64,000 nt of DNA, taken from positions 20,182 through 84,181 of the forward strand of contig CBFIFL010000001.1 in the NCBI GenBank assembly GCA_965661855.1, read 5' to 3'. The notes under the pieces were generated by a model. That model was not told the origin of the DNA and did not search any database. It was given only the letters and a program-made list of their open reading frames with translations. Below, in pieces: positions 1 to 64,000 of this stretch. Source of the DNA: Flavobacteriales bacterium (GTDB lineage Bacteria > Bacteroidota > Bacteroidia > Flavobacteriales_C > CBFIFL01). The stretch's first letter is position 1. The number at the start of each line of letters is the position of its first letter. The position numbers were made by a program, and so were the translations under genes.

Positions 1-921
1 GCTTTAAGAATTGCTCAAACAGTTACTGGTGAAGGTACCGTTGTAGCCTTAGAGCAAGGTTATCATGGAAATACGCAGCGTATGATTGAAGTAAGTCATT
101 ATAAGTACGGAGCGAAAGGAGGTTTTGACAAGAAGTCGGATGTGTTAAAGGTACCAATGCCATGGAACTATTCGGTAACTCACGGAGGGAATGCCAAGGA
201 CTATCTGATGTCTGAAGCTAAAAAAGATATAGCGGGAACTTCCGTTGGAGCTTTTATTGCGGAACCAATTGTGGGTTGCGGCGGACAGTTGGAGTTGCCA
301 GACGGTTACTTGGGTGAGATGTATGAACTGATTCGATCAAAAGGAGGTTTATGTATATCCGATGAGGTTCAAACAGGATTTGCGAGGACAGGTAAAAGCT
401 GGTGGGGTTATGAAGCTTATGATGTTATTCCAGATATAGTAGTTTTAGGAAAGTGTATTGGAAACGGACACCCTATGGCGGCGGTAGTAACCACTTCTGG
501 GATCTCTGAAAAATTCACAAACGGTATGGAATTCTTTTCTTCTTTTGGAGGGAATCCTGTTTCATGCGTAAATGGAAATGCTGTGTTAAAAGTCTTAAAG
601 GAAGAGGAGCTAAAAGAGAATGCTAATAAAGTAGGAGACTATTTAAAGCAGGGACTCCAAGGCATTGCAAAAAAGTATAAAGGAGTTGGAGTGGTGCGAG
701 GTTCAGGATTCTTTTTAGGTGTTGAATTAGTCGATGAGAAAGATCCATCACTTCCGAATACCGATTTATGTCAAGCAGTTAAGAAAAGCATGTTCAATGA
801 TCAAATACTGGTAGGTTCAGATGGACCAGCAGATAATATTTTAAAGATCAAACCTCCAATGTGTTTTACAATGGAAAATGCAGATACTTTTTTGAAATCA
901 TTTGAAAAGGCGTTTGTTTAA
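1..921 (+). CDS. Class III (PLP-dependent) aminotransferase, 5'-truncated by the window edge (GABA/ornithine aminotransferase or ethanolamine-phosphate phospho-lyase-like)
   Basis: The reading frame is open from base 1 (ALRIAQTVTGEGTVVALEQGYHGNT...) and continues into the listed ORF 82..921. Conserved class-III aminotransferase C-terminal region (DEVQTGFARTGKSWW, KxxGNG). Stop at 921. Confidence 0.75.
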   Translation, partial: ALRIAQTVTGEGTVVALEQGYHGNTQRMIEVSHYKYGAKGGFDKKSDVLKVPMPWNYSVTHGGNAKDYLMSEAKKDIAGTSVGAFIAEPIVGCGGQLELPDGYLGEMYELIRSKGGLCISDEVQTGFARTGKSWWGYEAYDVIPDIVVLGKCIGNGHPMAAVVTTSGISEKFTNGMEFFSSFGGNPVSCVNGNAVLKVLKEEELKENANKVGDYLKQGLQGIAKKYKGVGVVRGSGFFLGVELVDEKDPSLPNTDLCQAVKKSMFNDQILVGSDGPADNILKIKPPMCFTMENADTFLKSFEKAFV

Positions 922-985
922 TTAGCTGATTTGTTAATTTCTAACACAATCATTAGCTAATCAACTAATTAATCAAATCAGCAAA

Positions 986-2377
986 TTATCTCGATTCCCA
1001 CCCGTACTTGTCAACCAGGTATATCATCGATGCAATAGAAGCAGCACCTAACTCTAGTTCTCTTTGATTAACTGTTTCAAAAACATCTTTATCCGAGTGG
1101 TGATAGTCAAAATAACGTTGTGAGTCTGGTATGAATCCACACATAGTAACCGTGTCTTGCTTTTCTTTAATTGGTTTGATATCTACACCTGCATATCCTT
1201 TCTTGTAAAGGTGAAGTCCGTACGGACTCAATAAACCAGACCAAGATTGGATCTTGTATACGTCTTCTTCTAATGTTGCATCGATACTGAATCCTCTTGG
1301 AGAAAATCCTCCTCGGTCAGATTCTAAAGCGAAGTATTGGTACTCTTTTTTAGCTGCAGCTTCTTCCGCATATTTCTTTCCACCACGATTCCCATTCTCT
1401 TCATTCATGAACAAAACACACCTAATAGTAAATCTAGGCTTGTATCCAGATTCCTTAATTAAACGCATGGCTTCAATACAGTGAACGATACCTGCTCCAT
1501 CATCGTGAGCTCCTTCTCCTACATCCCAAGAATCAAGGTGTCCACCAATTATGATAACTGAATCAGGTTTCTCACTTCCTGTGATTTCTCCAATAACATT
1601 GTATGAAACAGCATCAGGTAAACTTGAGCACGAAAGACTCAAATTAACCATGCACTTACCTTCTTTTTTTACGATTTGATTAATTGCATTAGCATCATCT
1701 GTTGATACGGCAGCAGCTGGTATTTTTTGTCCGTAATCACCATAATCCATGACTCCTGTGTGTGCATGTTCGTCTGTATTATGAGTCAGAGATCGAACTA
1801 GAACTGCAACAGCACCATACTTTACCGCTTCTTTAGCTCCGGCCCATCTTTGATCAACGCATCCACCATAAGCGCTAAAAGTGTCTATCAGTTTAGCATC
1901 CATCGGACGGTTAAATAGAACAATCTTTCCAGAAAAATCTGATTCGGGTCTGGTAGAAAGTTCTTGAATAGATTCTACCACTACCACTTCAGCAGTAATT
2001 CCTTTTGGAGGAGTTCCAATTGAACCACCAAGTGCTTTGATGTTCATTGGTTTGTTTCCAACTAAATACGAATCCATGATATTTGCTCTTTCTCTTTGTC
2101 CACGCTTCCAAACAGGAACTAGAATTTCTTGACGATATACCTTATCTAGATTTAAATCTTTTAACGTCTGTTCTCCCCAGTTAATAGCTAAATCAGCTTG
2201 AGGTGATCCGCTTAAACGAGCTCCAATTTCTTTACATAAGTATTCTAGATTTCCGTAACACTTCCCATTGGTAAGTACTTCGTCATAAATAGAACGAATA
2301 AATAACGAGTCTTCTTTTTGGGCAAAAGAAAAGCTTGAAGTAAAAAGAACTATTAAAAGTGTAATATACTTGTACAT
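986..2377 (-). CDS. M28 family zinc aminopeptidase with signal peptide and PA-like insert
   Basis: N-terminal signal peptide. M28 metal-ligand motifs (HLDSWDVGEGAHDDGAG, NEENG). Length 463 aa. Confidence 0.7.
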   Translation of the reverse strand: MYKYITLLIVLFTSSFSFAQKEDSLFIRSIYDEVLTNGKCYGNLEYLCKEIGARLSGSPQADLAINWGEQTLKDLNLDKVYRQEILVPVWKRGQRERANIMDSYLVGNKPMNIKALGGSIGTPPKGITAEVVVVESIQELSTRPESDFSGKIVLFNRPMDAKLIDTFSAYGGCVDQRWAGAKEAVKYGAVAVLVRSLTHNTDEHAHTGVMDYGDYGQKIPAAAVSTDDANAINQIVKKEGKCMVNLSLSCSSLPDAVSYNVIGEITGSEKPDSVIIIGGHLDSWDVGEGAHDDGAGIVHCIEAMRLIKESGYKPRFTIRCVLFMNEENGNRGGKKYAEEAAAKKEYQYFALESDRGGFSPRGFSIDATLEEDVYKIQSWSGLLSPYGLHLYKKGYAGVDIKPIKEKQDTVTMCGFIPDSQRYFDYHHSDKDVFETVNQRELELGAASIASMIYLVDKYGWESR

Positions 2378-2419
2378 GACTCAAAATTTGAGTTCAAAAT
2401 ACAAAAAGACTATGAAAGA

Positions 2420-2887
2420 TTAGGCAGTTTGAATACGCATCGCAACAGTCTCCACCTGAATAGATTTTTGTTGTTGCTTATTTAGCCAGTTAACAGCGTT
2501 GTCTGTATTTCTAAATAACCTGAATTTGAATTGAGGTCTTCTCAATAACATCATTGTGCTAAGTGTGATTCGCTTGAAAAGAGAAGTAGTAACTATGGCG
2601 TGATAATCTGTAGTACAGCCAAAGTCTGGAGAACAATAATAATCACAAATTCTTTTCGAAGCACCGAAAGACCCATGGAAGTATATGATCAGTGAATCTC
2701 TAACAACTCCTCTTCTGTGTAATGCCTGAGCTACTTCAACTAAATCAGCTATTTCTAACTGGATTTTGCGTTTTACAGACACAACAGTAAATTGATGGTT
2801 GATCGAAATCTCTGAACTTCTAGTGTGAACCGTTGGATGCTCCGAAACAATTTGTGATACCATTTTACCTTTATGTTTACCTGTCAC
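2420..2887 (-). CDS. Hypothetical protein (155 aa), no confident family assignment
   Basis: ORF with protein-like composition. No motif recognised. Confidence 0.35.
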   Translation of the reverse strand: MTGKHKGKMVSQIVSEHPTVHTRSSEISINHQFTVVSVKRKIQLEIADLVEVAQALHRRGVVRDSLIIYFHGSFGASKRICDYYCSPDFGCTTDYHAIVTTSLFKRITLSTMMLLRRPQFKFRLFRNTDNAVNWLNKQQQKSIQVETVAMRIQTA

Positions 2888-3085
2888 TAAGGTATTGAAT
2901 AAGAGGTGTTAACCGGTGGTGAGGGATCCAAAGTTATTGACAAATACTATGTTAATTACTCTAAATTATCTGGTGCTAAAAAGAAGGTTTTCGGCTGTAT
3001 CACTTGTTGTATAAGGAAAGGTTATAGTGTGAATAACTTGCAAGCAGTCTTGAAATAAGCTATCTTGCTGCGCGAATAAAATATT

Positions 3086-4081
3086 ATGAGAACTTTTGTT
3101 TACCTAATAATAGTTTTTCTGTCAAGTTTATTTATTTCATCTACTAGTCCAAAATTGGAAAAAAGTAGAGTAACGAATAAACAAAGTACACTTGAAGTTT
3201 TGATCGAAAATGGGGAATTTGATGAAATCAATGTAAACTTGGATAAGCTTACTGATATTCAAATTAAATGGATGATCGATACATTGTTTACTTCTGATAG
3301 TATTCCTTTAGATTTCGTTACGGATTTAAAAATCCATTTAGCACAGCGCACTGCTCAAACTCAAATTTCAGAATACCCAGCAAACGAATTATATAATAGC
3401 TGGAACACGGAGAAAGCAAACCCTTATGGTTTTAAGCTTTGGCAAAAAGATAGTTTCAATTCATTGGATCTTTTAGATGATGAGTTCTCTTGTACCTATG
3501 TTCACCCTTTTAAAGGAGTGGTTACTTCTTGGTTCGGACACAGAGATGGTCGTCAGCATAAAGGAATCGATATTGATTTAGTGACGGGTGATTCAGTTCG
3601 CTCTTGTTTTACTGGTAGGGTTAGAGTTGCAAAAAGACATGGTGCCTACGGGAATTTAGTAGTAGTTAGGCACTATAATGGTTTGGAAACTTACTACGCT
3701 CACTTATCTAAGTTAATGGTTAGGCCAGGAGATGTGGTGGACCCAGGTTTTGTTATTGGTCTTGGTGGAACGACAGGTAGATCAACAGGTAGTCATTTGC
3801 ATTTTGAAGTTAGGTATAAGGGGATTGCTGTAAACCCAGCTGGAATAATCAATTTTAGACAACACCGACTTATTTCAGATTCGGTAAAAGTTAGAAAGAC
3901 TAAATACGGTTATGCTTCTTATCCTTTAGGAAAGGAATTTCATACAGTGAAAAGAGGAGATTACCTTTTTAAAATCGCAAATCAGTATGGAGTTACCATT
4001 AATGAGCTTTGTGCTTGGAATGGTTTCAGAAGAAATAAAGCGTTGAGATCAGGTCAGCGTATTCGTATTGAACCGTTATAG
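3086..4081 (+). CDS. M23 family peptidase with C-terminal LysM domain (cell-wall endopeptidase-like)
   Basis: Signal peptide. M23 motifs HKGIDIDL and GSHLHFEVR. C-terminal LysM (KRGDYLFKIANQYGVTINELCAWNG). Confidence 0.8.
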   Translation: MRTFVYLIIVFLSSLFISSTSPKLEKSRVTNKQSTLEVLIENGEFDEINVNLDKLTDIQIKWMIDTLFTSDSIPLDFVTDLKIHLAQRTAQTQISEYPANELYNSWNTEKANPYGFKLWQKDSFNSLDLLDDEFSCTYVHPFKGVVTSWFGHRDGRQHKGIDIDLVTGDSVRSCFTGRVRVAKRHGAYGNLVVVRHYNGLETYYAHLSKLMVRPGDVVDPGFVIGLGGTTGRSTGSHLHFEVRYKGIAVNPAGIINFRQHRLISDSVKVRKTKYGYASYPLGKEFHTVKRGDYLFKIANQYGVTINELCAWNGFRRNKALRSGQRIRIEPL

Positions 4082-4141
4082 TTATTACTTTGTAATATCA
4101 GTAAATTGAGGGTGTTTTTACTTTTCCACTAACCACTAACC

Positions 4142-4894
4142 CTAAATATTCTGTTTCACAATTTTCATGAACTTAGAAGCATAAACGAATTCGTTTACTT
4201 CAGGATTATCTGTCTTTAAGATTTCCTCTTTGCTTCCATTCCACCATAATTGTCCTTCATGAATAAAAGAAATATGGTCACCTATTTCAATCACTGAGTT
4301 CATGTCGTGAGAAATGACAACCGTTGTCATGTTGTATTCTTCGGTGATGTCTTTAATCAAGTTATCAATTACAATGGAGGTTCTTGGATCTAGACCAGAG
4401 TTTGGTTCATCACAGAAAAGATATTTAGGGTTCATTGCAATGGCTCTTGCAATAGCAACACGTTTTTGCATTCCTCCCGAAATCTCTCCAGGATATAAAT
4501 GATTGGCATTGCTGATATTCACTCTATCTAAACAGAAGTTAACTCGATCTAGTTTTTCTTCTTTAGTCATGTCAGTAAACATGTCTAAAGGGAACATGAT
4601 GTTTTCTTGAACAGTTTGAGAGTCAAATAACGCTCCAGCCTGAAAAAGCATCCCGATTTCTTTTCGAACATCCTTTTTCTCATTGAAAGACATTTCAAAA
4701 AAGTTTTGTCCATCATAAAGAACTTGACCTTGATCAATATCTAACAGACCAACTAGACACTTAAATAAAACAGATTTTCCAGCTCCTGATTGACCGATAA
4801 TCATGTTTACTCTTCCTTGTTGAAGATCTACATTGATATCTTTCAGAATCTCTCTTCCATCAAAACCTTTGTATATTCCTTTCGCTTCTATCAT
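4142..4894 (-). CDS. ABC transporter ATP-binding protein, MlaF/Ttg2A-like
   Basis: Walker A GQSGAGKSV, signature ISGGMQKRVAIARA, Walker B LFCDEP, H-loop. Overlaps the upstream permease by 4 nt. Confidence 0.8.
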   Translation of the reverse strand: MIEAKGIYKGFDGREILKDINVDLQQGRVNMIIGQSGAGKSVLFKCLVGLLDIDQGQVLYDGQNFFEMSFNEKKDVRKEIGMLFQAGALFDSQTVQENIMFPLDMFTDMTKEEKLDRVNFCLDRVNISNANHLYPGEISGGMQKRVAIARAIAMNPKYLFCDEPNSGLDPRTSIVIDNLIKDITEEYNMTTVVISHDMNSVIEIGDHISFIHEGQLWWNGSKEEILKTDNPEVNEFVYASKFMKIVKQNI

Positions 4895-5643
4895 TGCAAT
4901 AATAGTTGAGTTAAGATTACATCAAAAAGAAGAATAGCAATACTAGAGTAAACAACTCCTTTGGTAGATGCTGAACCAACTTCTAAAGCTCCTCCTTTTG
5001 TCATGAACCCATGATAAGAAGATACACTTGAAATGATAAAGGCAAATACTACCGTTTTAAGTAAAGCGAAAATTACGTTGAAAGGAACAAATCCATATTG
5101 GATTCCATCGATGAAATCTTGTCCAGTAACTGCTCCTGTCGTGATACTAGCAATGTATCCTCCTAGTACTCCTAAAAACATAGATAGGATAACTAAGAAT
5201 GGATTAATAATAACGGATGCTATAATTTTTGGTGCAATTAAAAAGGCAGCTGAATTAACTCCCATGATTTCAAGTGCGTCTACCTGTTCCGTTACTTTCA
5301 TGGTACCTATTTCAGATGCCATATTCGATCCTACTTTTCCTGCCAATATTAAACTGATAATAGTTGGAGAAAAGGCTAAGATCATTGAATCTCTTGTTGC
5401 AACACCTTCAGCGTATGACGGTACCCAAGGACTTTCAAATCCGTAAGCAGACTGAATAAGGATTACAGCTCCCATGAAAACGGAGATGATGGAAACAATC
5501 CCCAAAGAGCCTAAACCTACCTTGTCAATTTCTTTAATAACCTGCTGCCAGTAAAGCGCTTTGCTTTCAGGTCTACCGAAAACTCTTTTCAGTAGTATGT
5601 AATAAAGTCCTAAATGATTGAATATATTTAACATCCGTAGCAA
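4891..5643 (-). CDS. ABC transporter permease, MlaE family
   Basis: Polytopic membrane protein of about 250 aa immediately upstream of the MlaF-like ATPase and translationally coupled to it. Confidence 0.75.
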   Translation of the reverse strand: MLRMLNIFNHLGLYYILLKRVFGRPESKALYWQQVIKEIDKVGLGSLGIVSIISVFMGAVILIQSAYGFESPWVPSYAEGVATRDSMILAFSPTIISLILAGKVGSNMASEIGTMKVTEQVDALEIMGVNSAAFLIAPKIIASVIINPFLVILSMFLGVLGGYIASITTGAVTGQDFIDGIQYGFVPFNVIFALLKTVVFAFIISSVSSYHGFMTKGGALEVGSASTKGVVYSSIAILLFDVILTQLLLQ

Positions 5644-5726
5644 TGATTCTCTGCTAATTTACAATTAAGTAACGAATGCTGTTAGAATGTGTTGTGTAGT
5701 TATTCGTGACAGACTGTTAATATCTG

Positions 5727-6338
5727 ATGAAAGCAACAAATAAACTGGATTTCTGGAAAACATTAGTACACCCACATAGCTTGTTGGCTTTTGAGGAAAT
5801 CGTTGAGCAACACCCGGTTTTAATCAAAGTATCTGCTTCACGAAAATCAAAATATGGAGATTTTAGAGCTTTTCCTGGAGATAGAAAAGACACCATTTCA
5901 GTTAATGGAAATTTGAATGAATCTTCTTTTATGTTAACGTTGATTCATGAATTAGCACATAAGTTAACCTGGGATGAGTTCAAACGATCAGTTGATCCTC
6001 ATGGAAAAGAATGGAAGAATAACATGCAAAAGCTTTTAGAAGTCTTTTTGGAATTAGAAGTCTTCCCTGGAAATCTATCCGCAGCTATCAAACGTCATAT
6101 TCACGATTGGAAAGCGGTAAGCATAAGGATGAAGGAAGTATATGAGGTGTTGATGGTGTTAGAAGGGAAGGAGCTAGTGAGTTTAGATGAACTAGCATTC
6201 AATGCAATATTTCAAACGGAAGATGGAAAACGCTTCGTTAAAGGAGAAGTCTTAAGGAAGTACGTTATCTGCACATCACTTGAAAATAAAAGACAATATA
6301 AGGTTCACAAACACTTACTGGTTGAAGTAATTAATTAA
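5727..6338 (+). CDS. SprT-like zinc metallopeptidase domain protein
   Basis: HExxH motif (LIHELAHKL) in a roughly 200-aa SprT-like layout. Confidence 0.55.
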   Translation: MKATNKLDFWKTLVHPHSLLAFEEIVEQHPVLIKVSASRKSKYGDFRAFPGDRKDTISVNGNLNESSFMLTLIHELAHKLTWDEFKRSVDPHGKEWKNNMQKLLEVFLELEVFPGNLSAAIKRHIHDWKAVSIRMKEVYEVLMVLEGKELVSLDELAFNAIFQTEDGKRFVKGEVLRKYVICTSLENKRQYKVHKHLLVEVIN

Positions 6339-6383
6339 GACATAACCGCTATTTGTTTCTTATTTTTGCCCACTTAATAAGTA

Positions 6384-7478
6384 TTGATTTTCATGGAAAA
6401 TAATTACTGCGTAATCATGGCTGGAGGAATCGGAAGTAGATTCTGGCCAATGAGCAAAACAGATCGCCCGAAACAATTTATAGATGTACTAGGAGTTGGT
6501 AAATCTTTAATCCAAATCACTTTTGATAGATTAAGAAAAATCGCGCCTGCTGAAAATATTTTCGTGGTGACAAATGAGAGTTACACAGACTTGGTAAAAG
6601 AACATTTACCAGAGTTAGGTGACGATCAAATTTTAAACGAACCGTTAAGAAGAAATACAGCACCTTGCGTTGCATATGCTGCATATAAAATCAGAGAAAT
6701 TAATCCGAATGCAAACATGGTGGTGGCTCCAAGCGATCACTTGGTTTTAAATGAGGAAGAGTTTACTCGTGTTATCTTAAAAGCATTAGATGTTACTAGT
6801 CAGTCTGGTAATCTAGTTACACTTGGTATTCAGCCAAACAGACCAGATACTGGTTATGGTTATATCCAAGAAAGTACGGAAGCTTTAAGTATCGATGAAG
6901 AATTCAAAAAAGTAAAAACGTTCACAGAAAAGCCTGAGCTAGAAATGGCTAAGTTTTTCTTAAGCAGTGGAGATTTCTACTGGAACTCAGGAATATTTGT
7001 TTGGAACGCATCAACTATAATCCAATCTTTTGAGCAACACTTACCTGATATGGCAGAGTTGTTTGAAAACGGACGTGATAAGTATTCAACTCATCAAGAA
7101 GTCTCTTATTTGGAGGAGATCTACGAGGTATGTACAAACATCTCGATTGATTACGGAATCATGGAGAAGTCTGATAACGTTTATGTTCTTCCATGTGAAT
7201 TTGGTTGGTCTGATTTAGGTACTTGGGGATCTCTGTACGATAGATTAGAAAAGGATGAATTTCAAAATGCTGTAGCTGGTAAGAAGGTAAGATTATACGA
7301 TTCTACTAACTGTGTAGTAAATGCACCAGCTGATAAGTTGATTGTGTTACAAGGATTGAATGACTACATCGTTGTTGAATCGGATAACGCATTATTGGTT
7401 TGTCAGAAAGAAAACGAACAGAAGATTAAGCAGTTTGTTAAAGACTTGAAATTAGAGTTCGGAGAACAATACGTTTAA
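6384..7478 (+). CDS. manC: Mannose-1-phosphate guanylyltransferase (GDP-mannose pyrophosphorylase)
   Basis: N-terminal nucleotidyltransferase motif CVIMAGGIGSRFWPMS. Length 364 aa, typical of ManC/CpsB. Confidence 0.75.
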   Translation: MIFMENNYCVIMAGGIGSRFWPMSKTDRPKQFIDVLGVGKSLIQITFDRLRKIAPAENIFVVTNESYTDLVKEHLPELGDDQILNEPLRRNTAPCVAYAAYKIREINPNANMVVAPSDHLVLNEEEFTRVILKALDVTSQSGNLVTLGIQPNRPDTGYGYIQESTEALSIDEEFKKVKTFTEKPELEMAKFFLSSGDFYWNSGIFVWNASTIIQSFEQHLPDMAELFENGRDKYSTHQEVSYLEEIYEVCTNISIDYGIMEKSDNVYVLPCEFGWSDLGTWGSLYDRLEKDEFQNAVAGKKVRLYDSTNCVVNAPADKLIVLQGLNDYIVVESDNALLVCQKENEQKIKQFVKDLKLEFGEQYV

Positions 7479-7483
7479 TTGAA

Positions 7484-8284
7484 ATGAAAAGACTAACTAA
7501 GACTTTAAAAGGATTGTGGGAGATTGCTAAAAACCCATGGTTGTTGAATAAAGTTTTAGAACAGGATGATGTTTGGTTCAAAACCTTGGAAAAAAGGTAT
7601 GGTCTAACCAATACTTTCCCAGTTATTAATTGCAAGCAATTCTTTAAAAAGGATAGCTTAAACACTTTTGGTTTTCTAGGTGGAGGATCCTTACCAACCG
7701 ATATTCTATTATTAAAGTCATTAGCCGCTTCAATTGAGAACTGTTCTTATTTTGAAATTGGTACTTGGAGAGGAGAGAGTGTTATCAATGTTGCGGATGC
7801 AGCAAAAGAGTGCTACACTTTAAACCTATCCAAACAAGATATACTAGACTTAGGTCTGAACGAAAAGTATGCTGATTTGCACGCTTTCTTTTCAAAAGGA
7901 AAAGAGAATATTACACACCTGCATGGTAACTCATTGAATTTTGATTTCACTGGATTGAACAAAAAGTTTGATTTGATCTTTATTGATGGGGATCATCATT
8001 ATGAGATGGTGAAGAACGATACCAAAAGAGTATTTGAAAGTTTAGTACATGATAATACCATAGTAGTTTGGCATGATTATGCGCATACGCCTGAACAGGT
8101 TAGAGGCGAGGTAATGGCCGGTATTTATGAGGGAGTTCCTGCCGATCAAAGAAAACATTTATACCATGTATCGAATACAATGTGTGCGATATATATCAAA
8201 GGGGATTTTGATACTTATTCTTTAGAATATCCAGATACACCGATACATAAATTCAGATTAGATATTTCTTTAGAAGACCTTTAG
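7484..8284 (+). CDS. Class I SAM-dependent methyltransferase-fold protein (CmcI/TylF-like O-methyltransferase)
   Basis: Motif FIDGDHHYEMV typical of the CmcI/TylF family. Lies 6 bp after manC, so probably co-transcribed. Confidence 0.45.
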   Translation: MKRLTKTLKGLWEIAKNPWLLNKVLEQDDVWFKTLEKRYGLTNTFPVINCKQFFKKDSLNTFGFLGGGSLPTDILLLKSLAASIENCSYFEIGTWRGESVINVADAAKECYTLNLSKQDILDLGLNEKYADLHAFFSKGKENITHLHGNSLNFDFTGLNKKFDLIFIDGDHHYEMVKNDTKRVFESLVHDNTIVVWHDYAHTPEQVRGEVMAGIYEGVPADQRKHLYHVSNTMCAIYIKGDFDTYSLEYPDTPIHKFRLDISLEDL

Positions 8285-8331
8285 TTCGTTTCTTTTAAAA
8301 CGAATCGAATATGAAAAATTCACTTCTTTTA

Positions 8332-8649
8332 TTATCGATCATCTTCTTCATCAGAATATCCGATTACAATGTTCGCTCTAGGGTTAGATTTGAATGTTTC
8401 TTTAATAATTTGTACCGATTCTTTTCTGTCTTTTTCGCTTGCTATAAACATGAATGTGAATGCAGAAAGAAGAGTTAACCTAAAGACTGTAAAAGTGTTG
8501 CTAATTCTTACCTCGGTAGTTGGTGTTTTAACAACAATGTATTTTGTTACAGGCGGTTTAGGAGAAGAAATGATGTGTGGATATGCTACAACAGCTTTTC
8601 TTTTTGGATTCTTTTTGACAATAATACATAGAGAAAAGTAAAAGTTCAT
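8332..8649 (-). CDS. Hypothetical small protein (105 aa). Strand assignment is uncertain because a hydrophobic ORF overlaps it on the plus strand (8369..8641).
   Basis: The minus-strand ORF has a more protein-like (K/E-rich) composition than the overlapping plus-strand ORF. Neither has a recognisable motif. Confidence 0.25.
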   Translation of the reverse strand: MNFYFSLCIIVKKNPKRKAVVAYPHIISSPKPPVTKYIVVKTPTTEVRISNTFTVFRLTLLSAFTFMFIASEKDRKESVQIIKETFKSNPRANIVIGYSDEEDDR

Positions 8650-8733
8650 CTAGCCTTAATGAATCAGTTTTAGAATATGTAGTTCAACACCCTTGCTTTT
8701 ACTTAACTTTGCAATTCATATAAATAATGTCTT

Positions 8734-9846
8734 GTGGGAAAATTTGAAGATTTAGGAGTAAGAAAAGAATTTGTAAAAGGATTAAAAGAGTTAAACATCA
8801 TTAATCCTACAGAGATTCAGGAAAAAGCAATTCCATTATTAATTTCAAAAGCAGGAGATTTAGTTGGTCAAGCACAAACAGGTACTGGTAAAACAGCGGC
8901 GTTTGGTTTACCACTTTTACATAAGATTGACACTAAGAGCAAGAAAGTTCAGGCTTTGATATTGTGTCCGACTAGAGAGCTAGGGCAGCAAGTTGCAAAG
9001 CAATTGTTCAAGTTCACTAAATACTCAGATAGAATTTTTACAGAGGCAGTGTACGGTGGAGAAAATATCGAAATTCAGATTGGTAAACTAAAGAGACCTA
9101 CACACATTATTGTAGCAACTCCAGGTAGATTATTGGATTTAATCCGAAGAAAAGCAGTGGATATTAGACAAGTTAAAACGATTGTTTTAGACGAAGCTGA
9201 TGAAATGCTAAGTATGGGATTCAAAGAAGAACTAGAAGCAATACTAACAGGAATCAAATCTGCAGAAAGCAGATGGTTGTTCTCAGCTACTATTTCAAAA
9301 GACATCAACGATATCATATACAACTACCTTTCTAGAAGCGCGCATAGAATCGCAATCGCATCTGAAAATGTAGTTAACCAAAATATCAAGCATGAATTCT
9401 TAGCTTGTAAAGACGCTGATAAATTAGAGAACATTCTAGCTTACTTAAGTTCACAAGATGAGAGCAGAGGAGTGATTTTCTGTAAGACAAAAGCAGAGAC
9501 TCAGAAATTAGCAGAGCAGCTAAAAAGCAAAGGTGTTTCAGCTGATGCCATCAACGGTGACTTAAAGCAAAAGGAAAGAGATAAGGTAATGAGAGCTTTC
9601 AAAAACGAGAGTTTACAAGTCTTAATCGCAACAGACCTTGCAGCAAGGGGAATCGACATCGAAGACCTAGCATACGTAGCTCATTACTCCATGCCAGACA
9701 AAGCTGAATACTACACGCATAGAAGTGGTAGAACAGCAAGAGCTGGAAAAACAGGAACATCTATTTCGTTTGTAAATAACAAAGAATTAAAAAGCTTAAA
9801 GATCTTCCAAAAAGAGTTGGGATTTAAGCTGAATGATTTGGGGTAG
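8734..9846 (+). CDS. DEAD-box ATP-dependent RNA helicase
   Basis: Q-motif region, Walker A AQTGTGKT, DEAD box VLDEADEM, SAT, HRSGRTAR. Apparent GTG start at 8734. Confidence 0.85.
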   Translation: MGKFEDLGVRKEFVKGLKELNIINPTEIQEKAIPLLISKAGDLVGQAQTGTGKTAAFGLPLLHKIDTKSKKVQALILCPTRELGQQVAKQLFKFTKYSDRIFTEAVYGGENIEIQIGKLKRPTHIIVATPGRLLDLIRRKAVDIRQVKTIVLDEADEMLSMGFKEELEAILTGIKSAESRWLFSATISKDINDIIYNYLSRSAHRIAIASENVVNQNIKHEFLACKDADKLENILAYLSSQDESRGVIFCKTKAETQKLAEQLKSKGVSADAINGDLKQKERDKVMRAFKNESLQVLIATDLAARGIDIEDLAYVAHYSMPDKAEYYTHRSGRTARAGKTGTSISFVNNKELKSLKIFQKELGFKLNDLG

Positions 9847-9876
9847 TTGTATCATTAGGAGCTATTACATTAGTCA

Positions 9877-10248
9877 ATGAACAAATCAATCATCCAAAAT
9901 GAATTCACCTATAAAGCAGTCAGAAGTTCTGGCCCTGGTGGATAACACGTAAACCGTGTTTCGTCGAAGGTTGTTTTGTCTTTTAATGTAGTTGATTCAG
10001 AAGGTTTAAGGGAAGAGGAAAAAGAATTGTTGCTGGTCAAGTTAGCTTCTCGGTTGACTTAAGATAATGTATTGATACTTTCTTGTGATGAAACGAGAAG
10101 CCAATTCAAGAATAAGTTGAAGGTGATTGAACGCTGTTTTCAAATTTTAAAGCAGGGATTGTATAAAGAAAAAAAGCGTAAACCTACCAAACCAAGTAAG
10201 AGCTCTATAAGGCGCTTTAAAGAGAATAAAAAAAACTGTTTTCTATAA
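9877..10248 (+). pseudogene. arfB: Degraded arfB (peptidyl-tRNA hydrolase, ribosome-rescue factor ArfB/YaeJ) with two in-frame TAA stops
   Basis: A single frame from ATG 9877 reads MNKSIIQNEFTYKAVRSSGPGG*HVNRVSSKVVLSFNVVDSEGLREEEKELLLVKLASRLT*DNVLILSCDETRSQFKNKLKVIERCFQILKQGLYKEKKRKPTKPSKSSIRRFKENKK... It is co-linear with ArfB (GGQ peptidyl-tRNA hydrolase domain followed by a basic C-terminal tail, RKPTKP). TAA at 9943-9945 replaces the Gln codon of GGQ. A second TAA lies at 10060-10062. Confidence 0.7.
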
Positions 10249-10599
10249 ACCAACCGATCCAAGTAAACAGTAAACCAATGAGAATAGCCAGAGCTACACA
10301 AATAACTTTTTACATATCAATTGCTATGGGCAATAACAAAAACAAGCCTAAACTTAATAAAGTACTATAAACAGCTTCTCAAATTAGTAAGAAATCCAGA
10401 ACTTATACCTACAACTAAAGGCATAAAGAAGAAAAGTTATACAAACGTGATTTGGTCTTCTTTTCCAGTGTATAGATAAATAAATCGGTGGGCAGTTTCG
10501 GCCGGGATTCAGAACAATACACTGTCCCGGGTTAAATATATTCCATTTATTTTTGTCCAACACAAAAATGTCAGGCATCTATAAATCTGAATAAATGGA

Positions 10600-12187
<1,588 letters not shown>

Positions 12188-12192
12188 CGTTT

Positions 12193-13989
12193 TTAGAGAA
12201 TTCCAGCACCATCTTCGCTGCTAGATATCAAGCTTCTCAAGTTATTAAATAACTGTCTTCCATGTGTTGGATTAACATAAATCACTTTTCGAGGTTTTCG
12301 TTTATTCAAATCTTTTTCAAGGCATTCAATTCTTCCATTGGTTGCATCTAATAATAATTTGTCCCCCGTTTTTATTTTTCCAATTAAACCGTTTTGGGCA
12401 GCCTCCGGACTAACATGGATTGCTGCAGGAACTTTTCCTGAAGCTCCAGACATTCTTCCATCAGTGATTAGACCAACTTTAAATCCTTTTCGCTGTAAAA
12501 TAGTAAGTGAAGGAGTGAGTTTGTGTAATTCAGGCATTCCTTTTTGCTTCGGACCCTGAAATGGAAGAACTGCAATGAAATCTTTTTCTAATTCACCAGC
12601 TTTGAATGCTTGTATCAAGTCTTCTTGGTGATCAAATACAATGGCATCAGCTTCAATTTTATGATGAGTAGCTTCTACTGCTGAAGTTTTTATAACTGCA
12701 GTTCCAATATTTCCCTTTAACACTTTTAATCCTCCTGTTTTATTAAAAGGATTATTAGCACTTCTAAGTATTTTGTCGTTTAAAGAAGCTTCAGGACCAT
12801 TTTGATAATTAATTTTTCCGTTCTCTTGTTTCGGCTCTTTAGTAAACTTTCTCAAACCTTTACCAAGAATTGTATTCACATCTTCATGTAAGAATCCTTG
12901 GTCTATCATTGTTTTAATAACAAAAGACATGCCTCCCGATGCATGAAAATGATTAACGTCAGCTGCTCCATTTGGGTATATCCTGCAAATCAATGGAACC
13001 ACTTCGGATAAATCTGAAAAGTCATCCCATGTTATTTTGATTCCAGCTGCTTTTGCAATAGCAATTAAATGAAGGGTATGATTTGTTGAGCCTCCTGTTG
13101 CCAGAAGGCCGATAATTCCGTTCACTATGCTTTTTTCATTAACAATAGCTCCAATAGTTCTAGAGAAATCTCTTGATTTAATATTCTCAAGAAGAACTCT
13201 TAAAGCCTCTCTATTAAGAGCTTTTCTCATTGACGTCCCTGGGTTTACAAAACTTGATCCTGGAAGTTGAAGTCCCATAATTTCCATTAGCATTTGATTG
13301 CTATTTGCAGTTCCGTAGAATGTGCAAGTGCCGGGTGAGTGGTAAGAATCTGATTCTCCTTTTAGAAGCTGTTCTCTTCCAATTTTACCTTCAGCGAACT
13401 TTTGTCTAATACTTGCTTTTTCTTCGTTTGGAATTCCACTTGGCATCGGGCCACCTGGAAGGAATAGTGAGTGATAATGACCGAATGCAAGGTTTCCAAT
13501 TAATAATCCAGGAACAATTTTATCACAGATTCCCAAATTAACCACGCCATCATACATGTCATGAGAAAGACCGATTGCTGCGGATAGAGCAATAACATCC
13601 CTGCTCAGCAACGAAAGGTCCATTCCTGGTTGTCCTTGAGTTACTCCATCGCACATAGCTGGTGTTGCGCCTGCCACCTGAATTGTTGCATTCATTTCTG
13701 CGGCGTATGACCTTAATTCATTTGGGTATTGCTCATAAGGTTTGTGAGCTGAAAGCATGTCGTTGTAAGCTGAAATAATTCCTAAATTTGGTTTGATTCC
13801 CTCTGCAATCATTGATTTTTCATCAGCTGCACATCCAGCAAATCCATGTGCAAGATTACCGCAACTCAATCCTCGTCTTCCCGTTGAGTGATTAAAGTTA
13901 TGTTCTGTGTCTTTAAGGTACTTCTCCCTTGTCTTTATACTTCGTTCGACAATCCGAGTAGTAATTTCTTCTATTTTTTTATCTATCAT
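12193..13989 (-). CDS. edd: 6-phosphogluconate dehydratase (IlvD/EDD family)
   Basis: Co-linear with Edd across the whole 598 aa (ACGNLAHGFA, CDGVTQG, CDKIVPGL, TFYGTANSNQ, ATGGSTNHT, TDGRMSGASGKVPAAIHVSPEA). Positioned between pgl and eda. Confidence 0.85.
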   Translation of the reverse strand: MIDKKIEEITTRIVERSIKTREKYLKDTEHNFNHSTGRRGLSCGNLAHGFAGCAADEKSMIAEGIKPNLGIISAYNDMLSAHKPYEQYPNELRSYAAEMNATIQVAGATPAMCDGVTQGQPGMDLSLLSRDVIALSAAIGLSHDMYDGVVNLGICDKIVPGLLIGNLAFGHYHSLFLPGGPMPSGIPNEEKASIRQKFAEGKIGREQLLKGESDSYHSPGTCTFYGTANSNQMLMEIMGLQLPGSSFVNPGTSMRKALNREALRVLLENIKSRDFSRTIGAIVNEKSIVNGIIGLLATGGSTNHTLHLIAIAKAAGIKITWDDFSDLSEVVPLICRIYPNGAADVNHFHASGGMSFVIKTMIDQGFLHEDVNTILGKGLRKFTKEPKQENGKINYQNGPEASLNDKILRSANNPFNKTGGLKVLKGNIGTAVIKTSAVEATHHKIEADAIVFDHQEDLIQAFKAGELEKDFIAVLPFQGPKQKGMPELHKLTPSLTILQRKGFKVGLITDGRMSGASGKVPAAIHVSPEAAQNGLIGKIKTGDKLLLDATNGRIECLEKDLNKRKPRKVIYVNPTHGRQLFNNLRSLISSSEDGAGIL

Positions 13990-14657
13990 GCCTTTGAATA
14001 AAATATATTAATATCGCTTCTTCTTTTCATGACCTCATGAATCGGAAGCTTTTTAGTTTTATCGTTTAGAACCTGCCACTTGTCCATGCCCGAAATGAAA
14101 AGAATAATCGTTTGGGCAGAGCATATCAAGTCCATACCGCAGGTAATTCGATCTTGTGGGTGGTCTGGTGCGTTAGTATTGAAAATTGTTTTCTCTGATG
14201 ATTCATAAGCTGTTTTAGATCCTTCATCATCTGGGAATATAGATGCTGTGTGCCCATCTTTTCCCATGCCAAGTATAACTAAATCGGTGCGTTCGATAAA
14301 CGGGGTGTACTTTTCTCTTACGATTTGTAGGTTCTTGTATTTATCACTTTTATCAAATACCATTCCTGTTATGTTGTTTTTCTTCACCTTTTCATGCGTA
14401 AAGCAGTCTCGAATCAATCGCTCATTACTGAATTCACTCAGAGTATTAACATATCGCTCATCAACCAGTCCAAAATTTATGGAATCGATGAATTCACAAT
14501 TTTTATTCAATAACTTATATATTGGTCCAGGTGTGCTACCTCCCGACAGCAAAACCCTCACAGAATTATGCTTGGCGAGTGACTTTTCCATGGACATTAT
14601 TATGGAATTAACACCATTACTGATTAGATCCTCTTTATGATTGAAAGATTTTGTCAT
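13986..14657 (-). CDS. pgl: 6-phosphogluconolactonase
   Basis: Glucosamine-6-P isomerase/6PGL fold motifs (LLSGGSTP, GMGKDGHTASIFP). 4-nt overlaps with zwf and edd indicate an operon. Confidence 0.8.
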   Translation of the reverse strand: MTKSFNHKEDLISNGVNSIIMSMEKSLAKHNSVRVLLSGGSTPGPIYKLLNKNCEFIDSINFGLVDERYVNTLSEFSNERLIRDCFTHEKVKKNNITGMVFDKSDKYKNLQIVREKYTPFIERTDLVILGMGKDGHTASIFPDDEGSKTAYESSEKTIFNTNAPDHPQDRITCGMDLICSAQTIILFISGMDKWQVLNDKTKKLPIHEVMKRRSDINIFYSKA

Positions 14658-16108
14658 AATTCATTTGTATTCCATTTTACGTTTTCTTCCAATATTTGAT
14701 TACCAGGGCCCCATGAACCGGATTCATATAAGGTAAGAGGAACTTCTTCTTTCCAGTTCTTGGTAATTGACTCTATCCAGTGCCATGCAGCCTCAAGCTC
14801 GTCATGACGCATGAATAAAGTTTGATTCCCTCGAATAACATCCATAATTAGTCGTTCGTATGCATCTGGCATTCGGTTTTTGAATGAGTCAACAAAATCT
14901 AGTTTCAACGAAATAGGCTTAAATCTGTAGCCTCCCGGCCCTGGAACTTTACTTAACTGAACCAATTCAATTCGTTCTTCAGGTTGTAATCGTATAATTA
15001 ACTTATTTCGCAGTGGATATTTCGATTCTGGGAATATATTATGAGGAAGCTCCTTGAAATTGATGATAATATCCGAGTATCTTTTCTTCATCCGTTTTCC
15101 GGTACGCAGATATATAGGAGTGTTTTTCCAACGCCAGTTGTCGATGTTTGTTTTGATTGCAACAAAGGTTTCTGTTTCAGAATCGTAAGCGTCAATATCT
15201 TCTAAGTAAGAATTAAGTTTTTTATTGTCAACTGAACCTCTTGTGTATTGACCACGAACAACATCCTTATTTATTGTTTCTTTTGTGAAAGGACGCAAAG
15301 ACTGAAGTACTTTTAATTTTTCGTTTCTAACCGCATCAGGATTTAAATTTGAAGGAGGCTCCATGGCAATCAGACAGAGTAATTGAAGTAGATGGTTCTG
15401 CACCATATCTAACAATGCTCCGGTATGATTGTAATATCCTGCGCGTTTTTCAACTCCTAAGCTTTCTGCTACGGTAATTTGAATACTTTCAATATTGTCT
15501 GCATTCCAGGCTCTTTCAAAAAGATGATTGGCAAAGCGCAGCACCATTAGGTTCTGAACAGTTTCTTTTCCTAGGTAGTGATCAATTCTGAATATTTGAT
15601 GTTCATCAAAAGCGGTGGATATAATTTTATTTATTTCCTGACTAGATTTCAAGCTATTACCAAGTGGCTTTTCCAATACTACCTTACTTTCCTTTGTGAT
15701 CAAATCCGTTGCTTTCAATGCTTGACATATCTCTGAAAATGCACTTGAGGGAACAGAAAAGTAAAAAATTCGTTGTCTTTCAGGAGTCTTATCTAAATGC
15801 TTTTTAAGAGTTTGATAATGTTTTTGTTCGTTTTTTGCTATATGAACCAGTCTCAAGTTTTTAAAGAATTCATGTGTGTCATCATTTTCGGTTAATGAGA
15901 TGAATTCACTAACTTCTTTGATAAAATCATTTTTATCTAATTTTTCTCTGCACAAACATAGAATTTCAAACATCAAGTTAAGTTGACCTTCCTTAAATCT
16001 ATGAAAAAGAGCTGGGATTATCTTACGTTTAGACAAGTCTCCATTACCTCCGAATATCAAGATGTTGAAGGGTTTGAAGTCTGTTGAATTAACTCGATAT
16101 GATTTCAT
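14654..16108 (-). CDS. zwf: Glucose-6-phosphate 1-dehydrogenase
   Basis: Signature RIDHYLGKE, NAD(P)-binding N-terminus, 484 aa. Confidence 0.9.
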   Translation of the reverse strand: MKSYRVNSTDFKPFNILIFGGNGDLSKRKIIPALFHRFKEGQLNLMFEILCLCREKLDKNDFIKEVSEFISLTENDDTHEFFKNLRLVHIAKNEQKHYQTLKKHLDKTPERQRIFYFSVPSSAFSEICQALKATDLITKESKVVLEKPLGNSLKSSQEINKIISTAFDEHQIFRIDHYLGKETVQNLMVLRFANHLFERAWNADNIESIQITVAESLGVEKRAGYYNHTGALLDMVQNHLLQLLCLIAMEPPSNLNPDAVRNEKLKVLQSLRPFTKETINKDVVRGQYTRGSVDNKKLNSYLEDIDAYDSETETFVAIKTNIDNWRWKNTPIYLRTGKRMKKRYSDIIINFKELPHNIFPESKYPLRNKLIIRLQPEERIELVQLSKVPGPGGYRFKPISLKLDFVDSFKNRMPDAYERLIMDVIRGNQTLFMRHDELEAAWHWIESITKNWKEEVPLTLYESGSWGPGNQILEENVKWNTNEL

Positions 16109-16140
16109 AATTTAATGTTTGTCTCTTTAAATATAATACC

Positions 16141-16161
16141 TTTTTGTAAAAAGTACAATAA
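16141..16161. promoter_or_regulatory. 21-bp palindrome TTTTTGT-N7-ACAATAA in the divergent zwf / sugar-kinase intergenic region (candidate operator, site 1 of 4)
   Basis: Sequence tttttgtaaaaagtacaataa. Same 7-7-7 architecture as the sites at 20198, 29373 and 29560. Lies 54 bp upstream of the 16215 start. Confidence 0.5.
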
Positions 16162-16214
16162 CAAATATTTTTTTTATATATTTGATAGAGATAATGTAAA
16201 ACTTTAGTCACAGC

Positions 16215-17102
16215 ATGTTTGTAGTAGTTGAAAGTGGGTCGACAAAAGCGGATTGGATGGTAATTACCAATGGTGAAGAAAAAGCATACAGCACCAAAGG
16301 TTTTAATCCATACTTCCATTCAAAACAAGACATTTTGATCGAATTGAATGATCATCTTGAATTAGATCTTATTAAAGGAGAGGTAAAAGAATTGTATTTC
16401 TATGGTGCAGGATGTTCTAGTTCGGAATTGAATAAAATTATTGAAAACGGTTTGAAAGCCTTTTTTATCAACGCGAAAATAACAGTAAGCCACGACTTGA
16501 GTGCATGCGCATACGCCTGTTATAATGGTGTTTCGGAGATAGCATGTATTCTTGGAACGGGTTCCAATTCTTGTTTTTATGACGGTAACGAAGTTCATGA
16601 GGAACTCCCTGCATTGGGTCATATATTGGGAGATGAGGGGAGTGGAAGCTATTTTGGAAAAAGACTTTTAGCTGATTTTCTTTATGGTAAACTGCCGGCA
16701 CCTTTGCATCAAGAGCTAATCGGTAAAGGTTTAAATAGTGCGAGGATTATTGAAAATGTTTATCGAAAATCTAATGCTAATGTCTACATAGCATCTTTTA
16801 TGCCTGCGCTAGTAAGACACAAAGAGTTAGAATATTCTCAGAGTTTAATTAAAAAAGGCTTTAAAAAATTTATTGATACACATGTAAAGTGTTACAGTAA
16901 TTATAAGCAATGTGAAGTCAATTTTGTTGGATCTTTAGCGGATTTGCTTCAAGAAGAATTGATAGCGGTTTGTGAGGAATCTAATATAACGGTTGGACGA
17001 ATTATACGTAGACCACTGGATAATCTGGTTAGTTATCACAAAAACAAACAAGGAATGGCTCAAAAATCATTGAGTGCGAAGGATATAGATCAGTTGAATT
17101 GA
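16215..17102 (+). CDS. BadF/BadG/BcrA/BcrD-type ATPase family sugar kinase (N-acetylglucosamine kinase-like; candidate glucokinase)
   Basis: ASKHA-fold N-terminus MFVVVESGSTKADW and GTGSNSC motif. Length 295 aa. Confidence 0.65.
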   Translation: MFVVVESGSTKADWMVITNGEEKAYSTKGFNPYFHSKQDILIELNDHLELDLIKGEVKELYFYGAGCSSSELNKIIENGLKAFFINAKITVSHDLSACAYACYNGVSEIACILGTGSNSCFYDGNEVHEELPALGHILGDEGSGSYFGKRLLADFLYGKLPAPLHQELIGKGLNSARIIENVYRKSNANVYIASFMPALVRHKELEYSQSLIKKGFKKFIDTHVKCYSNYKQCEVNFVGSLADLLQEELIAVCEESNITVGRIIRRPLDNLVSYHKNKQGMAQKSLSAKDIDQLN

Positions 17103-17158
17103 TAAGCGTCTAGATACTCTGTTGTATCAACTACTATTTTAGTTATTAATTTTAAATT

Positions 17159-19447
17159 ATGGGAACAAGATTAATTCTTTTCACGATTAACTTTCTTTTC
17201 GGTTTTTTTGTTGTTTCGCAAAGTAAACCATCAATCTCATCACCTGAAATTGAAGCGGAAGTAAAGTCTATTCTGTCAGCTATGTCACTGGAGGAAAAAG
17301 TAGGTCAAACATGCCAAATAACTCTGGATGTTCTTTTGGAAATAGATGCTGAAGGAAAGATTGTTGAACCCATTCGTGTGGACAAGAAAAAGATTTATGA
17401 GGCTTTAGTGGAATACAAGGTGGGTTCAATATTGAATGTTGGTTGGCATACCTTGAGCATTGAAGAGTGGGATCATGTTATGGAGAATGTTCATTCGCCT
17501 TTCAAACAGGAAAAAGTAAAAACACCAATTATTTACGGGATTGATGCTATTCACGGTGTTAATTATACGATTAATGGAACATTATTCCCTCAAGAAATTG
17601 GCTTAGCAGCTACTTGGAACCCTGATTTAGCTAAGGAGTTTGGAAACGTTACAGCCTATGAAACTAGGGCTTCAGGAATACCTTGGAACTTTTCACCAGT
17701 TCTTGATTTAGGTCGTCAACCGCTTTGGTCAAGAACATTTGAAACACTTGGTGAGGACCCTTATTTGGCTTCTGAAATGGGTAAGGCAATAATTCTCGGA
17801 TATCAAGGAACTAGTGGCCCAGATTCAGTTCATGTAGCAGCATGCTTGAAACATTTTGTTGGATATAGTAATCCATTGAGTGGAAGAGACAGAACTCCAG
17901 CATGGATTCCTGAAAAGTACATGAGAGAATTATACATGCCGCCTTTTAAGGAGGCAATTGAGCAAGGAGCGCTTACAGTTATGGTTAATAGTGGAGTTGT
18001 AAATGGTGTTCCTGGACATGCAAATTATCACTTTTTGACAGAGGTTTTAAAGGAAGAATGGGGATTTGATGGGTTTGCCGTTTCTGACTGGGAAGATTTT
18101 CTAATGCTTAATACTGTGCACAGGACAGCAGAGTCTAAGAAGGCCGGTATTGTCCAGGCAATAAATGCGGGAATGGACATGAGTATGGTGCCTAATGCTC
18201 CGCAGTATATTGAGTATTGTGATTTAATGAAAGACGCTATCAACGAAGGGAGTATTTCGATGCAACGTTTAGATGATGCAGTGAGTCGTATTTTACGTGT
18301 TAAACTTATTCTTGGCCTATACGAAAAGAGGATGAATCAGTCCGGAGAATATCCAGATTTTGCATCAAAAGAGCATAAGGAATTGGCTTTGCAATCTGCT
18401 TTAGAGTCCATTACGCTTTTGAAAAACAATGGAGTTCTCCCTCTTAAGAAAGATCAGAAAGTACTCATTAGCGGTCCTACATCAAATAATTTGACATTCC
18501 TAAATGGAGCATGGACACATACTTGGCAAGGAGATAATCCAGATTTTAATACTTCTGGTAGACCAACAGTTCTGGAGGAATTTGAGCGTATTTTGGGTAA
18601 AGAGAATGTTCTTTTTAGTCAGGGAGTAGAACTTTTTGTAGAAGATCAGTATGAGACTGCAAGGTTATTGGATACTACTGATTTCAAAATAAAAGCTCAG
18701 CTTTCTGAGGTTATTGTTCTGTGTCTGGGTGAATATCCAGCTACAGAAAAACCAGGGGATATCCGTTCTTTGAATATATCTCCTGAACAAATCAAACTAG
18801 CTGAAATGGCTTATGCCACTGGAAAACCGGTTGTCATTATTTTAATTGAAGGACGTCCTCGAATTATTCGTGATATTGTAGATGAAAGTTCGGCTATTGT
18901 TCAGGCTTATCTTCCCGGAGATTTTGGTGCTGATGCATTAGGGCAGTTGCTTTTTGGAGAAGTGAATTTTTCGGGAAGGCTTCCTTATTCATATCCTAAA
19001 TATGATGGACAAATAGAATTTTATGACCATCCTAGAAGTGTAGATAGGCACAAAAATGGTTTTAACGCCTATCAACCTGAGTGGGATTTTGGCTATGGAA
19101 TCAGTTACGCTTCATATGAATATACAAACCTAACGCTCAGTAGAAAAAATATGACAAAAGAAGACTCAATTGTTGTAACTGTAGACGTTCACAATACAGG
19201 GAATGTCGATGGGAAAGAGGTTGTTCAGTTATATATATCTGACCATTTTGCATCGCTAATACCAGCTGGTAAATCGCTTAAAGGATTTTCAAAAATTGAA
19301 CTAAAAGCAGGAGAGACAAAGAAAGTCCGTTTTGTTGTTTATGAAGAAGATTTAGTATTTTATAAGGAAAACGAGGGCTGGATTTCCGAAAAAGGTGATT
19401 TTAGTGTCATGGTGGATAATTTAGAACAAACATTTCAACTTAAATAG
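17159..19447 (+). CDS. Glycoside hydrolase family 3 beta-glucosidase (BglX-like), secreted
   Basis: Signal peptide. GH3 N- and C-domain motifs (KHFVGY, catalytic GFAVSDW) and a C-terminal fibronectin-like domain. Length 762 aa. Confidence 0.9.
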   Translation: MGTRLILFTINFLFGFFVVSQSKPSISSPEIEAEVKSILSAMSLEEKVGQTCQITLDVLLEIDAEGKIVEPIRVDKKKIYEALVEYKVGSILNVGWHTLSIEEWDHVMENVHSPFKQEKVKTPIIYGIDAIHGVNYTINGTLFPQEIGLAATWNPDLAKEFGNVTAYETRASGIPWNFSPVLDLGRQPLWSRTFETLGEDPYLASEMGKAIILGYQGTSGPDSVHVAACLKHFVGYSNPLSGRDRTPAWIPEKYMRELYMPPFKEAIEQGALTVMVNSGVVNGVPGHANYHFLTEVLKEEWGFDGFAVSDWEDFLMLNTVHRTAESKKAGIVQAINAGMDMSMVPNAPQYIEYCDLMKDAINEGSISMQRLDDAVSRILRVKLILGLYEKRMNQSGEYPDFASKEHKELALQSALESITLLKNNGVLPLKKDQKVLISGPTSNNLTFLNGAWTHTWQGDNPDFNTSGRPTVLEEFERILGKENVLFSQGVELFVEDQYETARLLDTTDFKIKAQLSEVIVLCLGEYPATEKPGDIRSLNISPEQIKLAEMAYATGKPVVIILIEGRPRIIRDIVDESSAIVQAYLPGDFGADALGQLLFGEVNFSGRLPYSYPKYDGQIEFYDHPRSVDRHKNGFNAYQPEWDFGYGISYASYEYTNLTLSRKNMTKEDSIVVTVDVHNTGNVDGKEVVQLYISDHFASLIPAGKSLKGFSKIELKAGETKKVRFVVYEEDLVFYKENEGWISEKGDFSVMVDNLEQTFQLK

Positions 19448-19448
19448 T

Positions 19449-20147
19449 ATGTCTTATAAGATTAAGTTTGATAATTTTTTCTCTTACTCATTCTCTTTAG
19501 ATTGTGTCATTTTTGGTTTTAAAGAAGGAAAGTTACATGCATTGTTGATTAAAAGAGCAATGGAGCCATACATGGGCGAGTGGGCAATTCCTGGAAATCT
19601 TGTTTATCCCGATGAAGATTTACCTGATGCGGCGAATAGAATTCTCACAGAGTTGACAAAAGTTAAAAATGTAGTTCTTCATCAAGGTCAAACATTTGGT
19701 AAACCAAATAGACATCCTCAAGGTCGCGTAATTACTAATGCTTACTTTGCTTTAGTTAGGATTGACGAAATAAATGCTTTTGCCGCTTCATGGGCAGAGG
19801 AAGTAAAATGGGTTCCGGTTAAAGAGTTACCGAGTTTAGCATTCGATCATAAAAAGATATTAGACTCTACATTTGAATTATTAAAGCAAAAACTGAAACA
19901 TGAACCTATTTGTTTCGATCTTTTACCAAAGAAGTTTCCACTGGTTGAAATGCAAAATCTTTATGAATATGCTTTCGACTCTGCATTAGATAAAGCTAAT
20001 TTTAGAAAAAAAATTAAGTCAATACCATTAATTAATCTGGAAGAAAAACAGCAGAATGTTAAACATCGTCCTGCAAATCTATTCAAATTCGATATTCAAC
20101 GTTTTTCAGAGATGGTAAAAGAGGAAAACTATCTTTTCAGAATGTAA
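19449..20147 (+). CDS. Nudix hydrolase-fold transcriptional regulator (NrtR-like; candidate sugar-utilisation regulator)
   Basis: N-terminal Nudix fold (GEWAIPGNLVYPDEDLPDAANRILTELT) followed by a C-terminal domain of about 90 aa, the expected size for the winged-helix domain of NrtR-type regulators. Starts 2 bp after the GH3 gene. Confidence 0.5.
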   Translation: MSYKIKFDNFFSYSFSLDCVIFGFKEGKLHALLIKRAMEPYMGEWAIPGNLVYPDEDLPDAANRILTELTKVKNVVLHQGQTFGKPNRHPQGRVITNAYFALVRIDEINAFAASWAEEVKWVPVKELPSLAFDHKKILDSTFELLKQKLKHEPICFDLLPKKFPLVEMQNLYEYAFDSALDKANFRKKIKSIPLINLEEKQQNVKHRPANLFKFDIQRFSEMVKEENYLFRM

Positions 20148-20197
20148 ATTCAAAATATTTTTAGTTTTTAACTAAAAAAAACCTGTAAAAATTTGAC

Positions 20198-20218
20198 TTA
20201 TTGTATTATTAACAATAA
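20198..20218. promoter_or_regulatory. 21-bp perfect palindrome TTATTGT-N7-ACAATAA (candidate operator, site 2 of 4)
   Basis: Sequence ttattgtattattaacaataa, 22 bp upstream of the ATG at 20240. Confidence 0.55.
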
Positions 20219-20239
20219 CTTATTGTAAAATTAAAATTA

Positions 20240-21109
20240 TTGATTATGAAAAAATTATACTCTTTGATAGGAGCATCTTTTATTGTTGCTTCTTCATTTT
20301 CTCAAAACGATGTTATGGTCAGTGCTACCGATAACTGGGTTGCTTATGTGAATGTATTTGATTTACCGGCTAATGGTGGAGGCTATTTGTGGGGAAGTTC
20401 TTGGGAAGTTTCTGAAGTGAAAACTACCCTGGATCTTACTGAGAATACGGTAACTTTACAACCTAACTTCGGGTTGTATGCGGCAGATCCCACTGATGCT
20501 TATTGGGTTGACCAATCAACAATGGATGGTAACAAGTTTCTTGAAGCTTCAACTTTTGTTGAGCCAGGACCTTCTTTTAATGGCAATGATTTAACATTCC
20601 ATGGTGATATTTTATCGAATACTTTAGATCTGACTCAGTATGAGGCGCTATTTTTTATTAAAGCTTTGGATTCATTAAATGGATACCAAGATGCTTTTGG
20701 GGGATCGCAAATATATACTATGCCTTCAAGTGGATCGTTTACTGTTAGTGTCGCTGCAGCAGATATTCCTTCAGGGTTAATTGTTCAGTATGGATTTTCA
20801 GTGAGAGGAATTAATGCGGATCCTATGGATGAGAATTCATTGGGGAGTGTTGTGCTGGGAATGGATCTTACAGGTGTAAATGAATCAACAGAAGTTCAAG
20901 TCGGATTATATCCAAACCCTGCGTCAAATAATCTAAATATTTCAACGGCGGATGATGTAAATAGTATTAATATAACGAATTACGCAGGACAAACGGTTTA
21001 TTCGGGTTCAGATCGTTCAATTGATATATCTGATTTAAAGAACGGTGTATATTTTGCTCAAATTTCAACAGATAAAGGTGTGGTTACAAAGCAGTTTGTT
21101 AAAAACTAG
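20240..21109 (+). CDS. Secreted protein with T9SS type-A C-terminal sorting domain. Possible glycan-binding protein.
   Basis: Signal peptide. C-terminal roughly 80 aa match the Por/T9SS sorting-domain pattern (LYPNPASNNLNIS...NGVYFAQISTDKGVVTKQFVKN). Confidence 0.6.
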   Translation: MIMKKLYSLIGASFIVASSFSQNDVMVSATDNWVAYVNVFDLPANGGGYLWGSSWEVSEVKTTLDLTENTVTLQPNFGLYAADPTDAYWVDQSTMDGNKFLEASTFVEPGPSFNGNDLTFHGDILSNTLDLTQYEALFFIKALDSLNGYQDAFGGSQIYTMPSSGSFTVSVAAADIPSGLIVQYGFSVRGINADPMDENSLGSVVLGMDLTGVNESTEVQVGLYPNPASNNLNISTADDVNSINITNYAGQTVYSGSDRSIDISDLKNGVYFAQISTDKGVVTKQFVKN

Positions 21110-21144
21110 AAAAGTAAAAATTCAGTCAGTTTTACAGTAAAGTA

Positions 21145-21172
21145 GAGGGGAGGTTTTGCTCCCCTTTTTATT
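21145..21172 (+). terminator. Rho-independent terminator after the 20240..21109 gene
   Basis: GAGGGGAGgttttgCTCCCC followed by TTTTTATT. Confidence 0.6.
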
Positions 21173-21178
21173 GAAATC

Positions 21179-22180
21179 ATGAGAAATTTATTAATTATAA
21201 TAGTTCTGTTGTTTCCATTACTAGGAAGCTCACAGCAATGGGTTCAGGTTTGGTCAGATGAATTCGATGGTACTGCATTGGATTTAACTAAATGGGAACA
21301 TGAAATTGGAACAGGTAATTGGGGATGGGGTAACAATGAACTTCAATATTACACTAGCAATTCTAATAACATTTATCTTGATACAGGTTATCTTCACATT
21401 GTTGGTCGTCAGGAGCAAGTAGCCGGCTCATATTATACTTCTGCACGAATAAAAACTCAAGGTAAATTCGATTTCCAATATGGAAAAGTAGAAGCTAGGA
21501 TTAAGATCCCTTCTGGTCAGGGATTATGGCCTGCTTTCTGGATGCTTGGCTCAAACATAACGACCGTAAGCTGGCCTATGTGTGGAGAGATTGATATTAT
21601 GGAGCATGTAAACAATGAGCTAATGATACACGGAACCATTCATTACGATATGTGGGGACACACATATGAGGGTACACATGTATATACTGACGCATCAGAT
21701 TGGCATACTTACTCTATTGAATGGGATCAAGATGAGATTCGATGGTATCTTGATGAAGTAGAGTTTAATTCAACCAATATTGGAACAGGATCTGTTTCAA
21801 GAGAGGAATTTCATAATCCATTTTTCTTGCTTCTAAATCTTGCAATAGGTGGTAATTGGACCGGTAGTCCTGATGGTTCAACCAGTTTTCCTGCAATGAT
21901 GCAGGTTGATTATGTACGTGTTTATCAAGAGAGCAATAGTTTAAATGAGAATAAGGCAGAACAAACACTCACTGTTTCTCCAAATCCATCAGCTGAGTCA
22001 ATTACAATTTCATCAGATTTAAATCTGACTGAGTATACTGTTTACAATTTACAAGGTAAAAAGTTGTTTAGTGGAAATAATACAATAATTGATATTTCAT
22101 ATCTTGATTCTGGGATGTATCTCATTGATGTTAAACTCGAAACAGGTCAACAAATTAGAAGTTCTTTCATCAGAGAATAG
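21179..22180 (+). CDS. GH16 family endo-beta-1,3-glucanase (laminarinase) with T9SS C-terminal sorting domain
   Basis: GH16 catalytic motif GEIDIMEH (ExDxxE). Signal peptide. C-terminal sorting domain (LTVSPNPSAESITI...GMYLIDVKLETGQQIRSSFIRE). Confidence 0.85.
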   Translation: MRNLLIIIVLLFPLLGSSQQWVQVWSDEFDGTALDLTKWEHEIGTGNWGWGNNELQYYTSNSNNIYLDTGYLHIVGRQEQVAGSYYTSARIKTQGKFDFQYGKVEARIKIPSGQGLWPAFWMLGSNITTVSWPMCGEIDIMEHVNNELMIHGTIHYDMWGHTYEGTHVYTDASDWHTYSIEWDQDEIRWYLDEVEFNSTNIGTGSVSREEFHNPFFLLLNLAIGGNWTGSPDGSTSFPAMMQVDYVRVYQESNSLNENKAEQTLTVSPNPSAESITISSDLNLTEYTVYNLQGKKLFSGNNTIIDISYLDSGMYLIDVKLETGQQIRSSFIRE

Positions 22181-22220
22181 TTTGAGATATTATAAGAGGT
22201 CAAATTCAGTTGTTTTACTG

Positions 22221-22254
22221 TGGTTTAAACTATTAAATCTAGCGGTTTAAACCA
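22221..22254. terminator. Perfect 10-bp inverted repeat (TGGTTTAAAC-N14-GTTTAAACCA) between convergent genes. Probably a bidirectional terminator.
   Basis: Seen directly in the sequence. Flanked by a T-run on the left and an A-run on the right. Confidence 0.45.
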
Positions 22255-22282
22255 GAAAAAGATATAACGGGTGAAGATGTGC

Positions 22283-23530
22283 CTATTTCAATTTCAATGC
22301 TCCCCATAATGATGGAGAAAGATGAAATCCGCCTTGATCTCCACTGTTCCATCTCAATTGAGTCTGTCGACCATTATTCGTTCCTAAATCAATCGCTATC
22401 TCCATATCAATTATGGATCCTGACGCAGGCGAGAAGTTTCTAAAAGCATTAAAAGGTATTGCTATTTCTACTATGTACCCACTATCAATAGCTTTGAAAG
22501 CTATTTGCGCATTCTCAATTTTTGAGTCTGTTTTCCAGTTCCACATATATGGATTAACTCCACAGTTAACTCCTACGTGCTGATCACTGAGCAATAAATA
22601 AGGTCTTGTAGGATCAGCAGAGGGATTTGTGGAAAAAGCAATTTCAACAGCGTCTCCGTTCCATAAATTGCTCCCTTTTTGATCATTTTGACGAGGTGTT
22701 TCATCTTTTGTTTTAAAAGCTATGTATAGATTCTCTTCATTATATGCTATGGAAAACTCCTGATCTTTTAGCATTTGAAAATCTCCTTTCCATTCCGAAA
22801 TATCACCATCAACCTTAATATTTTGGACTTCTGCCGAAACCTCTTTTCTACCTCCTCCTGAAAAGGGAATTAACTTGATTGATTTGATTTGAATTTCTCC
22901 TTCAGCGAAAACTTGAATCAGTAATTGTTTAATATTAGAAGCATCTAATTTGTAAGCTTTAATAGGGAACTTACTCAATGGAATTTGAACTTTAGTCCAT
23001 TCTGCTGAAATAGATTCCTCTTGTAGAAAAGCAATATCATATCCCAGCCATGCTTGGGTTCCGCTATAATCCTCTAAGCAAAAAGCCCATGGTATATTGG
23101 TAAAGTTTTCACCTGTAGATCGAACAATCAATTCAATGGCTAAAGTGTCGATAACATAATTTAAATCTTTTCCTTTCCATCCATCCCAACCAAAGCCCAT
23201 TCCAACCCAGTCGCATCCATTTTGATCACTATTCCATTTAACATTCAAAATATTTTGAACATCATCTTCTAGTAATTTACCGGAAATACATGATACACTT
23301 TCGGTTGACCAGAAGTCTATAAGGCTTCCGTCAAAAATGTCTAATTTTGTAAAACCACGAATATTGTATTCTTCTTCGTATTCTCCATGATATAATCCAA
23401 GCTTTTTTATTCGGATTTTTTTATCAGAGTTACGCTCTTTATTTAAGTCAAGAGTGTCCTGCGCCACGATTGTTAATGTGGAAATTAGAAAAGCTAAAAG
23501 CAATTGTACTTTATGGTTGAAGTGGTGCAT
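22283..23530 (-). CDS. Secreted hypothetical protein (415 aa), possibly carbohydrate-binding. Last gene of the five-gene minus-strand operon.
   Basis: Signal peptide. Trp/Gly/Asp-rich beta-type composition. Overlaps the upstream gene by 20 nt. Confidence 0.5.
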   Translation of the reverse strand: MHHFNHKVQLLLAFLISTLTIVAQDTLDLNKERNSDKKIRIKKLGLYHGEYEEEYNIRGFTKLDIFDGSLIDFWSTESVSCISGKLLEDDVQNILNVKWNSDQNGCDWVGMGFGWDGWKGKDLNYVIDTLAIELIVRSTGENFTNIPWAFCLEDYSGTQAWLGYDIAFLQEESISAEWTKVQIPLSKFPIKAYKLDASNIKQLLIQVFAEGEIQIKSIKLIPFSGGGRKEVSAEVQNIKVDGDISEWKGDFQMLKDQEFSIAYNEENLYIAFKTKDETPRQNDQKGSNLWNGDAVEIAFSTNPSADPTRPYLLLSDQHVGVNCGVNPYMWNWKTDSKIENAQIAFKAIDSGYIVEIAIPFNAFRNFSPASGSIIDMEIAIDLGTNNGRQTQLRWNSGDQGGFHLSPSLWGALKLK

Positions 23531-24491
23531 TCTCTGTAAATATTATGTAATCTAAACCTGATTTTGCAAACCCTGAAGAAGGATCGGCAAGATGCAAGAA
23601 ACTTACTTTGTTTAATTTATCCGGATCAAAATTTCCATTACCATTTCCTCCGCCGTCTAAGTCTGAGTATTTAATTGAAATCAATCTCCATCCTTCCCAA
23701 TCGATCGGGAATTCATAGGAATATTGGTCTTCTGATTGAACATCAAAACTACCATCCTCATTTTCATCCTCATCAAAGCGGAATTGAGCCAATGTATTTG
23801 GAAGTCCGGATTCACCGTAAACAAGGGCGTTAAAATATAGGTTATCACCGTTGCTTGAAAGAGGTAGTGTTGTCTCTCCATATGCACTGGCATTGAAATC
23901 AATCAAACCAATAAGCCAGTCCCAATTTACAGTTCCTTGCATGTTATAATAACCATCATTTTGAGGAGCTGCAGCGTCAGTTTTAATACTGAAATCCATG
24001 TTCGCTCCTGATTGAATAAATGTAGACCAGCCATTGTTCCAACCTGATTCAAAATCTGCAACTACAAAGCCGTTATTAACTTTAGGTTGGTCTATAATTA
24101 CTGTTGTTAACAAGGTGTCTGTTTCTCCTTCAAAGGATAGCATTATATCACATGTCTCCGCTCTAAAAATCGGGAAGTATGTGGTACTTCCATTCCATAG
24201 AGTATTGACTTCATCTAAAACTTTACTCGTCCCAGAAATGATTTTCTGAGATCCACTGATTTGACCAGTTATCGTTAATTCCCAATCTACTATTTTAGTG
24301 AGTTCACAATTAAAGTAAACATCTTGACCTCCAGCAAAATCTACGCTGGTTTGACTCGCACTTAGAGTGGTTAATATTCCAAAATCTCCATATACATCAT
24401 AAAGATCGGGACCGTCAATTTTATCATCTGCCCCTTTTCTACAGGAAATCAGGACGGTTACTATTAAAATAAAGGATAAGTACTTTTTCAT
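23511..24491 (-). CDS. Lipoprotein, hypothetical (326 aa)
   Basis: Lipobox (VLISCRKG). Tight spacing within the operon. Confidence 0.5.
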   Translation of the reverse strand: MKKYLSFILIVTVLISCRKGADDKIDGPDLYDVYGDFGILTTLSASQTSVDFAGGQDVYFNCELTKIVDWELTITGQISGSQKIISGTSKVLDEVNTLWNGSTTYFPIFRAETCDIMLSFEGETDTLLTTVIIDQPKVNNGFVVADFESGWNNGWSTFIQSGANMDFSIKTDAAAPQNDGYYNMQGTVNWDWLIGLIDFNASAYGETTLPLSSNGDNLYFNALVYGESGLPNTLAQFRFDEDENEDGSFDVQSEDQYSYEFPIDWEGWRLISIKYSDLDGGGNGNGNFDPDKLNKVSFLHLADPSSGFAKSGLDYIIFTENAPLQP

Positions 24492-24495
24492 CGCA

Positions 24496-26187
24496 TTAAA
24501 ATTTCATCACATAAAAAATAGACATTTGATTAAATGTATATGGATTATCAACTACAAAAGTGTTAGTGTTACTCTCATACATTGCTGCTAGATATGCTTT
24601 TTTAGAAAAATCAAATCTCAATCCACTAGCTATATTTAATTCATTTCCATCTACAATAAAGTCGTTGTAATTTATAATTACATCATCGGCATTTCTGTCT
24701 GGTAATTGGTCCTTTCCCGTTGCTTTCATTAGGAAGAGATTACCCATTATAAATAAGTCGTCGATCAACTCTGCTTCTAGACCGAAGTTGATCAATGTTG
24801 AAGTTAGGTCAACATTTTGGAAAGTAAATTCACCATTTCTTGTTGTTTGTTGAAGAGTGACGCCTAACTGAGCATTTAACTCTTTTTTTCCTCCCCATAG
24901 TTTATTAGCATGAAGTGCTCCGTTCATGTTCGCTATCAGGAAAGATTTTAGATTTGTTGTTCCTTGGCCACGTATTTCAGATAGGTAGTATAATTTACCA
25001 TTTGTTTCAAAGATTTGTTTTTTATCAGAGTAATTAACCCCCATATAGGCACCTCTTCTGTTAAAAGTTGCAATTCCAAATGGGAGAGCATTATTTACGG
25101 CAGGATTATAATCCATAACACCAACTGAAATACCTTGATTTATTAAATTAGGGTCATTGTACATGTCGAACATTGATACAGGTCTCAAAATCTGTGAGTT
25201 TGTATAACGATTATAAAAACTATTTTGTTGATTGAAATTTACCCGTCGTGATTGAGCTCCAAAGCTTCTAAAATCAGGACCGTTATCCATATATCCAAAA
25301 TTGAAATTCAATCTTAATTTCTTTAAGTTCAAATAAGCACGTGTATGAACGAAATAGTCTGAAAGCTCTTTTTCAGGATAGAGGCTTTCAGAGGTAATTC
25401 CAATACCTGATTCGCCATCTAACCCATAAGTGAATTGCTCATTTTCAAATTGGAAATCGTAAGTAAAGGTACTTACGTTATTATTATAAATATTGCTATC
25501 TATTGCTGTTCCAGCTAAATCGAATACACTCACATGATTCAGACCAAGCTTAACATTTTCACCTTGGTTTATCACCATATTTCCTCCACCATAAAGTCGT
25601 TCTAAAATACTATTCAAATCAGTTGGATTAAGTCGTGAAATGAATCCATTGAATTCAATTTCGTCAATTATTTTAGGGAACTGCAAAGCGAAATTAACAG
25701 AGGCTCCTTGTTGACGCCATGTATTATTACTATAAAATGATTCATAATTTAAAACATCTTCTTTGATTTTCAGCACGCCTAATGAAGAGGTAAGGAAATC
25801 AGTATTGTGATTATAAAATGTATATGGTGTTAATTTGTAGTCAATATTTCCAATATGATAGCGCACTACATCCGCTGCAACGCCTCGAACATATAATTGA
25901 CGAACATCAAAAGATACACTACCACCCCAGAAACCTCCAAAAGCATTGTTAATCCTAAACATTCCCAAAACTTCCGTTTTTTGATTTGGATTAATTTTGA
26001 TCCCAAGGTCAAGTAAAGCGTAACCTCCAGATGATTTTGGTGCTGTAATAGAATCATTTTCAGTCATGAATTTTGAATTCGTAACCTGTGATCGTGCACC
26101 GCCAATAAATTGTACTTTCTTGCCTTGCTGCGAAAAAGCAGAAGTTGAGCACATAAACGTTAATATGATAATTGAAATACTTCTCAT
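24496..26187 (-). CDS. Predicted outer-membrane beta-barrel protein (563 aa), family unknown (porin-like)
   Basis: Signal peptide. Alternating amphipathic beta-strand composition rich in Y/N/G/F. C-terminal aromatic residue (…YVMKF). Adjacent to the next gene with zero spacing. Confidence 0.5.
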   Translation of the reverse strand: MRSISIIILTFMCSTSAFSQQGKKVQFIGGARSQVTNSKFMTENDSITAPKSSGGYALLDLGIKINPNQKTEVLGMFRINNAFGGFWGGSVSFDVRQLYVRGVAADVVRYHIGNIDYKLTPYTFYNHNTDFLTSSLGVLKIKEDVLNYESFYSNNTWRQQGASVNFALQFPKIIDEIEFNGFISRLNPTDLNSILERLYGGGNMVINQGENVKLGLNHVSVFDLAGTAIDSNIYNNNVSTFTYDFQFENEQFTYGLDGESGIGITSESLYPEKELSDYFVHTRAYLNLKKLRLNFNFGYMDNGPDFRSFGAQSRRVNFNQQNSFYNRYTNSQILRPVSMFDMYNDPNLINQGISVGVMDYNPAVNNALPFGIATFNRRGAYMGVNYSDKKQIFETNGKLYYLSEIRGQGTTNLKSFLIANMNGALHANKLWGGKKELNAQLGVTLQQTTRNGEFTFQNVDLTSTLINFGLEAELIDDLFIMGNLFLMKATGKDQLPDRNADDVIINYNDFIVDGNELNIASGLRFDFSKKAYLAAMYESNTNTFVVDNPYTFNQMSIFYVMKF

Positions 26188-28089
26188 TTAAAAGAATATT
26201 TTTAATTCAACAGTAGTTTCTTTTCCTTTATATTGATCTAGTTCAAAACTATAATCACGGTAGTTTATCCATCTGTGTCTGATGTATAAACCGGTATTAC
26301 GCGACATTTGTATATCTAATCCTAAAGCATAGCTTATTCCTTCTTGATTTTTTGGGGCTAGAGAAAGGGTGTTTAGCTCAGTGTTGTCCCCTCCATATAT
26401 TCTGTCGTATCCGAGATAATGGCATAGGACTATATTTTTAGACAGCGAGTAGTATAGATCAAGTTGATGATTGTAGCTCTGTAAATAAGCCTTTTTCGAA
26501 TACACTGGTAGAACTGAAAAGTCGCGCTGAACCGTATGGAATCCTCCTAAATAGAAGAACATTAATTTTCTATTGAAAACTTTTGTAAATGTTTTAAAGC
26601 TAACTTCCACTGAATTAAATCCTTTAGCCGAAACAGAATCGGTAATTAGCATAGTTTCATATACACCACGATAGATTTTGCTGATGTTTTGGTATGGTCC
26701 AACACCACTTGGGAAACCCCAACGCCAGAATCTTGAAAGTGCTAAGTTGTTTGCAGGGTGACCATATGTTATTCGATCTGAAATTCCTTCAATTTCCTTT
26801 GCTGCACTATATCCGATCGTCAATTTGCTTCGTCCTAACTTTAAGTCAGTATTAAGAATGATTCCTTGACGGTTATTAGTCATTTGTCCAATAGTTGTTT
26901 GAGAGCTTGCAAAAGGGAATAGCAAAGGAGCCTGACCTGGGTCTTGTTGAGCATATTGTTGTGAATACTCTTGAATAGAAGTATTCCAGAAAATACCATT
27001 ATTATTAAGTACTCTTGGACTAACTCGGAAATAACGAATTTCTATAGGAAAAGGAGTCATGGATTCCAGCAGGTTTAATTTAATATCCATAACTTCTCCC
27101 CATTGTCCTTCATGATTAGGTGAAAAATAATTACCTGATCCAAATTCTCCCGATAATTTCATTTTATTTTCAAAATTTAATTGAAATTCGGATGTAATCA
27201 TATTGAATCCAACAAGATCCTGGGCTAAACTATCCGAGTAAGTTTGATTGCGAATAGCATTAAAACTTACAAAGTTATCTTTAATGTTTTTACGGATTTT
27301 ACCACCTGTGAGCTGATTAGGTAGGGGAGCGCTACCACCATTTAATTGAGATTTTCCGTGCATGAACGCAAATGAAAAATCGTTAGGTAAACTCTGACCA
27401 TCAAAGATAAAACCATGAAAAGCCTGTTGTCCCCATCTTACATCTTGTGTTAGTGCTCCATTATTATAAAAAGTGTCATAACGCTCGAAAATGTTTTTTG
27501 TGTTAGGATCCCATGGATTACGTTCGAATAAACTGTATCTATTATATCCTGTATTAGAAGAGAAGGTTAACGGAGAAAGCTTATACCAGTGAATCCCTCC
27601 TGTTTTTACACTAAAGGTTCCGTATTTTGTTGAGTGGGATCCATCTAGGTTAATTCCGAGTAAAAGACCTTTAACGTAGCTTTCATCATCCCCCGTCATA
27701 GGGTTCCATAAATACAAGTCAGTTGAAATTGAGGTGTTTTTTGACGGGCTTATCCCTAACGTTAAGCTCAATTCGGGCAGGTTACTATCATCTCCGATAA
27801 ATACAGTGTTTTTTACGCTTCCCATTTCCGGATATAATTTACTCATTGAAGTGTATGCTCCTAAGAATCTATAATACCCGTTTACAGAAATGTTTGACAA
27901 TCCTTTTTGATAATTTTTCGGCTCAAGACCACCATTGTCTGGCTTAAACATACTTAAGTCAGAGGCAGTCTGTCCCATAGCTCCAAAAACTGACGTCAGA
28001 GCCAAAAAGATGAGTGTTATTTTAATATTCAGTTGGCTCAAGGTCTTGTATTTTAAATTTAACGTTATTAAACTCTTGTAAAGAATCAT
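26188..28089 (-). CDS. Predicted outer-membrane beta-barrel protein (up to 633 aa), family unknown. The true start is probably downstream of the listed ATG.
   Basis: Hydrophobic signal-like segment (ITLIFLALTSVFGAMG), then a beta-rich sequence ending …VELKIFF. The listed ATG overlaps the upstream GH gene by 68 nt, so a later start is likely. Confidence 0.5.
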   Translation of the reverse strand: MILYKSLITLNLKYKTLSQLNIKITLIFLALTSVFGAMGQTASDLSMFKPDNGGLEPKNYQKGLSNISVNGYYRFLGAYTSMSKLYPEMGSVKNTVFIGDDSNLPELSLTLGISPSKNTSISTDLYLWNPMTGDDESYVKGLLLGINLDGSHSTKYGTFSVKTGGIHWYKLSPLTFSSNTGYNRYSLFERNPWDPNTKNIFERYDTFYNNGALTQDVRWGQQAFHGFIFDGQSLPNDFSFAFMHGKSQLNGGSAPLPNQLTGGKIRKNIKDNFVSFNAIRNQTYSDSLAQDLVGFNMITSEFQLNFENKMKLSGEFGSGNYFSPNHEGQWGEVMDIKLNLLESMTPFPIEIRYFRVSPRVLNNNGIFWNTSIQEYSQQYAQQDPGQAPLLFPFASSQTTIGQMTNNRQGIILNTDLKLGRSKLTIGYSAAKEIEGISDRITYGHPANNLALSRFWRWGFPSGVGPYQNISKIYRGVYETMLITDSVSAKGFNSVEVSFKTFTKVFNRKLMFFYLGGFHTVQRDFSVLPVYSKKAYLQSYNHQLDLYYSLSKNIVLCHYLGYDRIYGGDNTELNTLSLAPKNQEGISYALGLDIQMSRNTGLYIRHRWINYRDYSFELDQYKGKETTVELKIFF

Positions 28090-29350
28090 CTACGTAAAAA
28101 GGTACATTCATGTAAGCAAGTTTTTCTCCATCTGTAACAAATACAAACAAACGATATCGTCCTTCAGAAGTAGGAGCTTTTAAAGTAATTTTTTCTGATT
28201 TTCCTCCTTTGATTTTTCCAGTAATTATAGGTGGTTTTCCTTCAGCATCACCTCCAGTTTTTAAATCTGTACTTTCTGGATATAGTTCCCAACGATAGGA
28301 AAGATTGTCCTTGTTTGAATCCGATGCATAAACCTGGACACTATATTTATCTCCCGGAACTAAAATAGTGTTCATTAGCTTGGAGTGTTCACCAAAAGTC
28401 AGACTGTCAATGGAGGGGGATCTTTTTTCTGGATAAGAACCTTTCCAACAGTATTGAAGAACATCAATAGCTTCAGTGGGTATCCCTTCTTCAGAGAACA
28501 AACCATACCAGGTACTCGTGTATTCTTGTTTTTGACCCCAAAGAAAAGCAAAGGACCCAATACATTGTTTCTTTTGTGAATCGATATTTTCTTGGTAGCG
28601 ACTTAGATAGGAGTTTGCTTTTGCGGTACTGGATTGTTCAACAGATGCTCCCCACATGGTCTTTTTAATTTCCCAGTGCCCTGTTGGTCCCCATTCCGTT
28701 ATCATATAAGGGCCATTGAAATTACCTTCTTTCAATACCTTTTTTACGTTAACAATATCGGCATAAGTATTTATTCCATATATGTCAACTTCGGTGAGTT
28801 CCTCCATTACAAATTTTAATTTATCTGCATTTGTCCCTGCAGTAACGGTAGATGTTGGATGATAGGGATCTTCTTCATGAATCATTTTGGCAATATCATT
28901 GACTGCTTTCCATACTTTAGTGTTTGAATAATTCAGCTCATATTCGTTTCCTATACCCCACACAAGAAGGGCAGGGTGTTCTTTATATTTTTGAACCTCT
29001 TTTCTGAATCTATCAAGTTGTGCTTTTACACGTTCTTTGTTGTTGTAGTCGAAGCCATGGCGTTCGTGTTGTACCCACAAACCTAACATTACCTTCAGAC
29101 CTTTTTTATGAGCTTCATCAAGCACTTGCTGTGCATTTTCTGTTCCCCAGGTTCGGATGGTGTTTCCTCCTGCACCTATTAATATGTCAAGATATTTATC
29201 ACCTCCGGCGCCTTTAATGAAGTAAGGCTCATCATTTACCATCAGTTTCCAATTGCCATCTTTTTCGTTTATACTAACCTTGCATACTTGAGTATGCGAA
29301 TTAACACATATAAACATAAGGGCTAGTAGGTATACAAAGTTTTTTATCAT
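28022..29350 (-). CDS. TIM-barrel clan GH-A glycoside hydrolase, GH158-like (candidate endo-beta-1,3-glucanase)
   Basis: Signal peptide. GIGNEYEL has Glu at residue 136 and MITEWGP has Glu at residue 219, matching the acid/base and nucleophile positions of clan GH-A. Length 442 aa, with a beta-rich C-terminal domain of about 100 aa. Confidence 0.6.
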   Translation of the reverse strand: MIKNFVYLLALMFICVNSHTQVCKVSINEKDGNWKLMVNDEPYFIKGAGGDKYLDILIGAGGNTIRTWGTENAQQVLDEAHKKGLKVMLGLWVQHERHGFDYNNKERVKAQLDRFRKEVQKYKEHPALLVWGIGNEYELNYSNTKVWKAVNDIAKMIHEEDPYHPTSTVTAGTNADKLKFVMEELTEVDIYGINTYADIVNVKKVLKEGNFNGPYMITEWGPTGHWEIKKTMWGASVEQSSTAKANSYLSRYQENIDSQKKQCIGSFAFLWGQKQEYTSTWYGLFSEEGIPTEAIDVLQYCWKGSYPEKRSPSIDSLTFGEHSKLMNTILVPGDKYSVQVYASDSNKDNLSYRWELYPESTDLKTGGDAEGKPPIITGKIKGGKSEKITLKAPTSEGRYRLFVFVTDGEKLAYMNVPFYVDDSLQEFNNVKFKIQDLEPTEY

Positions 29351-29372
29351 CTAACAATCGTCTAAAAATTAG

Positions 29373-29393
29373 TTATTGTAAAATATACAATAA
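29373..29393. promoter_or_regulatory. 21-bp perfect palindrome TTATTGT-N7-ACAATAA (candidate operator, site 3 of 4)
   Basis: Sequence ttattgtaaaatatacaataa, 23 bp upstream of the GH158-like start on the minus strand. Confidence 0.55.
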
Positions 29394-29559
29394 TATGTTG
29401 TTTTTTCATAAATTAAAATATGATAATATTACCTTAGAATAAAAAAGGTTACTGTTATCAGTATAAATTTTTATAAATAGATTGCCATTAAAGTTTCATT
29501 TCAAGGAATAAATTAAACGCTTGATAATTTATTTATAAAACACATTTTTCTTACATTAC

Positions 29560-29580
29560 TTATTGTAACATCTACAATTA
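29560..29580. promoter_or_regulatory. 21-bp palindrome TTATTGT-N7-ACAATTA (candidate operator, site 4 of 4)
   Basis: Sequence ttattgtaacatctacaatta, 27 bp upstream of the SSS transporter ATG. Confidence 0.5.
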
Positions 29581-29606
29581 GATAACCAATAACAGACTAT
29601 AAATAC

Positions 29607-31259
29607 ATGAATTCAAGCTTTCAAACAATAGACTACCTCATATTCGGACTTTATGCTGTTCTTATTTTGGCAGTTGGTCTTTGGGTTTCAAGAAAGAAAA
29701 ATGGTCAAGAGAAAAGTGCCGAAGATTACTTTTTAGCAAGTAAGTCTTTACCATGGTGGGCTATAGGTGCATCATTAATTGCGGCGAATATTTCGGCTGA
29801 ACAGTTTATTGGAATGTCTGGATCAGGGTATAAAGTTGGACTCGCAATAGCCTCCTACGAATGGATGGCAGCATTAACCTTGATAGTTGTGGGGAAATTC
29901 TTTCTCCCGATTTTCATAGAGAAGGGGATTTACACAATTCCAGAGTTTGTAGAGAAGCGTTATTCTTCACAGTTAAAAACTATTCTTGCGGTGTTCTGGA
30001 TTTCACTATACATATTTGTGAATATAGCTTCTGTTCTTTATTTGGGGGCTCTTGCATTAGAAACTATCCTAAATATACCATTGATATACGGAGTTATTGG
30101 GCTTTCATTGTTTGCAGCTGCTTATTCCTTGTATGGAGGGCTTTCTGCAGTTGCATGGACAGATGTTATACAAGTGGTGTTTTTAGTTCTAGGAGGCTTA
30201 GTTACAACTTACTTAGCCCTTGATACCGTATCTGGAGGTGAAGGTGTTTGGTCTGGAATGCAAAAAATATACACTGAAGCTCCAGATCGTTTTATAATGA
30301 TTTTAGATAAATCTCATCCAGAGTATAGTAATTTACCTGGAATTGCTGTTCTAGTGGGAGGAATGTGGGTAGCAAACCTATACTATTGGGGCTTCAATCA
30401 GTATATAATTCAACGTACAATGGCTGCAAAATCTCTGAAAGAATCGCAAAAAGGAATATTGATGGCGGCTGTTTTGAAACTGATAATACCTTTGATTGTG
30501 GTAGTCCCGGGAATCGCTGCTTTTGTTATGACCAATGATACATTGGTGATGAATGATTTAGGAGAGATAGGGCAACAAAACTTACCTTCTATGGATTCTG
30601 CGGATAAAGCATACCCATGGTTATTACAATTTTTGCCAGTTGGATTAAAAGGATTAGCTTTTGCAGCCTTATCGGCGGCAATTGTTTCTTCTTTAGCATC
30701 AATGTTAAACTCAACATCAACAATATTTACTATGGATATTTATCAGCCATACATTAATAAGGGTGCTAATGATAAAGCCATGGTTAAAACAGGTCGGATT
30801 TCAGCTGCGGTAGCTTTGGTTATGGGAGCAATTATGGCCCCTCTTTTAGGAGGGATCGATCAGGCTTTTCAATTTATTCAGGAGTATACAGGAGTAGTTA
30901 GTCCTGGAATATTGGCTGTATTCGTTCTTGGATTGTTTTGGAAGAAAGCTACTAATCGAGCTGCCATAATAGGAGTTTTAACATCAATTCCTATTGCTAT
31001 GTACTTCAAGATTGGTCCGAAAGGATGGATTGATAGCTGGATATTTGTTGATCTACCTTTTTTACATCAAATGGGAATTACAGCTTTGTTAACAATGTTA
31101 ATAATAATAGTAATGAGCAGTGTTCAATTGAAAGGATCTTATGATTCGAAAGGAATTCAAATATCAAGGGAAACTTTCAAAACTTCTCCTAGTTTTAATA
31201 TTGGGTCATTTACGGTCATGATCTGTTTGGTGATTTTATATGCTTTTTTCTGGAGCTAA
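29607..31259 (+). CDS. Sodium:solute symporter (SSS family, SGLT-like sugar transporter)
   Basis: 550 aa with about 13-14 TM segments and a conserved SSS N-terminal region (WWAIGASLIAANISAEQFIGMSG). Confidence 0.85.
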   Translation: MNSSFQTIDYLIFGLYAVLILAVGLWVSRKKNGQEKSAEDYFLASKSLPWWAIGASLIAANISAEQFIGMSGSGYKVGLAIASYEWMAALTLIVVGKFFLPIFIEKGIYTIPEFVEKRYSSQLKTILAVFWISLYIFVNIASVLYLGALALETILNIPLIYGVIGLSLFAAAYSLYGGLSAVAWTDVIQVVFLVLGGLVTTYLALDTVSGGEGVWSGMQKIYTEAPDRFIMILDKSHPEYSNLPGIAVLVGGMWVANLYYWGFNQYIIQRTMAAKSLKESQKGILMAAVLKLIIPLIVVVPGIAAFVMTNDTLVMNDLGEIGQQNLPSMDSADKAYPWLLQFLPVGLKGLAFAALSAAIVSSLASMLNSTSTIFTMDIYQPYINKGANDKAMVKTGRISAAVALVMGAIMAPLLGGIDQAFQFIQEYTGVVSPGILAVFVLGLFWKKATNRAAIIGVLTSIPIAMYFKIGPKGWIDSWIFVDLPFLHQMGITALLTMLIIIVMSSVQLKGSYDSKGIQISRETFKTSPSFNIGSFTVMICLVILYAFFWS

Positions 31260-31271
31260 ATAGAAAATAAT

Positions 31272-31634
31272 ATGGAAATAGCAATTATTGCTCATGATGG
31301 AAAGAAAGCTGAGATGGTTCAATTTTTAAATGAACAATCGATTTTTTTGCATAAAAACGAGATCACTTTAATTTCCACTGGTACAACGGGTTCAAAGGTT
31401 CAAAAGGCAGGGTTTGCTGTAGAAAAACTACTTTCGGGTCCTTATGGAGGAGATGCTCAAATAGCAGCCAGAGTTGCAGAAGGTAAGTGTAATATGGTTG
31501 TTTTTTTCAGAGATCCATTAGAAAAGCATCCTCATGAACCAGATATATCAATGCTTATGCGTCTTTGTGACGTGCATGATATTCCCCTCGCTACAAATCC
31601 GAGCACGGCAGCTTTACTTTTTAAGGGGCTTTAG
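31272..31634 (+). CDS. mgsA: Methylglyoxal synthase
   Basis: Co-linear with MgsA (IALIAHD, ATGTTG, SGPYGGDAQI, DPLEKHPHEPD). Length 120 aa. Confidence 0.85.
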   Translation: MEIAIIAHDGKKAEMVQFLNEQSIFLHKNEITLISTGTTGSKVQKAGFAVEKLLSGPYGGDAQIAARVAEGKCNMVVFFRDPLEKHPHEPDISMLMRLCDVHDIPLATNPSTAALLFKGL

Positions 31635-31912
31635 TTCAATATGCTTTTGTGAGAATATTAAAGGCTGATCAAATAATTATTAAAAGAAGAGCTTTATTCA
31701 TCATTCTGATTTGGTTTTCAGTAAAGATGATTAAATTATAATCTTGTCACAATATTTTACTTAGTAGAGGCTATTAGACTGTATAGTTCAATAATTAATT
31801 AAATGACCATTTCAATGTAACTTAAACCGTTTGAGTAAAGCGAAAGTTAGCAAGGATCTGAAAGTAGGTTTTTAGTTTGAAAATGTCATTAGTGCGTAAT
31901 ATGTGAGTAGGC

Positions 31913-31945
31913 ATAAAAAAAGGGTTCCAATTTCTGGAACCCTTG
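31913..31945 (-). terminator. Rho-independent terminator immediately downstream of tRNA-Arg
   Basis: On the minus strand, GGGTTCCAgaaatTGGAACCC followed by TTTTTTTATG. Confidence 0.7.
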
Positions 31946-31954
31946 TTTCTGTAG

Positions 31955-32028
<74 letters not shown>

Positions 32029-32126
32029 GATTTTGGTGTTGCAAAGATACAAGCTTTCGGTTTTATCAGCAAGTAAATTATTAAAAAACTTAATAAAGAT
32101 TTAAAACGCTTAACAAGATTGTCTGA

Positions 32127-32648
32127 TTATCCCTTTAAACTAAAGGTTTCTAGAACTTTATAGTTAACTCCTTTGTTCTTGTTTAGAAAAGATTTCCATA
32201 AGTGGATTTCCTTTACTTCCAAGGTTTGTGCAAAATCCAATTGATGGATTCCTTGTGGTACCGATTTTTTGCTTCTAGCCACAGTTATGTGTGGTGTTGG
32301 CTTATGATCTGGTTTTTTATTAAGGATGCTTCGATTCAATTTAGTGCACAATTGTGTAAATGCTTCTTGCCTTTGTCCTTTACACCAAATCATTTTTGGT
32401 TGATTCTGACTAACCGTAGTTATCTTATTGAAGTCTAGATTAAAAGCTTCTGTTTCATTGCAAACACTTTGGATTTTATCACAGATTACTTCTATCTCGC
32501 CCTGATAGTCTCCTATAAAGCAAGTTGTAATGTGCCAGTTGATGAATTCTACATCGCGCCAAGACTTATCAATTCTAACTGGAATTAACTCTTCATGCAA
32601 TGCATGTGAAAATGACTCGTCTATTGATGCCCCTACAAAAAGTCTCAT
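32127..32648 (-). CDS. 2H phosphoesterase family protein (RNA 2',3'-cyclic phosphodiesterase ThpR / LigT-like)
   Basis: Two H-x-T/S-x motifs (HITTCF and HITVARS). Length about 170 aa. Confidence 0.65.
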   Translation of the reverse strand: MRLFVGASIDESFSHALHEELIPVRIDKSWRDVEFINWHITTCFIGDYQGEIEVICDKIQSVCNETEAFNLDFNKITTVSQNQPKMIWCKGQRQEAFTQLCTKLNRSILNKKPDHKPTPHITVARSKKSVPQGIHQLDFAQTLEVKEIHLWKSFLNKNKGVNYKVLETFSLKG

Positions 32649-32673
32649 ACCGCGAATTTAGTATTTTTACGAG

Positions 32674-33681
32674 ATGAGTCATGAGCTTTTTATGAGAAGA
32701 GCGCTTCACTTAGCTGAGCGAGGAAAGGGTAGGGTAATGCCAAACCCTATGGTGGGTGCTGTTATAGTTCATGATGGACTCATAATTGGTGAGGGTTATC
32801 ATGAACAATATGGTGGACCACATGCTGAAGTAAATGCAGTTAATTCAGTTGAGAATAAAGATTTACTGAAAGAATCGACTATTTATGTCACTCTTGAGCC
32901 ATGTGCTCATTTTGGGAAAACACCTCCTTGTGCTGAGTTAATCGTAAAGTCTCAGTTTAAAAAGGTGGTAGTTGCACAGTTAGATCCTCATGAAAAGGTA
33001 GCAGGGAAAGGAATGAAGCTGATTGAAGATGCCGGTATCGAAACAGAAATGGGTGTTTTGGAAAAGGAAGCTCGTTATTTGAATCGCAGGTTTAATTGCT
33101 TTCATGCTGAAAAAAGACCTTACGTTATATTGAAATGGGCAGAGACTCAAGACGGTGTGATTGGAAGAGCTGAGCAGGATAAGGATAAATCAACTTGGAT
33201 GAGCTCTAATACATCAAAACAATTGGTGCATGAAATGAGAGCTCATGAAGCGGCTATTCTTATTGGGAAAAACACGGCTATTAAGGATAACCCAAGTTTA
33301 ACGGTTAGATTGACTAAAGGAGATAATCCACTTCGTTTGGTTTTAGATCAAAAGAATGAATTATCTGATTTATTGAATGTATTCAATAAGGAAGCAGAGA
33401 CGCTTCGATTGGTAGAAGGAGAGACGATTAAAGAATGGAAGAATTTATGGGAAGAACTGTTCAAGTTACTTTTTGATAAAGGAATTCAATCGTTAATTGT
33501 TGAAGGAGGTAGTAAAGTATTGACAGATATTATTGAGAAGGGAATGTGGGATGAAGCTTATAAGTTTATTGCTCCTGTAAAATGGGAGATTGGAGTTTAT
33601 GCTCCTCAAGGGATTAGTAATTGGGAGTTGATCAATGATCACTTAGAAGGAGATCATTTATATAGAGCTTACAAATGGTAG
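32674..33681 (+). CDS. ribD: Bifunctional riboflavin biosynthesis protein RibD (pyrimidine deaminase / reductase)
   Basis: CMP/dCMP deaminase zinc motif (HAEVNA...LEPCAHFGKTPPC) followed by an RibD C-terminal reductase domain. Confidence 0.85.
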   Translation: MSHELFMRRALHLAERGKGRVMPNPMVGAVIVHDGLIIGEGYHEQYGGPHAEVNAVNSVENKDLLKESTIYVTLEPCAHFGKTPPCAELIVKSQFKKVVVAQLDPHEKVAGKGMKLIEDAGIETEMGVLEKEARYLNRRFNCFHAEKRPYVILKWAETQDGVIGRAEQDKDKSTWMSSNTSKQLVHEMRAHEAAILIGKNTAIKDNPSLTVRLTKGDNPLRLVLDQKNELSDLLNVFNKEAETLRLVEGETIKEWKNLWEELFKLLFDKGIQSLIVEGGSKVLTDIIEKGMWDEAYKFIAPVKWEIGVYAPQGISNWELINDHLEGDHLYRAYKW

Positions 33682-34586
33682 TATATCTTCTAATTAGTAT
33701 CATATCAACGAGTAGCTTATTTGTGCTTTTCAAAGGTTTTGAAAGGTTCAATATAAATACGCTACAGGCTATTGTAGTTAATTATTGGACAGCTATTGCT
33801 ATTGGATATTTGACAACCGATTCACCTTTAAATATAGTTGAGTCCATTGATAAACCTTGGTTTGTTCATGCAGTATGGCTCGGTCTGTTATTCATTGTCT
33901 TCTTTCATTTAATAGCTTTCGCATCGCAAAAAATAGGAGTAGCAGTTACTACTACTTCTAATAAAATGGCTGTAGTTATTCCGATAGTTGTAGGAATCTT
34001 CTTTTATGGAGAATCTGCTGTTTGGTATAAGGTATTAGGTATTTTATGTGCCTTGGTAGCGGTTTATTTAATTACTAAGCCATTAGAGAAATCGACTGTA
34101 AAGAAATCTTTTTTGATTCTGATTCTTCCAGTCATTCTATTCGCTGGTGGTGGTGCTATGGATGTGGCTTTAAATTATGTTCAAAAAGATATTATACAAG
34201 GTTTTTATGTTGGAGAACAAGCAGAGTTAGAAACAGCATGGTTTTCTACTAGTATATTTATTTGTGCAGCGGCATTAGGAACATTGGTTGTTTTATTCCA
34301 GTTATTAAAAGGAAAACTAAATATTAACCTTAGGTCTATTTTAGCAGGTATTATTTTAGGTATTCCTAATTACGCCTCTATTTATTTCCTGTTAAGAGCT
34401 ATTGATACTAAAGTGTTAGGAGCTTCCGCTTTATTTCCAATTGCAAACGTTGGAGGAATTTTGTTTGCTACTGTAGCTTCCATGATAATCTTTAAAGAAA
34501 AGTTGTCGAGACCTAATTGGGTTGGGGTGGTATTGAGTGTTATTGGGATATTTTTGATTGTATTAGAGACGGTATTAAATGGCTGA
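33675..34586 (+). CDS. EamA/DMT superfamily membrane transporter
   Basis: Ten predicted TM helices in a duplicated EamA-like arrangement. Length 303 aa. Confidence 0.65.
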   Translation: MVVYLLISIISTSSLFVLFKGFERFNINTLQAIVVNYWTAIAIGYLTTDSPLNIVESIDKPWFVHAVWLGLLFIVFFHLIAFASQKIGVAVTTTSNKMAVVIPIVVGIFFYGESAVWYKVLGILCALVAVYLITKPLEKSTVKKSFLILILPVILFAGGGAMDVALNYVQKDIIQGFYVGEQAELETAWFSTSIFICAAALGTLVVLFQLLKGKLNINLRSILAGIILGIPNYASIYFLLRAIDTKVLGASALFPIANVGGILFATVASMIIFKEKLSRPNWVGVVLSVIGIFLIVLETVLNG

Positions 34587-35184
34587 TCGAAAAGTATATA
34601 AAACGTTAGCGTCGTCTTCGGAGGGAGAGTATAAGGAGAAGGGAAGTAAGTTTTTGTCTTACGCCTTTCCGGTTCAATCTGTAGAAGATTTTCAAGCCCA
34701 ATTGAAAATGATGAAGGAGCTACATGATGCGTCTAACTTCTGTTATGCTTATCGAATAGGGTTGAATGGTGAAACTTACAGAGCTTACGATGACAATGAG
34801 CCATCAGGATCTGCAGGGATGCCGATATATAATCAGTTAAGGTCGTTCGAAATAACTAATGTAGGAGTTATTGTAGCACGATATTACGGTGGAAGTAAGT
34901 TAGGTATACCTGGATTGATTCATGCCTTTAAAGAGTCTACAAACGATGCTTTAGATCAAAATGAATTCATTGAAGAGGAAGTACAGGTTGTTTTTGAGTT
35001 ACAGTTTACTTACGTTCAAATGAACGATGTAATGATTTTGATAAAACGAAATAAAGCAAAGGTCATTCAACAGGATTTTGATAATGATTGTCTGCTTAAA
35101 GCAAGCGTTCCAGAATCTGTTTATTCGGATATAGCTGGGATAATTGAAAACATGCAAGGGGTTAGTCTTAAAAAAACAGACTAA
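34579..35184 (+). CDS. IMPACT/YigZ family protein
   Basis: UPF0029 signature region (CYAYRIG...DDNEPSGSAGMPI). Confidence 0.75.
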   Translation: MADRKVYKTLASSSEGEYKEKGSKFLSYAFPVQSVEDFQAQLKMMKELHDASNFCYAYRIGLNGETYRAYDDNEPSGSAGMPIYNQLRSFEITNVGVIVARYYGGSKLGIPGLIHAFKESTNDALDQNEFIEEEVQVVFELQFTYVQMNDVMILIKRNKAKVIQQDFDNDCLLKASVPESVYSDIAGIIENMQGVSLKKTD

Positions 35185-35307
35185 ATAAGTTGGTCCTAGT
35201 AAAAGGAGTAAGACTCTTGTAAATAGATGGTTCGACTGCCGCTCACCAAGCTGTAGGGTGTTAGATTTTTTTTTGATAAGAGGGCTTTCCAGAAGCATAG
35301 GCACGAT

Positions 35308-35345
35308 AAGAAAATCTCTGATTTTCCCTCCGTGATATCCAATTG
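35308..35345. repeat. Copy A of a roughly 35-nt intergenic motif (AGAAAATCTCYGATTTTMCCTCCRYGATATCC) shared with 43033..43068
   Basis: 32 of 35 positions are identical between the two copies. Contains the small hairpin AAAATC-tct-GATTTT followed by CCTCC. Confidence 0.6.
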
Positions 35346-35436
35346 AAATCTCCGTAATATCTGTAAATCCTTCTATCTGTGGTGAAAAATCAATACGATC
35401 CTAGAAGCGGATCAAAAGTTAGTAGGGATTATCCAA

Positions 35437-35473
35437 TAAAAAAGCCATCTCGCAATCGAGATGGCTTTTTAAA
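35437..35473. terminator. Bidirectional rho-independent terminator between convergent genes
   Basis: AAAAAGCCATCTCGcaaTCGAGATGGCTTTTT. Confidence 0.75.
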
Positions 35474-35490
35474 TGATCTATATTTTATTT

Positions 35491-36018
35491 CTAGTTAACA
35501 AAGTTCAAAGTAACATCATAGTTTGGAGTTTCATCTTCTTCAGTAAAAGATAATCCTAAAGCTTCCGTAGTTAACTCAGTGATACCAAACACCATTGTAT
35601 CTGTATCTTGATATATCGCTACCATTGTTTCACTTGCCATGAACGTCCAAGTTCCAGTAGCTGATTCTAAACCATTTTCTCCAGGAGTCATTCCACTGAA
35701 TGTTCCATCGTCACTAAAGTCTAAATTCATTCCTACCATGAATAGGTTGTATAAGCTATCTGTTGATGCTCCAGCTGTTGTGCTAGCTGCAGAGAAATTC
35801 CATGCTCCATTAGTAATTAAATGGTCGTTGTCATATTCACAAGATCCATCGTCAACAAGTGCAGTCACTGAAAAGTTTGTAGCCTGAAGATCCGTGCATC
35901 CTTCCGTTAAACCCTCTAAGGTGTCATTTGCCTCTTCGGTATCCGTTTCACAAGATGTTAATGCAATTGACCCTATTAAAAACGCTCCTAAACCTAATTT
36001 TAAAAACTTCTTATTCAT
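35491..36018 (-). CDS. Lipoprotein, hypothetical (175 aa)
   Basis: Lipobox (ALTSCETD). Acidic, beta-rich sequence. Confidence 0.5.
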   Translation of the reverse strand: MNKKFLKLGLGAFLIGSIALTSCETDTEEANDTLEGLTEGCTDLQATNFSVTALVDDGSCEYDNDHLITNGAWNFSAASTTAGASTDSLYNLFMVGMNLDFSDDGTFSGMTPGENGLESATGTWTFMASETMVAIYQDTDTMVFGITELTTEALGLSFTEEDETPNYDVTLNFVN

Positions 36019-36086
36019 AATGTGTTATTTGAATTTGTGGTTTTAAACTGTCATGATAACAAAAGGTTACAGCTTTGTTTGATCTG

Positions 36087-36761
36087 TTAGTGGCATTTTA
36101 CCTCAGTGCTTTGAGGATCAAACTTTGGACTGAGATAGGGGATGCCTAAGTTGAATCCTCGAAGTAAGAATAAAACTGCCATTGCAATGAGTAAAGCATT
36201 GGATACTTTCTTGAAGCTAGCTTTCCATTTCTGACTTAGCCAATTCTGTATTAAGCTGAGTCCGAATAAGGCTGGAAGTGTTCCTAATCCAAATAAAAAC
36301 ATGTAGCTAACGGAGTTGATAATCGATCCTCCTGCAATACTAGCTCCTAAAGCAACGTATACCATTCCGCACGGTAAGAAACCGTTTAAGTTTCCCAATA
36401 AAAATTGTTTTTGACTACTGCCAATTGATTTGTTTTGATGAAGCTTTTGAATTGGCTTTAGTATAAATCCTAAACTACTGCTCAGCTTTGATTTAAAAAG
36501 TAGGATCAAAAGAATACTGATACCTGCAATGATGGATAACCATTGTTGTAAGCCTATAAAGACAAATGATTGTCCGATTATACCACCAATGATACCAATG
36601 ATAGAATAAGATAGAATACGTCCGCTATGGTGAATCAAAGGAGATTTAAGATTTGATCGACCAGCTTTGTACCAAGGAAACATAGACAGTAATGGTCCGC
36701 ACATACCCAAGCAGTGCAGTGAACTGGCTAATCCTAATAATATGGCTCCTAAGTAAAACAC
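36087..36761 (-). CDS. DsbD_2 / TauE-like membrane protein associated with the cbb3 oxidase cluster
   Basis: HCLGMCGP motif near the N-terminus and 6 TM helices. Positioned after ccoH as in other Bacteroidota cco clusters. Confidence 0.5.
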   Translation of the reverse strand: MFYLGAILLGLASSLHCLGMCGPLLSMFPWYKAGRSNLKSPLIHHSGRILSYSIIGIIGGIIGQSFVFIGLQQWLSIIAGISILLILLFKSKLSSSLGFILKPIQKLHQNKSIGSSQKQFLLGNLNGFLPCGMVYVALGASIAGGSIINSVSYMFLFGLGTLPALFGLSLIQNWLSQKWKASFKKVSNALLIAMAVLFLLRGFNLGIPYLSPKFDPQSTEVKCH

Positions 36762-37186
36762 TATTGAATAATGAATCGTTTAGATGAATAATAGTATTTA
36801 TTATCGCTTGTAATGTCAATTTTAAGGTCGTAATGACCCTTTTTCTGCTGAGCTAAGTCTAAAACGAATTCACCACTTTCATTCGTCGTAAAAGATGTTT
36901 CGAAGTCTTGATCTTGATCGTTAAAGCAAATCCATTTAATGCTTACTTCAGATAGTCCAGATAATGGAAGTTGAAATACAGCCGTATTATTCACTTGTTT
37001 CAATTCAACTTCTCCTAAAGCTCCTAATGCTATTCGAGCGTTAATCTTCTCTTGGTAGTTGATTTCTTGTTCGTAGTAATCCTCTGATACTAAAGGTACT
37101 TTGATTTGAAATGATGCGTAAACCAATGCTCCTATAAAGAACATAAAGCAAACTATAAAAATGGCTATTCCTTTACCCCAATTCAT
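36761..37186 (-). CDS. ccoH: FixH/CcoH family protein
   Basis: Single N-terminal TM helix followed by a beta domain, about 140 aa. Start overlaps the upstream gene by 1 nt. Position after ccoG. Confidence 0.6.
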   Translation of the reverse strand: MNWGKGIAIFIVCFMFFIGALVYASFQIKVPLVSEDYYEQEINYQEKINARIALGALGEVELKQVNNTAVFQLPLSGLSEVSIKWICFNDQDQDFETSFTTNESGEFVLDLAQQKKGHYDLKIDITSDNKYYYSSKRFIIQ

Positions 37187-37192
37187 AATGTT

Positions 37193-38590
37193 CTATTTAT
37201 ATGATCCTTGAAAGTTGTTTTTACTTTCCTTTACTAATTCTTCGCCTTCCCAGACTTTAATTATAATCTCGTTGTTTCTTTCGTCAAGTTCTTTGTCTGG
37301 AATTCGAATTAGAATTGTTAGTTCTAAATCTTCATTGGCGTTTAAGAAAATGCTGTCTTGTTCAATCAATTGAATACTTGCCGTATGACCTGGAATATCT
37401 AGAGATAATAATTTTTCATCGTTGCTCTTATTAATGAATCTTCCTTTGTAGATGTTTTGAGCTACTCCAGTACTATCTATAAATACTCTGTTTCCACGTG
37501 CTGTAATAATATCAACTTCAACGCTTGAACGGTTCCAAAGAATTAAAGACATAGCAAATGTTAAGACAACCAGTAGAATTACATAAGCTTTGGCTCTTAC
37601 AGAAAGTTTCCAAGGAGTTTTATTCGCAATACTGCTTTCAGATGCATAGCGAATCAGTTTAGGAGGTAAGTTAACCTTGTCCATAACCGAATCACAAGCA
37701 TCGATACATGCTGTACAATTGATACACTCTAATTGAACTCCATTTCTAATGTCGATTCCTGTCGGACAAACACGAACACATTCACCACAGTCTATACAGT
37801 CTCCACCGGTACGTTCTTGTTTTGGACGGTATTTTTCTCTTGATTCACCACGTTCATGATCGTATGAAACCAATAAAGTGTTTCGATCAGTAAGTACGCC
37901 TTGCAATCTTCCGTACGGACAAACAGTTGTACAAACTTGTTCTCTAAATCGAGCAAATACTCCGAAGAAAACAAAAGAGAATACCATGATTAATGATAAA
38001 CCTTTAATGTGTTCAGAAGGAGAGGAGGTGATGATAGTTAACAGTTCATCAAAACCTATTAGGTATGCCAAGAATGTATTGGCAATAACGAAGGAAATCA
38101 GATAGAAAATAATGTTCTTGCTCCCTTTCTTAATGATCTTTTCTCTGGTCCAATTGGATTGATTAAGCTTCTTTTGGTCTTTAGCATCTCCTTCAATGAA
38201 ATATTCAATTCTTCTGAAAAGCATTTCCATGAAGATCGTTTGCGGGCACATCCATCCACAAAATATTCTACCTAATACGACAGTAAATAGAATTATGGTG
38301 ACAAACAAAATAATTATCGTAAAGGCAAAAAGATGAAAATCATGAGGGTGGAATACAGCACCAAAGAAGACAAACTTTCTTTGAATGACGTTTAGAAGAA
38401 CCAATTGTTCTCCAGATACTTTAATAAATGGAGAAAGAAATAAGAAGGCTAGTAATACATAACTAACTACTTTTCTCCATTGGTATATTTTTCCTTTAGG
38501 CTTCTTTGGATAGATCCAAATACGTTTACCATCTTCATTAACGGTAGCAATTTTATCCCGGAATTTGTCTTTGTTATCTTGAGTTTCCAT
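37193..38590 (-). CDS. ccoG: Cytochrome c oxidase accessory protein CcoG/FixG (4Fe-4S ferredoxin-type)
   Basis: Two CxxCxxCxxxCP ferredoxin motifs (CIDCGECVRVCP, CINCTACIDAC) plus an N-terminal TM region. Confidence 0.85.
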   Translation of the reverse strand: METQDNKDKFRDKIATVNEDGKRIWIYPKKPKGKIYQWRKVVSYVLLAFLFLSPFIKVSGEQLVLLNVIQRKFVFFGAVFHPHDFHLFAFTIIILFVTIILFTVVLGRIFCGWMCPQTIFMEMLFRRIEYFIEGDAKDQKKLNQSNWTREKIIKKGSKNIIFYLISFVIANTFLAYLIGFDELLTIITSSPSEHIKGLSLIMVFSFVFFGVFARFREQVCTTVCPYGRLQGVLTDRNTLLVSYDHERGESREKYRPKQERTGGDCIDCGECVRVCPTGIDIRNGVQLECINCTACIDACDSVMDKVNLPPKLIRYASESSIANKTPWKLSVRAKAYVILLVVLTFAMSLILWNRSSVEVDIITARGNRVFIDSTGVAQNIYKGRFINKSNDEKLLSLDIPGHTASIQLIEQDSIFLNANEDLELTILIRIPDKELDERNNEIIIKVWEGEELVKESKNNFQGSYK

Positions 38591-38668
38591 GTCTTGCTTT
38601 TGTTAAATTAGATAAGCCTAAGTGATAAAAGAGTTGAGTGACCTGGATCACTCAACTGTTATTTAGAA

Positions 38669-39502
38669 TTATTCTGCTTTTTTACCTTCTGGTCCTTTAG
38701 CATTTGGAGGGTTAGTTCCCTGCATAGTAAGGATGTAAGACGATACTTGTTGCATTTCTTTTGGAGATAATCTATCACTCCATGATGCCATACCTTTACC
38801 AGATACACCAAACTTTACCGTCTTGAATATATCTTTGATATCTCCACCATGAATCCAGTATTCATCTGTTAGGTTAGGTCCATTACCACCTTCTAAATTC
38901 ATACCGTGACAAGGGAAACAGTTCTTTTTATAGATCATTTCTCCTTTCTCGATTAAACCTGGGGCTTCCAGTAAAGTAACCGTATTCTCATCAATCACTT
39001 CTTTCAGTGTTGCTTGATAAGCAGCTACTTCTTGTCTACCTTCTTCCATTGCCATTTCAAACTCTTCAGCTGATGAAGGTCCGAAAGAACTTACATGGTA
39101 ATACGTAAAGTAGATAGCTCCCCATATGATACATAAGTAGAATCCATATTTCCACCAAGGTGGTAAATCGTTATCTAACTCATGAATACCATCGTATTCA
39201 TGATCCATCATGATTTCAGCTTCCTTTTCAATCGGAACAGCAGCTGTAAGAGCTTTAAGAACAGTAGATTCTTCCTTAACCGGTTTTGGTTTCGGATTAG
39301 GAACGAATGATTTAGGATAAACTCCTTTACCAACTGAAGTAGTAATGTTGTATAACACTACTAAAACAATCGTAAGAGCTACACCCGCTGTAAATAATCC
39401 AAAAGCTAAAGGATCATTAAAAATTGCTAAGTCAGCGATATACTCCCAAGCTGTGCCTGAAGCCATATCAGTGTTTACGTTAGTCGTTGCTTCCATGATC
39501 AA
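38669..39502 (-). CDS. ccoP: cbb3-type cytochrome c oxidase subunit III (CcoP), mono-haem form
   Basis: N-terminal TM region and a single CxxCH (CFPCHG) in a cytochrome c domain. Confidence 0.75.
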   Translation of the reverse strand: MIMEATTNVNTDMASGTAWEYIADLAIFNDPLAFGLFTAGVALTIVLVVLYNITTSVGKGVYPKSFVPNPKPKPVKEESTVLKALTAAVPIEKEAEIMMDHEYDGIHELDNDLPPWWKYGFYLCIIWGAIYFTYYHVSSFGPSSAEEFEMAMEEGRQEVAAYQATLKEVIDENTVTLLEAPGLIEKGEMIYKKNCFPCHGMNLEGGNGPNLTDEYWIHGGDIKDIFKTVKFGVSGKGMASWSDRLSPKEMQQVSSYILTMQGTNPPNAKGPEGKKAE

Positions 39503-39667
39503 TTAGTTTAATGGCAAGTTTTCTAATTCCTTAATCTTATCTTTTCTTACAGTGAATACCCAAATACCTACTAGTAAAAAGAATACAAAGAAGATTAAGA
39601 AGGATATGATTGGATAGATTTCAATTCCTGAAATACTCTCCATGTGCTGTTTTACAAACTTTAACAT
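39503..39667 (-). CDS. ccoQ: cbb3 oxidase subunit IV (CcoQ), 54 aa. Absent from the ORF track because it is under 60 aa.
   Basis: Minus-strand ORF MLKFVKQHMESISGIEIYPIISFLIFFVFFLLVGIWVFTVRKDKIKELENLPLN. Single TM helix. Located exactly between ccoNO and ccoP. Confidence 0.6.
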   Translation of the reverse strand: MLKFVKQHMESISGIEIYPIISFLIFFVFFLLVGIWVFTVRKDKIKELENLPLN

Positions 39668-39689
39668 AGTCTATTAATTTTCTTGATTC

Positions 39690-41846
39690 TTATTTTTTAG
39701 TGGTATAGATATCAGAACCTAATCGCTGTAAGTAAGCAATCAATGCTGTGATTTCTTTGTCTTCCAATTTAGCTTCCAACTGAGGAGCATTCATGCTAGT
39801 TGCGATGTCTGCAGCTATTTCCTTAGCTTGAGCTAGAGCATCAGCAATTGCTTTTTCATCGAATCCTTCTTCATAAGGAACACCAAGCTTTTGCATTGCT
39901 CTAATCTTAGCTGGAGTAGATTCAATGTCTAATACATTTTCTTCTAACCAACCGTACTTAGGCATGATCGATCCTTCCGACATGGTTGGCGGATCAATTA
40001 AATGTTCGTAATGCCAAGCGTTTCCTTTTTTAATAGCAGAGAAACCACCTTCACGAGCTAAATCCGGACCAGTTCTTTTAGAACCCCATTGGAATGGGTG
40101 GTCATATACAAATTCACCAGCTTTTGAGTACTCTCCATAACGTTTAACTTCATCTCTAAACGGACGAACCATTTGGGAGTGACAGTTATAACAACCTTCT
40201 TGGATATAGATATCTCTACCTTGTAATTCAAGAGGAGTATATGGTTTAACACTTTCAATTGTTGGGATGTTAGACTCTACTAAGAAGGTAGGAACCATTT
40301 CAACAGCACCACCAATCATAATCGCGATTAAAGAGAATACAGCCAATTGAACTGGTCTTCTTTCAATCCATCTGTGCCAGTGCTCTGCTTTACTTGAGTG
40401 CTTAGGTGTTTCGTGTACTTCCAATGCTGGAGCAGATGCAGCTTCTTCTTTAACTAGGTTTCCAGACTTAATCGTCTTAACCATATTGTAAAGCATTACT
40501 AATGCACCAATAATGTAGATCGTTCCACCGATAGCTCTAGCTTCATACATTGGAATGATTTGGTGAACCGTTTCAATGAATTGGTAAGCAACTCTACCAT
40601 CTGGTAAAAACTCTTTCCACATTTGTCCTTGTGTGAAACCTGCAAAGTACATAGGTACTACATAGATAATGATACCTAAAGTTCCAATCCAGAAGTGTAC
40701 GTTAGCTAACTTCTCCGAGTAGATTTTAGTATTGTAAAGTTTTGGAATCAAGTAGTACAACATTCCAAATGTTAAGAATCCGTTCCAACCTAAAGCTCCA
40801 ACGTGAACGTGAGCAATAGTCCAATCTGTAAAGTGAGAGATAGCGTTTACATTTTTTAAAGACATCATAGGTCCTTCAAATGTTGCCATACCATAAGCAG
40901 TAACAGCTACTACCATGAATTTAAGTACCGCGCTATCTCTAACCTTATCCCAAGCACCTCTTAAAGTAAGTAGTCCGTTCAACATACCTCCCCAAGATGG
41001 AGCAATAAGCATGATCGAGAATACAACACCTAAACTTTGTGCCCAATCTGGTAATGCAGTATATAAAAGGTGGTGAGGACCAGCCCAGATATAAATGAAT
41101 ATTAATGCCCAGAAGTGGATGATAGATAATCTATAAGAATATACAGGTCTTCCAGAAGCCTTAGGAATGAAGTAATACATTAAACCTAAGAATGGAGTAG
41201 TAAGGAAGAATGCAACAGCATTATGACCATACCACCATTGTACTAAGGCATCTTGTACACCAGCATACCAAGAGTAAGACTTGAATAAACTAACTGGTAA
41301 TTCGAATGAGTTAACAATATGCAATACTGCAACAGTAACTAAAGATGCTAAGTAGAACCAAATAGCAACATAGATATGCTGTACTCTTCTTTTAATAATC
41401 GTACCAATCATGTTCCAACCAAATACCACCCATACTAATGTAATAGCGATATCAATTGGCCATTCAAGTTCAGCATATTCCTTACCAGAGCTGATACCCA
41501 TTGGTAACGTTAGTGCTGCTGAAACAATGATTAACTGCCAACCCCAAAAGTTGATTTTACTTAAGGTGTCATTAAACATTCTGGTTTTACATAATCTTTG
41601 AAGAGAGTAGTAGATACCAGCAAAAATGGCATTACCAACGAACGCAAAAATTACTGCATTGGTGTGCAATGGACGTAGTCTACCAAAGGATAGAAACGGT
41701 ACATTTTCCCATAAACTAAAATAAGGTGCAAACATTTGCCCCGCTAAAACTAGTCCGACTAAAAATCCGACTAATCCCCATAAAACCGTAGCGAATAAGA
41801 AATTCCTTACGATTCCATTGTCATAATTAAAACGTTGTTGTTCCAT
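39690..41846 (-). CDS. ccoNO: Fused cbb3-type cytochrome c oxidase subunits I+II (CcoNO)
   Basis: 718 aa. N-terminal haem-copper oxidase subunit I with 12 TM helices and multiple conserved His. C-terminal CcoO-like mono-haem domain (CYNCHSQMVRPF). Confidence 0.9.
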   Translation of the reverse strand: MEQQRFNYDNGIVRNFLFATVLWGLVGFLVGLVLAGQMFAPYFSLWENVPFLSFGRLRPLHTNAVIFAFVGNAIFAGIYYSLQRLCKTRMFNDTLSKINFWGWQLIIVSAALTLPMGISSGKEYAELEWPIDIAITLVWVVFGWNMIGTIIKRRVQHIYVAIWFYLASLVTVAVLHIVNSFELPVSLFKSYSWYAGVQDALVQWWYGHNAVAFFLTTPFLGLMYYFIPKASGRPVYSYRLSIIHFWALIFIYIWAGPHHLLYTALPDWAQSLGVVFSIMLIAPSWGGMLNGLLTLRGAWDKVRDSAVLKFMVVAVTAYGMATFEGPMMSLKNVNAISHFTDWTIAHVHVGALGWNGFLTFGMLYYLIPKLYNTKIYSEKLANVHFWIGTLGIIIYVVPMYFAGFTQGQMWKEFLPDGRVAYQFIETVHQIIPMYEARAIGGTIYIIGALVMLYNMVKTIKSGNLVKEEAASAPALEVHETPKHSSKAEHWHRWIERRPVQLAVFSLIAIMIGGAVEMVPTFLVESNIPTIESVKPYTPLELQGRDIYIQEGCYNCHSQMVRPFRDEVKRYGEYSKAGEFVYDHPFQWGSKRTGPDLAREGGFSAIKKGNAWHYEHLIDPPTMSEGSIMPKYGWLEENVLDIESTPAKIRAMQKLGVPYEEGFDEKAIADALAQAKEIAADIATSMNAPQLEAKLEDKEITALIAYLQRLGSDIYTTKK

Positions 41847-42060
41847 GTTTTGAATGATTGCTGTTAAGTTTCACTTCGTCTTCAAGAAGAATTCGAACTC
41901 CAGGGGATTCTAAATCATCAAACTGACCTTGCTCAGTTGAACGAATGAAGAGGAATAGGAATAAACCTCCTAATAAAATACTGATCCCTATGAGTAAGAA
42001 TAATACTCCCATGATACAAAGGTAGAGGAGATGATTTTCGGTAGATGTGATAGGTGTCAA
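41827..42060 (-). CDS. ccoS: cbb3 oxidase maturation protein CcoS. The true start is probably the internal Met (MGVLFLL...), giving about 61 aa.
   Basis: CcoS-like sequence (single TM helix, then GQFDDLESPGVRILLEDE). Overlaps the ccoNO start by 20 nt. Confidence 0.6.
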   Translation of the reverse strand: MTPITSTENHLLYLCIMGVLFLLIGISILLGGLFLFLFIRSTEQGQFDDLESPGVRILLEDEVKLNSNHSKHGTTTF

Positions 42061-42069
42061 ATCAAGACA

Positions 42070-42081
42070 TGATAATTATCA
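42070..42081. promoter_or_regulatory. FNR/CRP-type box TGATAATTATCA upstream of the ccoS-ccoNO operon
   Basis: Perfect 12-bp palindrome with TGAT-N4-ATCA half-sites, about 10 bp upstream of the listed ccoS start. Confidence 0.45.
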
Positions 42082-42187
42082 GTTTTCACTTAAAGTCCTT
42101 ATTTTTAATAAAGAATATTGCTTCAGTTGAAAATCAATTTGAAGGACTATAATTAAGTATAATAAAACAGAAATAAAACATTAAGTT

Positions 42188-42817
42188 ATGACGATTACAG
42201 GAAGACAATTTCCAGATTTAAAGGTGAAAATGATCAATGCTAAAGGAGAGATCAAAGAGCAAAGTATCACTCAAATCGCAAAAGAAAACAAGAAGAAAGT
42301 TGTTTTGTTTTGGTACCCAAAAGATTTCACATTTGTATGCCCAACTGAACTACATGCATTTCAAGCAAAGCAAGCTGAATTTGAAAAAAGAAACACGATA
42401 GTAATTGGTGCTTCTTGTGACACAGCTGAAGTTCATTTAGCTTGGTTACATACAGAGAAAAACAAGGGAGGAATTCAAGGGGTTTCTTATGATTTAGTTT
42501 CTGATTCAAACCGAAATTTAGCAGAGACTTTAGGGATTTTAGATTCGACCTTAGTTGAAGAAGGAGATGATATCTTATTAGAAGGAGACAACGTTACTTA
42601 CAGAGCAACTTATTTAATTGATGAAGAAGGAACAGTGTTTCATGAAGGAATCAATCATATGCCTTTAGGTAGAAACGTAGATGAGTTCATCAGATTAGTT
42701 GACGCTTATACGCATGTTCAAGAAAATGGAGAAGTTTGTCCTGCAAACTGGTCTGAAGGAGAAGACGCTATGAAAGCTGATAGAGATGGTGTAGCTGATT
42801 ATTTATCAAATCACTAA
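42188..42817 (+). CDS. Peroxiredoxin (AhpC/Tsa family, typical 2-Cys)
   Basis: Peroxidatic Cys motif FTFVCPTE and a resolving Cys near the C-terminus (EVCPANW). Confidence 0.85.
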   Translation: MTITGRQFPDLKVKMINAKGEIKEQSITQIAKENKKKVVLFWYPKDFTFVCPTELHAFQAKQAEFEKRNTIVIGASCDTAEVHLAWLHTEKNKGGIQGVSYDLVSDSNRNLAETLGILDSTLVEEGDDILLEGDNVTYRATYLIDEEGTVFHEGINHMPLGRNVDEFIRLVDAYTHVQENGEVCPANWSEGEDAMKADRDGVADYLSNH

Positions 42818-42858
42818 GAATTGATTACCAGATTTAATCTGGTGATTGGGTAATATGA

Positions 42859-42890
42859 ACCACAACCTTTTACGGGTTGTGGTTTTTTCT
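42859..42890 (+). terminator. Rho-independent terminator of the peroxiredoxin gene
   Basis: ACCACAACCttttacGGGTTGTGGT followed by TTTTTTCTTTGG. Confidence 0.7.
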
Positions 42891-42943
42891 TTGGTGTCTT
42901 AACTACGGATTTAAGGATTGATAAATATGAACGGGATTAAATT

Positions 42944-43021
42944 TTCGGGCACCCGCAAGAGGAGCCCCTACGATTACTCGTTAACAAATCCTGGTAGGGG
43001 CTCCCCTTGCGGGTGCCCGAA
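42944..43021. repeat. GC-rich 28-bp inverted repeat (27 of 28 complementary) with a 22-nt loop
   Basis: TTCGGGCACCCGCAAGAGGAGCCCCTAC ... GTAGGGGCTCCCCTTGCGGGTGCCCGAA. Roughly 64% GC within a locus of about 35% GC. Confidence 0.6.
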
Positions 43022-43032
43022 TAATAAACCAA

Positions 43033-43068
43033 GAAAATCTCCGATTTTACCTCCACGATATCCGTGGT
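43033..43068. repeat. Copy B of the roughly 35-nt intergenic motif shared with 35308..35345
   Basis: AGAAAATCTCCGATTTTACCTCCACGATATCCGTGG. Lies directly after the tolC-like stop (minus-strand orientation) and just after the GC-rich inverted repeat. Confidence 0.6.
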
Positions 43069-43081
43069 AAAAACTGAATAC

Positions 43082-44482
43082 CTATATCTGATAAAGAATC
43101 CCTAATTTATAAAGCAAGTCAACGTAACTAACTTGCAACTTTTCTTTAAGTTGTATTGCTTTGATTTGGCTTTTCAATAAGCTACTTTCTCGTTTGTTAA
43201 CCATGAAAACAGAACTTTCACCAATTTCAAACTTCTTTCTTTCACCAAGAAGTAAGCGCTGGTAATTGATAACTACTTGATCTGTGGTGGCCAACTGAAG
43301 TTTTATGTTTTCTAGCTTTTGCAGGCTATTTAATATTTGATTTTTAAGATCTAATTCTTGTTGATCTATGGCTAAGTTTTGATAATCAATTTTTACTTGA
43401 GCTAGTTTAATTTTTGCTCTCTCTTTTCTTAAGAATAGATTGTATTTAAAATCAATACCTAGCTTGTAATTATTCATCAAATAGTCAGAATTTAAATCGA
43501 CTAAAGAACCTGGTCCTTGAATTGCATTGTACTTTAAGTCTAACTGAGGTTTTAAAGATTCTCGTTTTAATTTTTGGTCTATTTCTATTTGTTGAAGTTT
43601 AGCAGCCATTTCCAATAGTTTAGGATGTAAAGTATCCAGGCCATTAATGTTTTTATAAATTAATTCAGGACTTATTTCATTGTCGATTTTACTTTTAAAT
43701 TGACTTGGCAGGAGGTTCCCCTCAATTTCTAAAGGGGTATTGTTTTCTCCCCATAAAAAGGTGTTTAAATAGTATTGAGCTGACTGGTATTTCTGTTTGG
43801 CTTGCTGAAGATTCAATTCACGGTTTTGGACTTGAATAAAGTTTTCTAAGGTGTCTATTGCAGGTTTATCTCCTTGAATAAAGCTTTGTTTAGTTTGAAG
43901 GAATCGATCATAGGAGATGTCATAAGCTTCTTGTGAAACCATTACTTCAAAATAGGTGCTGGTCCAGTTCCAATAAGCAAATGAAGCATCTCTGTATAAG
44001 CTATTTAATACTTGAACTTGACGGTTCGTATTTTGTTCTTGAAAGATTTTAGCTTTTTTAAGGCTTGCTCTTCTTTCATCAATTAAAAGACCTTTCCCCA
44101 ATGAGACTTTAAGTCCTGCAGACCATAAACCATCATCAGGAAGGTTTAGCATTTCATCGAGGTACTTTCCAGTGGTGTTTTCGTATCCACCTTGGATTTC
44201 AATTCCGTACCAGGTTGGGATTTTTAATGACCCGTTCAATAATTCGTAATAATTACTTTCCTTAAATACTTTTTGATTTAAACCCCCCGTTAGTTTAGGA
44301 TCAAAGCCACCTCTGGCTTCGCTTAGTTTTGCCTTTGCTTCAATATCCAATAGTTGAGCTTGTTTTGCTATCGGATGGTTGTTTTTTACCCAAGCAAGAT
44401 AAGTGTCCATGTCTAGCTTTTTATCTTGAGCATGAATTAAAACACTACTGATTAATATGAATATTAGTCCAAAGACTCTCAT
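43082..44482 (-). CDS. TolC family outer-membrane efflux protein
   Basis: Signal peptide. 466 aa with the duplicated coiled-coil/beta architecture of the OMF family. Confidence 0.75.
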   Translation of the reverse strand: MRVFGLIFILISSVLIHAQDKKLDMDTYLAWVKNNHPIAKQAQLLDIEAKAKLSEARGGFDPKLTGGLNQKVFKESNYYELLNGSLKIPTWYGIEIQGGYENTTGKYLDEMLNLPDDGLWSAGLKVSLGKGLLIDERRASLKKAKIFQEQNTNRQVQVLNSLYRDASFAYWNWTSTYFEVMVSQEAYDISYDRFLQTKQSFIQGDKPAIDTLENFIQVQNRELNLQQAKQKYQSAQYYLNTFLWGENNTPLEIEGNLLPSQFKSKIDNEISPELIYKNINGLDTLHPKLLEMAAKLQQIEIDQKLKRESLKPQLDLKYNAIQGPGSLVDLNSDYLMNNYKLGIDFKYNLFLRKERAKIKLAQVKIDYQNLAIDQQELDLKNQILNSLQKLENIKLQLATTDQVVINYQRLLLGERKKFEIGESSVFMVNKRESSLLKSQIKAIQLKEKLQVSYVDLLYKLGILYQI

Positions 44483-45835
44483 CTATTTGTTCTTTTTGGT
44501 TTCTTTTGTTTTTCCTTGGTAAAAATTAGGAGGGAAGCCGTTTATGTTTCGCCATAGTTCATACCAGATAGGCACATCCTCTAACAGAGCAAAAGCTTTA
44601 ACACCGGCGCCAATTTTAATTAAATCAGGCCAATGATGGTCTTCAGATTCATGTTCAGCAATTAAAACACGGTACTTTCCATTTTCAGAGATGAAATTAT
44701 CGATAGCAACTACTCTACCTCCAAAGGTACCGTGAGATACACCTGGCCATCCAGAAAAAACGATAGCAGGCCACCCGTCGAAAACAATTCTTACATCTTC
44801 TCCAACTTTCATTAAAGGTAAGTCCATTGGTTCAACATACATGGTTACTGCTAATTGGTGATCTGCAGGCATAATACTTAATATCTTATCACCTGCTTTT
44901 ATCGTTTCGCCAATACCTGTTTTAATGGCTTGAGTTATGTATCCGTTTTGAGGAGCTGTAATGTAATAAAGACCAGTTCTCATGCTGTAATTCATGTATT
45001 GAATTTGCATTTTGGTTACTTGTCCTTCTGCATCATACATGTTGGAAAGAGCAGTGAACTTAGTTGATTCAGCTTTGGATAATTTATCTCTGTATAAGCT
45101 CTCAATGGATTCAAGGTCTACTTTTACATTGATTAGTTTGTTTCTACTGGTAAGCAATTTGTTTTCTGCTTCTATTCGTTTTGCTTTTGTCTTTTGAACC
45201 TTCATTTTTGCTTTTTCCAAATCGGTCAAAGACTTTAAACCTTCTTCATAAAGCGTTTCAGTTCGTTTCAGTTGTCTTTCGGAAATCACAAAATCATTTT
45301 CAGCATTTTGAACATTAGCACTATCTGATTGAATCGCCAGAAGAGCTTGCTTTACATAGTTTTGAGATTGTTGTGTTTTCAGCTTTCGAATATTGATCAA
45401 TGCATCGATTTGATTATCTAGGGCTTTTACTTTTTCCATGTAAGACTTAACAGAAAGCTCTTTTGCTTTAATCTGCGTGTCCGTTCTTTCAACTAAATTC
45501 GGATCGAAATATTCTCCTTTAATTTCAGAGATAAAAAGAATTGTATCTCCTTTAGCCACATAATCTCCTTCAGTTACAAACCATTTTTCGATTCTACCAG
45601 GGATAACCGATTGAATTGTTTGAGGTCTTTGTCCAGGAGTAAGTGTGGTAACATAACCTTTCGCACGAATGTTTTGAGTCCAAGGAATGAATAAGATTAC
45701 AGCAAAAAGAAGGATGCTAAAATTCAATAGTTTCTTTAAAACCTTTTGGCTTTTATACTTTCTTGCAGCTCCAAATGACTCCAACTTATTTGGATCAATT
45801 TTATGATTTATACGGTTGTTGCTTAGGTTCAGCAT
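44483..45835 (-). CDS. HlyD family secretion protein (membrane fusion / periplasmic adaptor)
   Basis: N-terminal TM anchor, long coiled-coil region, C-terminal beta domain. Zero-spaced to tolC. Confidence 0.8.
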   Translation of the reverse strand: MLNLSNNRINHKIDPNKLESFGAARKYKSQKVLKKLLNFSILLFAVILFIPWTQNIRAKGYVTTLTPGQRPQTIQSVIPGRIEKWFVTEGDYVAKGDTILFISEIKGEYFDPNLVERTDTQIKAKELSVKSYMEKVKALDNQIDALINIRKLKTQQSQNYVKQALLAIQSDSANVQNAENDFVISERQLKRTETLYEEGLKSLTDLEKAKMKVQKTKAKRIEAENKLLTSRNKLINVKVDLESIESLYRDKLSKAESTKFTALSNMYDAEGQVTKMQIQYMNYSMRTGLYYITAPQNGYITQAIKTGIGETIKAGDKILSIMPADHQLAVTMYVEPMDLPLMKVGEDVRIVFDGWPAIVFSGWPGVSHGTFGGRVVAIDNFISENGKYRVLIAEHESEDHHWPDLIKIGAGVKAFALLEDVPIWYELWRNINGFPPNFYQGKTKETKKNK

Positions 45836-45836
45836 A

Positions 45837-47549
45837 TTAATTTAGCTCAAAGATGTTTTTAAATAAGTCCTCGTTTTGCAGTGCTGACCAATTGTTGTCG
45901 AACTTCAATTCTCCTTTATCTATTATCCATGATCTATCCATTCTTTTCGCGATATTAATATCATTTGAGATAATAATAACCGAGAAGTCCGATTCAATTA
46001 GGAATGACATAAAAGCATTGATTTGTCCTCTGCTTAAACTAGCGAATTGATCTTCGAGTAAAATTAATCGTGGTTCTCCTACTACAGCTCGAGCTAAAAT
46101 GATCTTACGTTTTAAGCAACGAGAAATATTTTTACCCTGAGGCATTAATTTGGTGTTATAGCCGTCATCAAGTCGGTTGATTTGCTCTTCGAATCCAAGA
46201 ATGCTACCAATTTTTTTCACTTGATCAATAGTAACTTTCTCTCTGCCAAGTGTAATGTTTTCCATTAAGCTGGCTTCGAAAATAGCTTCACCTTCTAAAT
46301 TGTCACCAATGGCATAAAAGATATCTTCTTTGTTCCAGTTCTGAAGTAATATTTTATTGCAGGTAATGGTTCCTTGGTAGTTGTCGTAAATACCTGCAAT
46401 TAATTCAGCTAAAACAGTTTTACCTGAATCAGGGAAACCAGACAGACATATTTTGTCACCATGGTTAACTTGAAGGTTAACATGATTGATCATAGGAGTG
46501 TTGTTATCTATGAACTTATATGAAACATCACTTAATTCGATATCAATATAGTTATCTTTGAATTCGATAGAATTATCGTTGTTGTCTAAAGGAATATCAA
46601 GTACTTCTCCAATTTTTTCAACTCCAGTTAACACATCATAAATAGATTCCATAGATAAGATAACTTTCTCCATAGATCCCATTAATAAGAGTATGATTAC
46701 TTCGGAAGCAACGAATTGACCGATGTTCATTTTTTGGTTGATCACTAAGAGTCCACCTATTAATAATAGAGCTAGGACGACAACAGTTTGAATAGTAACC
46801 AGAATATAATATTGTGTTTTTAGCGTTTGGAAATGTGAATCTCTGGCCCCTAAGTATTCTTTAACTACTTCATCTGTTTTGTTTAAAACCAAATCAGATT
46901 TACCCGAAAGCTTGAAAGTCTCCATTGTTCTTGCGATTTCCTCTAGCCAGTGTGCTACTTCGTATTTGTATCGTGATTCTTTAAGACTAGATTTTAATCC
47001 TTTAGGAATGGTGTATTTGAAAAGCACGTATAGTGTAACAAGCATTCCGATCGAAAAGAATATAAAGTAAGGGTGGTAGATGCTCAGAAGAATCATTCCG
47101 AATATAACCTGTAAAGAGGCTGATGAGAAATCCATTAGCATCTTTGTGATTCCTTTTTGAATGGTTAAGGTATCGAAGAAACGATTCGTTAATTCTGGAA
47201 GGTGTTTGTGCCAAACAGCCTCTAGTTTTAAACGAGGCATTCTGTACGCAAATTCAAAAGCTGATCGAGTGAATATTTTTTGCTGGATACTTTCAGAAAT
47301 GGATAATTGATAGATCTGCATAACTCCAGATATGGCAACACCTGCTACAACAAAGATTAATAATACAATCCATGAAGTTGAAATTTCACCACCAGTGATG
47401 AGGTTGATGATTGCCTGTATTCCAAGTGGTAATGATAGCGTCACTAATCCACGAAAAAGCGCGAAATAATATATCGCAAAAACGTCTTTCTTATCTACTT
47501 TAAGCAGGTTAATGAATCGTTTGAAAGATGTTAAAGGGAGTTCAGACAT
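45837..47549 (-). CDS. ABC exporter (fused TMD-NBD, no C39 peptidase domain) with a catalytically degenerate nucleotide-binding domain
   Basis: Six-helix TMD followed by an NBD that keeps Walker A (LSGFPDSGKT). Signature is ISRCLKRK instead of LSGGQ. Walker B is LILLEDQ instead of hhhhDE. H-loop His is replaced by Asn (IIISNDINI). No Q-loop Gln. Confidence 0.75.
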   Translation of the reverse strand: MSELPLTSFKRFINLLKVDKKDVFAIYYFALFRGLVTLSLPLGIQAIINLITGGEISTSWIVLLIFVVAGVAISGVMQIYQLSISESIQQKIFTRSAFEFAYRMPRLKLEAVWHKHLPELTNRFFDTLTIQKGITKMLMDFSSASLQVIFGMILLSIYHPYFIFFSIGMLVTLYVLFKYTIPKGLKSSLKESRYKYEVAHWLEEIARTMETFKLSGKSDLVLNKTDEVVKEYLGARDSHFQTLKTQYYILVTIQTVVVLALLLIGGLLVINQKMNIGQFVASEVIILLLMGSMEKVILSMESIYDVLTGVEKIGEVLDIPLDNNDNSIEFKDNYIDIELSDVSYKFIDNNTPMINHVNLQVNHGDKICLSGFPDSGKTVLAELIAGIYDNYQGTITCNKILLQNWNKEDIFYAIGDNLEGEAIFEASLMENITLGREKVTIDQVKKIGSILGFEEQINRLDDGYNTKLMPQGKNISRCLKRKIILARAVVGEPRLILLEDQFASLSRGQINAFMSFLIESDFSVIIISNDINIAKRMDRSWIIDKGELKFDNNWSALQNEDLFKNIFELN

Positions 47550-47710
47550 GTGGGTAATGTAATTTTGTTTAATATTTAAACCCCTAAATAATGGTTTTGC
47601 TTAAGTTTTACAGCTTATTTTTTATTTATATAACGAATCTTTTGCATAACACTTGTTAATGATAGCTTAGGCTCAATGACTTGAAGTTAAAAATGACCCA
47701 AAAACAACAA

Positions 47711-47743
47711 GCCCTATATCAAAAGTTGATATAGGGCTTGTAT
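47711..47743 (-). terminator. Rho-independent terminator downstream of the DUF885 gene
   Basis: 13-bp perfect stem AAGCCCTATATCA-aaagt-TGATATAGGGCTT, followed on the minus strand by TTGTTTTTGGG. Confidence 0.6.
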
Positions 47744-47804
47744 AAGGATTATGAACAAAAGAACGATTGTAAATGATAGACGATCGTTTTTTTACATGGT
47801 TGCC

Positions 47805-49592
47805 TTAGCTATTTTCTTTTATCCAATTATCTATGCTTTTTTCGAATACGTTTAATGGAACAGGTCCGCTTAACAAGAAGATATCATGGAATTTTTTAAT
47901 ATCGAATTTATCACCCATAGCTTGTTTTGCTTTTTCTCTAATCTCCAGAATTTTAATCATTCCAACTTTGTATGCTGTTGCTTGGCCTGGCATAACGATA
48001 TATCTTTCAATCGCTTTTTTACAGGAGTTATATGAGTTTGGGGTATTGTCTTGCAGGTATTGAATAGCTTCTTCTCGGGTCCATTTTTTTGCATGTATAC
48101 CAGCATCAACTACTAATCTACAAGCTCTCCATAATTCCATAGCTAAACGGCCAAAATCAGAATAAGGATTTTTATAGAATCCATATTCCTTTGGTAAGAA
48201 TTCACAATAAAGTCCCCAACCTTCCACATATGCCGTATAATCCAAATGTTTTCTGAATTCTGGAATTCCAGTCATTTCTTGAGCGATTGAAATCTGCATG
48301 TGATGTCCTGGTAAACCTTCATGATAAGCCAGTGCTTCCATTTCGTATGTAGGCATGTCTTTCATTTCATAAAGATTAGCATAGAAATATCCAGGTCTTG
48401 AACCATCAATTGATCCATTGTCATAAAATGCTTTTCCTGCAGACTTTTCTCTATAAGCTTCAACTGCTTTAACAACTAAAGGAGCTTTAGGTTTTGTTAA
48501 GAATAGTTCATCTAACTTTAGTCTCATTGAATCGATAATGGCAGTGTAACCATCGATCATTTTTTTCTTTCCTTCAGTACCATTTTCATAATAGAACTGA
48601 TCGTCATTTTTCATGAATTGGAAAAAAGACTTCAAATCACCTTTGAATCTTACTTTATTCATGATGTCCTTCATTTCTCCATGAATACGAGCAACTTCGT
48701 CTAAACCGGTTTGATGAATTTTTTCAGCTGACCAGTCTGTAGTTGTAATGAATTTTAACCTGTAGTCATAGTATTCTTTTCCGTTGGGAAATTTCCAAAC
48801 ACCGTCATCTTTACTTGCTGTTTTTTTATGCTCGATCAAGTAATCCTTTAATTTTTTATAAGAAGGAACTAATACCGTTGAAATACTACTTTTTAAATCG
48901 TCTAAAAGTGCTGTTTGAATAGATTCGTCAAACGACAATTTTTCGATTTTTGACAAGAAGTCTTTATATAGAATATGGTCTTCACTTGTACCATTTCCCA
49001 TAATGTTATCACAATCATTGATCATGTAGTCATAGGAAAACAAAGGAACAGAGATGCCATTGTTACTTCGGATATCTAATTTCTCCAATAACTGTTCAAA
49101 GTATACTTCAATACCATTAATTCTAGAGATATATGCTTTGGCATCTGAAAGGCTATCAATTTTATGATTGTTAATCATGAATGAAGGGAGTTCACTCTGA
49201 GCTCCGTGCATTTGATTAACAGGATAGTTATGCAGTCTGAATTTTTTGTTTTCTAATTGGAAGGCTAAATCTTCTCGTAATAATTGGTAAGATAGCTTGG
49301 TGTCTGAATTGAAACCTGTTGTATCAATAGATTTGATTTCGAGTAATCTATTTTCGATTTTATCGAAGTAGGCAAGGTTAGCTGAGTCTGAGATGTCGTT
49401 TAATTGATCGTAATTTTCCTTTCTTCCCAAACGTGTTAAAAACATTGGGTTTTCTAATAAATCTGCCTCGAAACAACTATCTGACCATTGTTTAAAGTCG
49501 AATGGTTGATTAGCAGTTTTATGTTGTTCAGGAGAATTACATGCTGCCATTAATGTAACAGCTGCTAAAAGAAAAAGACGAATACTATTCAT
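47805..49592 (-). CDS. DUF885 family lipoprotein (metallopeptidase-like HEGxPGHH motif)
   Basis: Lipobox (LMAACNS). Motif HEGLPGHH. Length 595 aa, typical of DUF885. Confidence 0.7.
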   Translation of the reverse strand: MNSIRLFLLAAVTLMAACNSPEQHKTANQPFDFKQWSDSCFEADLLENPMFLTRLGRKENYDQLNDISDSANLAYFDKIENRLLEIKSIDTTGFNSDTKLSYQLLREDLAFQLENKKFRLHNYPVNQMHGAQSELPSFMINNHKIDSLSDAKAYISRINGIEVYFEQLLEKLDIRSNNGISVPLFSYDYMINDCDNIMGNGTSEDHILYKDFLSKIEKLSFDESIQTALLDDLKSSISTVLVPSYKKLKDYLIEHKKTASKDDGVWKFPNGKEYYDYRLKFITTTDWSAEKIHQTGLDEVARIHGEMKDIMNKVRFKGDLKSFFQFMKNDDQFYYENGTEGKKKMIDGYTAIIDSMRLKLDELFLTKPKAPLVVKAVEAYREKSAGKAFYDNGSIDGSRPGYFYANLYEMKDMPTYEMEALAYHEGLPGHHMQISIAQEMTGIPEFRKHLDYTAYVEGWGLYCEFLPKEYGFYKNPYSDFGRLAMELWRACRLVVDAGIHAKKWTREEAIQYLQDNTPNSYNSCKKAIERYIVMPGQATAYKVGMIKILEIREKAKQAMGDKFDIKKFHDIFLLSGPVPLNVFEKSIDNWIKENS

Positions 49593-49652
49593 AGCTAAAT
49601 TTTTTCGCTAAAATAGGTATTCGTCTTCTTAGAATTGGATTAATAATAATCG

Positions 49653-50609
49653 CTAATACTGAATCAATTGCAGATAAATAGGCATGCCAATGGTAATGTT
49701 GAATGGGAAAGTTACAGCAAGAGCCATGGGAAGGTAGAGACTTGGGTTTGCCTTGGGTGCAGCTATTCTCATTGCAGCAGGAACAGCTATGTATGATGCA
49801 CTAGCGGCTAGGATTGCAAATAAAAATCGGTTTCCTACATTATCAGTAACAAGTCCACTAGCTAGTGCAGTTAATGAACCATTTACAATTGGAATTACAA
49901 TAGCGAATAAAACAGCAAACCAACCTTTTTTCAAAAAGGATTTAAGTTTTTGACCACTTGAAATCCCCATATCTAATAAGAATACTGCTAGAAATCCTTT
50001 GAAAATATCCGTAGTAAAAGGTTTGATTCCTGCAGCTTGCTTTTCACTAGCTAAAAAACCAATAACTAAGGATCCAACAATTAAAAGAACACTACCATTC
50101 GTTAATGATTCTTTTATTGTCTTAATCATTTTGTTTTCATTCTTTTCTTTGTCAAAGAATGAAATAAGAAGAAGTCCTACCGCAATAGCTGGCACCTCCA
50201 TTATTGCCATTACTGCTATCATATGCCCATTAAATGCGATGCCCTCCATTTCTAGAAAGGATATAGCTGTTACAAAGGTAACAGCACTTACAGATCCGTA
50301 AGAAGCTGCAATAGCAGCGGAATTAGCAGTTGTGAACTTACGCCTTAATATGAAATATGCATATAAAGGAATTACAGATGCTAATAAAGCACCAAATAAC
50401 ATGGAATAAATAACCTCGTTGTCAATAGGGCTATGAGAAAGTTCCTGTCCACCTTTAAATCCAATAGAAAATATTAGGTAGATTGAGATAAACTTTGAAG
50501 ACCCTTCAGGAATCTTAAGATCACTTTTTAGTTGAACGGCTAAGATTCCAAGAAAGAAAAATAAGAGTGCTGGATTGGTTAGGTTGTCGATTAGTAATTG
50601 TAAGTCCAT
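49653..50609 (-). CDS. SbtA-like (DUF897 / sodium-dependent bicarbonate transporter family) permease
   Basis: 318-aa polytopic membrane protein with two similar halves. N-terminal region resembles the Sbt_1 family. Confidence 0.5.
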   Translation of the reverse strand: MDLQLLIDNLTNPALLFFFLGILAVQLKSDLKIPEGSSKFISIYLIFSIGFKGGQELSHSPIDNEVIYSMLFGALLASVIPLYAYFILRRKFTTANSAAIAASYGSVSAVTFVTAISFLEMEGIAFNGHMIAVMAIMEVPAIAVGLLLISFFDKEKNENKMIKTIKESLTNGSVLLIVGSLVIGFLASEKQAAGIKPFTTDIFKGFLAVFLLDMGISSGQKLKSFLKKGWFAVLFAIVIPIVNGSLTALASGLVTDNVGNRFLFAILAASASYIAVPAAMRIAAPKANPSLYLPMALAVTFPFNITIGMPIYLQLIQY

Positions 50610-50616
50610 AGATGAC

Positions 50617-50901
50617 TTATTTTAAAGTAATCTCAATTGAACTAGATGAAAGCTCTGATTCTTTGCTTTCAATTTCTTCAATAGTTTGCTTAAGTTCAGC
50701 TTCTAGTCCGTAAATAACCTTATCTAGTAGTCTTGCATTTTCTTCATCACCACCTACGCTCAATTGCCATTTCTTAAGTTTTTTACTTTGAATTTCCTTG
50801 TAAGCGATAGATCTAATAATGTTCTTCGCTTCTGAAAGATTAAAGTTGTCTTTGATTAAGTTTATTTCCCTTTTCATAATATCTTTTTTAGTAAAGATCA
50901 A
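50617..50901 (-). CDS. Hypothetical small helical protein (94 aa) immediately upstream of the SbtA-like gene
   Basis: ORF 7 bp upstream of the permease. Charged, coiled-coil-like. No motif. Confidence 0.35.
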   Translation of the reverse strand: MIFTKKDIMKREINLIKDNFNLSEAKNIIRSIAYKEIQSKKLKKWQLSVGGDEENARLLDKVIYGLEAELKQTIEEIESKESELSSSSIEITLK

Positions 50902-51049
50902 GAGAACTATTAATAAGTAAAAATATATATGAATTCTTATAAGTATAACGTTAGGTTATGAGTTATTAATTTTCTTGTATATCAAGGGATATAAGTCTTT
51001 GTTCACTAGAGATTAGTTTGTATTAATTCTTTTTTTGAAAAGGATAACG

Positions 51050-53518
51050 TTAGTTTATCCATTTGTTGGTTAAGAAGTTGTACCAATCAATTCCTACTTT
51101 AAAGAAGTTACGGTGTTGGAATTGTTGATTGACTACTTCATGATAGGATAAAGAGATACGATAACGCTGTTTAGCAACAGAATAACTTTTTTCTAAACCA
51201 AAGTAAATTTCGGTATGATGATTAATCTCTTGGTCGACCCATAAATAGTTGAGGCCTCCAAACGTACTTATTTTAAGCTTTTTAAATATTGGAATATTGT
51301 TCAGGAAATAGCCATTTAGATGATGAATTAAGTGACCTTCCATGTAGGTAGATTGACTTTGGAATCCTGATCGGTCAATTAATTGAAAAGTATTTATAGC
51401 ATTGGAGAATAACCAGTCATCACCTCCTCTAAAGAATTTTAGGTTGTTCAGTTGAACTCCGTTTTTGTTGAAAAAGTGACCGGTTTCCAAGGAGTAATTG
51501 GTGTTTCCGATTTTTCTCCAGTTTTGACTGTGACTGACTTGGATTTCAGAATATAGAAATGAAGAAGTAAAATCTTGGTAAGGAATGCTTTTTCTCAAAA
51601 GGATTCTAAGTTCAGGATATTGACTTCCGACTATTACCTTTCTGTTTCCTTCCAAATAGTATTTTTGAGCGAATCGTATGATCCATTGATTTTTGAGATT
51701 AAGTTGTTGATATTCTTTAAAATCATTGGCTTGATTATCTGGGAATATATTGTCTCTCCATTCTCCTGCACCAGTTCCTGATAGGGGTTTTACATTTTGA
51801 TATTCTCCTTCGATTTCCCAATAGAATCCATTAAATAATTCTAGTTCATGTCCCAGGGATAAGTGCTGACGATCGATAAAATTGGAACCACTTAAAACGG
51901 AACTAAAGCTTTGATTAAAGGATAAGTAGTCAAAATTGTCTCCTATGCTTAGGTTTATTTTTCCAAAGTTCTTCGGAGAGTAGGTGTAGGAAGTTTTGAT
52001 CTTCCCTTTCCAGTTTTTAAGTTTAAGTCCGTAAGAAGCATTAGCTGATAGCTTCAGACTATTCGCTTTAGTATAGGATTTTTCAAAATGTCCACCTGAG
52101 TTTATTCGGACACCTCCAAAGCTTATAAGTTGAATAGTTTTTAACACAGGCTTTAAGTAGAATTCTTTCTGTTTTGTCTCGTTTCGCCAAGTTAATCCTT
52201 GTAAAAATAGATTGTGAAATGAGGGTTTTCTTAAAGTAGCGTTTAAGCTGTCGATATACCGATTAGATTTTTGATAGGTTAATTTATTACTTTGCTCTAA
52301 CACAAATGTTTGTTCTGTTTCATTTAGTTTTTGTGGACGAATGGAATCCCACTGTGCTATGCTTATTTTGTTTTGTTGGTTGATGAAGATTAAGTTCTTG
52401 CTAGTTGGAATAGAGTCAGTCGGATTATATTCAAATCCCGTATACCTTATTATAGTACTTCCTGTTTTTTCTCCGTCTAAATCATTAAATCCGTATTGAT
52501 AATCAATAGAAGAAGTAGCAATGTTACGGTTTGACTTTTCATACTCATACTGAATGAGGAATCTTTTGAAATAACTAATGTCTACCGGGCTAGCCTCCAA
52601 AGCCACTTTTAAGATGAAATGCTGACTATTGTTGATGTATACTTTACCAGAGAAACAACGGTTTTTGCCTTTTTCACCTTGGACTTGTATAATGGCTATT
52701 TCGTCGTTGTTCTCATTGTAATAGGATTCTAAGTATTTGTAGTTATAGTACTTGTTTCCATTTTTGCTGAAAGGGGACACGAATGCATTATTGTTCAATC
52801 TGGTAAGTTGTATAAAATCTTTATGCCAGTTAATTTGAGATTCAGGATGATTTTTAAAGTAGATATCTGGATTTAGGTTAGCGTAACTGGCTAGTTGGTA
52901 ACTAGAAGGAGCGTTTAAACTTGGGAGGTTACGACGATTTTCCTTTGCAGAAAAGTCGTTCTTGGAAATAATGTTCTCGAAAAAATGACTTTTACTTTTT
53001 GTTAGTTCTCCAATGCTTTCATGAAAGTTCACAGCTTGCTTTGCTCTAGAATAATAAGCAGGCTCTTCAATTGTTGATTTTACATAGGTTTTACAAGTGT
53101 AGTTCGGGTCGTAATTAAAGGAGTCTCGATAAAGGCTAATCTTACTCATCATTTCATAAGCCGGATCCTCTTGATCCGTATTTATCTCTACTTGATTTAA
53201 ATTATAGGCCTCTTTCTCAAGAGTAATGTTAAAATGAAGATCCTTTGATAGCGTGAGTCTTAAAGTGTCGTTTTTATAACCAGTGTACGAAGTAATTAAG
53301 GTGTGTTTACCAGGTTCCAATTCCATTTGAAATCGACCTCTGGAATCACAGAATACACCATTACTAGAATGGAGGATGCTTAGTGATGCAAAGGGAAGTT
53401 TTTCAGTATTTGATGAAACAGTACCTGTAATTTGGAAAGCAAAGCATCGTAAAGAAAATAAGAGTAATAAAAGGCTTAATCTCATTGCTTTGCTTGCAGC
53501 TTCTGATACTCTGCCCAT
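51050..53518 (-). CDS. DUF5686 plus carboxypeptidase-regulatory-like domain protein (putative outer-membrane protein)
   Basis: Signal peptide. N-terminal CarbopepD_reg-like beta-sandwich (ITGTVSS...GKHTLITSYTGYK). About 820 aa, typical of this Bacteroidota family. Confidence 0.65.
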   Translation of the reverse strand: MGRVSEAASKAMRLSLLLLLFSLRCFAFQITGTVSSNTEKLPFASLSILHSSNGVFCDSRGRFQMELEPGKHTLITSYTGYKNDTLRLTLSKDLHFNITLEKEAYNLNQVEINTDQEDPAYEMMSKISLYRDSFNYDPNYTCKTYVKSTIEEPAYYSRAKQAVNFHESIGELTKSKSHFFENIISKNDFSAKENRRNLPSLNAPSSYQLASYANLNPDIYFKNHPESQINWHKDFIQLTRLNNNAFVSPFSKNGNKYYNYKYLESYYNENNDEIAIIQVQGEKGKNRCFSGKVYINNSQHFILKVALEASPVDISYFKRFLIQYEYEKSNRNIATSSIDYQYGFNDLDGEKTGSTIIRYTGFEYNPTDSIPTSKNLIFINQQNKISIAQWDSIRPQKLNETEQTFVLEQSNKLTYQKSNRYIDSLNATLRKPSFHNLFLQGLTWRNETKQKEFYLKPVLKTIQLISFGGVRINSGGHFEKSYTKANSLKLSANASYGLKLKNWKGKIKTSYTYSPKNFGKINLSIGDNFDYLSFNQSFSSVLSGSNFIDRQHLSLGHELELFNGFYWEIEGEYQNVKPLSGTGAGEWRDNIFPDNQANDFKEYQQLNLKNQWIIRFAQKYYLEGNRKVIVGSQYPELRILLRKSIPYQDFTSSFLYSEIQVSHSQNWRKIGNTNYSLETGHFFNKNGVQLNNLKFFRGGDDWLFSNAINTFQLIDRSGFQSQSTYMEGHLIHHLNGYFLNNIPIFKKLKISTFGGLNYLWVDQEINHHTEIYFGLEKSYSVAKQRYRISLSYHEVVNQQFQHRNFFKVGIDWYNFLTNKWIN

Positions 53519-54540
53519 TGCATTGTTTTGTAGCTGTCGCTACCAAAATAAGTAAGCATTGGTTTAAGTTGCTTTGGTGTAAATAGATACTGAGTTTTGT
53601 TAATCATTTTGTTTTTCTCATCTAACCAAACCAGAGCAGGGAAGTCCATTTTACCCTGAAGCATAGCGCTAACCAGAGGGTGGTAGGTTGGACGACTAAC
53701 ATTATTCGTCCAAGACTGACCAAAAATAGTCAGGCTATCCTTTGAGATAGCATTCATTTTAACACAGTAATAAGTATCGTTAATGTAGTTTCCATTTAAA
53801 GAATCGCTTAATGAGAATTCCATCATTTTATCCGTTACCATCCAATCAGCATGATAGTAGATAAGCCATTTTTTAGGTGATTTTTGATGTAGTTTTTCAG
53901 CTTCTTGAAAACTAAGCCAGTTTATAGGAATCTGGTTCTTAGGTTTTGGTCTATTGTAAGTGTTTTGAAACTCCTCATTGAATTGATCAAAAGGCATTGT
54001 TTTAATGGCTTTTTGTCCAACCCATACCAGTAATGGTTGAAAGTCTTGTGGGGATTTATATCCTGGAGCTGGAAAGTAGTTGTTGTCTTCATGAATATAG
54101 ACCGTAGTTGGGTATGAAAGCTTTCCATTCATTAAAACCGGCGCAATTGAATGAGTAGGTTTTCTTGGCTTTCTAGCTTGAATTCCTGCTGCTTGTTGCT
54201 GTTCAAAAGCGTTTAAGCTAGCTAAGTATTGTGGGTATCTGTCATTTGTGTATGTTTTTCCTTTCCAAACAATGGTATCGTTTCCTTCAGCATCAAACTG
54301 AACAGGGTAGAAGAACTGATTTAGCAGAGAGGCAATTTCTGGATGATGGAATGTGGTAGCATCCATCTTTTTACACCAACCGCACCAGTCTGTGTAAAAA
54401 TCTATCATAATCGGGCGATAGTTTTTTTGTTGAGCATCTAAGGCTTCTTGAAGACTCATCCATTTTACATCAGATTGTGAATAGGACAGGCTTCCAATTA
54501 GTAGTAAAAAGAAGAAAATTATTTTTTTGATTAACAGCAT
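53482..54540 (-). CDS. Thioredoxin-fold protein (DUF255-like), secreted
   Basis: Signal peptide. CxxC motif DWCGWCKKMD. Confidence 0.6.
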   Translation of the reverse strand: MLLIKKIIFFFLLLIGSLSYSQSDVKWMSLQEALDAQQKNYRPIMIDFYTDWCGWCKKMDATTFHHPEIASLLNQFFYPVQFDAEGNDTIVWKGKTYTNDRYPQYLASLNAFEQQQAAGIQARKPRKPTHSIAPVLMNGKLSYPTTVYIHEDNNYFPAPGYKSPQDFQPLLVWVGQKAIKTMPFDQFNEEFQNTYNRPKPKNQIPINWLSFQEAEKLHQKSPKKWLIYYHADWMVTDKMMEFSLSDSLNGNYINDTYYCVKMNAISKDSLTIFGQSWTNNVSRPTYHPLVSAMLQGKMDFPALVWLDEKNKMINKTQYLFTPKQLKPMLTYFGSDSYKTMQWAEYQKLQAKQ

Positions 54541-54814
54541 AACATTCCAATTGTGGATTTAAAGATAAGCTGACACAATCAAAAATCAAACCGTTGATAG
54601 AATGAGGCCGGGAAAAAGGTAAATAAGGTAACTAATGTGGTAATTGAGTAATGAGATTCCCGACCCATTCCTTACAACAACATCAACCAAAACATCTTTA
54701 AAGCTGATAATACAATGTTAGACTTCTAAAACGTAAGGTATTTACGGACTAAGAAGATTGTTTTAACGCCGATCCTTTGTTACATTTATAATACAATTAA
54801 GCCATTGACGGTAA

Positions 54815-55501
54815 ATGTCTGAAGAAAATAAATCAATATTTACAGCTGAAGAAATAGCTGAACTTAATAAAAAGCATAAAGGACTTACTCCTATAGAGCG
54901 TATTAAATTGCTTTACGAGGATTTTGGTACGGATGAAATTATGTTGACATCTTCGTTTGCAGCAACATCTGCTTTCTTATTGAAATTGTTTACTGAGGTA
55001 AAACAAGAGCAAAAGGTGTTTTTTATTGATACTGGTTATCATTTTGAAGAAACTTTAATATATAAAGATTACTTATCTAAGCTTTATAATTTGAATGTCG
55101 TGGAAGTTCGAGCTGAGGATTGGAAACACGAATTCACTCAGAAAGATAGAACTTGGGAAAAAGATCCTGACTACTGTTGTCAAATTAACAAAGTAGAACC
55201 ACTGGAGTCTATAAAGAAGGATTTTAAAGTTTGGGTTTCTGGATTAATGAAATGGCAATCTGATCATAGGTCGTCTTTAGACGTTTTTGAAGAGCGAAAT
55301 GGAATGTTGAAATTCTATCCTCTTTTAGATGTTACTAGGGAGGAAAGAGAGGAGTTTATCAAAGAGCACCACTTACCATTTCACCCATTAATATCTAAAG
55401 GTTATTATTCAATCGGTTGTTCTCATTGCACAAAGCCTGGTAAAGGTAGAGAGGGAAGATGGAACAATAGTCCTAAAACAGAGTGCGGATTACATTTATA
55501 A
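54815..55501 (+). CDS. cysH: Phosphoadenosine phosphosulfate / adenylyl-sulfate reductase (thioredoxin-dependent, Fe-S type)
   Basis: PAPS_reduct fold. Cys pairs CCxxxKVEPL and SIGCSHCT, typical of the Fe-S cluster-containing assimilatory APS reductases. Catalytic C-terminal ECGLH. Confidence 0.75.
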   Translation: MSEENKSIFTAEEIAELNKKHKGLTPIERIKLLYEDFGTDEIMLTSSFAATSAFLLKLFTEVKQEQKVFFIDTGYHFEETLIYKDYLSKLYNLNVVEVRAEDWKHEFTQKDRTWEKDPDYCCQINKVEPLESIKKDFKVWVSGLMKWQSDHRSSLDVFEERNGMLKFYPLLDVTREEREEFIKEHHLPFHPLISKGYYSIGCSHCTKPGKGREGRWNNSPKTECGLHL

Positions 55502-55511
55502 AGCAGGCTGA

Positions 55512-56405
55512 TTAGAATAGCTTAGCCATCATACTGTTTATGCCTTTGTTGGTGTATTCTTGAATCCTTTCATTTTCAACTACAACTAACGAGGAATACG
55601 TATTTATAATATTTAAATGGGAAGGATGAAGTAGGTCATGAGCGGATTGGCTAATAACCGTAAATCTTTCTCCGTTTGGATTACAAAGCTCGATTAAATT
55701 CGAGCAAATTTCTTTTGCGTGTAAAAGAGGTATCTCCATAAGGAATCGCTCTGAGGCTTTTAATGAATTCAACACCATTGATCTTTCAAAGCTGTTGTCG
55801 ATAGCGTCTGCGCAAAAGAATATTCCGTATGAGGTAATGTTTAAGATTTCATTGGTGTAATTGAAAATATCACCGTTGGCTTGATAAGCAATAAAACTGA
55901 CTGGTTGATAATTAAGTTTATAGCAAAGAGCTTCGAATAATTTAATGTTTGTGAACTTAGATTCACATGCATAAGCAATTTGAGTATCGTGATTAAAAAC
56001 GATACTATCAGTTCCTTCTAAAAAGTAATTCTGTTTTTCATATTCTCTAAGGTCTATTAATCTTCTTGTATCAAAATTGATACAAACCCATTCGATGATA
56101 AATTGTAAACGTTCATTTCTTCTGCTTTTATCTGAGATAGACATGATGATCAAACTTCCATCAGGGTGAAGATAAATCCAAGATGCAGGGAAGGATTCAA
56201 AAGGTGTTTGTAAAGAGCTAGTAGGGAAATCTTGATGAACTTTTATTTCATGAAACAGCAGTTGTTTAACCAGTGTTTCATACTCTTTTTTTATTGTGGA
56301 ATAAATATTACTTTCATTGCCACTGACAGCATTCGCTTGTTTTTCTATCGATAACTCAGGTATACAAGTTGGAGTTCTAAGTAAAACGTGAATTGGAGCT
56401 TGCAT
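55512..56405 (-). CDS. Hypothetical protein, possibly amidinotransferase/arginine deiminase-superfamily-like
   Basis: 297-aa ORF. Weak resemblance only. No secure motif. Confidence 0.35.
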   Translation of the reverse strand: MQAPIHVLLRTPTCIPELSIEKQANAVSGNESNIYSTIKKEYETLVKQLLFHEIKVHQDFPTSSLQTPFESFPASWIYLHPDGSLIIMSISDKSRRNERLQFIIEWVCINFDTRRLIDLREYEKQNYFLEGTDSIVFNHDTQIAYACESKFTNIKLFEALCYKLNYQPVSFIAYQANGDIFNYTNEILNITSYGIFFCADAIDNSFERSMVLNSLKASERFLMEIPLLHAKEICSNLIELCNPNGERFTVISQSAHDLLHPSHLNIINTYSSLVVVENERIQEYTNKGINSMMAKLF

Positions 56406-56452
56406 GCTGTAAGTTTTTATAAAGTTAAAGACATTTAAACGTAATTGAAACA

Positions 56453-57031
56453 GTGATTAAATATTGGAAAGTTATCATACTGTTATCTATACTTACTTCA
56501 TGTGAATCAGATAAGTATACAAATGACTTGATCGAGTACAGAGAGCAAAAGGATCGACAATTAATGGTGTTAGAGACATCACCAATACCGGCGTTTAAAC
56601 GTAGCTATTTTGAAGGGTTGAAGTATTTCGAAGTAAATAAGGAAGGTTTAGTTAAGGCTAGTTTTCAAGAATTTTCGAAAAAGGATACGATACTTTTTGA
56701 TATTGGTACGGGAGAAATGGAACAGTATATAAAGAAGGGGAAGTTGACTTTTAGTATCAACAATGTGAATTTATCATTAACTGCTTTTCAAGGGAATGGT
56801 TCAAATGTTAATAGAATATTTATACCATTTGCTGATTTAACTTCGGGTGTTAGCACATATGGGTCGGGGAGGTATTTGTATTCTGTTGTAAAGGACGGCA
56901 AAGCAGACTTAGATTTTAATTACGCCTCTAACCCGTATTGTGCTTATAATGAAGAGTATGTGTGTTTTCCTGCTCCAGATGAAAATATTTTAGATGTTAA
57001 GATTGAGATAGGAGAAAAGCTTTATCACTAA
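56453..57031 (+). CDS. DUF1684 domain protein
   Basis: Size and C-terminal pattern (YCAYNEEYVCFPAPDEN) typical of DUF1684. Confidence 0.55.
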   Translation: MIKYWKVIILLSILTSCESDKYTNDLIEYREQKDRQLMVLETSPIPAFKRSYFEGLKYFEVNKEGLVKASFQEFSKKDTILFDIGTGEMEQYIKKGKLTFSINNVNLSLTAFQGNGSNVNRIFIPFADLTSGVSTYGSGRYLYSVVKDGKADLDFNYASNPYCAYNEEYVCFPAPDENILDVKIEIGEKLYH

Positions 57032-57052
57032 CTTGCGAAAAAATAAATAAGA

Positions 57053-57394
57053 ATGTCTAAAGATTGGAAAGATAGATTAGGGGTTGTTTTCTCAACGAGT
57101 GATAACTACGATTTTGACTATGATGATCAAGAGGAAGAAGATACATTAGATCCTAAGGATCAAAGGTTGTATGTCTTTGTAGATAGAAAACAAAGAAAGG
57201 GGAAGGCTGTTACTATTGTTGAAGGTTTTGTTGGTTTAGAGGATGATTTGAAAGAGTTGGGAAAGACTTTAAAGACAAAGTGTGGAACAGGAGGAAGTGT
57301 GAAAGAAGGAGAAATAATTATACAAGGAGATAATAAAAAGAAAGTTTACGATATCCTGATTGCAATGGGATATTCAGTTAAAATGAAAGGTTAA
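57053..57394 (+). CDS. yciH: SUI1/eIF1-family translation initiation factor (YciH-like)
   Basis: 113 aa with the SUI1 core (RKGKAVTIVEGF...KCGTGGSV...IQGD). Confidence 0.8.
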   Translation: MSKDWKDRLGVVFSTSDNYDFDYDDQEEEDTLDPKDQRLYVFVDRKQRKGKAVTIVEGFVGLEDDLKELGKTLKTKCGTGGSVKEGEIIIQGDNKKKVYDILIAMGYSVKMKG

Positions 57395-57403
57395 TTATAG
57401 ATT

Positions 57404-57838
57404 ATGAAAAAAGCAGAAATACACACGGAAAAAGGAGTAATGAAAGTTGAGTTTTATCACAACGATGCTCCAGGAACAGTAAAGAATTTTATAAACCTTG
57501 CTGAAAGTGGATACTATGATGGGTTGAACTTTCATAGAGTGATTCCAAACTTTGTGATTCAAGGTGGTTGTCCAGACGGAACAGGTGCTGGAGGTCCAGG
57601 ATATCAAATTGATTGTGAATTAGACGGAGATAATCAATTCCATGATAGAGGAGTATTATCAATGGCTCATGCAGGAAGAAATACAGGTGGGTCTCAGTTT
57701 TTTGTATGTCATTCTAGAGAAAATACAGCTCACTTAGATAGAAACCATACTTGTTTTGGTAAAGTTGTTGATGGAGTTGATGTAATTGACGATATCAGAG
57801 AAGGAGATAAAATTGTAAAGGTTGTAATTACTGAGTAA
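57404..57838 (+). CDS. Peptidyl-prolyl cis-trans isomerase, cyclophilin type
   Basis: Cyclophilin motifs (FHRVIPNFVIQGG, SMAHAGRNTGGSQFF). Confidence 0.85.
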   Translation: MKKAEIHTEKGVMKVEFYHNDAPGTVKNFINLAESGYYDGLNFHRVIPNFVIQGGCPDGTGAGGPGYQIDCELDGDNQFHDRGVLSMAHAGRNTGGSQFFVCHSRENTAHLDRNHTCFGKVVDGVDVIDDIREGDKIVKVVITE

Positions 57839-57921
57839 TACAAGCTAAACTTATTATAACGTAAAAGGACAGTACTTTAATGTGCTGTCCTTTTTTTATG
57901 GGCTAAGCACCTGTTGTCTAC

Positions 57922-59421
57922 TTATTCAAAAGTAAATTTACTGATGAAGTAAACTTTTCTTTTCTTTTTGATTTTTGAAGACTCTTTGTCTTTTATTTTT
58001 TGACTACCGTAAAGGATAAATGCATCGTCATACCAAAACTTCAAATTAGCCAAACTCCATTTTATTTTGTCAGAATCATTGTTAGACTCAATCTTTTCAG
58101 AAGACTTTTCATTGGTGACAGTTCCATCAGTATTGAATTCTTTAGAGTAAATTTTACTTCTCGAAGTAAACACCATGGCTATTTTCTGAGAATCACTTTC
58201 TTTCACTGAAATGAAACGCTTAACATAATAAGGCTTCGTTCTTGGCCACATTTCAAACGTTTTATCCCAAAGTAATTTTCCGTCAAATGAAAACTTGGCT
58301 ACAAGGGCATGTGTGTATTGATAGCCATCAAATACAGTTACATAGGTTGTGGTTGGCTGACCGTTCACGTAAGTTGTTCTTGATTCTGTTCGGTAAGTCG
58401 GGTAATAAGCTTCGCCAATTAAAATATACCCACCTTGAACTTCTATAATTTCATGTTGCGCTAATAAATAGTTTAACAGTAATTCCTTTCCCTTTTTCTT
58501 TTTTCTTGCTTTTTTACGATCAAGTTTAGCTTGTTTCTTTTTTGGTAGGTAGCTTAAAAAATCTGATAGTTCAGTATAAGGATGAAATTTTAGGAAAGAG
58601 GATTTTTTATCTGAAAACGAAGCAAAGAAAATACCATTTGATACACGCTGCATCTGTTCTGAATAGGTACCCGAAGCCAAATAAGTATGGTCATCTTTCT
58701 TTGAGAGACTAGCGGCTACGATACTTTTGTCGTGTCCTTTAGATAAGTTGATTAATTGTTTCTTTTCTCCTTTGTTATCCAATATGATGGCATGAAATTG
58801 ATAAGCCTTTGTTTTGGTATATCCCTCCACAAATAGGACTACTTCTTGAGCTTCTTCAAGTATTTGAAACTCTTGAAGTTTAGTTCTTTTAGGTTTTACG
58901 TCTTTTATATAAACCGGAATGGGTTTTTGAATTCCAGTTTTAAGATCAATAACGAACAAGAAAGGCTGTTTTTTTATTTGAGCAGAAAAATAGGCTTTGT
59001 TGTTAGATACTGCCATGTCTTTAACCCAGCACTTTTTTGGTAAAACTCCATCTAGAGTTCTAATTTTATTGGTTTCGGCATTGAATATGGCAATAGTATA
59101 AGTTCCTTTTCTGGATTTGAAAAAAGTGATGTCTGTCGATTCATCAGAAAAATTCTCATCAAAGTATTTATTCTTATCTATAGCTATGCTTTGTGAAGCA
59201 AGCTCTTTAAGTTGGTTGTCGTATAAGGTGTATTTCCAAGTTTGTACCCCATTAATTGTTTTTTTAGCTTTTAATAAAGCACCATTTTTTCCTAAGGGAG
59301 TGATCTTTTCGTTGGAGTATCCATCTTTTAATTCGAATTCGATTCGTTCACTTTGTTCGACTTGACTAAATGAAAGGAGTGAAAGTAAAATGCAGGATAC
59401 TAGGGAGAATAATGTTTTCAT
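57922..59421 (-). CDS. Secreted hypothetical protein (499 aa)
   Basis: Signal peptide, beta-rich, with an internal lysine-rich stretch. No family assignment. Confidence 0.45.
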   Translation of the reverse strand: MKTLFSLVSCILLSLLSFSQVEQSERIEFELKDGYSNEKITPLGKNGALLKAKKTINGVQTWKYTLYDNQLKELASQSIAIDKNKYFDENFSDESTDITFFKSRKGTYTIAIFNAETNKIRTLDGVLPKKCWVKDMAVSNNKAYFSAQIKKQPFLFVIDLKTGIQKPIPVYIKDVKPKRTKLQEFQILEEAQEVVLFVEGYTKTKAYQFHAIILDNKGEKKQLINLSKGHDKSIVAASLSKKDDHTYLASGTYSEQMQRVSNGIFFASFSDKKSSFLKFHPYTELSDFLSYLPKKKQAKLDRKKARKKKKGKELLLNYLLAQHEIIEVQGGYILIGEAYYPTYRTESRTTYVNGQPTTTYVTVFDGYQYTHALVAKFSFDGKLLWDKTFEMWPRTKPYYVKRFISVKESDSQKIAMVFTSRSKIYSKEFNTDGTVTNEKSSEKIESNNDSDKIKWSLANLKFWYDDAFILYGSQKIKDKESSKIKKKRKVYFISKFTFE

Positions 59422-59465
59422 GTTAGAGATTAGTTTTAATTTAGACTGAAGTTACAAGATTAATT

Positions 59466-60416
59466 ATGTTAGAAGCCTCTTTTAAAAAGGAAACCTATCA
59501 GTTTAAAATTCCAGCTGGGACATCACGAGGAATACTGAAGCAAAGACCAACTTGGTTTTTGAAAGTCTGGGATAGTGAGTGTCCTTATGTTTTTGGAATT
59601 GGTGAATGTGCTCCTTTGGTGAATCTAAGTATTGATGATCGACCTGATTTTGAAGACAAGCTTAATGAGGTTTGCAAACATATTGAGTCTTATAGTGAAT
59701 TGAAAAGAGATGATTTGTTAGACTTTCCTGCAATACGTTTTGGATTAGAAATGGCTTTTAACGATTTGAAATCTGGAGGTAAAAGACTGTTTTTTGGACA
59801 AGTTCACGAGCCAGAAATTCCGATCAATGGATTGATTTGGATGGGGGATGAGTCTTTTATGAAAAGTCAGATTGATCAGAAGTTGGAAGAAGGTTGGGGT
59901 TGTATTAAAATGAAGATTGGTGCAATTGATTTTGAAAAAGAGCTTAAGCTATTGTCTTATATAAGAGAACAAAATTCAAAAGTTCAACTTAGAGTAGATG
60001 CAAACGGAGCGTTTGACAAATCCAACGTTTATCAAAAATTAGAAGCTTTAGCTAAATATGATCTTCATTCTATTGAACAACCGATAAAACAGGGGCAATG
60101 GGACTTAATGCGAGAGGTTTGTGACTTATCGCCAATTCCAGTAGGAATGGATGAAGAGCTTATTGGTGTTTACGGCGAAAAGAAGATAGCACTTTTAGAT
60201 GCTATTAATCCACAATACTTAGTTATGAAACCAACATTGTTGGGGGGATTTGATCTAAGCAACGAATGGATTCAGTTTGCTGAAGAAAGGAATGTTAAAT
60301 GGTGGATTACTTCATCCCTTGAAGCTGGAGAAGGATTATCTGCACTTCGTCAGTATGTAAGTGAGAAAAATTTAACCGAGTTTCAAGGCCTGGGAACAGG
60401 CACACTTTTCAGGTAA
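59466..60416 (+). CDS. Enolase-superfamily enzyme, o-succinylbenzoate synthase / dipeptide epimerase-like
   Basis: 316 aa with an MR/MLE-like metal-binding region (KMKIG...VDANGAF...DEE). Confidence 0.6.
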   Translation: MLEASFKKETYQFKIPAGTSRGILKQRPTWFLKVWDSECPYVFGIGECAPLVNLSIDDRPDFEDKLNEVCKHIESYSELKRDDLLDFPAIRFGLEMAFNDLKSGGKRLFFGQVHEPEIPINGLIWMGDESFMKSQIDQKLEEGWGCIKMKIGAIDFEKELKLLSYIREQNSKVQLRVDANGAFDKSNVYQKLEALAKYDLHSIEQPIKQGQWDLMREVCDLSPIPVGMDEELIGVYGEKKIALLDAINPQYLVMKPTLLGGFDLSNEWIQFAEERNVKWWITSSLEAGEGLSALRQYVSEKNLTEFQGLGTGTLFR

Positions 60417-60483
60417 TTTATTGATTTGCCAGTTAATCAATGAGCTGCCACCATTTTCAAATTAGCTAATTTTCAAATTGAAA

Positions 60484-61530
60484 CTAGTTCATTTGATCAT
60501 TAGCTCTTGCATCATCAGCTTTTCTCTGTTCTAATTGATTGATTCTGTTTATAGCTCTATTCATTCCCAAATCGCGAGCTTTTTTTGCCCACTCAATAGC
60601 TAAGTCTAAGTTTCCTTCTATCTCACAAGCTAGTGCCATGTTGTAACAGGCTCTTTTTTTAACTTTCATATTTGCTGATGCATCTCCTAGTTTTCTCCAA
60701 ATTTGAGCAGCCCCAACCCAGTCGTTTGAGCGAGCTCTTCGCGAAGCCATTTTCATATCAGCACTTCCTTTAGTAAAGTAGTCTCTATGAACATCCATCC
60801 ACATTGGTGAAATTCTTACCGCATAACTTTCTCCTGCAACGATTCCGGCTTCTCTTGCACCTTGTTCTTTTCCTGGAAGTTTAGCAATAGCTAGTTCTTG
60901 GTTGTCAGCTCTTCCTGTAAAACCTTTATGGTCTTCAAAAACATGATTATCTAAAATTTGTCTAGATGCTGGATGGTATATTCTCCAACCTGTAGTTACT
61001 CTCATGTCCAGATTTGCAATATGCTCTGTGTATTCTACATATTCATCATTAACCTTTCGTTTTCTAATCTTTGTGTCAAATGACCTTTTTGAATCAGTGT
61101 CAAAAGTTTCAAGTAATATCAACGCATCGCTATTTGCATTTTGACAAAGTCTTTCTACTTCTGACCATTCTATTGGAGCTGGCATTTGGCTAGTTCCTGA
61201 TCCGTATAATTGTTCATTTATTTGGGTAACATCATATCGCGGAGATTTAGCTAAACCATTTGTTAATCCAACTACAGCTGATCCTGAGGCACGTTTGTCT
61301 AATCCAATTCCTTCTCCAGAAAAAAGTCCTTCTACTATGTTTCCTAGCTTTTGACCTTCGGCTGGTAAGCTACGGTTACCGATTGCAAATTTTTGAATGC
61401 TATCAGGAAGATTAATATCAGCAGGTTTAAGAACTTGAACATGTGTGCTTGAAGTACAAGATTGTAGGATGAATACTACAATTGCCAATAAAGAGAAGTA
61501 AATGTTTTTCATAGTGTGTAATTGTTTCAA
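60484..61530 (-). CDS. Lipoprotein, hypothetical, with C-terminal TPR-like helical region
   Basis: Lipobox (ILQSCTSS). C-terminal helical repeats. Confidence 0.45.
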   Translation of the reverse strand: MKQLHTMKNIYFSLLAIVVFILQSCTSSTHVQVLKPADINLPDSIQKFAIGNRSLPAEGQKLGNIVEGLFSGEGIGLDKRASGSAVVGLTNGLAKSPRYDVTQINEQLYGSGTSQMPAPIEWSEVERLCQNANSDALILLETFDTDSKRSFDTKIRKRKVNDEYVEYTEHIANLDMRVTTGWRIYHPASRQILDNHVFEDHKGFTGRADNQELAIAKLPGKEQGAREAGIVAGESYAVRISPMWMDVHRDYFTKGSADMKMASRRARSNDWVGAAQIWRKLGDASANMKVKKRACYNMALACEIEGNLDLAIEWAKKARDLGMNRAINRINQLEQRKADDARANDQMN

Positions 61531-61644
61531 AACTTGGTTTGCAAATACGATGCCAAATAAAAGACATTTTATACACTTTGATGTCTAAAATGTTACCTAT
61601 AAATACATAGTAATTGTATCTTAAACTTGAATTAGCTTAACATT

Positions 61645-62328
61645 ATGGCAAATACCGAATCAAAACTGTGGCACCTTGAACAAGTGAACCTGTTAAAAGA
61701 ACTATCTCCTGAGGAACTTCAAAAAGTTAGCGATGCTACAACTATGAAGGTGGAGAAAAAAGGGAAGTATATTTATTTTCCACAAGAACCATCGCAAGTC
61801 ATATTTTTCCTGAAAGCAGGAAGGGTTAAAATAGGATCCTATTCAGATGATGGTAAAGAGATCATTAAAACGATCGTTCATCCAGGGGAAGTTTTTGGTG
61901 AAATGGGAATTGTGGGTCAGGAAAATCGTAAAGATTTTGCAATGGCAATGGATGATGAAGTTCGAATCTGTGCAATAACAGTGGAGGAGATAAAAGAGAT
62001 GATGAGTCAGATTCCTCATTTAAGCTTTGCTGTTACTAAAGTCATAGGAGAACGTTTGATAAAAGTGGAGCGTAAGTTGGAATCGATGGTCTTCAAGGAT
62101 GTTCGAACACGTTTACTTGAATTTTTGAAGGATACTGCTAGTGATCATGGAAAGCAAATTGGTCATGAAGTATTGATTCAACATAACCTTACTCATCAAG
62201 ATATTGCAAACTTGATTGCAACATCGAGACAAACAGTTACAACTATATTAAACGATTTGAAAGAGCAAGATTTAATATACATGGAAAGGAATAAGATTTT
62301 AATTAGAGATTTAAGTGATTTGAAATAA
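61645..62328 (+). CDS. Crp/Fnr family transcriptional regulator
   Basis: N-terminal cNMP-binding beta-roll and C-terminal HTH (QDIANLIATSRQTVTTILNDL). Confidence 0.8.
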   Translation: MANTESKLWHLEQVNLLKELSPEELQKVSDATTMKVEKKGKYIYFPQEPSQVIFFLKAGRVKIGSYSDDGKEIIKTIVHPGEVFGEMGIVGQENRKDFAMAMDDEVRICAITVEEIKEMMSQIPHLSFAVTKVIGERLIKVERKLESMVFKDVRTRLLEFLKDTASDHGKQIGHEVLIQHNLTHQDIANLIATSRQTVTTILNDLKEQDLIYMERNKILIRDLSDLK

Positions 62329-62534
62329 TGGCTAATACTTTATATATAGCTGAAGATTGTCACGACTGCGATGTTGTACTAAAAGGTTTAAAAGAAAAGC
62401 AAATCGTTTTACCAATAGTGAATTTTGATCTAGACCAACCCAACCTTTCGGTAGATTTATTCATCTTCCCCGTGTTACTAAATGATAGAGAAGAAATTTT
62501 GGCGTATGGAAGGGATATCCTGGAGCAGTATTAG
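62328..62534 (+). CDS. Small CxxC protein (68 aa), translationally coupled to the Crp/Fnr regulator
   Basis: TAATG stop/start overlap with the regulator gene. CHDC motif. Confidence 0.35.
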   Translation: MANTLYIAEDCHDCDVVLKGLKEKQIVLPIVNFDLDQPNLSVDLFIFPVLLNDREEILAYGRDILEQY

Positions 62535-62550
62535 AGTATTGTTTATTCTA

Positions 62551-64000
62551 ATGTTGGTAGGAGTGTTGATGAATGCTCAATCATCAATTACGGTAAGTGG
62601 TTCGGTTAAAGATGAGAATGGGGAGGCTTTGTCTTACGCTTCTGTATATATTCAAGGGAAGTCAGGAGGAATCACCTCCAACGATTATGGTTTCTTCTCT
62701 ATAGAGATACCCGATACTTCAGTAAATCTTATGGTATCTTTTATTGGTTATGCTCCAATTAAAATTGATTTATCAAAAGGGAATTTCTCAGGAATCGAAG
62801 TTCGGTTAAAACCAGATTTACAAAAATTAGATGACGTTAATATTTCTGTAGACAAAGGTCAGCAGGAGCAAAGGCATAATTCTACTCAGATGAGTAGTAT
62901 AAATATTCCTATGAAACGTTTGATGAGGATTCCTTCATTAGGAGGGGAAACGGATATTTTGAAAGTGATTCAGCTGATGCCTGGAGTGCAAAAAGGAGGA
63001 GAAGGCGGGACAGATATGTTTGTAAGAGGTGGTGATGCAGATCAAAACCTAGTTCTATTAGATGAAGCAGCGGTTTATAATCTAGGTCATCTCTTTGGTT
63101 TCTTTTCAGTTTTCAATGCAGACGCTATTAGAGACATGACTCTTATTAAAGGGGCATTTCCTGCTCAGTATGGAGGAAGATTGTCGTCAGTATTAGATAT
63201 AAGGATGAAAGAAGGAAGTGATCAGAAGTTGCACGGTGCAGGTGGAATTGGTTTACTTTCTTCCAGAATGACTTTAGAAGGGCCTATTGGAGATAAGGCA
63301 TCGTTCATGATTTCAGGAAGAAGAACATATATTGATCAGGTAATGAAAGCGGTTAACTTTCAATTACCTTACTACTTCTATGATTTAAATGCTAAGTTGA
63401 ATTATCAATTAAGTGAAAAGGATAGATTGTATTTAAGTGCTTATTTAGGGAATGATGTATTAAGTTTTTCAGATGTAGCGGAAAATGGAGATGAGTCTCC
63501 AGCGGAGGGTAAAGAAGAGGAGTCCCCTTTTGATTTTGGTTTCACCTTAGGTAATACAACTGCAACTGCAAGATGGAATCATATATATAATGATAAGCTA
63601 TTCTCGAATTTAACTTTATTAACTACAAACTTCTCTTATGATATTAATGGAAGCTTTGTTGGGAATTCACTGTTTATATCCTCTAAAATTCTGGACTTAG
63701 GTGGTAAATGGGAGTTTGATCATTATTTGAATTCAAAATGGAAGCTTAAGTATGGGCTAAGTGTAATTAATCACAAGTTTCAGCCAAATATTATTTCAAC
63801 CCAAGGTGATATTAGCAATTTGATATCTTCTTCAGAGGCACGAAAAACAAATACATTAGAAAATGGGGTGTTTTTACAGGCTGATTATGATTTAAATGTA
63901 CGATGGAAATTGTCTGGTGGATTTAGGTTGTCTGGTGCATTCGTTCCTAATAAGTTGTATGTAGGACCTGAGCCAAGGTTATCTGCTCGTTATAAAATAA
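62551..64000 (+). CDS. TonB-dependent receptor with N-terminal carboxypeptidase-regulatory-like domain, 3'-truncated by the window edge
   Basis: Signal peptide. CarbopepD_reg-like domain (ITVSGSVKDENGEALSYASVYIQGK). TonB plug domain (GETDILKVIQLMPGV...AFPAQYGGRLSSVLDI). Confidence 0.8.
   Translation, partial: MLVGVLMNAQSSITVSGSVKDENGEALSYASVYIQGKSGGITSNDYGFFSIEIPDTSVNLMVSFIGYAPIKIDLSKGNFSGIEVRLKPDLQKLDDVNISVDKGQQEQRHNSTQMSSINIPMKRLMRIPSLGGETDILKVIQLMPGVQKGGEGGTDMFVRGGDADQNLVLLDEAAVYNLGHLFGFFSVFNADAIRDMTLIKGAFPAQYGGRLSSVLDIRMKEGSDQKLHGAGGIGLLSSRMTLEGPIGDKASFMISGRRTYIDQVMKAVNFQLPYYFYDLNAKLNYQLSEKDRLYLSAYLGNDVLSFSDVAENGDESPAEGKEEESPFDFGFTLGNTTATARWNHIYNDKLFSNLTLLTTNFSYDINGSFVGNSLFISSKILDLGGKWEFDHYLNSKWKLKYGLSVINHKFQPNIISTQGDISNLISSSEARKTNTLENGVFLQADYDLNVRWKLSGGFRLSGAFVPNKLYVGPEPRLSARYKI

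Follow-up and report, generated by a model that had tools for sequence, protein, structure and literature searches.

A truncated arfB pseudogene with two in-frame TAA codons in an uncultured marine Flavobacteriales population

What occupies the apparently empty interval between the DEAD-box RNA helicase gene and the gap gene in the 64,000-nucleotide stretch of Flavobacteriales DNA analyzed here (hereafter the window)? The interval, 753 nt between 9846 and 10600, contains no long ORF, as a preliminary description of the sequence had already stated. That description read in it an uncalled and decayed arfB, the gene of the ribosome-rescue peptidyl-tRNA hydrolase ArfB, of otherwise intact frame and length, and attributed its recent inactivation to two in-frame TAA codons, the first of them exactly at the glutamine of the catalytic GGQ motif. 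The locus therefore raises the questions of whether an arfB is present, whether TAA still acts as a stop codon within it, and which lesion silenced the gene. In this study, domain searches, intact orthologues and metagenome contigs of the same population were used to address them.

One forward frame at 9877-10248 encodes a 123-codon ArfB-like sequence, which ends in a TAA at 10246-10248 and translates as MNKSIIQNEFTYKAVRSSGPGG, stop, HVNRVSSKV...LASRLT, stop, DNVLILSCDETRSQFKNK...KKRKPTKPSKSSIRRFKENKKNCFL, stop. With both internal stops read as Gln, the product matched the Pfam RF-1 domain (PF00472, E 5e-16, residues 4-113) and scored 110.6 bits against the NCBIfam ArfB equivalog NF006718, for which the curated cut-off is 100. 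The RF-1 domain stands without stop-codon recognition domains, as in ArfB proteins of about 130-140 aa. Other hallmarks of ArfB are missing from the window, namely the Gly-Gly-Gln motif (GGPGG followed by TAA at codon 23), an open frame (interrupted by the two TAA codons) and the complete basic C-terminal tail with its equivalents of Arg118, Leu119, Lys122, Lys129 and Arg132, the native codons ending at 119. The features of the locus and their coordinates are listed in Table 1.

Table 1. Features of the arfB remnant and its surroundings, with positions counted from the first letter of the window
Feature	Coordinates	Strand	Basis or remark
DEAD-box RNA helicase gene, upstream neighbor	8734..9846	+	Ends 30 nt 5' of the arfB start in both lineages
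arfB remnant, codons 1-119 of the ancestral 134 (GGQ domain, linker, start of basic tail)	9877..10235	+	Gapless 98% match to ten intact loci
Missense site, Phe12 to Tyr in the window; alleles T, A and G in the truncated lineage	9911	+	Contig alignment
TAA in place of the CAA of Gln23 (the GGQ Gln), C to T at 9943	9943..9945	+	C in 10/10 intact loci, L018 and L101; T in 15/17 truncated-lineage sequences
TAA in place of the CAA of Gln62, C to T at 10060	10060..10062	+	C in 10/10 intact loci, L015, L106 and L101; T in 14/17 truncated-lineage sequences
G to T, Val114Phe, fixed in the truncated lineage; aligns to E. coli Arg118/Leu119	10216	+	Comparison with intact loci
Four foreign codons (Asn-Cys-Phe-Leu) and TAA, replacing the native last 15 codons (KRSDIKKSRRKPGLD)	10236..10248	+	Homology to ten intact loci stops here
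AT-rich filler, 268 nt, no intact ORF	10236..10503	.	Specific to the truncated lineage
gap (GAPDH), last gene of the zwf-pgl-edd-eda-gap cluster	10600..11607	-	Adjoins the remnant through the rearrangement

A protein search identified P0001, an intact ArfB of 134 residues sharing 98% identity with the conceptual product of the remnant. P0001 scored 123.9 bits against NF006718 (cut-off 100) in an alignment spanning the whole E. coli protein, and tblastn with P0001 found the remnant at E 4e-72. Together with the RF-1 and NF006718 matches, this orthologue substantiates the reading of the interval as an uncalled, decayed arfB. P0001 is encoded on ten metagenome contigs (L001-L010, hereafter the intact lineage), whose upstream gene order is that of the window: ABC transporter, MlaE, SprT-like, ManC, methyltransferase, DEAD-box helicase and arfB. 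The intact gene thus lies at the same locus, at 97-99% DNA identity across helicase and arfB, and all ten contigs align gaplessly to the window up to 10235, where homology ends. Downstream of the intact arfB lie a 276-aa gene, a gene for a Por-secretion-tail protein and further genes. The contig of a sister species (L119, with the ArfB P0002, 74% identical) carries different genes again downstream of arfB, and the region 3' of arfB hence differs from lineage to lineage.

A search of the GTDB representative genomes with P0001 returned no match, and a scan of GTDB with the neighboring helicase returned distant relatives only, at no more than 70% identity. Among the 80 Bacteroidota genomes with the closest helicase relatives (L021-L100), none had an arfB within 6 kb of the helicase gene. 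The adjacency of helicase and arfB is specific to the present lineage and the sister species on L119. Judging from the spacing, the two genes were probably co-transcribed, and no promoter-like site was found in the spacer between them. Around the remnant, matches to promoter and terminator consensus sequences were less frequent than in shuffled sequence; the sigma-70 consensus is in any case ill-suited to Bacteroidota.

The upstream part of the locus varies on its own account. Over 4138-10235, contigs L001-L003 share just 92.9% identity with the window, while identity is about 98-99% for the shorter contigs of the intact lineage that cover helicase and arfB alone. Their divergence probably lies mostly upstream, around the SprT-like and ManC genes, and this segment is possibly recombinant or a hypervariable surface-polysaccharide region. 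Indels in the upstream segment (4138-8600) were also seen in two contigs of the truncated lineage, L104 and L106. Between the methyltransferase and helicase genes, at 8311-8650, ORFs of 90 aa (+) and 105 aa (-) overlap on opposite strands; public assemblies disagree on which to call, and neither has a Pfam match.

The intact loci also settle what the two internal stops replaced. The residues before the first TAA read SSGPGG, which places codon 23 at the Gln of GGQ. In the alignment with orthologues that the preliminary description had proposed, all ten intact loci carry CAA at this codon, and they carry CAA at codon 62 as well, where a Gln codon had also been expected; both stops are therefore C to T nonsense changes.

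The two stops are not the only lesions. The remnant had been described as otherwise intact in length, which does not hold: its frame has 123 codons as against 134 in the orthologue, and 10236-10248 is not arfB. The junction at 10235/10236 can be placed to about 3 nt, in an A-run. In the HMMER alignment, residues 108-130 of P0001 align with residues 112-134 of E. coli ArfB, so that K118, K125 and R128 of P0001 correspond to K122, K129 and R132 of the E. coli protein. Native residues in the window end at K119, and the equivalents of E. coli Lys129 and Arg132 (K125 and R128) are gone. Accordingly, the ArfB model of 140 positions is covered from 11 to 137 by P0001 and from 11 to 125 by the truncated form.

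The ArfB tail lies as a helix within the empty mRNA channel, where it senses stalled ribosomes (PMC7641280; PMC8012679). In E. coli YaeJ/ArfB, the substitutions K129A and R132A left about 0% of the peptidyl-tRNA hydrolase activity, removal of the last 10 residues made activity undetectable, and the GGQ domain by itself, with the C-terminal extension removed, did not bind ribosomes (Kogure et al., PMC3950681). Judged by these E. coli mutants and the alignment, the truncation alone would probably be disabling.

Contigs carrying the truncated form (L011-L020 and L102-L113, hereafter the truncated lineage) were found by means of the window's GAPDH and two near-identical variants of it. More than 20 such contigs, 99.0-99.9% identical to the window, were obtained from independent samples, projects and assemblers, and in every one that was long enough, gap and helicase flanked an uncalled stretch of about 750 nt as they do in the window. 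Seventeen sequences, the window included, span the remnant. The truncation is present in 17/17 and the junction is identical in every contig of the lineage that reaches it.

A further sequence form came from the 90%-identity cluster of P0001, which includes P0167, a protein of 123 residues that ends in NCFL and has kept Phe12, the ancestral residue, along with the two Gln codons. The contig encoding it (L101, 653 nt) is co-linear with the window across the junction (window 9851-10503), is ancestral at 9868, 9911, 9943, 10038, 10060 and 10155, and shows derived states at 10216 (Val114Phe), 10233 and the junction alone; this single contig is the one source of the stop-free truncated allele. At the two stop sites (9943-10060) the haplotypes are C-C in L101, T-C in L015 and L106, C-T in L018 and T-T in the window, the window haplotype being both the commonest and the most decayed.

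Since the truncation is fixed while both stops still segregate, truncation came first and nonsense mutation later. And since the truncation occurs in 17/17 sequences, including the stop-free L101, arfB was most probably dead before the stops arose. Of the proposal that two nonsense changes had recently inactivated the gene, the recency of the decay stands, as shown by stops that are still polymorphic, and the inactivating cause does not, because the truncation is present even where the stops are missing. The presence of all four stop combinations implies recombination or recurrent mutation. Markers are linked within the remnant, 9911 with 9943 and 10038 with 10060, and the pattern points to one or more events of recombination or gene conversion over a distance of about 100 nt within the pseudogene. 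Separately, positions 3168-3615 of L113, on the window side below 9781 and within the 3'-terminal part of the helicase gene, have no similarity to the window; this contig either is chimeric or carries another rearrangement.

Analysis of the flanks led to the identification of two breakpoints. The gap-side contigs L116-L118, which come from the samples of the intact-arfB contigs and are 97.9% identical to the window, match it only from 10504 upward and carry a convergent thioredoxin-like gene about 292 nt past gap. Because L001-L010 stop matching at 10235 and L116-L118 at 10504, the breakpoints lie at 10235/6 and 10503/4. No contig of the intact lineage joins arfB to gap. The filler between the breakpoints matched neither the arfB-side nor the gap-side contigs of the intact lineage, nor L119, nor the rest of the window, and a 20-mer from it, searched in the JGI metagenomes, hit a single contig of this lineage plus one chance match, and no other context.

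Some features near the junction are recorded for completeness. On the minus strand of the filler, an ATG-TAA precedes a transmembrane-helix-like peptide (KVICVALAILIGLLFTWIGWFIE) extending into the junction, and this stub may be the 5' remainder of a second destroyed gene. At the second breakpoint, at about 10500-10535, lies an inverted repeat, CCGGGA...TCCCGG. Beyond it, the co-directional genes zwf-pgl-edd-eda-gap (10600-19450) form an Entner-Doudoroff / oxidative pentose phosphate cluster, which is kept in both lineages, with a GH3 glycosidase and a NUDIX/NrtR-type regulator alongside.

Polymorphism within the truncated lineage, counted over the aligned ranges only, comprised 9 segregating sites in 359 nt of the remnant (pi 0.0059) and 2 in 1113 nt of the helicase gene (pi 0.0002), an approximately 14-fold difference in site density (Fisher p = 1e-4; p = 6e-4 against helicase, gap and methyltransferase pooled). 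The intact lineage showed no such excess, with 1 site in 359 nt of arfB versus 7 in 1113 nt of the helicase gene, and the contrast between the two lineages was itself significant (p = 0.005). The site density of the remnant equals that of the adjoining non-coding spacer. By this measure the constraint on the remnant is relaxed relative both to its neighbors and to the intact orthologue. The second-codon position 9911, with three alleles, fits relaxed constraint too.

When changes in the truncated lineage were polarized on the intact lineage, the remnant had 7 non-synonymous or nonsense and 5 synonymous changes, as compared with 3 non-synonymous and 12 synonymous in the three immediate neighbor genes (p = 0.057); after eda and edd were added to the neighbors, the contrast was not significant. 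The ratio is suggestive of relaxed constraint.

Taken together, we interpret 9877-10248 as an arfB pseudogene of an uncultured marine Flavobacteriales population that was truncated and afterwards hit by nonsense mutations, and we assign this reading a probability of about 0.93. The ancestral arfB encoded 134 residues directly 3' of the DEAD-box helicase gene. A deletion or a more complex rearrangement then exchanged codon 120 onward and the genes that follow arfB in the intact lineage for 268 nt of unrelated DNA, and the same event placed the remnant beside gap. With the distal basic tail, ribosome binding and peptide release would have been lost, and by analogy with the E. coli mutants we infer inactivation at that step. 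Released from selection, the remnant then accumulated missense changes and two independent CAA to TAA changes, which are still polymorphic and have been shuffled by recombination. The double-stop haplotype of the window would yield a peptide of at most 22 residues, and ribosome rescue would presumably proceed through tmRNA-SmpB.

Two other accounts would leave a working ArfB in place, and we give hardly any credence to either. One attributes the stops to errors of sequencing or assembly, or the junction to a chimera, and holds the true arfB to be intact; the window does come from a metagenome-type assembly, and a 98%-identical intact allele occurs in the same kinds of samples. Against this account, the junction recurs in every contig of the lineage that reaches it, T at 9943 and 10060 is found in most of them across several projects and assemblers, and the stops carry consistent linked variants from contig to contig. 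Sequencing error, which the preliminary description had raised as a check, is ruled out by these independent assemblies (stops in 15/17 and 14/17). The other account, just as remote, is that recoding or readthrough of TAA, for instance as Gln, still allows a functional ArfB to be made. Both stops replace Gln, no indel breaks the frame, and a suppressor tRNA could lie beyond the window, within which the sole tRNA is a tRNA-Arg(TCT). Yet TAA terminates 29 of the 50 long ORFs in the window (G+C 35.4%) and is the commonest true stop there, the neighboring genes are long, and no other gene of the window is interrupted. The stops in arfB are derived and polymorphic and are missing in close relatives, that is, they are neither conserved nor followed by a constrained frame, the remnant evolving like non-coding DNA. 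Even a full read-through product would be without essential tail residues. Recoding had been judged unlikely from the start, and the stop usage and the derived, polymorphic state of the two codons bear this out.

A third account accepts the pseudogene and differs as to why the stops spread. A truncated ArfB with its GGQ motif intact and its sensor tail defective could have been harmful or wasteful, so that selection favored nonsense knock-outs which recombination later combined. Two independent nonsense alleles at 15/17 and 14/17 in a population more than 99% identical, their joining by recombination and the rarity of the stop-free truncated allele (1/17) speak for it; if it were true, the locus would be a natural case of the silencing of a damaged translation factor. 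We nevertheless consider it unlikely, if less so than the two accounts above. Tail-less E. coli ArfB simply fails to bind ribosomes, and toxicity is not expected (PMC3950681); contig counts are biased as allele frequencies, and clonal hitch-hiking would look alike. Moreover, two nonsense changes among five C to T substitutions have a probability of about 0.10-0.11 under neutrality, and these counts lend selection no positive support. The position of the first stop is equally uninformative: among the 119 retained codons only six, all CAA, can become nonsense by C to T (7, 23, 62, 76, 89 and 93), and the probability that codon 23 is among two such changes is 1 - C(5,2)/C(6,2) = 1/3. The stop exactly on the GGQ Gln is thus chance, without meaning, and the number of stops likewise needs no special cause.

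The loss of arfB by truncation and subsequent nonsense mutation is unremarkable in a flavobacterium, because ArfB is a back-up factor only, found in about 34% of representative bacterial genomes (PMC8012679), and tmRNA-SmpB trans-translation is essentially universal (PMC8012679; PMC4131195). ArfA-type rescue, which had been named with tmRNA as a possible fallback, is unlikely, since ArfA occurs only in some beta- and gamma-proteobacteria (PMC8012679; PMC4131195). Within the window, no ssrA (tmRNA), smpB or second RF-1-domain gene or arfB copy was found in a search in which the E. coli query sequences served as probes only. For annotation, the 753-nt interval deserves the label of an arfB pseudogene, neither a blank nor a case of recoding. 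Its wider value lies in the decay series preserved in one marine flavobacterial population, with intact, truncated but stop-free, either-stop and both-stop forms, which gives the order of events and cautions against over-reading a stop on a catalytic residue.

In kind, the feature is an ordinary and already known one, a pseudogene. ArfB is a homologue of mitochondrial ICT1/mL62, and structures of the E. coli protein (YaeJ) are 4V95, 6YSS and 7JSW. Like ArfB, the remnant has the RF-1-family GGQ domain, the RKPTKP linker and the start of the basic tail, and lacks codon-recognition domains; unlike ArfB, it has stops at the catalytic Gln and at codon 62, and the part of the tail with Lys129 and Arg132 is deleted. 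The programmed +1 frameshift of prfB (RF2) offers a second comparison, since this superfamily member likewise carries an in-frame stop, and on that account a stop inside arfB might at first be taken for a regulatory one. Across bacteria the prfB stop is conserved; it lies early in the gene in a defined frameshift context and permits a full-length protein to be made, whereas the arfB stops are derived and polymorphic, involve no change of frame and occur in a gene that is also truncated. The closest likeness is to pseudogenes that decay by rearrangement and then by point mutation, in which a structural lesion comes first, nonsense and missense changes follow at the neutral rate, and the region remains uncalled. 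From such ordinary decay the present locus differs in nothing of kind, except that the metagenomes here keep all the intermediate haplotypes.

Follow-up and report, generated by a model that had tools for sequence, protein, structure and literature searches.

In the window analysed here, a 64,000-nucleotide stretch of DNA from a marine Crocinitomicaceae bacterium, a 21-bp palindrome (TTATTGT-N7-ACAATAA) is probably the operator of an NrtR-family regulator encoded at 19449-20147, which would act as a sugar-released, autoregulated repressor of five transcription units. The predicted regulon comprises about 18 genes. The four copies of the palindrome are very likely docking sites of this neighbouring repressor. 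A role of the NrtR family in co-ordinating beta-glucan (laminarin) digestion, sugar uptake and Entner-Doudoroff breakdown has not been described previously, and we found no publication in the literature describing such a regulon.

Four sites with at most one mismatch to the palindrome were found in the 64-kb window, compared with 0.06 expected and at most one in 100 dinucleotide shuffles. Operator 1 (16141..16161, TTTTTGTAAAAAGTACAATAA, one mismatch) is located in the control region between the divergent zwf and kinase-GH3-nrtR units, at distances of 32 bp to the ATG of zwf and 53 bp to that of the kinase gene. Operator 2 (20198..20218, TTATTGTATTATTAACAATAA, perfect palindrome arms) lies 51 bp past the stop codon of nrtR; the next start codon is either the ATG at 20246, 27 bp away, or a TTG at 20240, 21 bp away. 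Just after it there is a degenerate second copy (20220-20240), of which only the left half is good. Operator 3 (29373..29393, TTATTGTAAAATATACAATAA, perfect) is 22 bp upstream of the ATG of the GH158 operon, and operator 4 (29560..29580, TTATTGTAACATCTACAATTA, one mismatch) precedes the ATG of the SSS symporter by 26 bp. The initial annotation had reported four copies at these positions and with these sequences, three of them 22 to 27 bp before a start codon and the fourth in the divergent zwf/kinase promoter region, and our search confirmed all of this. Allowing two mismatches added just 22068 and 38293, both within coding sequence. A position weight matrix (PWM) made from 27 sites, all from other genomes, recovered exactly operators 1 to 4, with scores of 24.3, 23.1, 28.2 and 18.0 (the lowest), respectively. 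The next scores in the 64 kb were 12.7 and then 6.2, the degenerate copy scored 6.0, and block shuffles gave 0.09 hits at a score of at least 14. With this matrix from other genomes, the motif was restricted within the window to the glucan, uptake and Entner-Doudoroff block, as had been claimed.

The sites were compared with about 20 related Crocinitomicaceae genomes, in which the motif was the sole invariant island amid diverged intergenic DNA. Operator 1 was invariant in alignment A1 (seven orthologous regions, 58% mean column identity), and operator 2 was the only invariant block in alignment A2 (11 orthologous regions, 39% mean column identity). The window together with 21 loci contained 52 PWM hits scoring at least 16, every one of them intergenic, though intergenic DNA makes up 8.4% of the bases. 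The same positions recurred in the relatives: between zwf and the kinase gene, downstream of nrtR and ahead of both GH158 and the sugar symporter. The hits lay within about 55 bp upstream of start codons belonging to this same set of genes. The divergent arrangement of zwf and the kinase gene, with the site between them, was conserved in six loci; an orthologous site stood immediately before GH158 in L007, L009, L012 and L055 and ahead of the SSS orthologue in L010 and L055. The clade consensus is tAC-TTATTGTA-N5-TACAATAA, with T4, G6, T7 / A15, C16, A18 invariant, and G6 T7 / A15 C16 unchanged across 38 oriented sites.

An origin of the copies by chance, or as a dispersed repeat (MITE/REP-like), terminator or other structural element without a regulatory function, is very improbable. 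In its favour, the motif is of low complexity and AT-rich, the intergenic DNA of this genome is AT-rich too, and operator 2 comes after a stop codon. Against this explanation stand the shuffle expectation given above and the kept positions among genomes whose intergenic DNA around the sites is just 39-58% identical. Moreover, the likeness between copies barely exceeds 21 bp, with only tAC common on one side. An intrinsic terminator or structured RNA was rejected, since the hairpins are weak (folding energies of -1.4 to -5.4 kcal/mol) and carry no T-tract. In 19 of the 41 unique sites, positions 5 and 17 could not pair, and the variant arms were mostly uncompensated (T/C 6, G/A 5 and T/T 5 vs G/C 2). 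Rfam gave no match at the sites; its only match in the window was a tRNA.

The 232-amino-acid protein encoded at 19449..20147 on the plus strand is, by its domains, its impaired Nudix signature and the architecture of the operators, a member of the NrtR family. Its gene is the last of the kinase-GH3-nrtR unit and starts 1 bp after the GH3 stop. The protein has a Nudix-like domain, whose Nudix box is degenerate (Pfam NUDIX 4.3e-11, residues 19-138) and a C-terminal NrtR/AraR winged helix (Pfam NrtR_WHD 6.3e-18, 65 bits vs a cut-off of 27; AraR_C 3.5e-9). The Nudix signature GX5EX7REUXEEXGU is replaced by G49-NLVYPDEDLPDAAN-R64-ILTELTKV. The REUxEExGU part reads R-I-L-T-E-L-T-K-V, and two of the three catalytic Glu residues and the Gly are lost. 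Signature loss of the same kind was described for AraR. Published NrtR operators are palindromes of 21 bp built around a GT-N7-AC core (PMC2330246), an architecture that the motif shares. Both the proposed Nudix-related (NrtR-like) regulator inside the block and the 21-bp length given for NrtR-family operators are borne out.

The closest solved relative of the regulator is BtAraR (BT0354; PDB 5bs6, 5dd4, 5ddg, 5deq; PMC4666351), the L-arabinose repressor of Bacteroides thetaiotaomicron, which matches it with an E value of 1.6e-50 and 42% identity over 207 residues (5bs6). The two proteins agree in their two-domain organisation, and the Nudix box of BtAraR is degenerate in a similar way. The recognition helix is DKANFRKK in the regulator vs DKRNFRKR in BtAraR, and residue mapping showed that the BtAraR DNA contacts K179, N181, K184 and R205 are conserved. 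The intercalating Arg180 of BtAraR is replaced by Ala183 and Lys204 by His, so DNA recognition would differ in detail from that in the single complex solved so far. In the structure of BtAraR with DNA, G9/T10 and A18/C19 lie at +/-5 and +/-4 from the dyad of a 21-bp operator (PMC4666351), and G6/T7 and A15/C16 of the palindrome lie at exactly these positions. The half-site is TTATTGTA here and AAAGTGT(T/A) for BtAraR, with T replacing G at -7. Like the regulator, BtAraR has sites, some of them in tandem, near the start codons of operons for sugar catabolism and glycoside hydrolases, and its gene lies within its own regulated operon. The BtAraR regulon serves arabinose, whereas the regulon here holds beta-1,3-glucanases, a beta-glucosidase, a hexose-type symporter, a kinase and the Entner-Doudoroff operon. 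In the AraR (BT0354) orthologous group, the DNA contacts K179, R180, N181, K184, K204 and R205 are absolutely conserved. Membership of this group was rejected, as R180 is Ala, K204 is His and the half-site is TTGT, not GTGT. No ara genes were found in the regulon, which holds glucan and Entner-Doudoroff genes instead.

The canonical NrtRs (SoNrtR 3gz5 of Shewanella, Synechocystis NrtR and MsNrtR of Mycobacterium; PMC2330246, PMC6800001) are ADP-ribose-responsive repressors of NAD synthesis. They share with the regulator the same domains, the 21-bp GT-N7-AC operator and, by analogy, a ligand-released repressor logic, but are far more distant from it (E 1.5e-21). A canonical NAD-regulating NrtR (NCBIfam NF050029) was rejected, with 139.4 bits vs an equivalog cut-off of 400. 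Pfam and NCBIfam revealed no NAD-metabolism genes among the identified genes of the regulated block (10600-31634).

The motif is AT-rich and palindromic and recurs in unrelated DNA, so the sequence alone does not identify its binder. It accompanied the regulator gene through differing gene orders (L002-L006, L013-L019, L070), and a site flanked nrtR in all but one of the orthologous loci of sufficient sequence length. In this exception, L004, the regulator orthologue is 80% identical and no recognisable site was found within 10 kb. In a second clade, in which the regulator is 45% identical (L079, L143), there was one top site in each locus (27.7 and 28.5), located in the divergent region between the regulator and a kinase-betaPGM-GH65-GH13 operon (maltose/alpha-glucan). 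Of the motif scan proposed in the initial annotation, the part within related genomes was informative, as orthologous promoter positions were conserved in the clade. The exact scan of all metagenomes was uninformative: 74 of its 80 loci had no regulon gene, and these were mostly chance matches in unrelated DNA. In L089, a phage- or plasmid-like contig, the motif was present as an iteron-like array.

We consider it unlikely that the sites, though genuinely regulatory, are bound by another transcription factor encoded elsewhere, with the NrtR-like gene as a mere regulon member or a Nudix enzyme. Such a factor would fit the regulator of L004 that lacks a site and copies of the motif that have no NrtR gene in their vicinity (L089 and many matches in metagenomes), and it is from genomic evidence that we infer binding by the NrtR-like protein. 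However, the geometry of the motif is precisely that of the NrtR family, the motif moves with the regulator gene, and the 45%-identical clade carries it in the regulator's own divergent promoter with a different regulon. The window ORFs and the orthologous loci showed no other regulator gene conserved in the block.

Family searches upheld the gene identities given in the initial annotation (NrtR_WHD and NUDIX, zwf, edd, eda, SSS, GH3, GH16, T9SS tails and GH158). The zwf-pgl-edd-eda-gap operon (10600..16108, minus strand) encodes oxidative pentose-phosphate and Entner-Doudoroff enzymes and GAPDH (NCBIfam zwf 1e-161, edd 9e-273, eda 5e-57), and by ORF coordinates its genes either overlap or are separated by no more than 7 bp. 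On the plus strand follow a BadF/BadG-type sugar kinase (16215-17102), probably a glucokinase, and a GH3 beta-glucosidase (17159-19447, Pfam 1.5e-69), which are syntenic in L001, L007-L010, L012 and L021. The kinase matches PDB 1zxo (7e-56) and Tannerella MurNAc/GlcNAc kinases (about 1e-44); as its closest characterised relatives act on MurNAc and GlcNAc, the name glucokinase is suggested by context. Past operator 2, also on the plus strand, are a T9SS-secreted protein (20246-21109, Pfam Por_Secre_tail) and a GH16 laminarinase with a T9SS tail (21179-22180, Pfam GH16; ZgLamC, PDB 4crq, 6.5e-74). In other loci the T9SS protein likewise follows the site, often with CBM48 or CBM35, and then comes GH16.

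The five-gene GH158 operon (22283..29350, minus strand) is syntenic in L007, L009, L012, L013, L017 and L019. It encodes a GH158 endo-beta-1,3-glucanase (28022-29350; PDB 9oro 1e-94, 6pal 1.5e-63), two predicted outer-membrane barrels of 633 aa (26188-28089, a beta-barrel in its AF2 model) and 563 aa (24496-26187), a 326-aa protein (23511-24491) and a CBM9/CBM30 protein (22283-23530, CBM9 by Pfam). The two barrels had no family match in Pfam, NCBIfam and further searches. On the plus strand are a sodium:solute (SGLT-like) SSS symporter (29607-31259, NCBIfam sss 6.7e-119) and a 120-aa MGS-like protein (31272-31634, Pfam MGS 7e-15). In L010 and L055 the genes of both are on the plus strand past the site, about 1 kb apart.

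Candidate -7 boxes were assigned on both sides of operator 1 by reference to the Bacteroidetes promoter consensus. On the zwf side, the putative box (16128..16135, TATATTTA on the minus strand, TAnnTTTG in orthologues) is 5 bp from the operator and forms a conserved column block across the seven regions of A1. A TTG within the right half of operator 1, 20 bp upstream of this box, is placed like a -33 element. On the kinase side, the putative box (16177..16184, plus strand, TATATTTG, a perfect TAnnTTTG) is 15 bp downstream of the operator and was found in six of the seven regions. The initial annotation had placed the operators over the -7 to +1 region. This did not hold for all of them. Between zwf and the kinase gene, the operator lies between the conserved divergent candidate -7 boxes, over the -33/spacer regions; at the T9SS-protein promoters, the operator centre itself is often TAnnTTT(T/G). 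A promoter box was looked for near operator 4 and none was found there.

Operator 1 is upstream of both candidate -7 boxes and over the -33 regions, a position also used by class II activators. Even so, an activator or dual regulator is improbable, since NAD-type NrtRs, BtAraR and MsNrtR are repressors released by ligand, sites 2 to 4 are 22-27 bp from start codons, a distance at which the core promoter or the start of the transcript has to lie, and the operator centre is a TAnnTTTG box in several orthologues.

As a repressor of the kind known from BtAraR and NAD-type NrtRs, the regulator would bind the four operators as an apo dimer, on or beside core promoter elements. It would hold five units repressed: zwf-pgl-edd-eda-gap; kinase-GH3-nrtR; the T9SS protein and GH16; GH158-barrel-barrel-326aa-CBM9; and the SSS symporter, plus the MGS-like gene. 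With a site before the nrtR-containing operon, the regulator would be autoregulated. A free sugar in the Nudix-like pocket would make the winged helices rotate and release the DNA. Laminarin would be converted to D-glucose via GH16, GH158 and GH3, with entry through the symporter. A single switch would then cover the path from depolymerisation of beta-1,3-glucan outside the cell through uptake and phosphorylation to Entner-Doudoroff catabolism. In Proteobacteria, HexR (RpiR family) is one local repressor of zwf-pgl-edd-eda, gap and glucose uptake/kinase genes, and its effector is KDPG. HexR is a functional analogue of the proposed switch, with unrelated protein family, operator and effector.

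D-glucose would be the likeliest effector. The sister clade shares the operator but controls maltose/alpha-glucan genes, which suggests glucose as the common signal; the beta-glucan and alpha-glucan regulons have nothing in common but glucose and the kinase. The sugar-hydroxyl-binding R34, R86 and H131 of BtAraR are kept as R36, R88 and H134. Because the pocket is closely like the arabinose pocket, glucose specificity cannot be read from it. A different effector for the same NrtR-like protein is a real but lesser possibility, namely a beta-1,3-oligosaccharide (laminaribiose), glucose-6-P, 6-phosphogluconate, KDPG or ADP-ribose. In favour of such an effector, the regulon includes the Entner-Doudoroff genes, which HexR controls in Proteobacteria in response to KDPG, and the pocket differs from that of BtAraR at F36M, G48N, F49L and G89Q. 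On the other hand, the neutral-sugar H-bonding triad is conserved, and the contacts to the phosphates and adenine of ADP-ribose in canonical NrtR are replaced, as in AraR. Lys76, Asn43 and Arg98, the ADP-ribose-phosphate residues of SoNrtR, are Leu, Met and Gln in the regulator, with Leu69 retained in place of the phosphate-binding Lys76. A beta-linked oligosaccharide cannot be the signal shared with the maltose/alpha-glucan genes of the sister clade. Moreover, the characterised BtAraR senses the free monosaccharide L-arabinose, and xylose is predicted for XylR (PMC4666351).

XylR (BT0791) and the 'Bacteroidetes-1a/b/c' groups (Rodionov et al. 2008, PMC2330246) are, like this regulator, NrtR-family regulators of sugar catabolism in Bacteroidetes. 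As described, they differ from it in that they are predicted to sense pentoses and lie beside xylAB or araBAD; in some species, the pentose-utilisation groups reach the pentose-phosphate pathway (PMC2330246). No SusC/SusD pair was found at the glucan locus. SusR, hybrid two-component systems, ECF sigma/anti-sigma pairs and GntR regulators such as AusR (PMC7641319) govern glycan loci by substrate or product. Unlike these usual regulators of Bacteroidota polysaccharide loci, a cytoplasmic one-component repressor would here govern extracellular and outer-membrane machinery together with central catabolism.

The genes of the block were searched against Pfam, NCBIfam and PDB sequences, and their initial annotation was borne out. 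The operon zwf-pgl-edd-eda-gap lies on the minus strand (10600-16108). A BadF/BadG-type sugar kinase gene (closest PDB entry 1zxo, 7e-56) is divergent from this operon and is followed by a GH3 beta-glucosidase and by the NrtR-family regulator gene nrtR (19449-20147, plus strand), which starts one base past the GH3 stop codon. The block also contains a T9SS-secreted protein followed by a GH16 laminarinase (PDB ZgLamC 4crq, 6.5e-74), a convergent five-gene operon whose first gene is a true GH158 (PDB 9oro, 1e-94; BuGH158 6pal, 1.5e-63), and an SGLT-like sodium:solute symporter followed by a gene with a methylglyoxal-synthase-like domain (MGS-like). By these assignments the genes make up a complete predicted route from laminarin through oligosaccharides, glucose, glucose-6-P and KDPG to pyruvate and glyceraldehyde-3-P. 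The MGS-like gene (120 aa, 31272-31634, plus strand) follows the symporter in the orthologous locus L010 and the metagenome locus L055 as well, and a similar gene belongs to the pfk-gap-kinase operon of a distant relative (L148), so that genes of this kind accompany these regulons repeatedly.

A pattern search recovered the four copies of the 21-bp palindrome exactly at the positions first proposed: operator 1 at 16141 (TTTTTGTAAAAAGTACAATAA), operator 2 at 20198 (TTATTGTATTATTAACAATAA), operator 3 at 29373 (TTATTGTAAAATATACAATAA) and operator 4 at 29560 (TTATTGTAACATCTACAATTA). These were the only matches with at most one mismatch in 64 kb, where dinucleotide shuffles gave a mean of 0.06 and a maximum of one. 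Allowing two mismatches added two matches, at 22068 and 38293, each within an ORF. Operators 3, 4 and 2 are located 22, 26 and 27 bp from a start codon; for operator 1 the distance is 32 bp to the zwf ATG and 53 bp to the kinase ATG. A weight matrix (PWM) trained on 27 sites, none from the window, scored operators 3, 1, 2 and 4 at 28.2, 24.3, 23.1 and 18.0, and everything else in the window at 12.7 or less. The sub-threshold site scoring 12.7 (TTAGTGGAAATAATACAATAA, 22068-22088) falls within the GH16 coding sequence, towards its 3' end. One base past operator 2 begins a copy of a half-site (TTATTGTAAAATTAAAATTAT, 20220-20240, PWM score 6.0). Stronger tandem second sites are carried by the orthologous loci L011 and L016-L018, and such sites are likewise described for AraR.

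Many orthologues of the regulator were found at 66-81% identity, belonging, where named, to Crocinitomicaceae, Crocinitomix and Fluviicola, and species-representative genomes, when scanned, yielded 21 orthologous loci. The order zwf-pgl-edd-eda, divergent from kinase-GH3-nrtR, with the T9SS protein-GH16 unit and the GH158 operon, is repeated in L007, L009 and L012 and partly present in L001, L008, L010 and L021; the L013-L019 group retains GH3-nrtR, a T9SS-CBM48 protein with GH16, and the GH158 operon. Across these loci the motif recurs in the four types of position seen in the window. In the alignment of zwf-kinase intergenic regions it forms the invariant core between two conserved, outward-pointing TAnnTTTG-type boxes, and in that of eleven nrtR-downstream regions (39% mean column identity) it is the sole conserved block. 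The GH158-SSS symporter intergenic regions were too diverged for alignment, and sites there were located with the PWM. In L007 (19323-19486) the fourth site precedes, in place of the symporter, a gene starting MKELIQNFPHQLKESLHIADSYQ, at which the contig ends; its N-terminus presumably resembles SIS-type phosphoglucose/phosphomannose isomerases. The sites are followed by a constant set of gene types, namely T9SS proteins (often with carbohydrate-binding modules) then GH16, GH3, GH158, symporter, zwf and kinase. At a PWM score of at least 16, all 52 matches in 383 kb (window plus loci) were intergenic, where intergenic DNA makes up 8.4% of bases; because training sites are part of this count, and an AT-rich motif would in any case tend to occur in intergenic DNA, the PWM scan of the window is the cleaner test.

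The 232-aa regulator matched the NrtR winged helix (6.3e-18), NUDIX (4.3e-11) and AraR_C in Pfam, and fell far under the NCBIfam cut-off for NAD-type NrtR (139 vs 400 bits). Its closest solved relative is BtAraR, the arabinose repressor of Bacteroides thetaiotaomicron (E = 1.6e-50, 42% identity), followed by SoNrtR (1.5e-21). Residues named for BtAraR (PMC4666351) were transferred onto the regulator by alignment. R34, R86 and H131, which hydrogen-bond the sugar hydroxyls in BtAraR (PMC4666351), are kept as R36, R88 and H134; among the orthologues, R88 and H134 never vary and R36 hardly does. The pocket lining differs (F36M, G48N, F49L and G89Q, from BtAraR to the regulator), the positions at which SoNrtR binds ADP-ribose phosphate are Leu, Met and Gln, and two of the three catalytic glutamates of the Nudix box are gone. 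The DNA contacts K179, N181, K184 and R205 of BtAraR are kept, whereas its intercalating R180 is replaced by Ala and its K204 by His.

The initial annotation gave 21 bp as the length of NrtR-family operators, correctly, according to Rodionov et al. (PMC2330246), in whose family operator GT-N7-AC is the conserved core, and to the geometry of the BtAraR-DNA crystal. In that crystal the contacted G7-T10 and A18-C21 put GT/AC at +/-5 and +/-4 from the dyad (PMC4666351). G6/T7 and A15/C16 of the window motif occupy the same positions and are invariant in 38 oriented sites. A residue specifying the half-site was sought in the recognition helix; Ala183 was rejected as the cause of the choice of TTGT vs GTGT, since the clade of the metagenome locus L079 has Arg there, yet the same TTGT operator.

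Published NrtR-family pentose regulators of Bacteroidetes comprise AraR, which is characterised, and XylR, which is predicted (PMC2330246, PMC3878776, PMC4666351). A full-text literature search, with subscription journals and RegPrecise outside its scope, found no NrtR-type regulator of laminarin, glucan, glucose, glycolysis or the Entner-Doudoroff pathway. Judged from sequence, the putative regulator and its targets fit the family model well, and the proposed new regulon is well-supported.

Other readings of the palindrome were also considered. A hairpin or terminator was rejected, as predicted folds of the arms reach just -1.4 to -5.4 kcal/mol and there is no T-tract. An RNA stem was likewise rejected: in 19 of 41 unique sites position 5 is not complementary to position 17, and variant arms T/C, G/A and T/T are far commoner than compensated G/C. 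Such variation would be expected of two protein-bound half-sites, unlike a stem. Nor did the copies behave as a dispersed or mobile repeat, being common only over 21 bp plus tAC on one flank. A search of the window with Rfam found nothing besides one tRNA gene (31955-32028, minus strand, 71.4 bits).

Bacteroidetes promoters follow the consensus TTG-N~19-TAnnTTTG. All of our box placements rest on this consensus, and the promoter geometry is thus a predicted one. Two -7 boxes lie downstream of operator 1 in their respective directions of transcription: a conserved one for zwf (16135-16128, minus strand) at 5 bp, with a TTG 20 bp from it in the operator's right half, and a perfect one for the kinase (16177-16184) at 15 bp. 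A dimer on this operator would span the -33 regions of the two divergent promoters. At promoters of T9SS proteins, TAnnTTT(T/G) often forms the centre of the operator. In L002, L005 and L020 this centre is a perfect TATATTTG and an ATG follows 34 bp downstream, which would make the operator overlap with the -7 box. No box was placed by the consensus at operator 4. A sigma-70 scan was uninformative, giving 79 promoter-like sites vs 72.9 expected, and 11 terminator-like sites vs 11.5 expected; the organism uses the Bacteroidetes promoter type. From these positions we infer repression, the same sign as in the characterised NrtR-family members considered.

Exceptions and non-specific matches also occurred. 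The orthologous locus L004 (10001-10900) has an 80%-identical regulator alone, without the regulon genes. No recognisable site was found within 10 kb of this orthologue, merely a decayed TTATTCTACGTTTTACTTACA past its stop codon. When all metagenomes were scanned for the exact motif, 74 of 80 loci lacked a regulon gene, and the informative ones were only L055, L070, L079, L090 and perhaps L039; the motif is too short and AT-rich, and therefore unfit for a collection-wide enrichment test. On the metagenome contig Ga0129333_10101230 (L089, 2201-2504), which has no NrtR gene, ACTTATTGTACTTTnTAC(A/C)ATAACTA, the same 21-mer as the operator, occurs seven times in tandem. These copies flank a GC-rich (GCGTGC)n-like tract among small phage- or plasmid-like ORFs, and the array looks like replication-origin iterons; the same 21-mer can therefore probably serve other proteins elsewhere.

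Relatives of the regulator adjoin other sugar genes. The NrtR-like protein of L079, which is only 45% identical and whose Nudix domain carries a 15-residue insertion, is encoded divergently from kinase-betaPGM-GH65-GH13, and the gap between them holds a site scoring 27.7. Its relatives P0122 (L143) and P0138 have the same arrangement, and in L143 the single best PWM match in 16.7 kb (28.5) is within the kinase-regulator gap. Distant clades (41-45% identical) adjoin pfk-gap-kinase-betaPGM-GH65-GH13 with SusC/D, MFS-kinase with GH13/GH31, or pfk-gap-kinase-MGS-HAD. The PWM found no match in the distant loci L144-L148; the half-site of these clades is a different one, except in L147 and L144, where no site is obvious. 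Promoters of these clades bear TAAGTGTA-N5-TACACTTA palindromes, with an AraR-like GTGT half-site (L145 at 9179, L146 at 7914 and 11618, L148 at 5021). A Thermaurantimonas relative has a non-sugar context and no site. The distant clades and their GTGT-type palindromes suggest that the NrtR family has a broad glucose/glycolysis branch not described before.

What the regulons with the TTATTGTA operator appear to have in common is glucose and a kinase, not the type of glucan linkage. Given this common denominator and the conserved neutral-sugar triad, D-glucose is the best candidate effector, to which we give about an even chance; its rivals are a sugar phosphate or an oligosaccharide. Tentatively, and with slightly less than even confidence, we propose that an undescribed, widespread NrtR branch is the glucose/glucan master switch of non-Bacteroides Bacteroidota and also drives SusC/D-independent laminarin uptake in marine Crocinitomicaceae. 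Such a branch would span Flavobacteriales, Sphingobacteriales and relatives, its genes adjoining their target operons, mostly divergently. These operons would be Entner-Doudoroff in the clade of the window, and pfk-gap-kinase-betaPGM-GH65-GH13, MFS-kinase or SusC/D alpha-glucan loci in other clades, with TTATTGTA-N5-TACAATAA or TAAGTGTA-N5-TACACTTA as predicted operators. Laminarin uptake in marine Crocinitomicaceae would be built on two outer-membrane barrels of no known family.

Laminarin is one of the largest marine organic carbon pools, and Flavobacteriia are its main consumers in algal blooms. To our knowledge, little is understood of how Flavobacteriia switch on their laminarin genes, and SusR, two-component and ECF-sigma systems are usually the only ones considered. 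The regulon offers a testable hypothesis, in which a one-component repressor would link uptake and Entner-Doudoroff catabolism to the secreted and outer-membrane glucanases. Sugar sensing by the NrtR family, so far a matter of pentoses, would then extend to hexoses and glucans, and the motif may be used to annotate glucan regulons in MAGs of uncultured Crocinitomicaceae. As a by-product, a conserved pair of predicted outer-membrane barrels is flagged as candidate SusC/D-independent glucan importers.

These are the 563-aa and 633-aa proteins of the GH158 operon (24496-28089, minus strand), for which no sequence match was found in Pfam, NCBIfam or PDB. For the 633-aa protein 477 homologues were found; those with a name are all "hypothetical", and most are attributed to Crocinitomicaceae. 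Its AlphaFold model is a large outer-membrane-type beta-barrel (pLDDT 73, pTM 0.71) with only generic likeness to porins, sugar porins and TonB-dependent barrels (TM 0.2-0.4). Since the locus has no SusC/SusD, the outer-membrane step of glucan uptake may be carried out by these predicted barrels, whose genes occupy the place expected for that pair. As listed, the GH158 ORF and the 633-aa ORF share 68 bases (28022-28089); because most homologues of the 633-aa protein are about 615 aa, its translation probably begins some 17 codons downstream of the listed start.

Follow-up and report, generated by a model that had tools for sequence, protein, structure and literature searches.

The gene at 19449..20147 on the + strand (232 aa, ATG start; ORF list) of the window, by which we mean the whole 64-kb stretch of DNA analysed here, is labelled a "Nudix hydrolase" gene in public databases, but very probably encodes a transcriptional repressor of the NrtR/AraR family that senses a sugar and that appears to act, through four conserved 21-bp palindromes, on the laminarin-degradation and glucose-catabolism genes of a marine flavobacterium. 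In our main model, to which we give a probability of about 85%, a dead Nudix sugar sensor fused to a winged helix acts as an AraR-like repressor of the locus and is relieved by a laminarin-derived sugar. The first-pass annotation had proposed an NrtR-family sugar regulator, and this interpretation is supported. Named members of the clade carry the database labels 'NUDIX hydrolase', 'NUDIX domain-containing protein' and '8-oxo-dGTP diphosphatase'; the hydrolase labels should be corrected.

The regulator belongs to the NrtR/AraR family

The regulator gene lies directly 3' of a GH3 β-glucosidase gene (17159..19447, +; Pfam), whose product has an apparent signal peptide. The GH3 stop codon (TAG, 19445-19447) is separated from the regulator ATG at 19449 by one spacer base, in agreement with the earlier reading that the gene starts 2 bp after GH3, taken as start = end + 2. 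The two genes form an apparent operon, as had been proposed, and because their juxtaposition is seen again in 67 of 80 related loci it is not due to chance.

The protein also has the domain order first read from it, an N-terminal Nudix fold followed by an extra domain of some 90 aa. Pfam placed NUDIX (PF00293) on residues 19-138, with an E-value of 4.3e-11 and a score of 43 bits (cutoff 21). The domain that makes up the C terminus, residues ~150-232 or about 83 aa, matched both NrtR_WHD (PF21906; E 6.3e-18, 65 bits, cutoff 27) and AraR_C (PF19368; E 3.5e-9, 37 bits, cutoff 23.8). The best PDB sequence match was BtAraR (BT0354) of Bacteroides thetaiotaomicron, an L-arabinose-responsive NrtR-family repressor (PDB 5BS6/5DD4/5DDG/5DEQ; PMC4666351), with 42% identity (5bs6; E 1.6e-50 over residues 12-219); SoNrtR appeared in the same search at E 1.5e-21. 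An AF2 model of the regulator, of moderate confidence (pLDDT 68.5), matched AraR over its full length in Foldseek (E 2e-20, TM 0.63-0.69), with SoNrtR as the next match, also full length (E 5.8e-15); Nudix domains were matched in this search as well. An NrtR-type architecture is thus borne out by Pfam, by full-length homology to the AraR crystal structure and by the fold search, and the fold is settled by that homology to a solved structure.

The winged helix-turn-helix domain (PF21906) spans residues 156-214 (19914..20090, +). In the AF2 model it consists of helices H165-176 and H182-188 and a hairpin, E194-200/E210-214, forming a helix-turn-helix with a β-hairpin wing. Both the recognition helix (D-K-A-N-F-R-K-K) and the wing (N-V-K-H-R-P-A) were invariant in 12 homologues. 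An intact Nudix box with no DNA-binding domain would have indicated a plain hydrolase. We looked for this combination and found instead a winged helix and, in the sequence, degraded Nudix catalytic residues, as the first-pass annotation had expected.

The Nudix box is degraded and the ligand pocket altered

The Nudix-fold ligand-binding domain (residues 19-138; 19503..19862, +; Pfam) contains a degraded Nudix box at residues 49-72 (19593-19664, +), as read from the translation. Against the signature GX5EX7REUXEEXGU, the regulator has G49-NLVYPD-E56-DLPDAAN-R64-I-L-T-E68-L-T-K-V. The suspected weakness of the Glu pattern is real: REUXEE reads R-I-L-T-E-L, in which R64 and E68 are kept and two of the three catalytic Glu residues are lost, and the closing Gly is Lys. 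R64, I65, L66 and L69 were invariant in 12 homologues, showing that the loss is clade-wide. An impaired Nudix signature is typical of NrtR-family regulators, though not universal among them. Judged from its sequence, the regulator's Nudix fold is catalytically dead, its REUXEE motif being degraded throughout the clade as it is in inactive AraR (PMC4666351).

The triad of residues that hydrogen-bonds the sugar in BtAraR (R34/R86/H131) corresponds to R36/R88/H134 in the regulator and is invariant in the clade. BtAraR V92 and F129 are kept as well, as V94 and F132. The hydrophobic specificity residues F36/G48/F49, in contrast, are M38/N50/L51 in the regulator and M / N(D) / L in the clade, and the regulator does not have the full arabinose-pocket set of AraR (R34, R86, H131, F36, G47-G48-F49, V92 and F129). 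The SoNrtR phosphate/ribose contacts N43/K76/R98 map by alignment to M38/L69/Q91. These replacements, together with an NtrR equivalog score under the cutoff, predict that the regulator is not ADP-ribose-responsive. Its N-terminal arm is strongly conserved, with Y3, F7, F11 and Y13 invariant in 12 homologues.

The regulator lies in a β-1,3-glucan locus

The first gene of the regulator operon (16215..17102, +) encodes an ASKHA/BadF-type sugar kinase, a putative glucokinase homologous to MurK/NagK-type kinases (PDB 1zxo at 7e-56). The GH3 enzyme that follows is homologous to BoGH3B (5jp0 at 1e-183). Divergent from this operon are the Entner-Doudoroff genes zwf-pgl-edd-eda-gap (10600..16108, -). 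Downstream of the regulator lies a gene for a T9SS-sorted surface protein of 287 aa (20246..21109, +), a position occupied in other genomes by T9SS proteins with CBM48-like modules. Next comes the gene for a GH16 laminarinase (21179..22180, +; Pfam) that carries a T9SS sorting domain and is homologous to ZgLamC (4crq at 6.5e-74) and to many other laminarinases; a terminator-like hairpin (21147-21169) separates the two genes. The GH158 operon (22283..29350, -) encodes a GH158 endo-β-1,3-glucanase (28022-29350, -; 9oro at 1.2e-94, 6pal at 1.5e-63), a CBM9 protein and three conserved proteins of unknown family that had no match in Pfam, NCBIfam or PDB sequence searches. A sodium:solute symporter (SSF) gene, for a probable sugar importer, lies at 29607..31259 (+). 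The GH16 laminarinase, GH158 and BoGH3B-like GH3 enzymes are all of β-1,3-glucan-specific types. At 61870-62280, tblastn gave a weak match to the regulator, but this proved to be a Crp/Fnr-family protein and not a second NrtR.

Synteny was sampled in 80 related genomes or loci, mostly from Crocinitomicaceae. Besides its place next to GH3, the regulator was near a GH16 laminarinase in 53/80 loci. The kinase was syntenic in 22/80 and zwf-pgl-edd-eda in 17-18/80, while GH158 operon genes were near the regulator in 15-20/80 and SSF in 10/80. No ara genes were found among the neighbours labelled by homology to locus proteins in the 80 loci or among 10 further neighbours scanned with Pfam: rather than araMPRDAB/abf genes, the neighbours were GH3, GH16, GH158, kinase and zwf-edd-eda. 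In clustering at 50%, the regulator clade formed a discrete group, with the score falling from 314 bits to 267 or less. The regulator is not an AraR orthologue but belongs to a separate clade tied to a β-1,3-glucan/glucose regulon. Crocinitomix-type loci have a second paralogue at zwf/kinase.

A conserved palindrome marks four promoter regions

The palindromic targets proposed in the first-pass annotation exist, in the form of a conserved 21-bp palindrome, TTATTGTA-N5-TACAATAA, that marks four promoter regions of the locus and that we take as the predicted operator. Its four copies in the 64-kb window all lie in promoter regions of the locus. O1 (TTTTTGTAAAAAGTACAATAA, 16141..16161, 24.5 bits) is in the divergent zwf<>kinase promoter region. 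O2 (TTATTGTATTATTAACAATAA, 20198..20218, 26.4 bits) lies 51 bp 3' of the regulator stop codon, and its centre precedes the T9SS surface-protein gene by 38 bp. The centre of O3 (TTATTGTAAAATATACAATAA, 29373..29393, 28.1 bits) is 33 bp upstream of the start codon of the GH158 operon, and that of O4 (TTATTGTAACATCTACAATTA, 29560..29580, 19.9 bits) lies 37 bp ahead of the gene for the Na+/solute symporter. In this window no separate operator accompanies the GH16 gene.

As a generic inverted-repeat finder missed these sites because of their short arms, we used a pattern search and a position weight matrix (PWM) trained on other genomes only. The PWM found exactly four sites in the 64 kb, scoring 19.9-28.1 bits, and nothing else above 6 bits. 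The core TTGT-N7-ACAA occurred seven times in the window against 2.3 expected, a count reached by none of 100 shuffles. When all 4-mer palindromes in the intergenic DNA of the loci were enumerated without bias, the operator motif came first (69 against 2.6 expected, z = 39). Across the 80 loci, the exact core was 27x denser in intergenic than in coding DNA, and 135 of the 140 PWM matches of at least 15 bits fell in intergenic DNA, where their spacing from start codons is conserved. A site at the position of O2, after the regulator gene, was present in most of the 80 loci, and equivalents of O3 upstream of GH158 and of O4 upstream of SSF were found in 19 and 8 cases, respectively.

When 15 zwf<>kinase spacers were aligned, O1 proved to be the conserved block that separates two divergent -7 boxes; a TAnnTTTG -7 box lies beside it at 16177-16184. 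Among O1-O4, the consensus Bacteroidetes -7 box was recognisable at O1 only, and we infer promoter overlap at O2-O4 from their distance to start codons; operator centres and start codons are 33-64 bp apart. From its position, O1 would control the kinase-GH3-regulator operon as well as zwf-pgl-edd-eda, so that the regulator would be autoregulated. Autoregulation would not be universal, because many freshwater loci carry a single site, downstream of the regulator. Scans for sigma-70 promoters and intrinsic terminators over 12.5-32 kb gave the same counts as shuffles and are uninformative for a Bacteroidota genome; in these scans no terminator was called 3' of the regulator.

When metagenomes were searched blindly for the exact 21-bp consensus, 5/120 matches lay beside NrtR-family genes and 10/120 next to locus genes, and this enrichment is the informative part of a search of low specificity. 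The other 110/120 matches, with no recognisable locus gene in the flank, are to be expected given the size of the collection and a pattern of 16 bases that is AT-rich. The same palindrome core is used by other NrtR paralogues (the XylR-like L175, L140 and L198), and for this reason adjacency and conservation were our grounds for assigning the sites to the regulator. O1-O4 could be shared by a paralogue encoded in the genome outside the window. We considered whether the change of Arg180 to Ala in the recognition helix causes the TTGT rather than GTGT half-site, and rejected this because the L140 and L198 paralogues (K-R-N-F-R-K) adjoin the same TTGTA-N5-TACAA palindrome.

Proposed mechanism and alternatives

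By analogy with BtAraR, a homodimer of the regulator would bind the TTATTGTA-N5-TACAATAA palindromes. With the four sites over or just upstream of core promoters, five transcription units would be repressed: zwf-pgl-edd-eda(-gap); kinase-GH3-regulator, giving autoregulation; the T9SS surface protein, possibly with GH16; the GH158 operon; and the Na+/sugar symporter. A sugar from β-1,3-glucan (laminarin) would then fill the Nudix pocket and re-orient the winged helices, taking the protein off the DNA and inducing all steps that lead from laminarin outside the cell to the Entner-Doudoroff pathway. We infer the DNA binding of the regulator, its repressive sign and its effector. Regulon logic and the pocket substitutions point to D-glucose as the most likely effector, with laminaribiose or a phosphorylated intermediate less likely.

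Could the regulator simply be the Bacteroides AraR orthologue, an L-arabinose-responsive repressor that happens to occupy a glucan locus? AraR is the best PDB match, the AraR_C model matches and the R/R/H triad that binds arabinose is kept, but the triad is no indicator of arabinose because it is common to ADP-ribose-binding SoNrtR. With an identity of only 42%, a clade that stands apart at 50% clustering (314 to 267 bits or less), M/N(D)/L in place of the arabinose-pocket shapers F36/G48/F49, a TTGT rather than GTGT half-site, and GH3, GH16 and GH158 as neighbours with no ara genes among those labelled in 80 loci, we regard this as very improbable. Equally hard to credit is a canonical NrtR that responds to ADP-ribose and regulates NAD metabolism, or an ordinary, active Nudix hydrolase ('8-oxo-dGTP diphosphatase'). 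The catalytic Glu residues are missing and a bona fide winged helix is present, against the Nudix fold and the database names that suggest a hydrolase. The NCBIfam NtrR match (1.3e-40) is weak, as the NtrR equivalog NF050029 scored 139 bits against a curated cutoff of 400, the ADP-ribose phosphate contacts are now hydrophobic or neutral residues, and there are no NAD genes in the neighbourhood.

A more serious alternative keeps the family and the operators but makes the protein an activator or dual regulator, or a sensor of laminaribiose or of a phosphorylated intermediate (glucose-6-P, 6-phosphogluconate, KDPG) and not of free glucose. An oligosaccharide signal would fit a core regulon that is glucan-specific across genomes (GH3, GH158, CBM surface proteins), and the second paralogue at zwf/kinase in Crocinitomix-type loci suggests a division of labour. 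We nevertheless consider it unlikely, if well short of negligible: AraR, the nearest characterised relative, is a repressor released by a free monosaccharide, and its small pocket is shut by the N-terminal arm of the partner subunit, an arm that is strongly conserved in the regulator. Operator centres 33-64 bp from start codons, and O1 between two -7 boxes, also fit occlusion. We therefore favour the AraR-like repressor relieved by a laminarin-derived sugar.

Implications for laminarin use

Laminarin ranks among the largest marine carbon fluxes. According to a paper on alginate regulation in Zobellia (PMC7641319), the pathways that regulate polysaccharide utilisation loci (PULs) in marine flavobacteria are largely unknown. 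Our literature search found NrtR-type sugar regulators described for arabinose and xylose only, and no link of an NrtR/Nudix regulator to laminarin. The clade has a precise predicted operator and a predicted regulon, both directly testable, and would add a signal derived from a hexose or glucan to the pentoses and ADP-ribose sensed by Nudix-derived proteins. More tentatively, and at slightly worse than even odds, the clade may be the first hexose/β-glucan-responsive branch of the NrtR/AraR family, its Nudix pocket re-tuned for D-glucose in place of a pentose. In that reading the changes of G48 to D/N and of F49 to L would accommodate the C6 hydroxymethyl and form a bond with it, and one small repressor would couple the capture of extracellular laminarin (T9SS surface binders, GH16, GH158), periplasmic GH3, import and the Entner-Doudoroff pathway in abundant aquatic Crocinitomicaceae. 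It would then be a testable master switch of laminarin turnover in a lineage whose locus lacks the usual SusR/HTCS-type PUL sensors.

Comparison with known regulators

BtAraR (225 aa) and the regulator (232 aa) have the same two-domain architecture, with 42% identity over their full length, and similarly degraded Nudix boxes of the form R-x-L-x-E-L (R-V-L-A-E-L in BtAraR, R-I-L-T-E-L in the regulator). The sugar-binding R/R/H triad and the recognition-helix frame D-K-x-N-F-R-K are common to both, and each gene is embedded in a glycan-utilisation operon. Operator geometry is also alike, a 21-bp palindrome xTGTA-N5-TACAx, experimentally proven as GTGTA-N5-TACAC for BtAraR and predicted with a TTGTA half-site for the regulator. 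The two differ in the pocket shapers F36/G48/F49, which become M/N(D)/L in the regulator clade, and in the intercalating Arg180 of BtAraR, which is Ala in the regulator. Whereas BtAraR controls ara genes in gut Bacteroides, the predicted regulon here comprises β-1,3-glucan hydrolases and Entner-Doudoroff genes, and the clade belongs to marine and freshwater Crocinitomicaceae and relatives.

SoNrtR of Shewanella oneidensis (PDB 3GZ5/3GZ6/3GZ8) is an ADP-ribose-responsive regulator of NAD metabolism (PMC2330246). It has the fold and domain order of the regulator, and its dimeric winged-helix binding to a palindrome resembles the mode proposed here. However, the residues with which it contacts the phosphate and adenine of ADP-ribose are not kept in the regulator, and regulon and effector class differ. 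Bacteroides XylR (BT0791; PMC3878776, PMC2330246), like the regulator an NrtR-family sugar regulator in Bacteroidota, is, in these papers, a predicted and not experimentally characterised regulator of xylose catabolism, in contrast to the glucan genes of the regulator. The XylR-like L175 gene, which is followed by an FGGY kinase gene, has the same TTGTA-N5-TACAA palindromes 5' of it; its product is ~34% identical to the regulator and has the pocket motif PGSI in place of PGDL/PGNL.

A degenerate Nudix protein of the NrtR/AraR family

The predicted regulator gene (19449–20147, + strand) starts with ATG and encodes 232 residues. As the first-pass annotation described, it follows the GH3 gene (17159–19447, +) almost without a gap: the GH3 stop codon, TAG, occupies 19445–19447 and a single spacer base precedes the regulator ATG. 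Three Pfam models scored above their curated cutoffs on the protein, namely NUDIX (residues 19–138, E = 4.3e-11), the NrtR DNA-binding winged-helix domain PF21906 (residues 156–214, E = 6.3e-18) and the AraR C-terminal wHTH model PF19368 (residues 152–222, E = 3.5e-9). The Nudix fold with a weak Nudix box and the NrtR-type C-terminal domain proposed earlier were thus both borne out. The Nudix signature GX5EX7REUXEEXGU reads G49...E56...R64-I-L-T-E68-L-T-K-V, so that the protein retains one catalytic glutamate out of three and lacks the closing glycine. As R64, I65, L66 and L69 were invariant across 12 homologues (67–81% identity), the degradation is clade-wide; members of the clade are publicly annotated as ‘NUDIX hydrolase’ or ‘8-oxo-dGTP diphosphatase’.

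Among solved structures the best match is BtAraR, the L-arabinose repressor of Bacteroides thetaiotaomicron (5BS6 and complexes; E = 1.6e-50, residues 12–219 aligned, 42% identity), followed by Shewanella NrtR (SoNrtR, 1.5e-21) and then the Enterococcus NrtR-like protein 2FML. An AlphaFold2 model, built on 12 sequences and of moderate confidence (pLDDT 68.5), contained the Nudix sheet and helix, a long linker helix, a helix-turn-helix (H165–176, H182–188) and a beta-hairpin wing, which was the winged helix that a structural check had been expected to reveal. With this model, Foldseek returned AraR first (E = 2e-20, TM 0.63–0.69) and SoNrtR second, over the full length. The alternative of a plain hydrolase, which would have kept its Nudix box intact and lacked a DNA-binding domain, clearly does not apply to this gene.

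Judged by its sequence, the regulator belongs neither with the AraR orthologues nor with the canonical NrtR proteins. Residue roles from the AraR paper (PMC4666351) were mapped through the regulator–AraR alignment. The triad that hydrogen-bonds the sugar in BtAraR (R34, R86, H131), spatially common to the ADP-ribose-binding SoNrtR (PMC4666351), is kept and invariant as R36, R88 and H134. The residues shaping the arabinose pocket (F36, G48, F49) are replaced by M38, N/D50 and L51, and the ADP-ribose phosphate and ribose contacts of SoNrtR (N43, K76, R98) by M38, L69 and Q91. The NCBIfam equivalog for the ADP-ribose-responsive repressor scored 139 bits, below its cutoff of 400.

An exhaustive HMMER search over representatives clustered at 50% identity returned 4011 of them at E ≤ 1e-10, so the family is a large one. 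The clade of the regulator amounts to about one full-length representative (60% identity, 314 bits), beyond which scores fall to 267 bits or less and identities to 42–46%. Among the 150 best representatives, the recognition-helix motif K-A-N-F-R-K occurred in three and K-R-N-F-R-K/R in 71. Four relatives of 365–392 aa (P0122, P0123, P0127, P0157) are apparent tandem Nudix–Nudix–winged-helix fusions; P0122 has two intact-looking Nudix boxes in its sequence, and the other three were judged from length and match pattern.

A conserved palindrome in the promoter regions

The motif TTGT-N7-ACAA, first noticed on reading the intergenic DNA, occurs seven times in the window against 2.29 expected, a count reached in none of 100 shuffles. 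Four of the seven, all in promoter regions of this locus, form part of a longer palindrome of 21 bp, TTATTGTA-N5-TACAATAA. These predicted operators are O1 (16141–16161, between zwf and the kinase gene), O2 (20198–20218, between the regulator and a T9SS surface-protein gene), O3 (29373–29393, upstream of the GH158 operon) and O4 (29560–29580, upstream of the symporter). A 25-bp PWM trained on other genomes only, with the window left out, found these four sites alone in the whole window (19.9–28.1 bits; everything else ≤6 bits). Positions that played no part in site selection were strongly conserved in it as well: T-T-A ahead of the core, an A at position 5 of the core, and their mirror images. 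The BtAraR oligonucleotides shifted in EMSA, GTGTATTTGATACAC, GTGTTACTTTTACAC and GTGTAAAAAAGACAC, contain GTGTA-N5-TACAC (PMC4666351). The predicted operators share their half-site length and the 7-bp spacing between 4-nt cores, but differ in the outermost base.

We examined 80 related loci from GTDB species genomes (64–81% identity to the regulator), mostly Crocinitomicaceae, Fluviicola, Lishizhenia and Crocinitomix MAGs from marine and lake samples. The core was 27-fold denser in intergenic DNA (78 in 87 kb) than in coding DNA (36 in 1083 kb). When every 4-mer palindrome with spacers of 1–11 was enumerated without bias, TTGT-N7-ACAA ranked first (69 observed, 2.6 expected, z = 39), ranks two and three being other registers of the same motif. 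PWM matches of at least 15 bits were intergenic in 135 of 140 cases. Their placement relative to the genes was conserved: they preceded GH3 by ~46 bp, the kinase gene by ~60 bp and GH158 by 12–55 bp, or followed the stop codon of the regulator by 20–65 bp. Next after the post-regulator site, most genomes carry a gene for a T9SS-sorted protein bearing CBM48-like modules; a SusC-like TonB-dependent receptor is preceded by a site in some, and many lake genomes have a site downstream of the regulator only.

A blind search of metagenome contigs found 120 exact matches to the 21-bp consensus, most of which are presumably chance, because the 16-base pattern is AT-rich and the collection very large. 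Ten adjoined homologues of genes of this locus. Five lay within ~170 bp of an NrtR-family gene, two of these being members of the regulator's clade, which argues that the palindrome is an NrtR-family operator type in Bacteroidota and lends independent support to the predicted operator assignment.

The operator core seems widely common to Bacteroidota NrtR paralogues; the core alone therefore cannot tell paralogues apart, raising the question of how cross-talk is avoided. In Crocinitomix-type loci a second NrtR-family paralogue (38–39% identity; helix D-K-R-N-F-R-R-K; an insertion in the Nudix domain) lies between zwf and the kinase gene (L050:3170–3916 and L076:271–1017, both − strand). No strong TTGTA-N5-TACAA was found in the zwf/kinase spacer of these two loci, and the arrangement suggests that two paralogues divide the glucan and glucose-catabolic regulons there. 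The 64-kb window holds no second NrtR-type gene; paralogues sharing the core motif may lie elsewhere in the genome.

Besides the two clade members, the NrtR-family genes beside the palindrome were, in the order of contigs L175 (sites at ~2320–2400), L140 (~6895–6925) and L198 (~8425–8460), a XylR-like gene with three tandem sites and an FGGY (xylulo)kinase gene after it, a paralogue that diverges from a kinase gene, and an NrtR whose Nudix box, RELKEETG, is intact.

Genes of the locus

By homology, the enzymes of the locus are of beta-1,3-glucan types. GH16 matches characterised laminarinases (ZgLamC 4CRQ, 6.5e-74), GH158 matches 9ORO (1.2e-94) and BuGH158 6PAL (1.5e-63), and GH3 resembles BoGH3B (1e-183). 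An ASKHA sugar kinase (1ZXO, 7e-56) is the first gene of the regulator operon, and zwf, pgl, edd, eda and gap are standard Entner–Doudoroff and glycolytic genes. Across the 80 loci, GH3 lay directly upstream of the regulator in 67, with GH16 a neighbour in 53, a sugar kinase in 22, zwf-pgl-edd-eda in 17–18, GH158-operon genes in 15–20 and a sodium:solute symporter in 10. An identical regulator protein with unchanged gene order was found on contigs of at least 23 metagenome assemblies.

GH158 (28022–29350, −) heads a five-gene operon (22283–29350, −) that ends with a CBM9 protein (22283–23530, −). Between them are genes for conserved proteins of 633 aa (26188–28089, −), 563 aa (24496–26187, −) and 326 aa (23511–24491, −), for which Pfam, NCBIfam and PDB sequence searches gave no match. 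The entire block is syntenic in 15–20 of the 80 loci, and the three proteins are candidate novel beta-glucan-binding or -processing proteins.

GH16 has no operator of its own in the window and lies 3′ of a terminator-like hairpin (21147–21169, GGGGAG-GTTTTG-CTCCCC then TTTTT) that separates it from the T9SS surface-protein gene. Because the hairpin precedes it, GH16 may have a separate promoter without a regulator site. The T9SS protein begins at TTG 20240 in the mechanical ORF list, but ATG 20246 (287 aa) is favoured by gene calls from metagenomes and by the spacing from the upstream operator.

Regulators of the NrtR family that respond to sugars are a known mechanism class, represented in the searchable literature by L-arabinose and D-xylose only (PMC2330246, PMC3878776, PMC4666351). 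A literature search for NrtR or Nudix regulators combined with laminarin found no paper, and PUL regulatory pathways of marine flavobacteria were described in 2020 as largely unknown (PMC7641319). The clade, the predicted operator set and the beta-glucan/Entner–Doudoroff regulon appear undescribed so far.

Proposed mechanism and effector

When the spacers between the divergent zwf and kinase genes of 15 genomes were aligned, four conserved blocks emerged: the palindrome and, after it, a T-tract, flanked by −7 boxes pointing left (CAAAnnTA as read on the + strand) and right (TAnnTTTG). In the window the rightward box lies at 16177–16184, the sole consensus −7 box found. O1 fills the space where the upstream elements of both predicted promoters should lie, and the centres of O2–O4 are 33–38 bp from start codons. 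AraR is a repressor in which arabinose turns the wHTH domains so that DNA binding is lost (PMC4666351). By analogy, the most economical model is that the regulator, on occupying the predicted operators, would occlude the promoters and repress transcription, and that a sugar would relieve this repression. In this genome the regulator would also control its own expression, as O1 precedes the kinase–GH3–regulator operon.

D-glucose is the likeliest effector, since it is the one metabolite that all steps of the predicted regulon share, as GH3 product, symporter cargo and kinase substrate. Laminaribiose or a phosphorylated intermediate is a possible alternative. In the pocket, where the hydroxyl-binding triad is kept, Asp/Asn and Leu take the places of G48 and F49, which in BtAraR pack against C5 of arabinose (PMC4666351). 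P-G-D-L is present, too, in the zwf/kinase-linked paralogue of Crocinitomix-type loci, and this weak correlation also points towards D-glucose.

The methylglyoxal synthase gene mgsA (31272–31634, +; 2.9e-46) lies 13 bp 3′ of the operator-preceded Na+/solute symporter and may be co-regulated with sugar uptake. In three related loci (L012, L015, L116) it is ~1 kb downstream of the symporter, with space for an intervening gene. The window also encodes a Crp/Fnr-family regulator (61645–62328, +) with a cNMP-binding domain and HTH_Crp_2; sugar regulons of Bacteroides are under the joint control of AraR and a Crp-like regulator.

Follow-up and report, generated by a model that had tools for sequence, protein, structure and literature searches.

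A conserved Bacteroidota tripartite export system with a predicted pseudo-ATPase as its ABC component

The window analyzed here, a 64-kb stretch (64,000 nucleotides) of Flavobacteriales DNA, encodes an ABC half-transporter with a degenerate nucleotide-binding domain (NBD) together with a periplasmic adaptor and an outer-membrane channel. The protein belongs to a large family of tripartite envelope exporters that is specific to Bacteroidota and found in hundreds of species. Judging from alignments, the motifs for ATP hydrolysis and for the sandwich dimer have been lost throughout this family, and conservation is much higher in the transmembrane domain (TMD), coupling helices included, than in the NBD. 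From these sequences we infer that canonical ATP hydrolysis is not the driver of the pump. The explanation preferred here, held with somewhat better than even confidence, is that the protein is a homodimeric type IV pseudo-ATPase exporter operating in a tripartite pump that is energized in another way, possibly by the proton-motive force. The operon and its upstream region comprise the following features.

45837..47549, minus strand: ABC half-transporter of 570 aa with a degenerate NBD, the inner-membrane component of the tripartite system (Pfam, AF2, Foldseek)
44483..45835, minus strand: HlyD-type membrane-fusion (periplasmic adaptor) protein of 450 aa (Pfam Biotin_lipoyl_2 and HlyD_3)
43082..44482, minus strand: TolC/OEP-family outer-membrane channel of 466 aa, its N-terminus resembling a signal peptide (two stretches matching Pfam OEP, 90.8 bits)
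47550..47706, minus strand: 5' intergenic region with the putative own promoter of the operon, containing no TetR gene, riboswitch or leader-peptide ORF

The ABC reading frame is unbroken throughout 45837-47549, a gap of 1 nt separates it from the adaptor ORF, and the channel ORF lies directly after the adaptor. These contiguous frames bear out the three-gene export operon at 43082..47549 proposed in the initial annotation, as does the gene order of related loci: ABC protein, HlyD-like adaptor and TolC-like channel follow one another invariantly in at least 587 Bacteroidota loci, with the adaptor next after the ABC gene in 73 of the 73 loci that have enough flank and the channel always third. 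An ABC exporter, a HlyD-type adaptor and a TolC-type channel encoded together is the composition of a type I secretion system (T1SS). The adaptor starts with a short cytoplasmic segment, has a single TM helix and ends in a Trp/Pro-rich region that is ultra-conserved; it scores 79 bits against the NCBIfam model type_I_hlyD (TIGR01843), below the cut-off of 209, and its sole sequence match in the PDB is HlyD (8dck_C).

Both Pfam domains of the ABC protein score above their cut-offs, ABC_membrane (PF00664) with 61.7 bits and ABC_tran (PF00005) with a weak 44.1 bits, as against 117.9 bits in ABC_tran for the canonical ATPase MlaF of the same window. MlaF and MlaE, at 4142-5643, are unrelated lipid-transport machinery. 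The AlphaFold (AF2) model, with a pLDDT of 82.8, is that of an intact type IV (ABCB-like) ABC exporter. Foldseek aligns it with HlyB, TmrAB, Sav1866 and PCAT1 at TM-scores of 0.84-0.91, including 0.91 for HlyB (8dck_A) and 0.86 for the PCAT1 core, and with PrtD at 0.78. No NCBIfam model reaches its own cut-off, so that no curated family can be assigned. The best similarities are to TIGR03796 (163 bits) and TIGR01193 (149 bits), of the bacteriocin_ABC / NHLM_micro_ABC1 kind, and the T1SS models TIGR01842, TIGR01846 and TIGR03375 give 135-136 bits against cut-offs of 510-726.

Motif states in the NBD were assigned by residue-by-residue alignment to Pgp-1 (4f4c) and PrtD (5l22), with the following result.

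45840..46547, minus strand: degenerate NBD (aa 335-570), a predicted pseudo-ATPase with a weak ABC_tran match
46512..46514, minus strand: A-loop aromatic Phe346, kept, aligned with the A-loop Tyr of Pgp-1
46416..46439, minus strand: Walker A (P-loop) GFPDSGKT, kept, by alignment and with verified coordinates
46293..46295, minus strand: Q-loop position, Glu419 in place of Gln, in the alignments to 4f4c and 5l22
46113..46127, minus strand: signature (C-loop) position, ISRCL in place of LSGGQ, by alignment
46050..46067, minus strand: Walker B strand, LILLED in place of ILLLDE, with Glu499 where Asp is expected and Asp where the catalytic Glu is expected
46032..46043, minus strand: D-loop position, ASLS in place of SALD, by alignment
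45960..45968, minus strand: H-loop (switch) position, SND, with Asn529 in place of His, by alignment

The GxxxxGK[ST] Walker A pattern and the A-loop aromatic of a competent ABC ATPase are thus both present (GFPDSGKT, Phe346). The remaining elements of such an enzyme are replaced: the signature, the Walker B pattern (hhhhD followed by the catalytic Glu, here in inverted order), the H-loop His, the Q-loop Gln and the D-loop Asp. The losses listed in the initial annotation are therefore real, and the accompanying expectation that a homodimer would contain two non-hydrolytic sites stands on them. Its statement that Walker A alone had been retained was too narrow, since Phe346 and the acidic Glu499 at the Walker B Asp position are kept as well. 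A comparison with the ABC_tran profile, the check suggested there, yields only the weak match given above; the individual losses are seen in the alignments to Pgp-1 and PrtD.

The same degeneracy recurs across species-representative genomes, at no fewer than 587 loci. It was followed in three sets of relatives, consisting of 120 close homologues at ≥50% identity, 83 species-level loci and 150 distant representatives of 50% clusters. The SGG of the signature occurs in 0/120, 0/83 and 3/150 of these sequences and the D-loop Asp in 7/120, 13/83 and 36/150. In the close subfamily the replaced signature has a consensus of its own, NLPKS[IV]RLK, and among the distant representatives the signature triplet has no majority state. 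The Walker B positions carry E in 63 and D in 49 of the 83 species loci, ED being the commonest state, and the pair is not conserved at greater distance, because the 150 representatives are spread over ED (35), DD (31), DE (17), EN (8) and other combinations. At the H-loop position the species loci have N (34), S (19) or D (11) and no conserved His; the distant representatives have N, H, S, D, T, K, E and more, with His in that column in 12 of 150 and anywhere within positions 528-530 in 19 of 150. The Q-loop position is mainly S, A or T across the family. In none of the 120 + 83 + 150 sequences are more than two of the four catalytic motifs (SGG, DE, His and Gln) present. Canonical motifs in orthologues would have marked the window copy as simply decaying, and these sets instead show a degeneracy that is conserved.

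Retention of the nucleotide-binding elements is more graded. Of the 150 distant representatives, 72 have Y and 31 have F at the A-loop position, and Phe346 is invariant in A1. The Walker A Lys is found in 119/120 close homologues, 78/83 species loci and 111/150 distant representatives; it is missing in the other 39, some of which have no P-loop of any kind. The near-invariance of the Lys among the closer relatives, together with the retained A-loop aromatic, indicates that nucleotide binding matters in the window subfamily. The distant representatives that have no Walker A Lys keep 94% of the TMD-invariant positions, equal to the members that bear it. Between two of the alternatives in the initial annotation, ATP binding without hydrolysis and an ATP-independent channel or scaffold, both still plausible, the family data lean towards ATP-independence, with ATP binding apparently dispensable for the conserved core function.

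The best conserved part of the protein is its membrane domain, for which three features are relevant.

46575..47549, minus strand: TMD with the intracellular helical bundle (aa 1-325), six long helices
47175-47198, minus strand: coupling helix PELTNRFF within the TMD
46701-46703, minus strand: Glu283, predicted to be membrane-embedded, E in 147/150 distant representatives

Across the 150 distant representatives, conservation of at least 85% is reached at 71 positions of the TMD compared with about 10 in the NBD, and five TMD residues (E86, S192, K195, W201 and K312) are present in 150/150. Conserved polar residues predicted to lie within the membrane comprise Q45, Q81, Q147, Q246, Q278 and E283. 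Pairwise identities within the family are 0.75 for the TMD against 0.49 for the NBD, 0.58 against 0.36 and 0.47 against 0.28, whereas a canonical MsbA-like exporter from the same phylum, used as a control, is at parity (0.869 against 0.862). Both domains are under purifying selection, with pN at 0.07-0.09 in the TMD and 0.14-0.18 in the NBD, in each case far below a pS that is saturated at about 0.8. Even between sequences with 83% amino-acid identity the synonymous sites are saturated, and for this reason only pN and pS are reported and no dN/dS.

An ABC protein that has no hydrolysis residues and a highly conserved membrane domain probably draws on another source of energy. In the preferred explanation, the conserved TMD would pass through an alternating-access cycle powered without ATP hydrolysis. 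The NBD of the window subfamily probably still binds nucleotide, as suggested by the A-loop Phe, the Walker A Lys/Thr and Glu499, and, docked on the coupling helices, would have a structural, dimerizing or ATP-sensing function. The likeliest power source would be the proton-motive force acting through conserved protonatable residues, for example the predicted membrane-embedded Glu283; we infer this step from conserved carboxylates and precedent only. Should it not apply, the system may instead let an intracellularly produced substrate out downhill through a gated path. A small molecule or peptide is the probable substrate, with the TetR repressor encoded beside the operon in most genomes as its likely sensor.

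Several known proteins offer precedents for such an arrangement. SbmA is a natural, proton-driven relative of ABC transporters that has no NBD. SbmA/BacA differs from the window system in that SbmA also has no adaptor or TolC partners, whereas the window NBD is predicted to be folded, is under selection and belongs to a tripartite pump. The type IV exporter membrane domains MsbA-MD and LmrA-MD transport without ATP hydrolysis, although both are laboratory truncations: ethidium efflux by the NBD-less MsbA-MD depends on the delta-pH (PMC4979069), and an ion-motive coupling is also reported for LmrA (PMC6155054). A more far-reaching version of the preferred explanation treats the system as a TolC-coupled, PMF-driven secondary transporter in which ATP hydrolysis was abandoned phylum-wide and ATP binding too in many lineages, with the fossil NBD (and the C39-like domain of the long forms) remaining as a structural or regulatory module; this version is advanced tentatively, at well below even confidence.

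The strongest rival to the preferred explanation, though an unlikely one, is that the protein is an unorthodox ATPase in which substitute residues support slow hydrolysis and the pump remains a primary active transporter. Glu499 would coordinate Mg2+, Asp500 would act as the base, and the Lys/Arg of 'LPKS[IV]R' would reach the gamma-phosphate across the dimer. The conserved Walker A and A-loop aromatic of the window subfamily, the predominance of the acidic ED pair among the species loci, the subfamily's own signature consensus and the purifying selection on the NBD all fit this chemistry. However, the candidate substitute residues are not conserved at greater divergence, where the Walker B, H-loop and signature positions vary among the 150 representatives, and TMD conservation is undiminished in the 39 of 150 that have no Walker A Lys. 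In canonical ABC exporters, moreover, E-to-D, H-loop and signature substitutions each lower ATPase activity severely (PMC7756269).

A role that involves no pumping and no energy coupling is judged quite unlikely. The protein would then be a passive, possibly ATP-gated channel, an anchor or scaffold of the adaptor-TolC conduit, or a trans-envelope tether. Such roles would agree with the loss of all catalytic motifs, and of the P-loop too in a quarter of subfamilies, and with the extreme conservation of the adaptor, whose evolution is coupled to that of the ABC protein. CFTR and SUR are examples of ABC proteins that work as ATP-gated channels or regulators (PMC7756269). In these proteins (ABCC7 and ABCC8/9), nucleotide bound at a degenerate site has a gating or regulatory purpose and not one in the energetics of transport, but they are eukaryotic, full-length and left with one hydrolytic site, and their homology to the window protein is at superfamily level only. 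The high conservation of the translocation domain, the coupling helices and the polar intramembrane residues points instead to a specific conformational or transport cycle, and a TetR-linked induction would be typical of substrate-responsive efflux.

The initial annotation had also raised the possibility of a second ABC partner encoded elsewhere, and an obligate heterodimer with a canonical half-transporter, giving one active site, is now regarded as very unlikely. Heterodimeric exporters with one degenerate site are common, and that site still binds ATP (PMC7756269). TM287/288, TmrAB, BmrCD and MsRv1273c/72c, each with one chain degenerate in the Walker B Glu, H-loop and Q-loop, are close structural matches of the window protein. 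Bacteroidota genomes do contain canonical MsbA-like half-transporters, as in the related locus L001 (4684-6420), but this gene is lineage-specific and on the opposite strand. The known heterodimers are encoded by two adjacent genes and always have one canonical site, and a canonical signature is retained in their degenerate chain, completing the site of the partner. In the window system a single gene leaves both sites of the dimer degenerate, with the signature lost too; because the chain has no signature, Walker B Glu, H-loop His or Q-loop Gln, even a canonical partner would leave both composite sites defective. A search for a second ABC exporter in the 64-kb window with phmmer and Pfam returned only MlaF/MlaE, and no second ABC exporter gene adjoins the operon in the 81 related loci, in all of which the ABC gene of the operon is single. 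Two adjacent half-transporter genes with one canonical composite site were accordingly not found.

Decay of the gene, an artefact of sequencing or of the reading frame, or divergence of this one copy by chance can be dismissed as a negligible prospect despite the ABC_tran score of 44 bits, given an ORF tightly coupled to its downstream genes, the same degeneracy in at least 587 loci and all alignments, a pN far below pS and a confident AF2 model. A misread frame restoring the canonical motifs, which the initial annotation had offered as a possible refutation, is not needed because the ORF is continuous and the orthologues are collinear over their full length. Pseudogene status and frame error were rejected on these orthologue data and on selection.

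The label 'T1SS-like' given in that annotation is right by homology, because PrtD, HlyB, PCAT1 and HlyD are the closest solved relatives. PrtD and HlyB are the best sequence relatives of the ABC protein among solved structures and share its type IV fold (5l22 and 8dck, TM 0.78-0.91), HlyD is the only PDB sequence relative of the adaptor, and the three-component ABC-MFP-OMF architecture is common to both. The label fits less well as a statement of function. Unlike the T1SS, the window family has no hydrolysis motifs and no nearby gene for an RTX or C-terminal-signal cargo, its operon is often headed by a TetR gene, and its TMD is more conserved than its NBD. No cargo or peptide gene adjoins the operon in the window, and none is conserved in the 81 related loci. 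All-vs-all clustering of ORFs of at least 70 aa from these loci found only the TetR, ABC, MFP and OMF genes to be conserved, among clustered ORFs of 25-95 aa lying up to 1.2 kb from the operon none was common to more than 6 loci, and no linked gene for a dedicated secreted cargo (RTX or C-terminal signal) is conserved among the 81. In 52 of the 81 loci the next gene upstream encodes a TetR_N protein and in many cases overlaps the start of the ABC gene; it is absent from the window and from its two closest relatives. Both the frequency of this co-transcribed TetR gene and the lack of any cargo gene speak for a regulated pump, for efflux or export, and not for dedicated protein secretion.

Two further systems resemble that of the window in part. 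PCAT1/ComA transporters give the best NCBIfam similarity and a close structural match (PCAT1 core, TM 0.86), and a sister subfamily of the window protein has a C39-like N-domain, but the window protein itself has no peptidase domain, its NBD is predicted to be catalytically dead, and no gene for a double-glycine leader peptide is conserved near the operons of its family. MacAB-TolC is likewise a tripartite, ABC-driven efflux system for small molecules and peptides acting via TolC; MacB, however, has a type VII fold, a large periplasmic domain and a canonical ATPase, compared with the type IV fold of the window protein.

ABC exporters are defined by ATP-driven dimerization of their NBDs, and to our knowledge degenerate sites are known in them only beside one active site. 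Full-text literature searches and reviews, incomplete in their coverage, gave no account of this Bacteroidota family or of any homodimeric exporter that is fully degenerate. If the preferred explanation is right, a homodimeric exporter family with two dead sites is maintained by selection in an adaptor-TolC pump across hundreds of Bacteroidota species, and many proteins annotated there as 'ABC transporter ATP-binding protein' would be pseudo-ATPases. The system would form a fourth energetic class of tripartite efflux beside RND, MFS and canonical ABC pumps, and would imply an exported compound, probably TetR-sensed, that is common to marine and soil Bacteroidota. It would also provide a natural test of the dispute over ion-coupled secondary transport by ABC exporter membrane domains, in which the arguments have so far, as far as we know, come only from MsbA and LmrA engineered to lack the NBD. 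A PMF-driven pump, if confirmed, would represent a natural transition from primary to secondary active transporter within the ABC superfamily.

The sister subfamily differs from the window protein at the N-terminus. Its members, of 690-776 aa, carry an extra N-terminal domain with weak papain/C39-like fold matches (E about 0.03) and with no Pfam match (C39 included), no conserved Cys/His and no significant PDB sequence match; the window protein has no Pfam Peptidase_C39 domain and begins at the elbow helix (aa 8-17). In the 5' intergenic region at 47550..47706 there are no small ORFs on the same strand, and an Rfam E-value scan of 42000-48200 for riboswitches or leaders gave noise only. Upstream of the operon is a DUF885 gene with a strong terminator at its end (47741-47707), and within the intergenic region the blocks TTATATAAATA and TAAACAAAA are kept in two relatives that are 83% identical.

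The ABC protein is the first of three tightly packed genes in the window:

45837-47549 (-), ABC half-transporter, 570 aa
44483-45835 (-), HlyD-type membrane-fusion protein (adaptor), 450 aa, beginning 1 nt past the ABC stop
43082-44482 (-), TolC/OEP-type channel, 466 aa, directly abutting the adaptor gene

A strong terminator at 47741-47707 closes the upstream DUF885 gene, so the operon has a promoter region of its own; no riboswitch-like element was found upstream of it. Downstream lies a convergent peroxiredoxin gene. The inverted repeat between this gene and the TolC-like gene (42937-43028; 46-nt arms, 80% complementary, no spacer) gave spurious mir-3158 Rfam matches on both strands; it probably acts as a bidirectional terminator or represents a repeat element.

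The ABC protein scores 61.7 bits against the Pfam family ABC_membrane and only 44.1 bits against ABC_tran, compared with 117.9 bits for the ordinary MlaF ATPase of a canonical MlaF and MlaE pair at 4142-5643 (-), which serves as an internal control for an intact nucleotide-binding domain (NBD). Motifs were placed by HMMER alignments to the solved exporters Pgp-1 (4f4c) and PrtD (5l22), with coordinates confirmed by translation. The alignments bear out the motif losses reported in the initial annotation: the Q-loop Gln is Glu419, the signature LSGGQ is ISRCL, Walker B ILLLDE is LILLED, the D-loop SALD is ASLS and the H-loop His is Asn529. The claim that only Walker A (GFPDSGKT) survives was too narrow, as the A-loop aromatic (Phe346) is also kept, and so is an acidic side chain where Walker B normally has its Asp. 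The elements for nucleotide binding (A-loop, P-loop, Walker B acidic residue) persist, and those for hydrolysis and sandwich-dimer formation are lost.

The same degeneracy is common to the best 120 database homologues (50-83% identity), which have the consensus NLPKS[IV]RLK at the signature, LILLEDNF at Walker B and SN[DN] at the H-loop; 119 of them keep the Walker A Lys. At least 587 loci were recovered from species-representative genomes, and the 80 kept loci are essentially all from Bacteroidota (Flavobacteriales, Cytophagales, Saprospiraceae, Chitinophagales and Sphingobacteriales). Among 83 species loci the signature is never LSGGQ, the H-loop position is N (34), S (19), D (11) or another residue but never a conserved His, and 78 keep the Walker A Lys. 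An exhaustive profile search then supplied 150 distant representatives drawn from 50%-identity clusters, each scoring above 550 bits; 3 of them have SGG, 17 have Asp-Glu and 12 have the H-loop His. Canonical orthologues would have marked the window copy as simply decaying; none of the sequences in the three sets (120, 83 and 150) has at least three of the four catalytic motifs.

Comparison with two syntenic relatives, each 83% identical, gives saturated synonymous sites (pS 0.77-0.85) and pN of 0.07-0.09 for the membrane domain and 0.14-0.18 for the NBD, indicating purifying selection on both domains and roughly twofold faster evolution of the NBD. The AlphaFold model is confident (pLDDT 82.8) and superposes on HlyB (TM 0.91), PCAT1, TM287/288, TmrAB and PrtD. 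Decay or artefact is ruled out by the family-wide degeneracy, the low pN and the confident model.

Mean pairwise identity of membrane domain and NBD is 0.75/0.49 in the close homologues, 0.58/0.36 in the species loci and 0.47/0.28 in the distant representatives. A control, a canonical MsbA-like exporter from the same phylum with intact motifs (GSSGSGKS, LSGGQ, VIILDE), gives 0.869/0.862. The degenerate family therefore shows an inverted pattern by these alignments, with the membrane domain more conserved than the NBD. Conservation of at least 85% among the 150 distant representatives is reached at 71 membrane-domain positions, including:

Coupling helix 1: P118-E119-N122-R123-F124-F125
Glutamine ladder: Q45, Q81, Q147, Q246, Q278
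Membrane-embedded residue of TM6: E283
Other residues: E86, S192, K195, W201, R236, H239 and the Y158-H159 turn

Only about ten NBD positions reach this level, mostly glycines, together with N431 and R487. The Walker A Lys is absent from 39 of the 150, several of which have no recognisable P-loop; members without it retain 94% of the 71 positions, the same figure as members with it, which argues that across the family the function of the conserved core is independent of nucleotide binding. Within the window protein's subfamily, however, P-loop and A-loop hardly vary, and its members therefore probably still make use of nucleotide binding.

The three-gene operon is conserved, as initially proposed, with the order ABC, adaptor, channel wherever a related locus has sufficient flanking sequence. 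Of 81 loci, 52 have a TetR-family gene directly upstream of the ABC gene, and in many cases it overlaps the ABC start codon (for example L001:9316-9999 and L004:9315-10004). None is found upstream of window position 47549 or in the two nearest relatives (L085 and L087); these three share DUF885 ... AhpC surroundings, have DUF885 and the strong terminator in place of TetR, and conserve the short upstream blocks TTATATAAATA and TAAACAAAA. The reported lack of an adjacent cargo or peptide gene held: all-versus-all clustering of flanking ORFs in related loci found no other conserved neighbour, second ABC gene or candidate cargo, and within 1.2 kb of the operon none of the small ORFs is conserved. 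The link to TetR and the missing cargo gene hint at a small-molecule or peptide substrate. The TetR proteins weakly resemble FadR- and KstR-type regulators, which is only a hint of lipid-like ligands.

The adaptor, which has HlyD as its sole sequence match in the PDB, is highly conserved, especially in its Trp/Pro-rich C-terminal region, which may contact the conserved ABC periplasmic turns (Y158-H159-P160 and N271-N275). Its last ~100 residues (44516-44788, -) are almost invariant across 78 species (consensus FDGWPaivFSGWP..YGTygg...WP..lR.GsGa...LL.dVP.WyElWR..NgFPp) and much more conserved than the coiled-coil region.

The window protein is a type IV exporter that is intact and under selection, by default a homodimer with two non-canonical sites, in a conserved and often TetR-linked tripartite operon. 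Canonical ATP hydrolysis is unlikely to power the pump. The NBD would remain folded and docked on the coupling helices, which are themselves very conserved, and in the window's subfamily it would probably bind nucleotide in a structural, dimerising or ATP-sensing role. Proton-motive force could drive the transport cycle via conserved protonatable residues, with Glu283 in TM6 the prime candidate for proton coupling. NBD-less MsbA performs delta-pH-dependent drug efflux and its triple carboxylate mutant is inactive (PMC4979069), and LmrA couples to ion gradients (PMC6155054). The alternatives to a proton-driven exporter are a slow, unorthodox ATPase, and a gated or passive conduit or scaffold.

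A second ABC partner encoded elsewhere is unlikely. In TM287/288 and TmrAB the degenerate chain has a canonical signature and the second site is complete. The degenerate site of known heterodimeric exporters combines one chain's Walker B and H-loop with the other chain's signature, and the degenerate chain keeps a canonical signature, which completes the second site (PMC7756269). The window protein, in contrast, has lost both signature and catalytic residues, so that both composite sites would be defective with any canonical subunit, and no ABC gene is adjacent in related loci. It is very probable that the ATPase is dead throughout the family yet under selection, in a conserved operon and with no partner; the combined statement, which adds the inferred nucleotide sensing and proton-motive drive, is favoured only slightly.

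By homology the ABC protein belongs to the T1SS/PCAT branch. The label 'T1SS-like' fits by homology, but the best NCBIfam similarities (NHLM_micro_ABC1, bacteriocin_ABC, LssB, PrtD, HlyB) are all far under curated cut-offs. Long forms of 690-776 aa with the same degenerate NBD, a sister subfamily, make up 61 of 149 distant representatives (about 40%): L088:8001-10244 (P0140), in the same ABC-adaptor-channel operon without TetR, and 60 others (P0125, P0129, P0136 and so on). Their extra N-terminal domain (150-190 aa) has no Pfam match and no significant PDB sequence match. Its AlphaFold model (pLDDT 80.5) weakly resembles the C39 papain-like peptidase of ComA/PCAT1 (Foldseek probability 0.93-0.99, E about 0.03; TM 0.58-0.63 on target) but neither a Cys nor a His is conserved in it, and it may be a second pseudo-enzyme domain. 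The family therefore looks like a PCAT- or HlyB-type lineage whose ATPase and, in long forms, peptidase-like domain are now pseudo-enzymes. The window protein belongs to the short forms, without the N-domain.

Full-text literature searches and reviews, incomplete in coverage, turned up no account of the family or of any natural homodimeric ABC exporter that is fully degenerate, so an earlier description is possible. The system is an ABC-type tripartite exporter whose energy module is apparently non-hydrolytic. A phylum-wide exporter with two dead sites would surprise specialists, and it makes directly testable whether ABC exporter membrane domains can act as secondary transporters.

Elsewhere in the window, two adjacent large ORFs at 24496-26187 (-) and 26188-28089 (-), of 563 and 633 aa, match no Pfam family at E <= 0.001. 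In the otherwise Bacteroidota-restricted family, a complete TetR-ABC-adaptor-channel operon (L012, 47% identity) lies on CAZQKN010000001.1, a 924 kb contig labelled 'uncultured Akkermansia sp.' (Verrucomicrobiota), reflecting either mis-binning, mislabelling or horizontal transfer.
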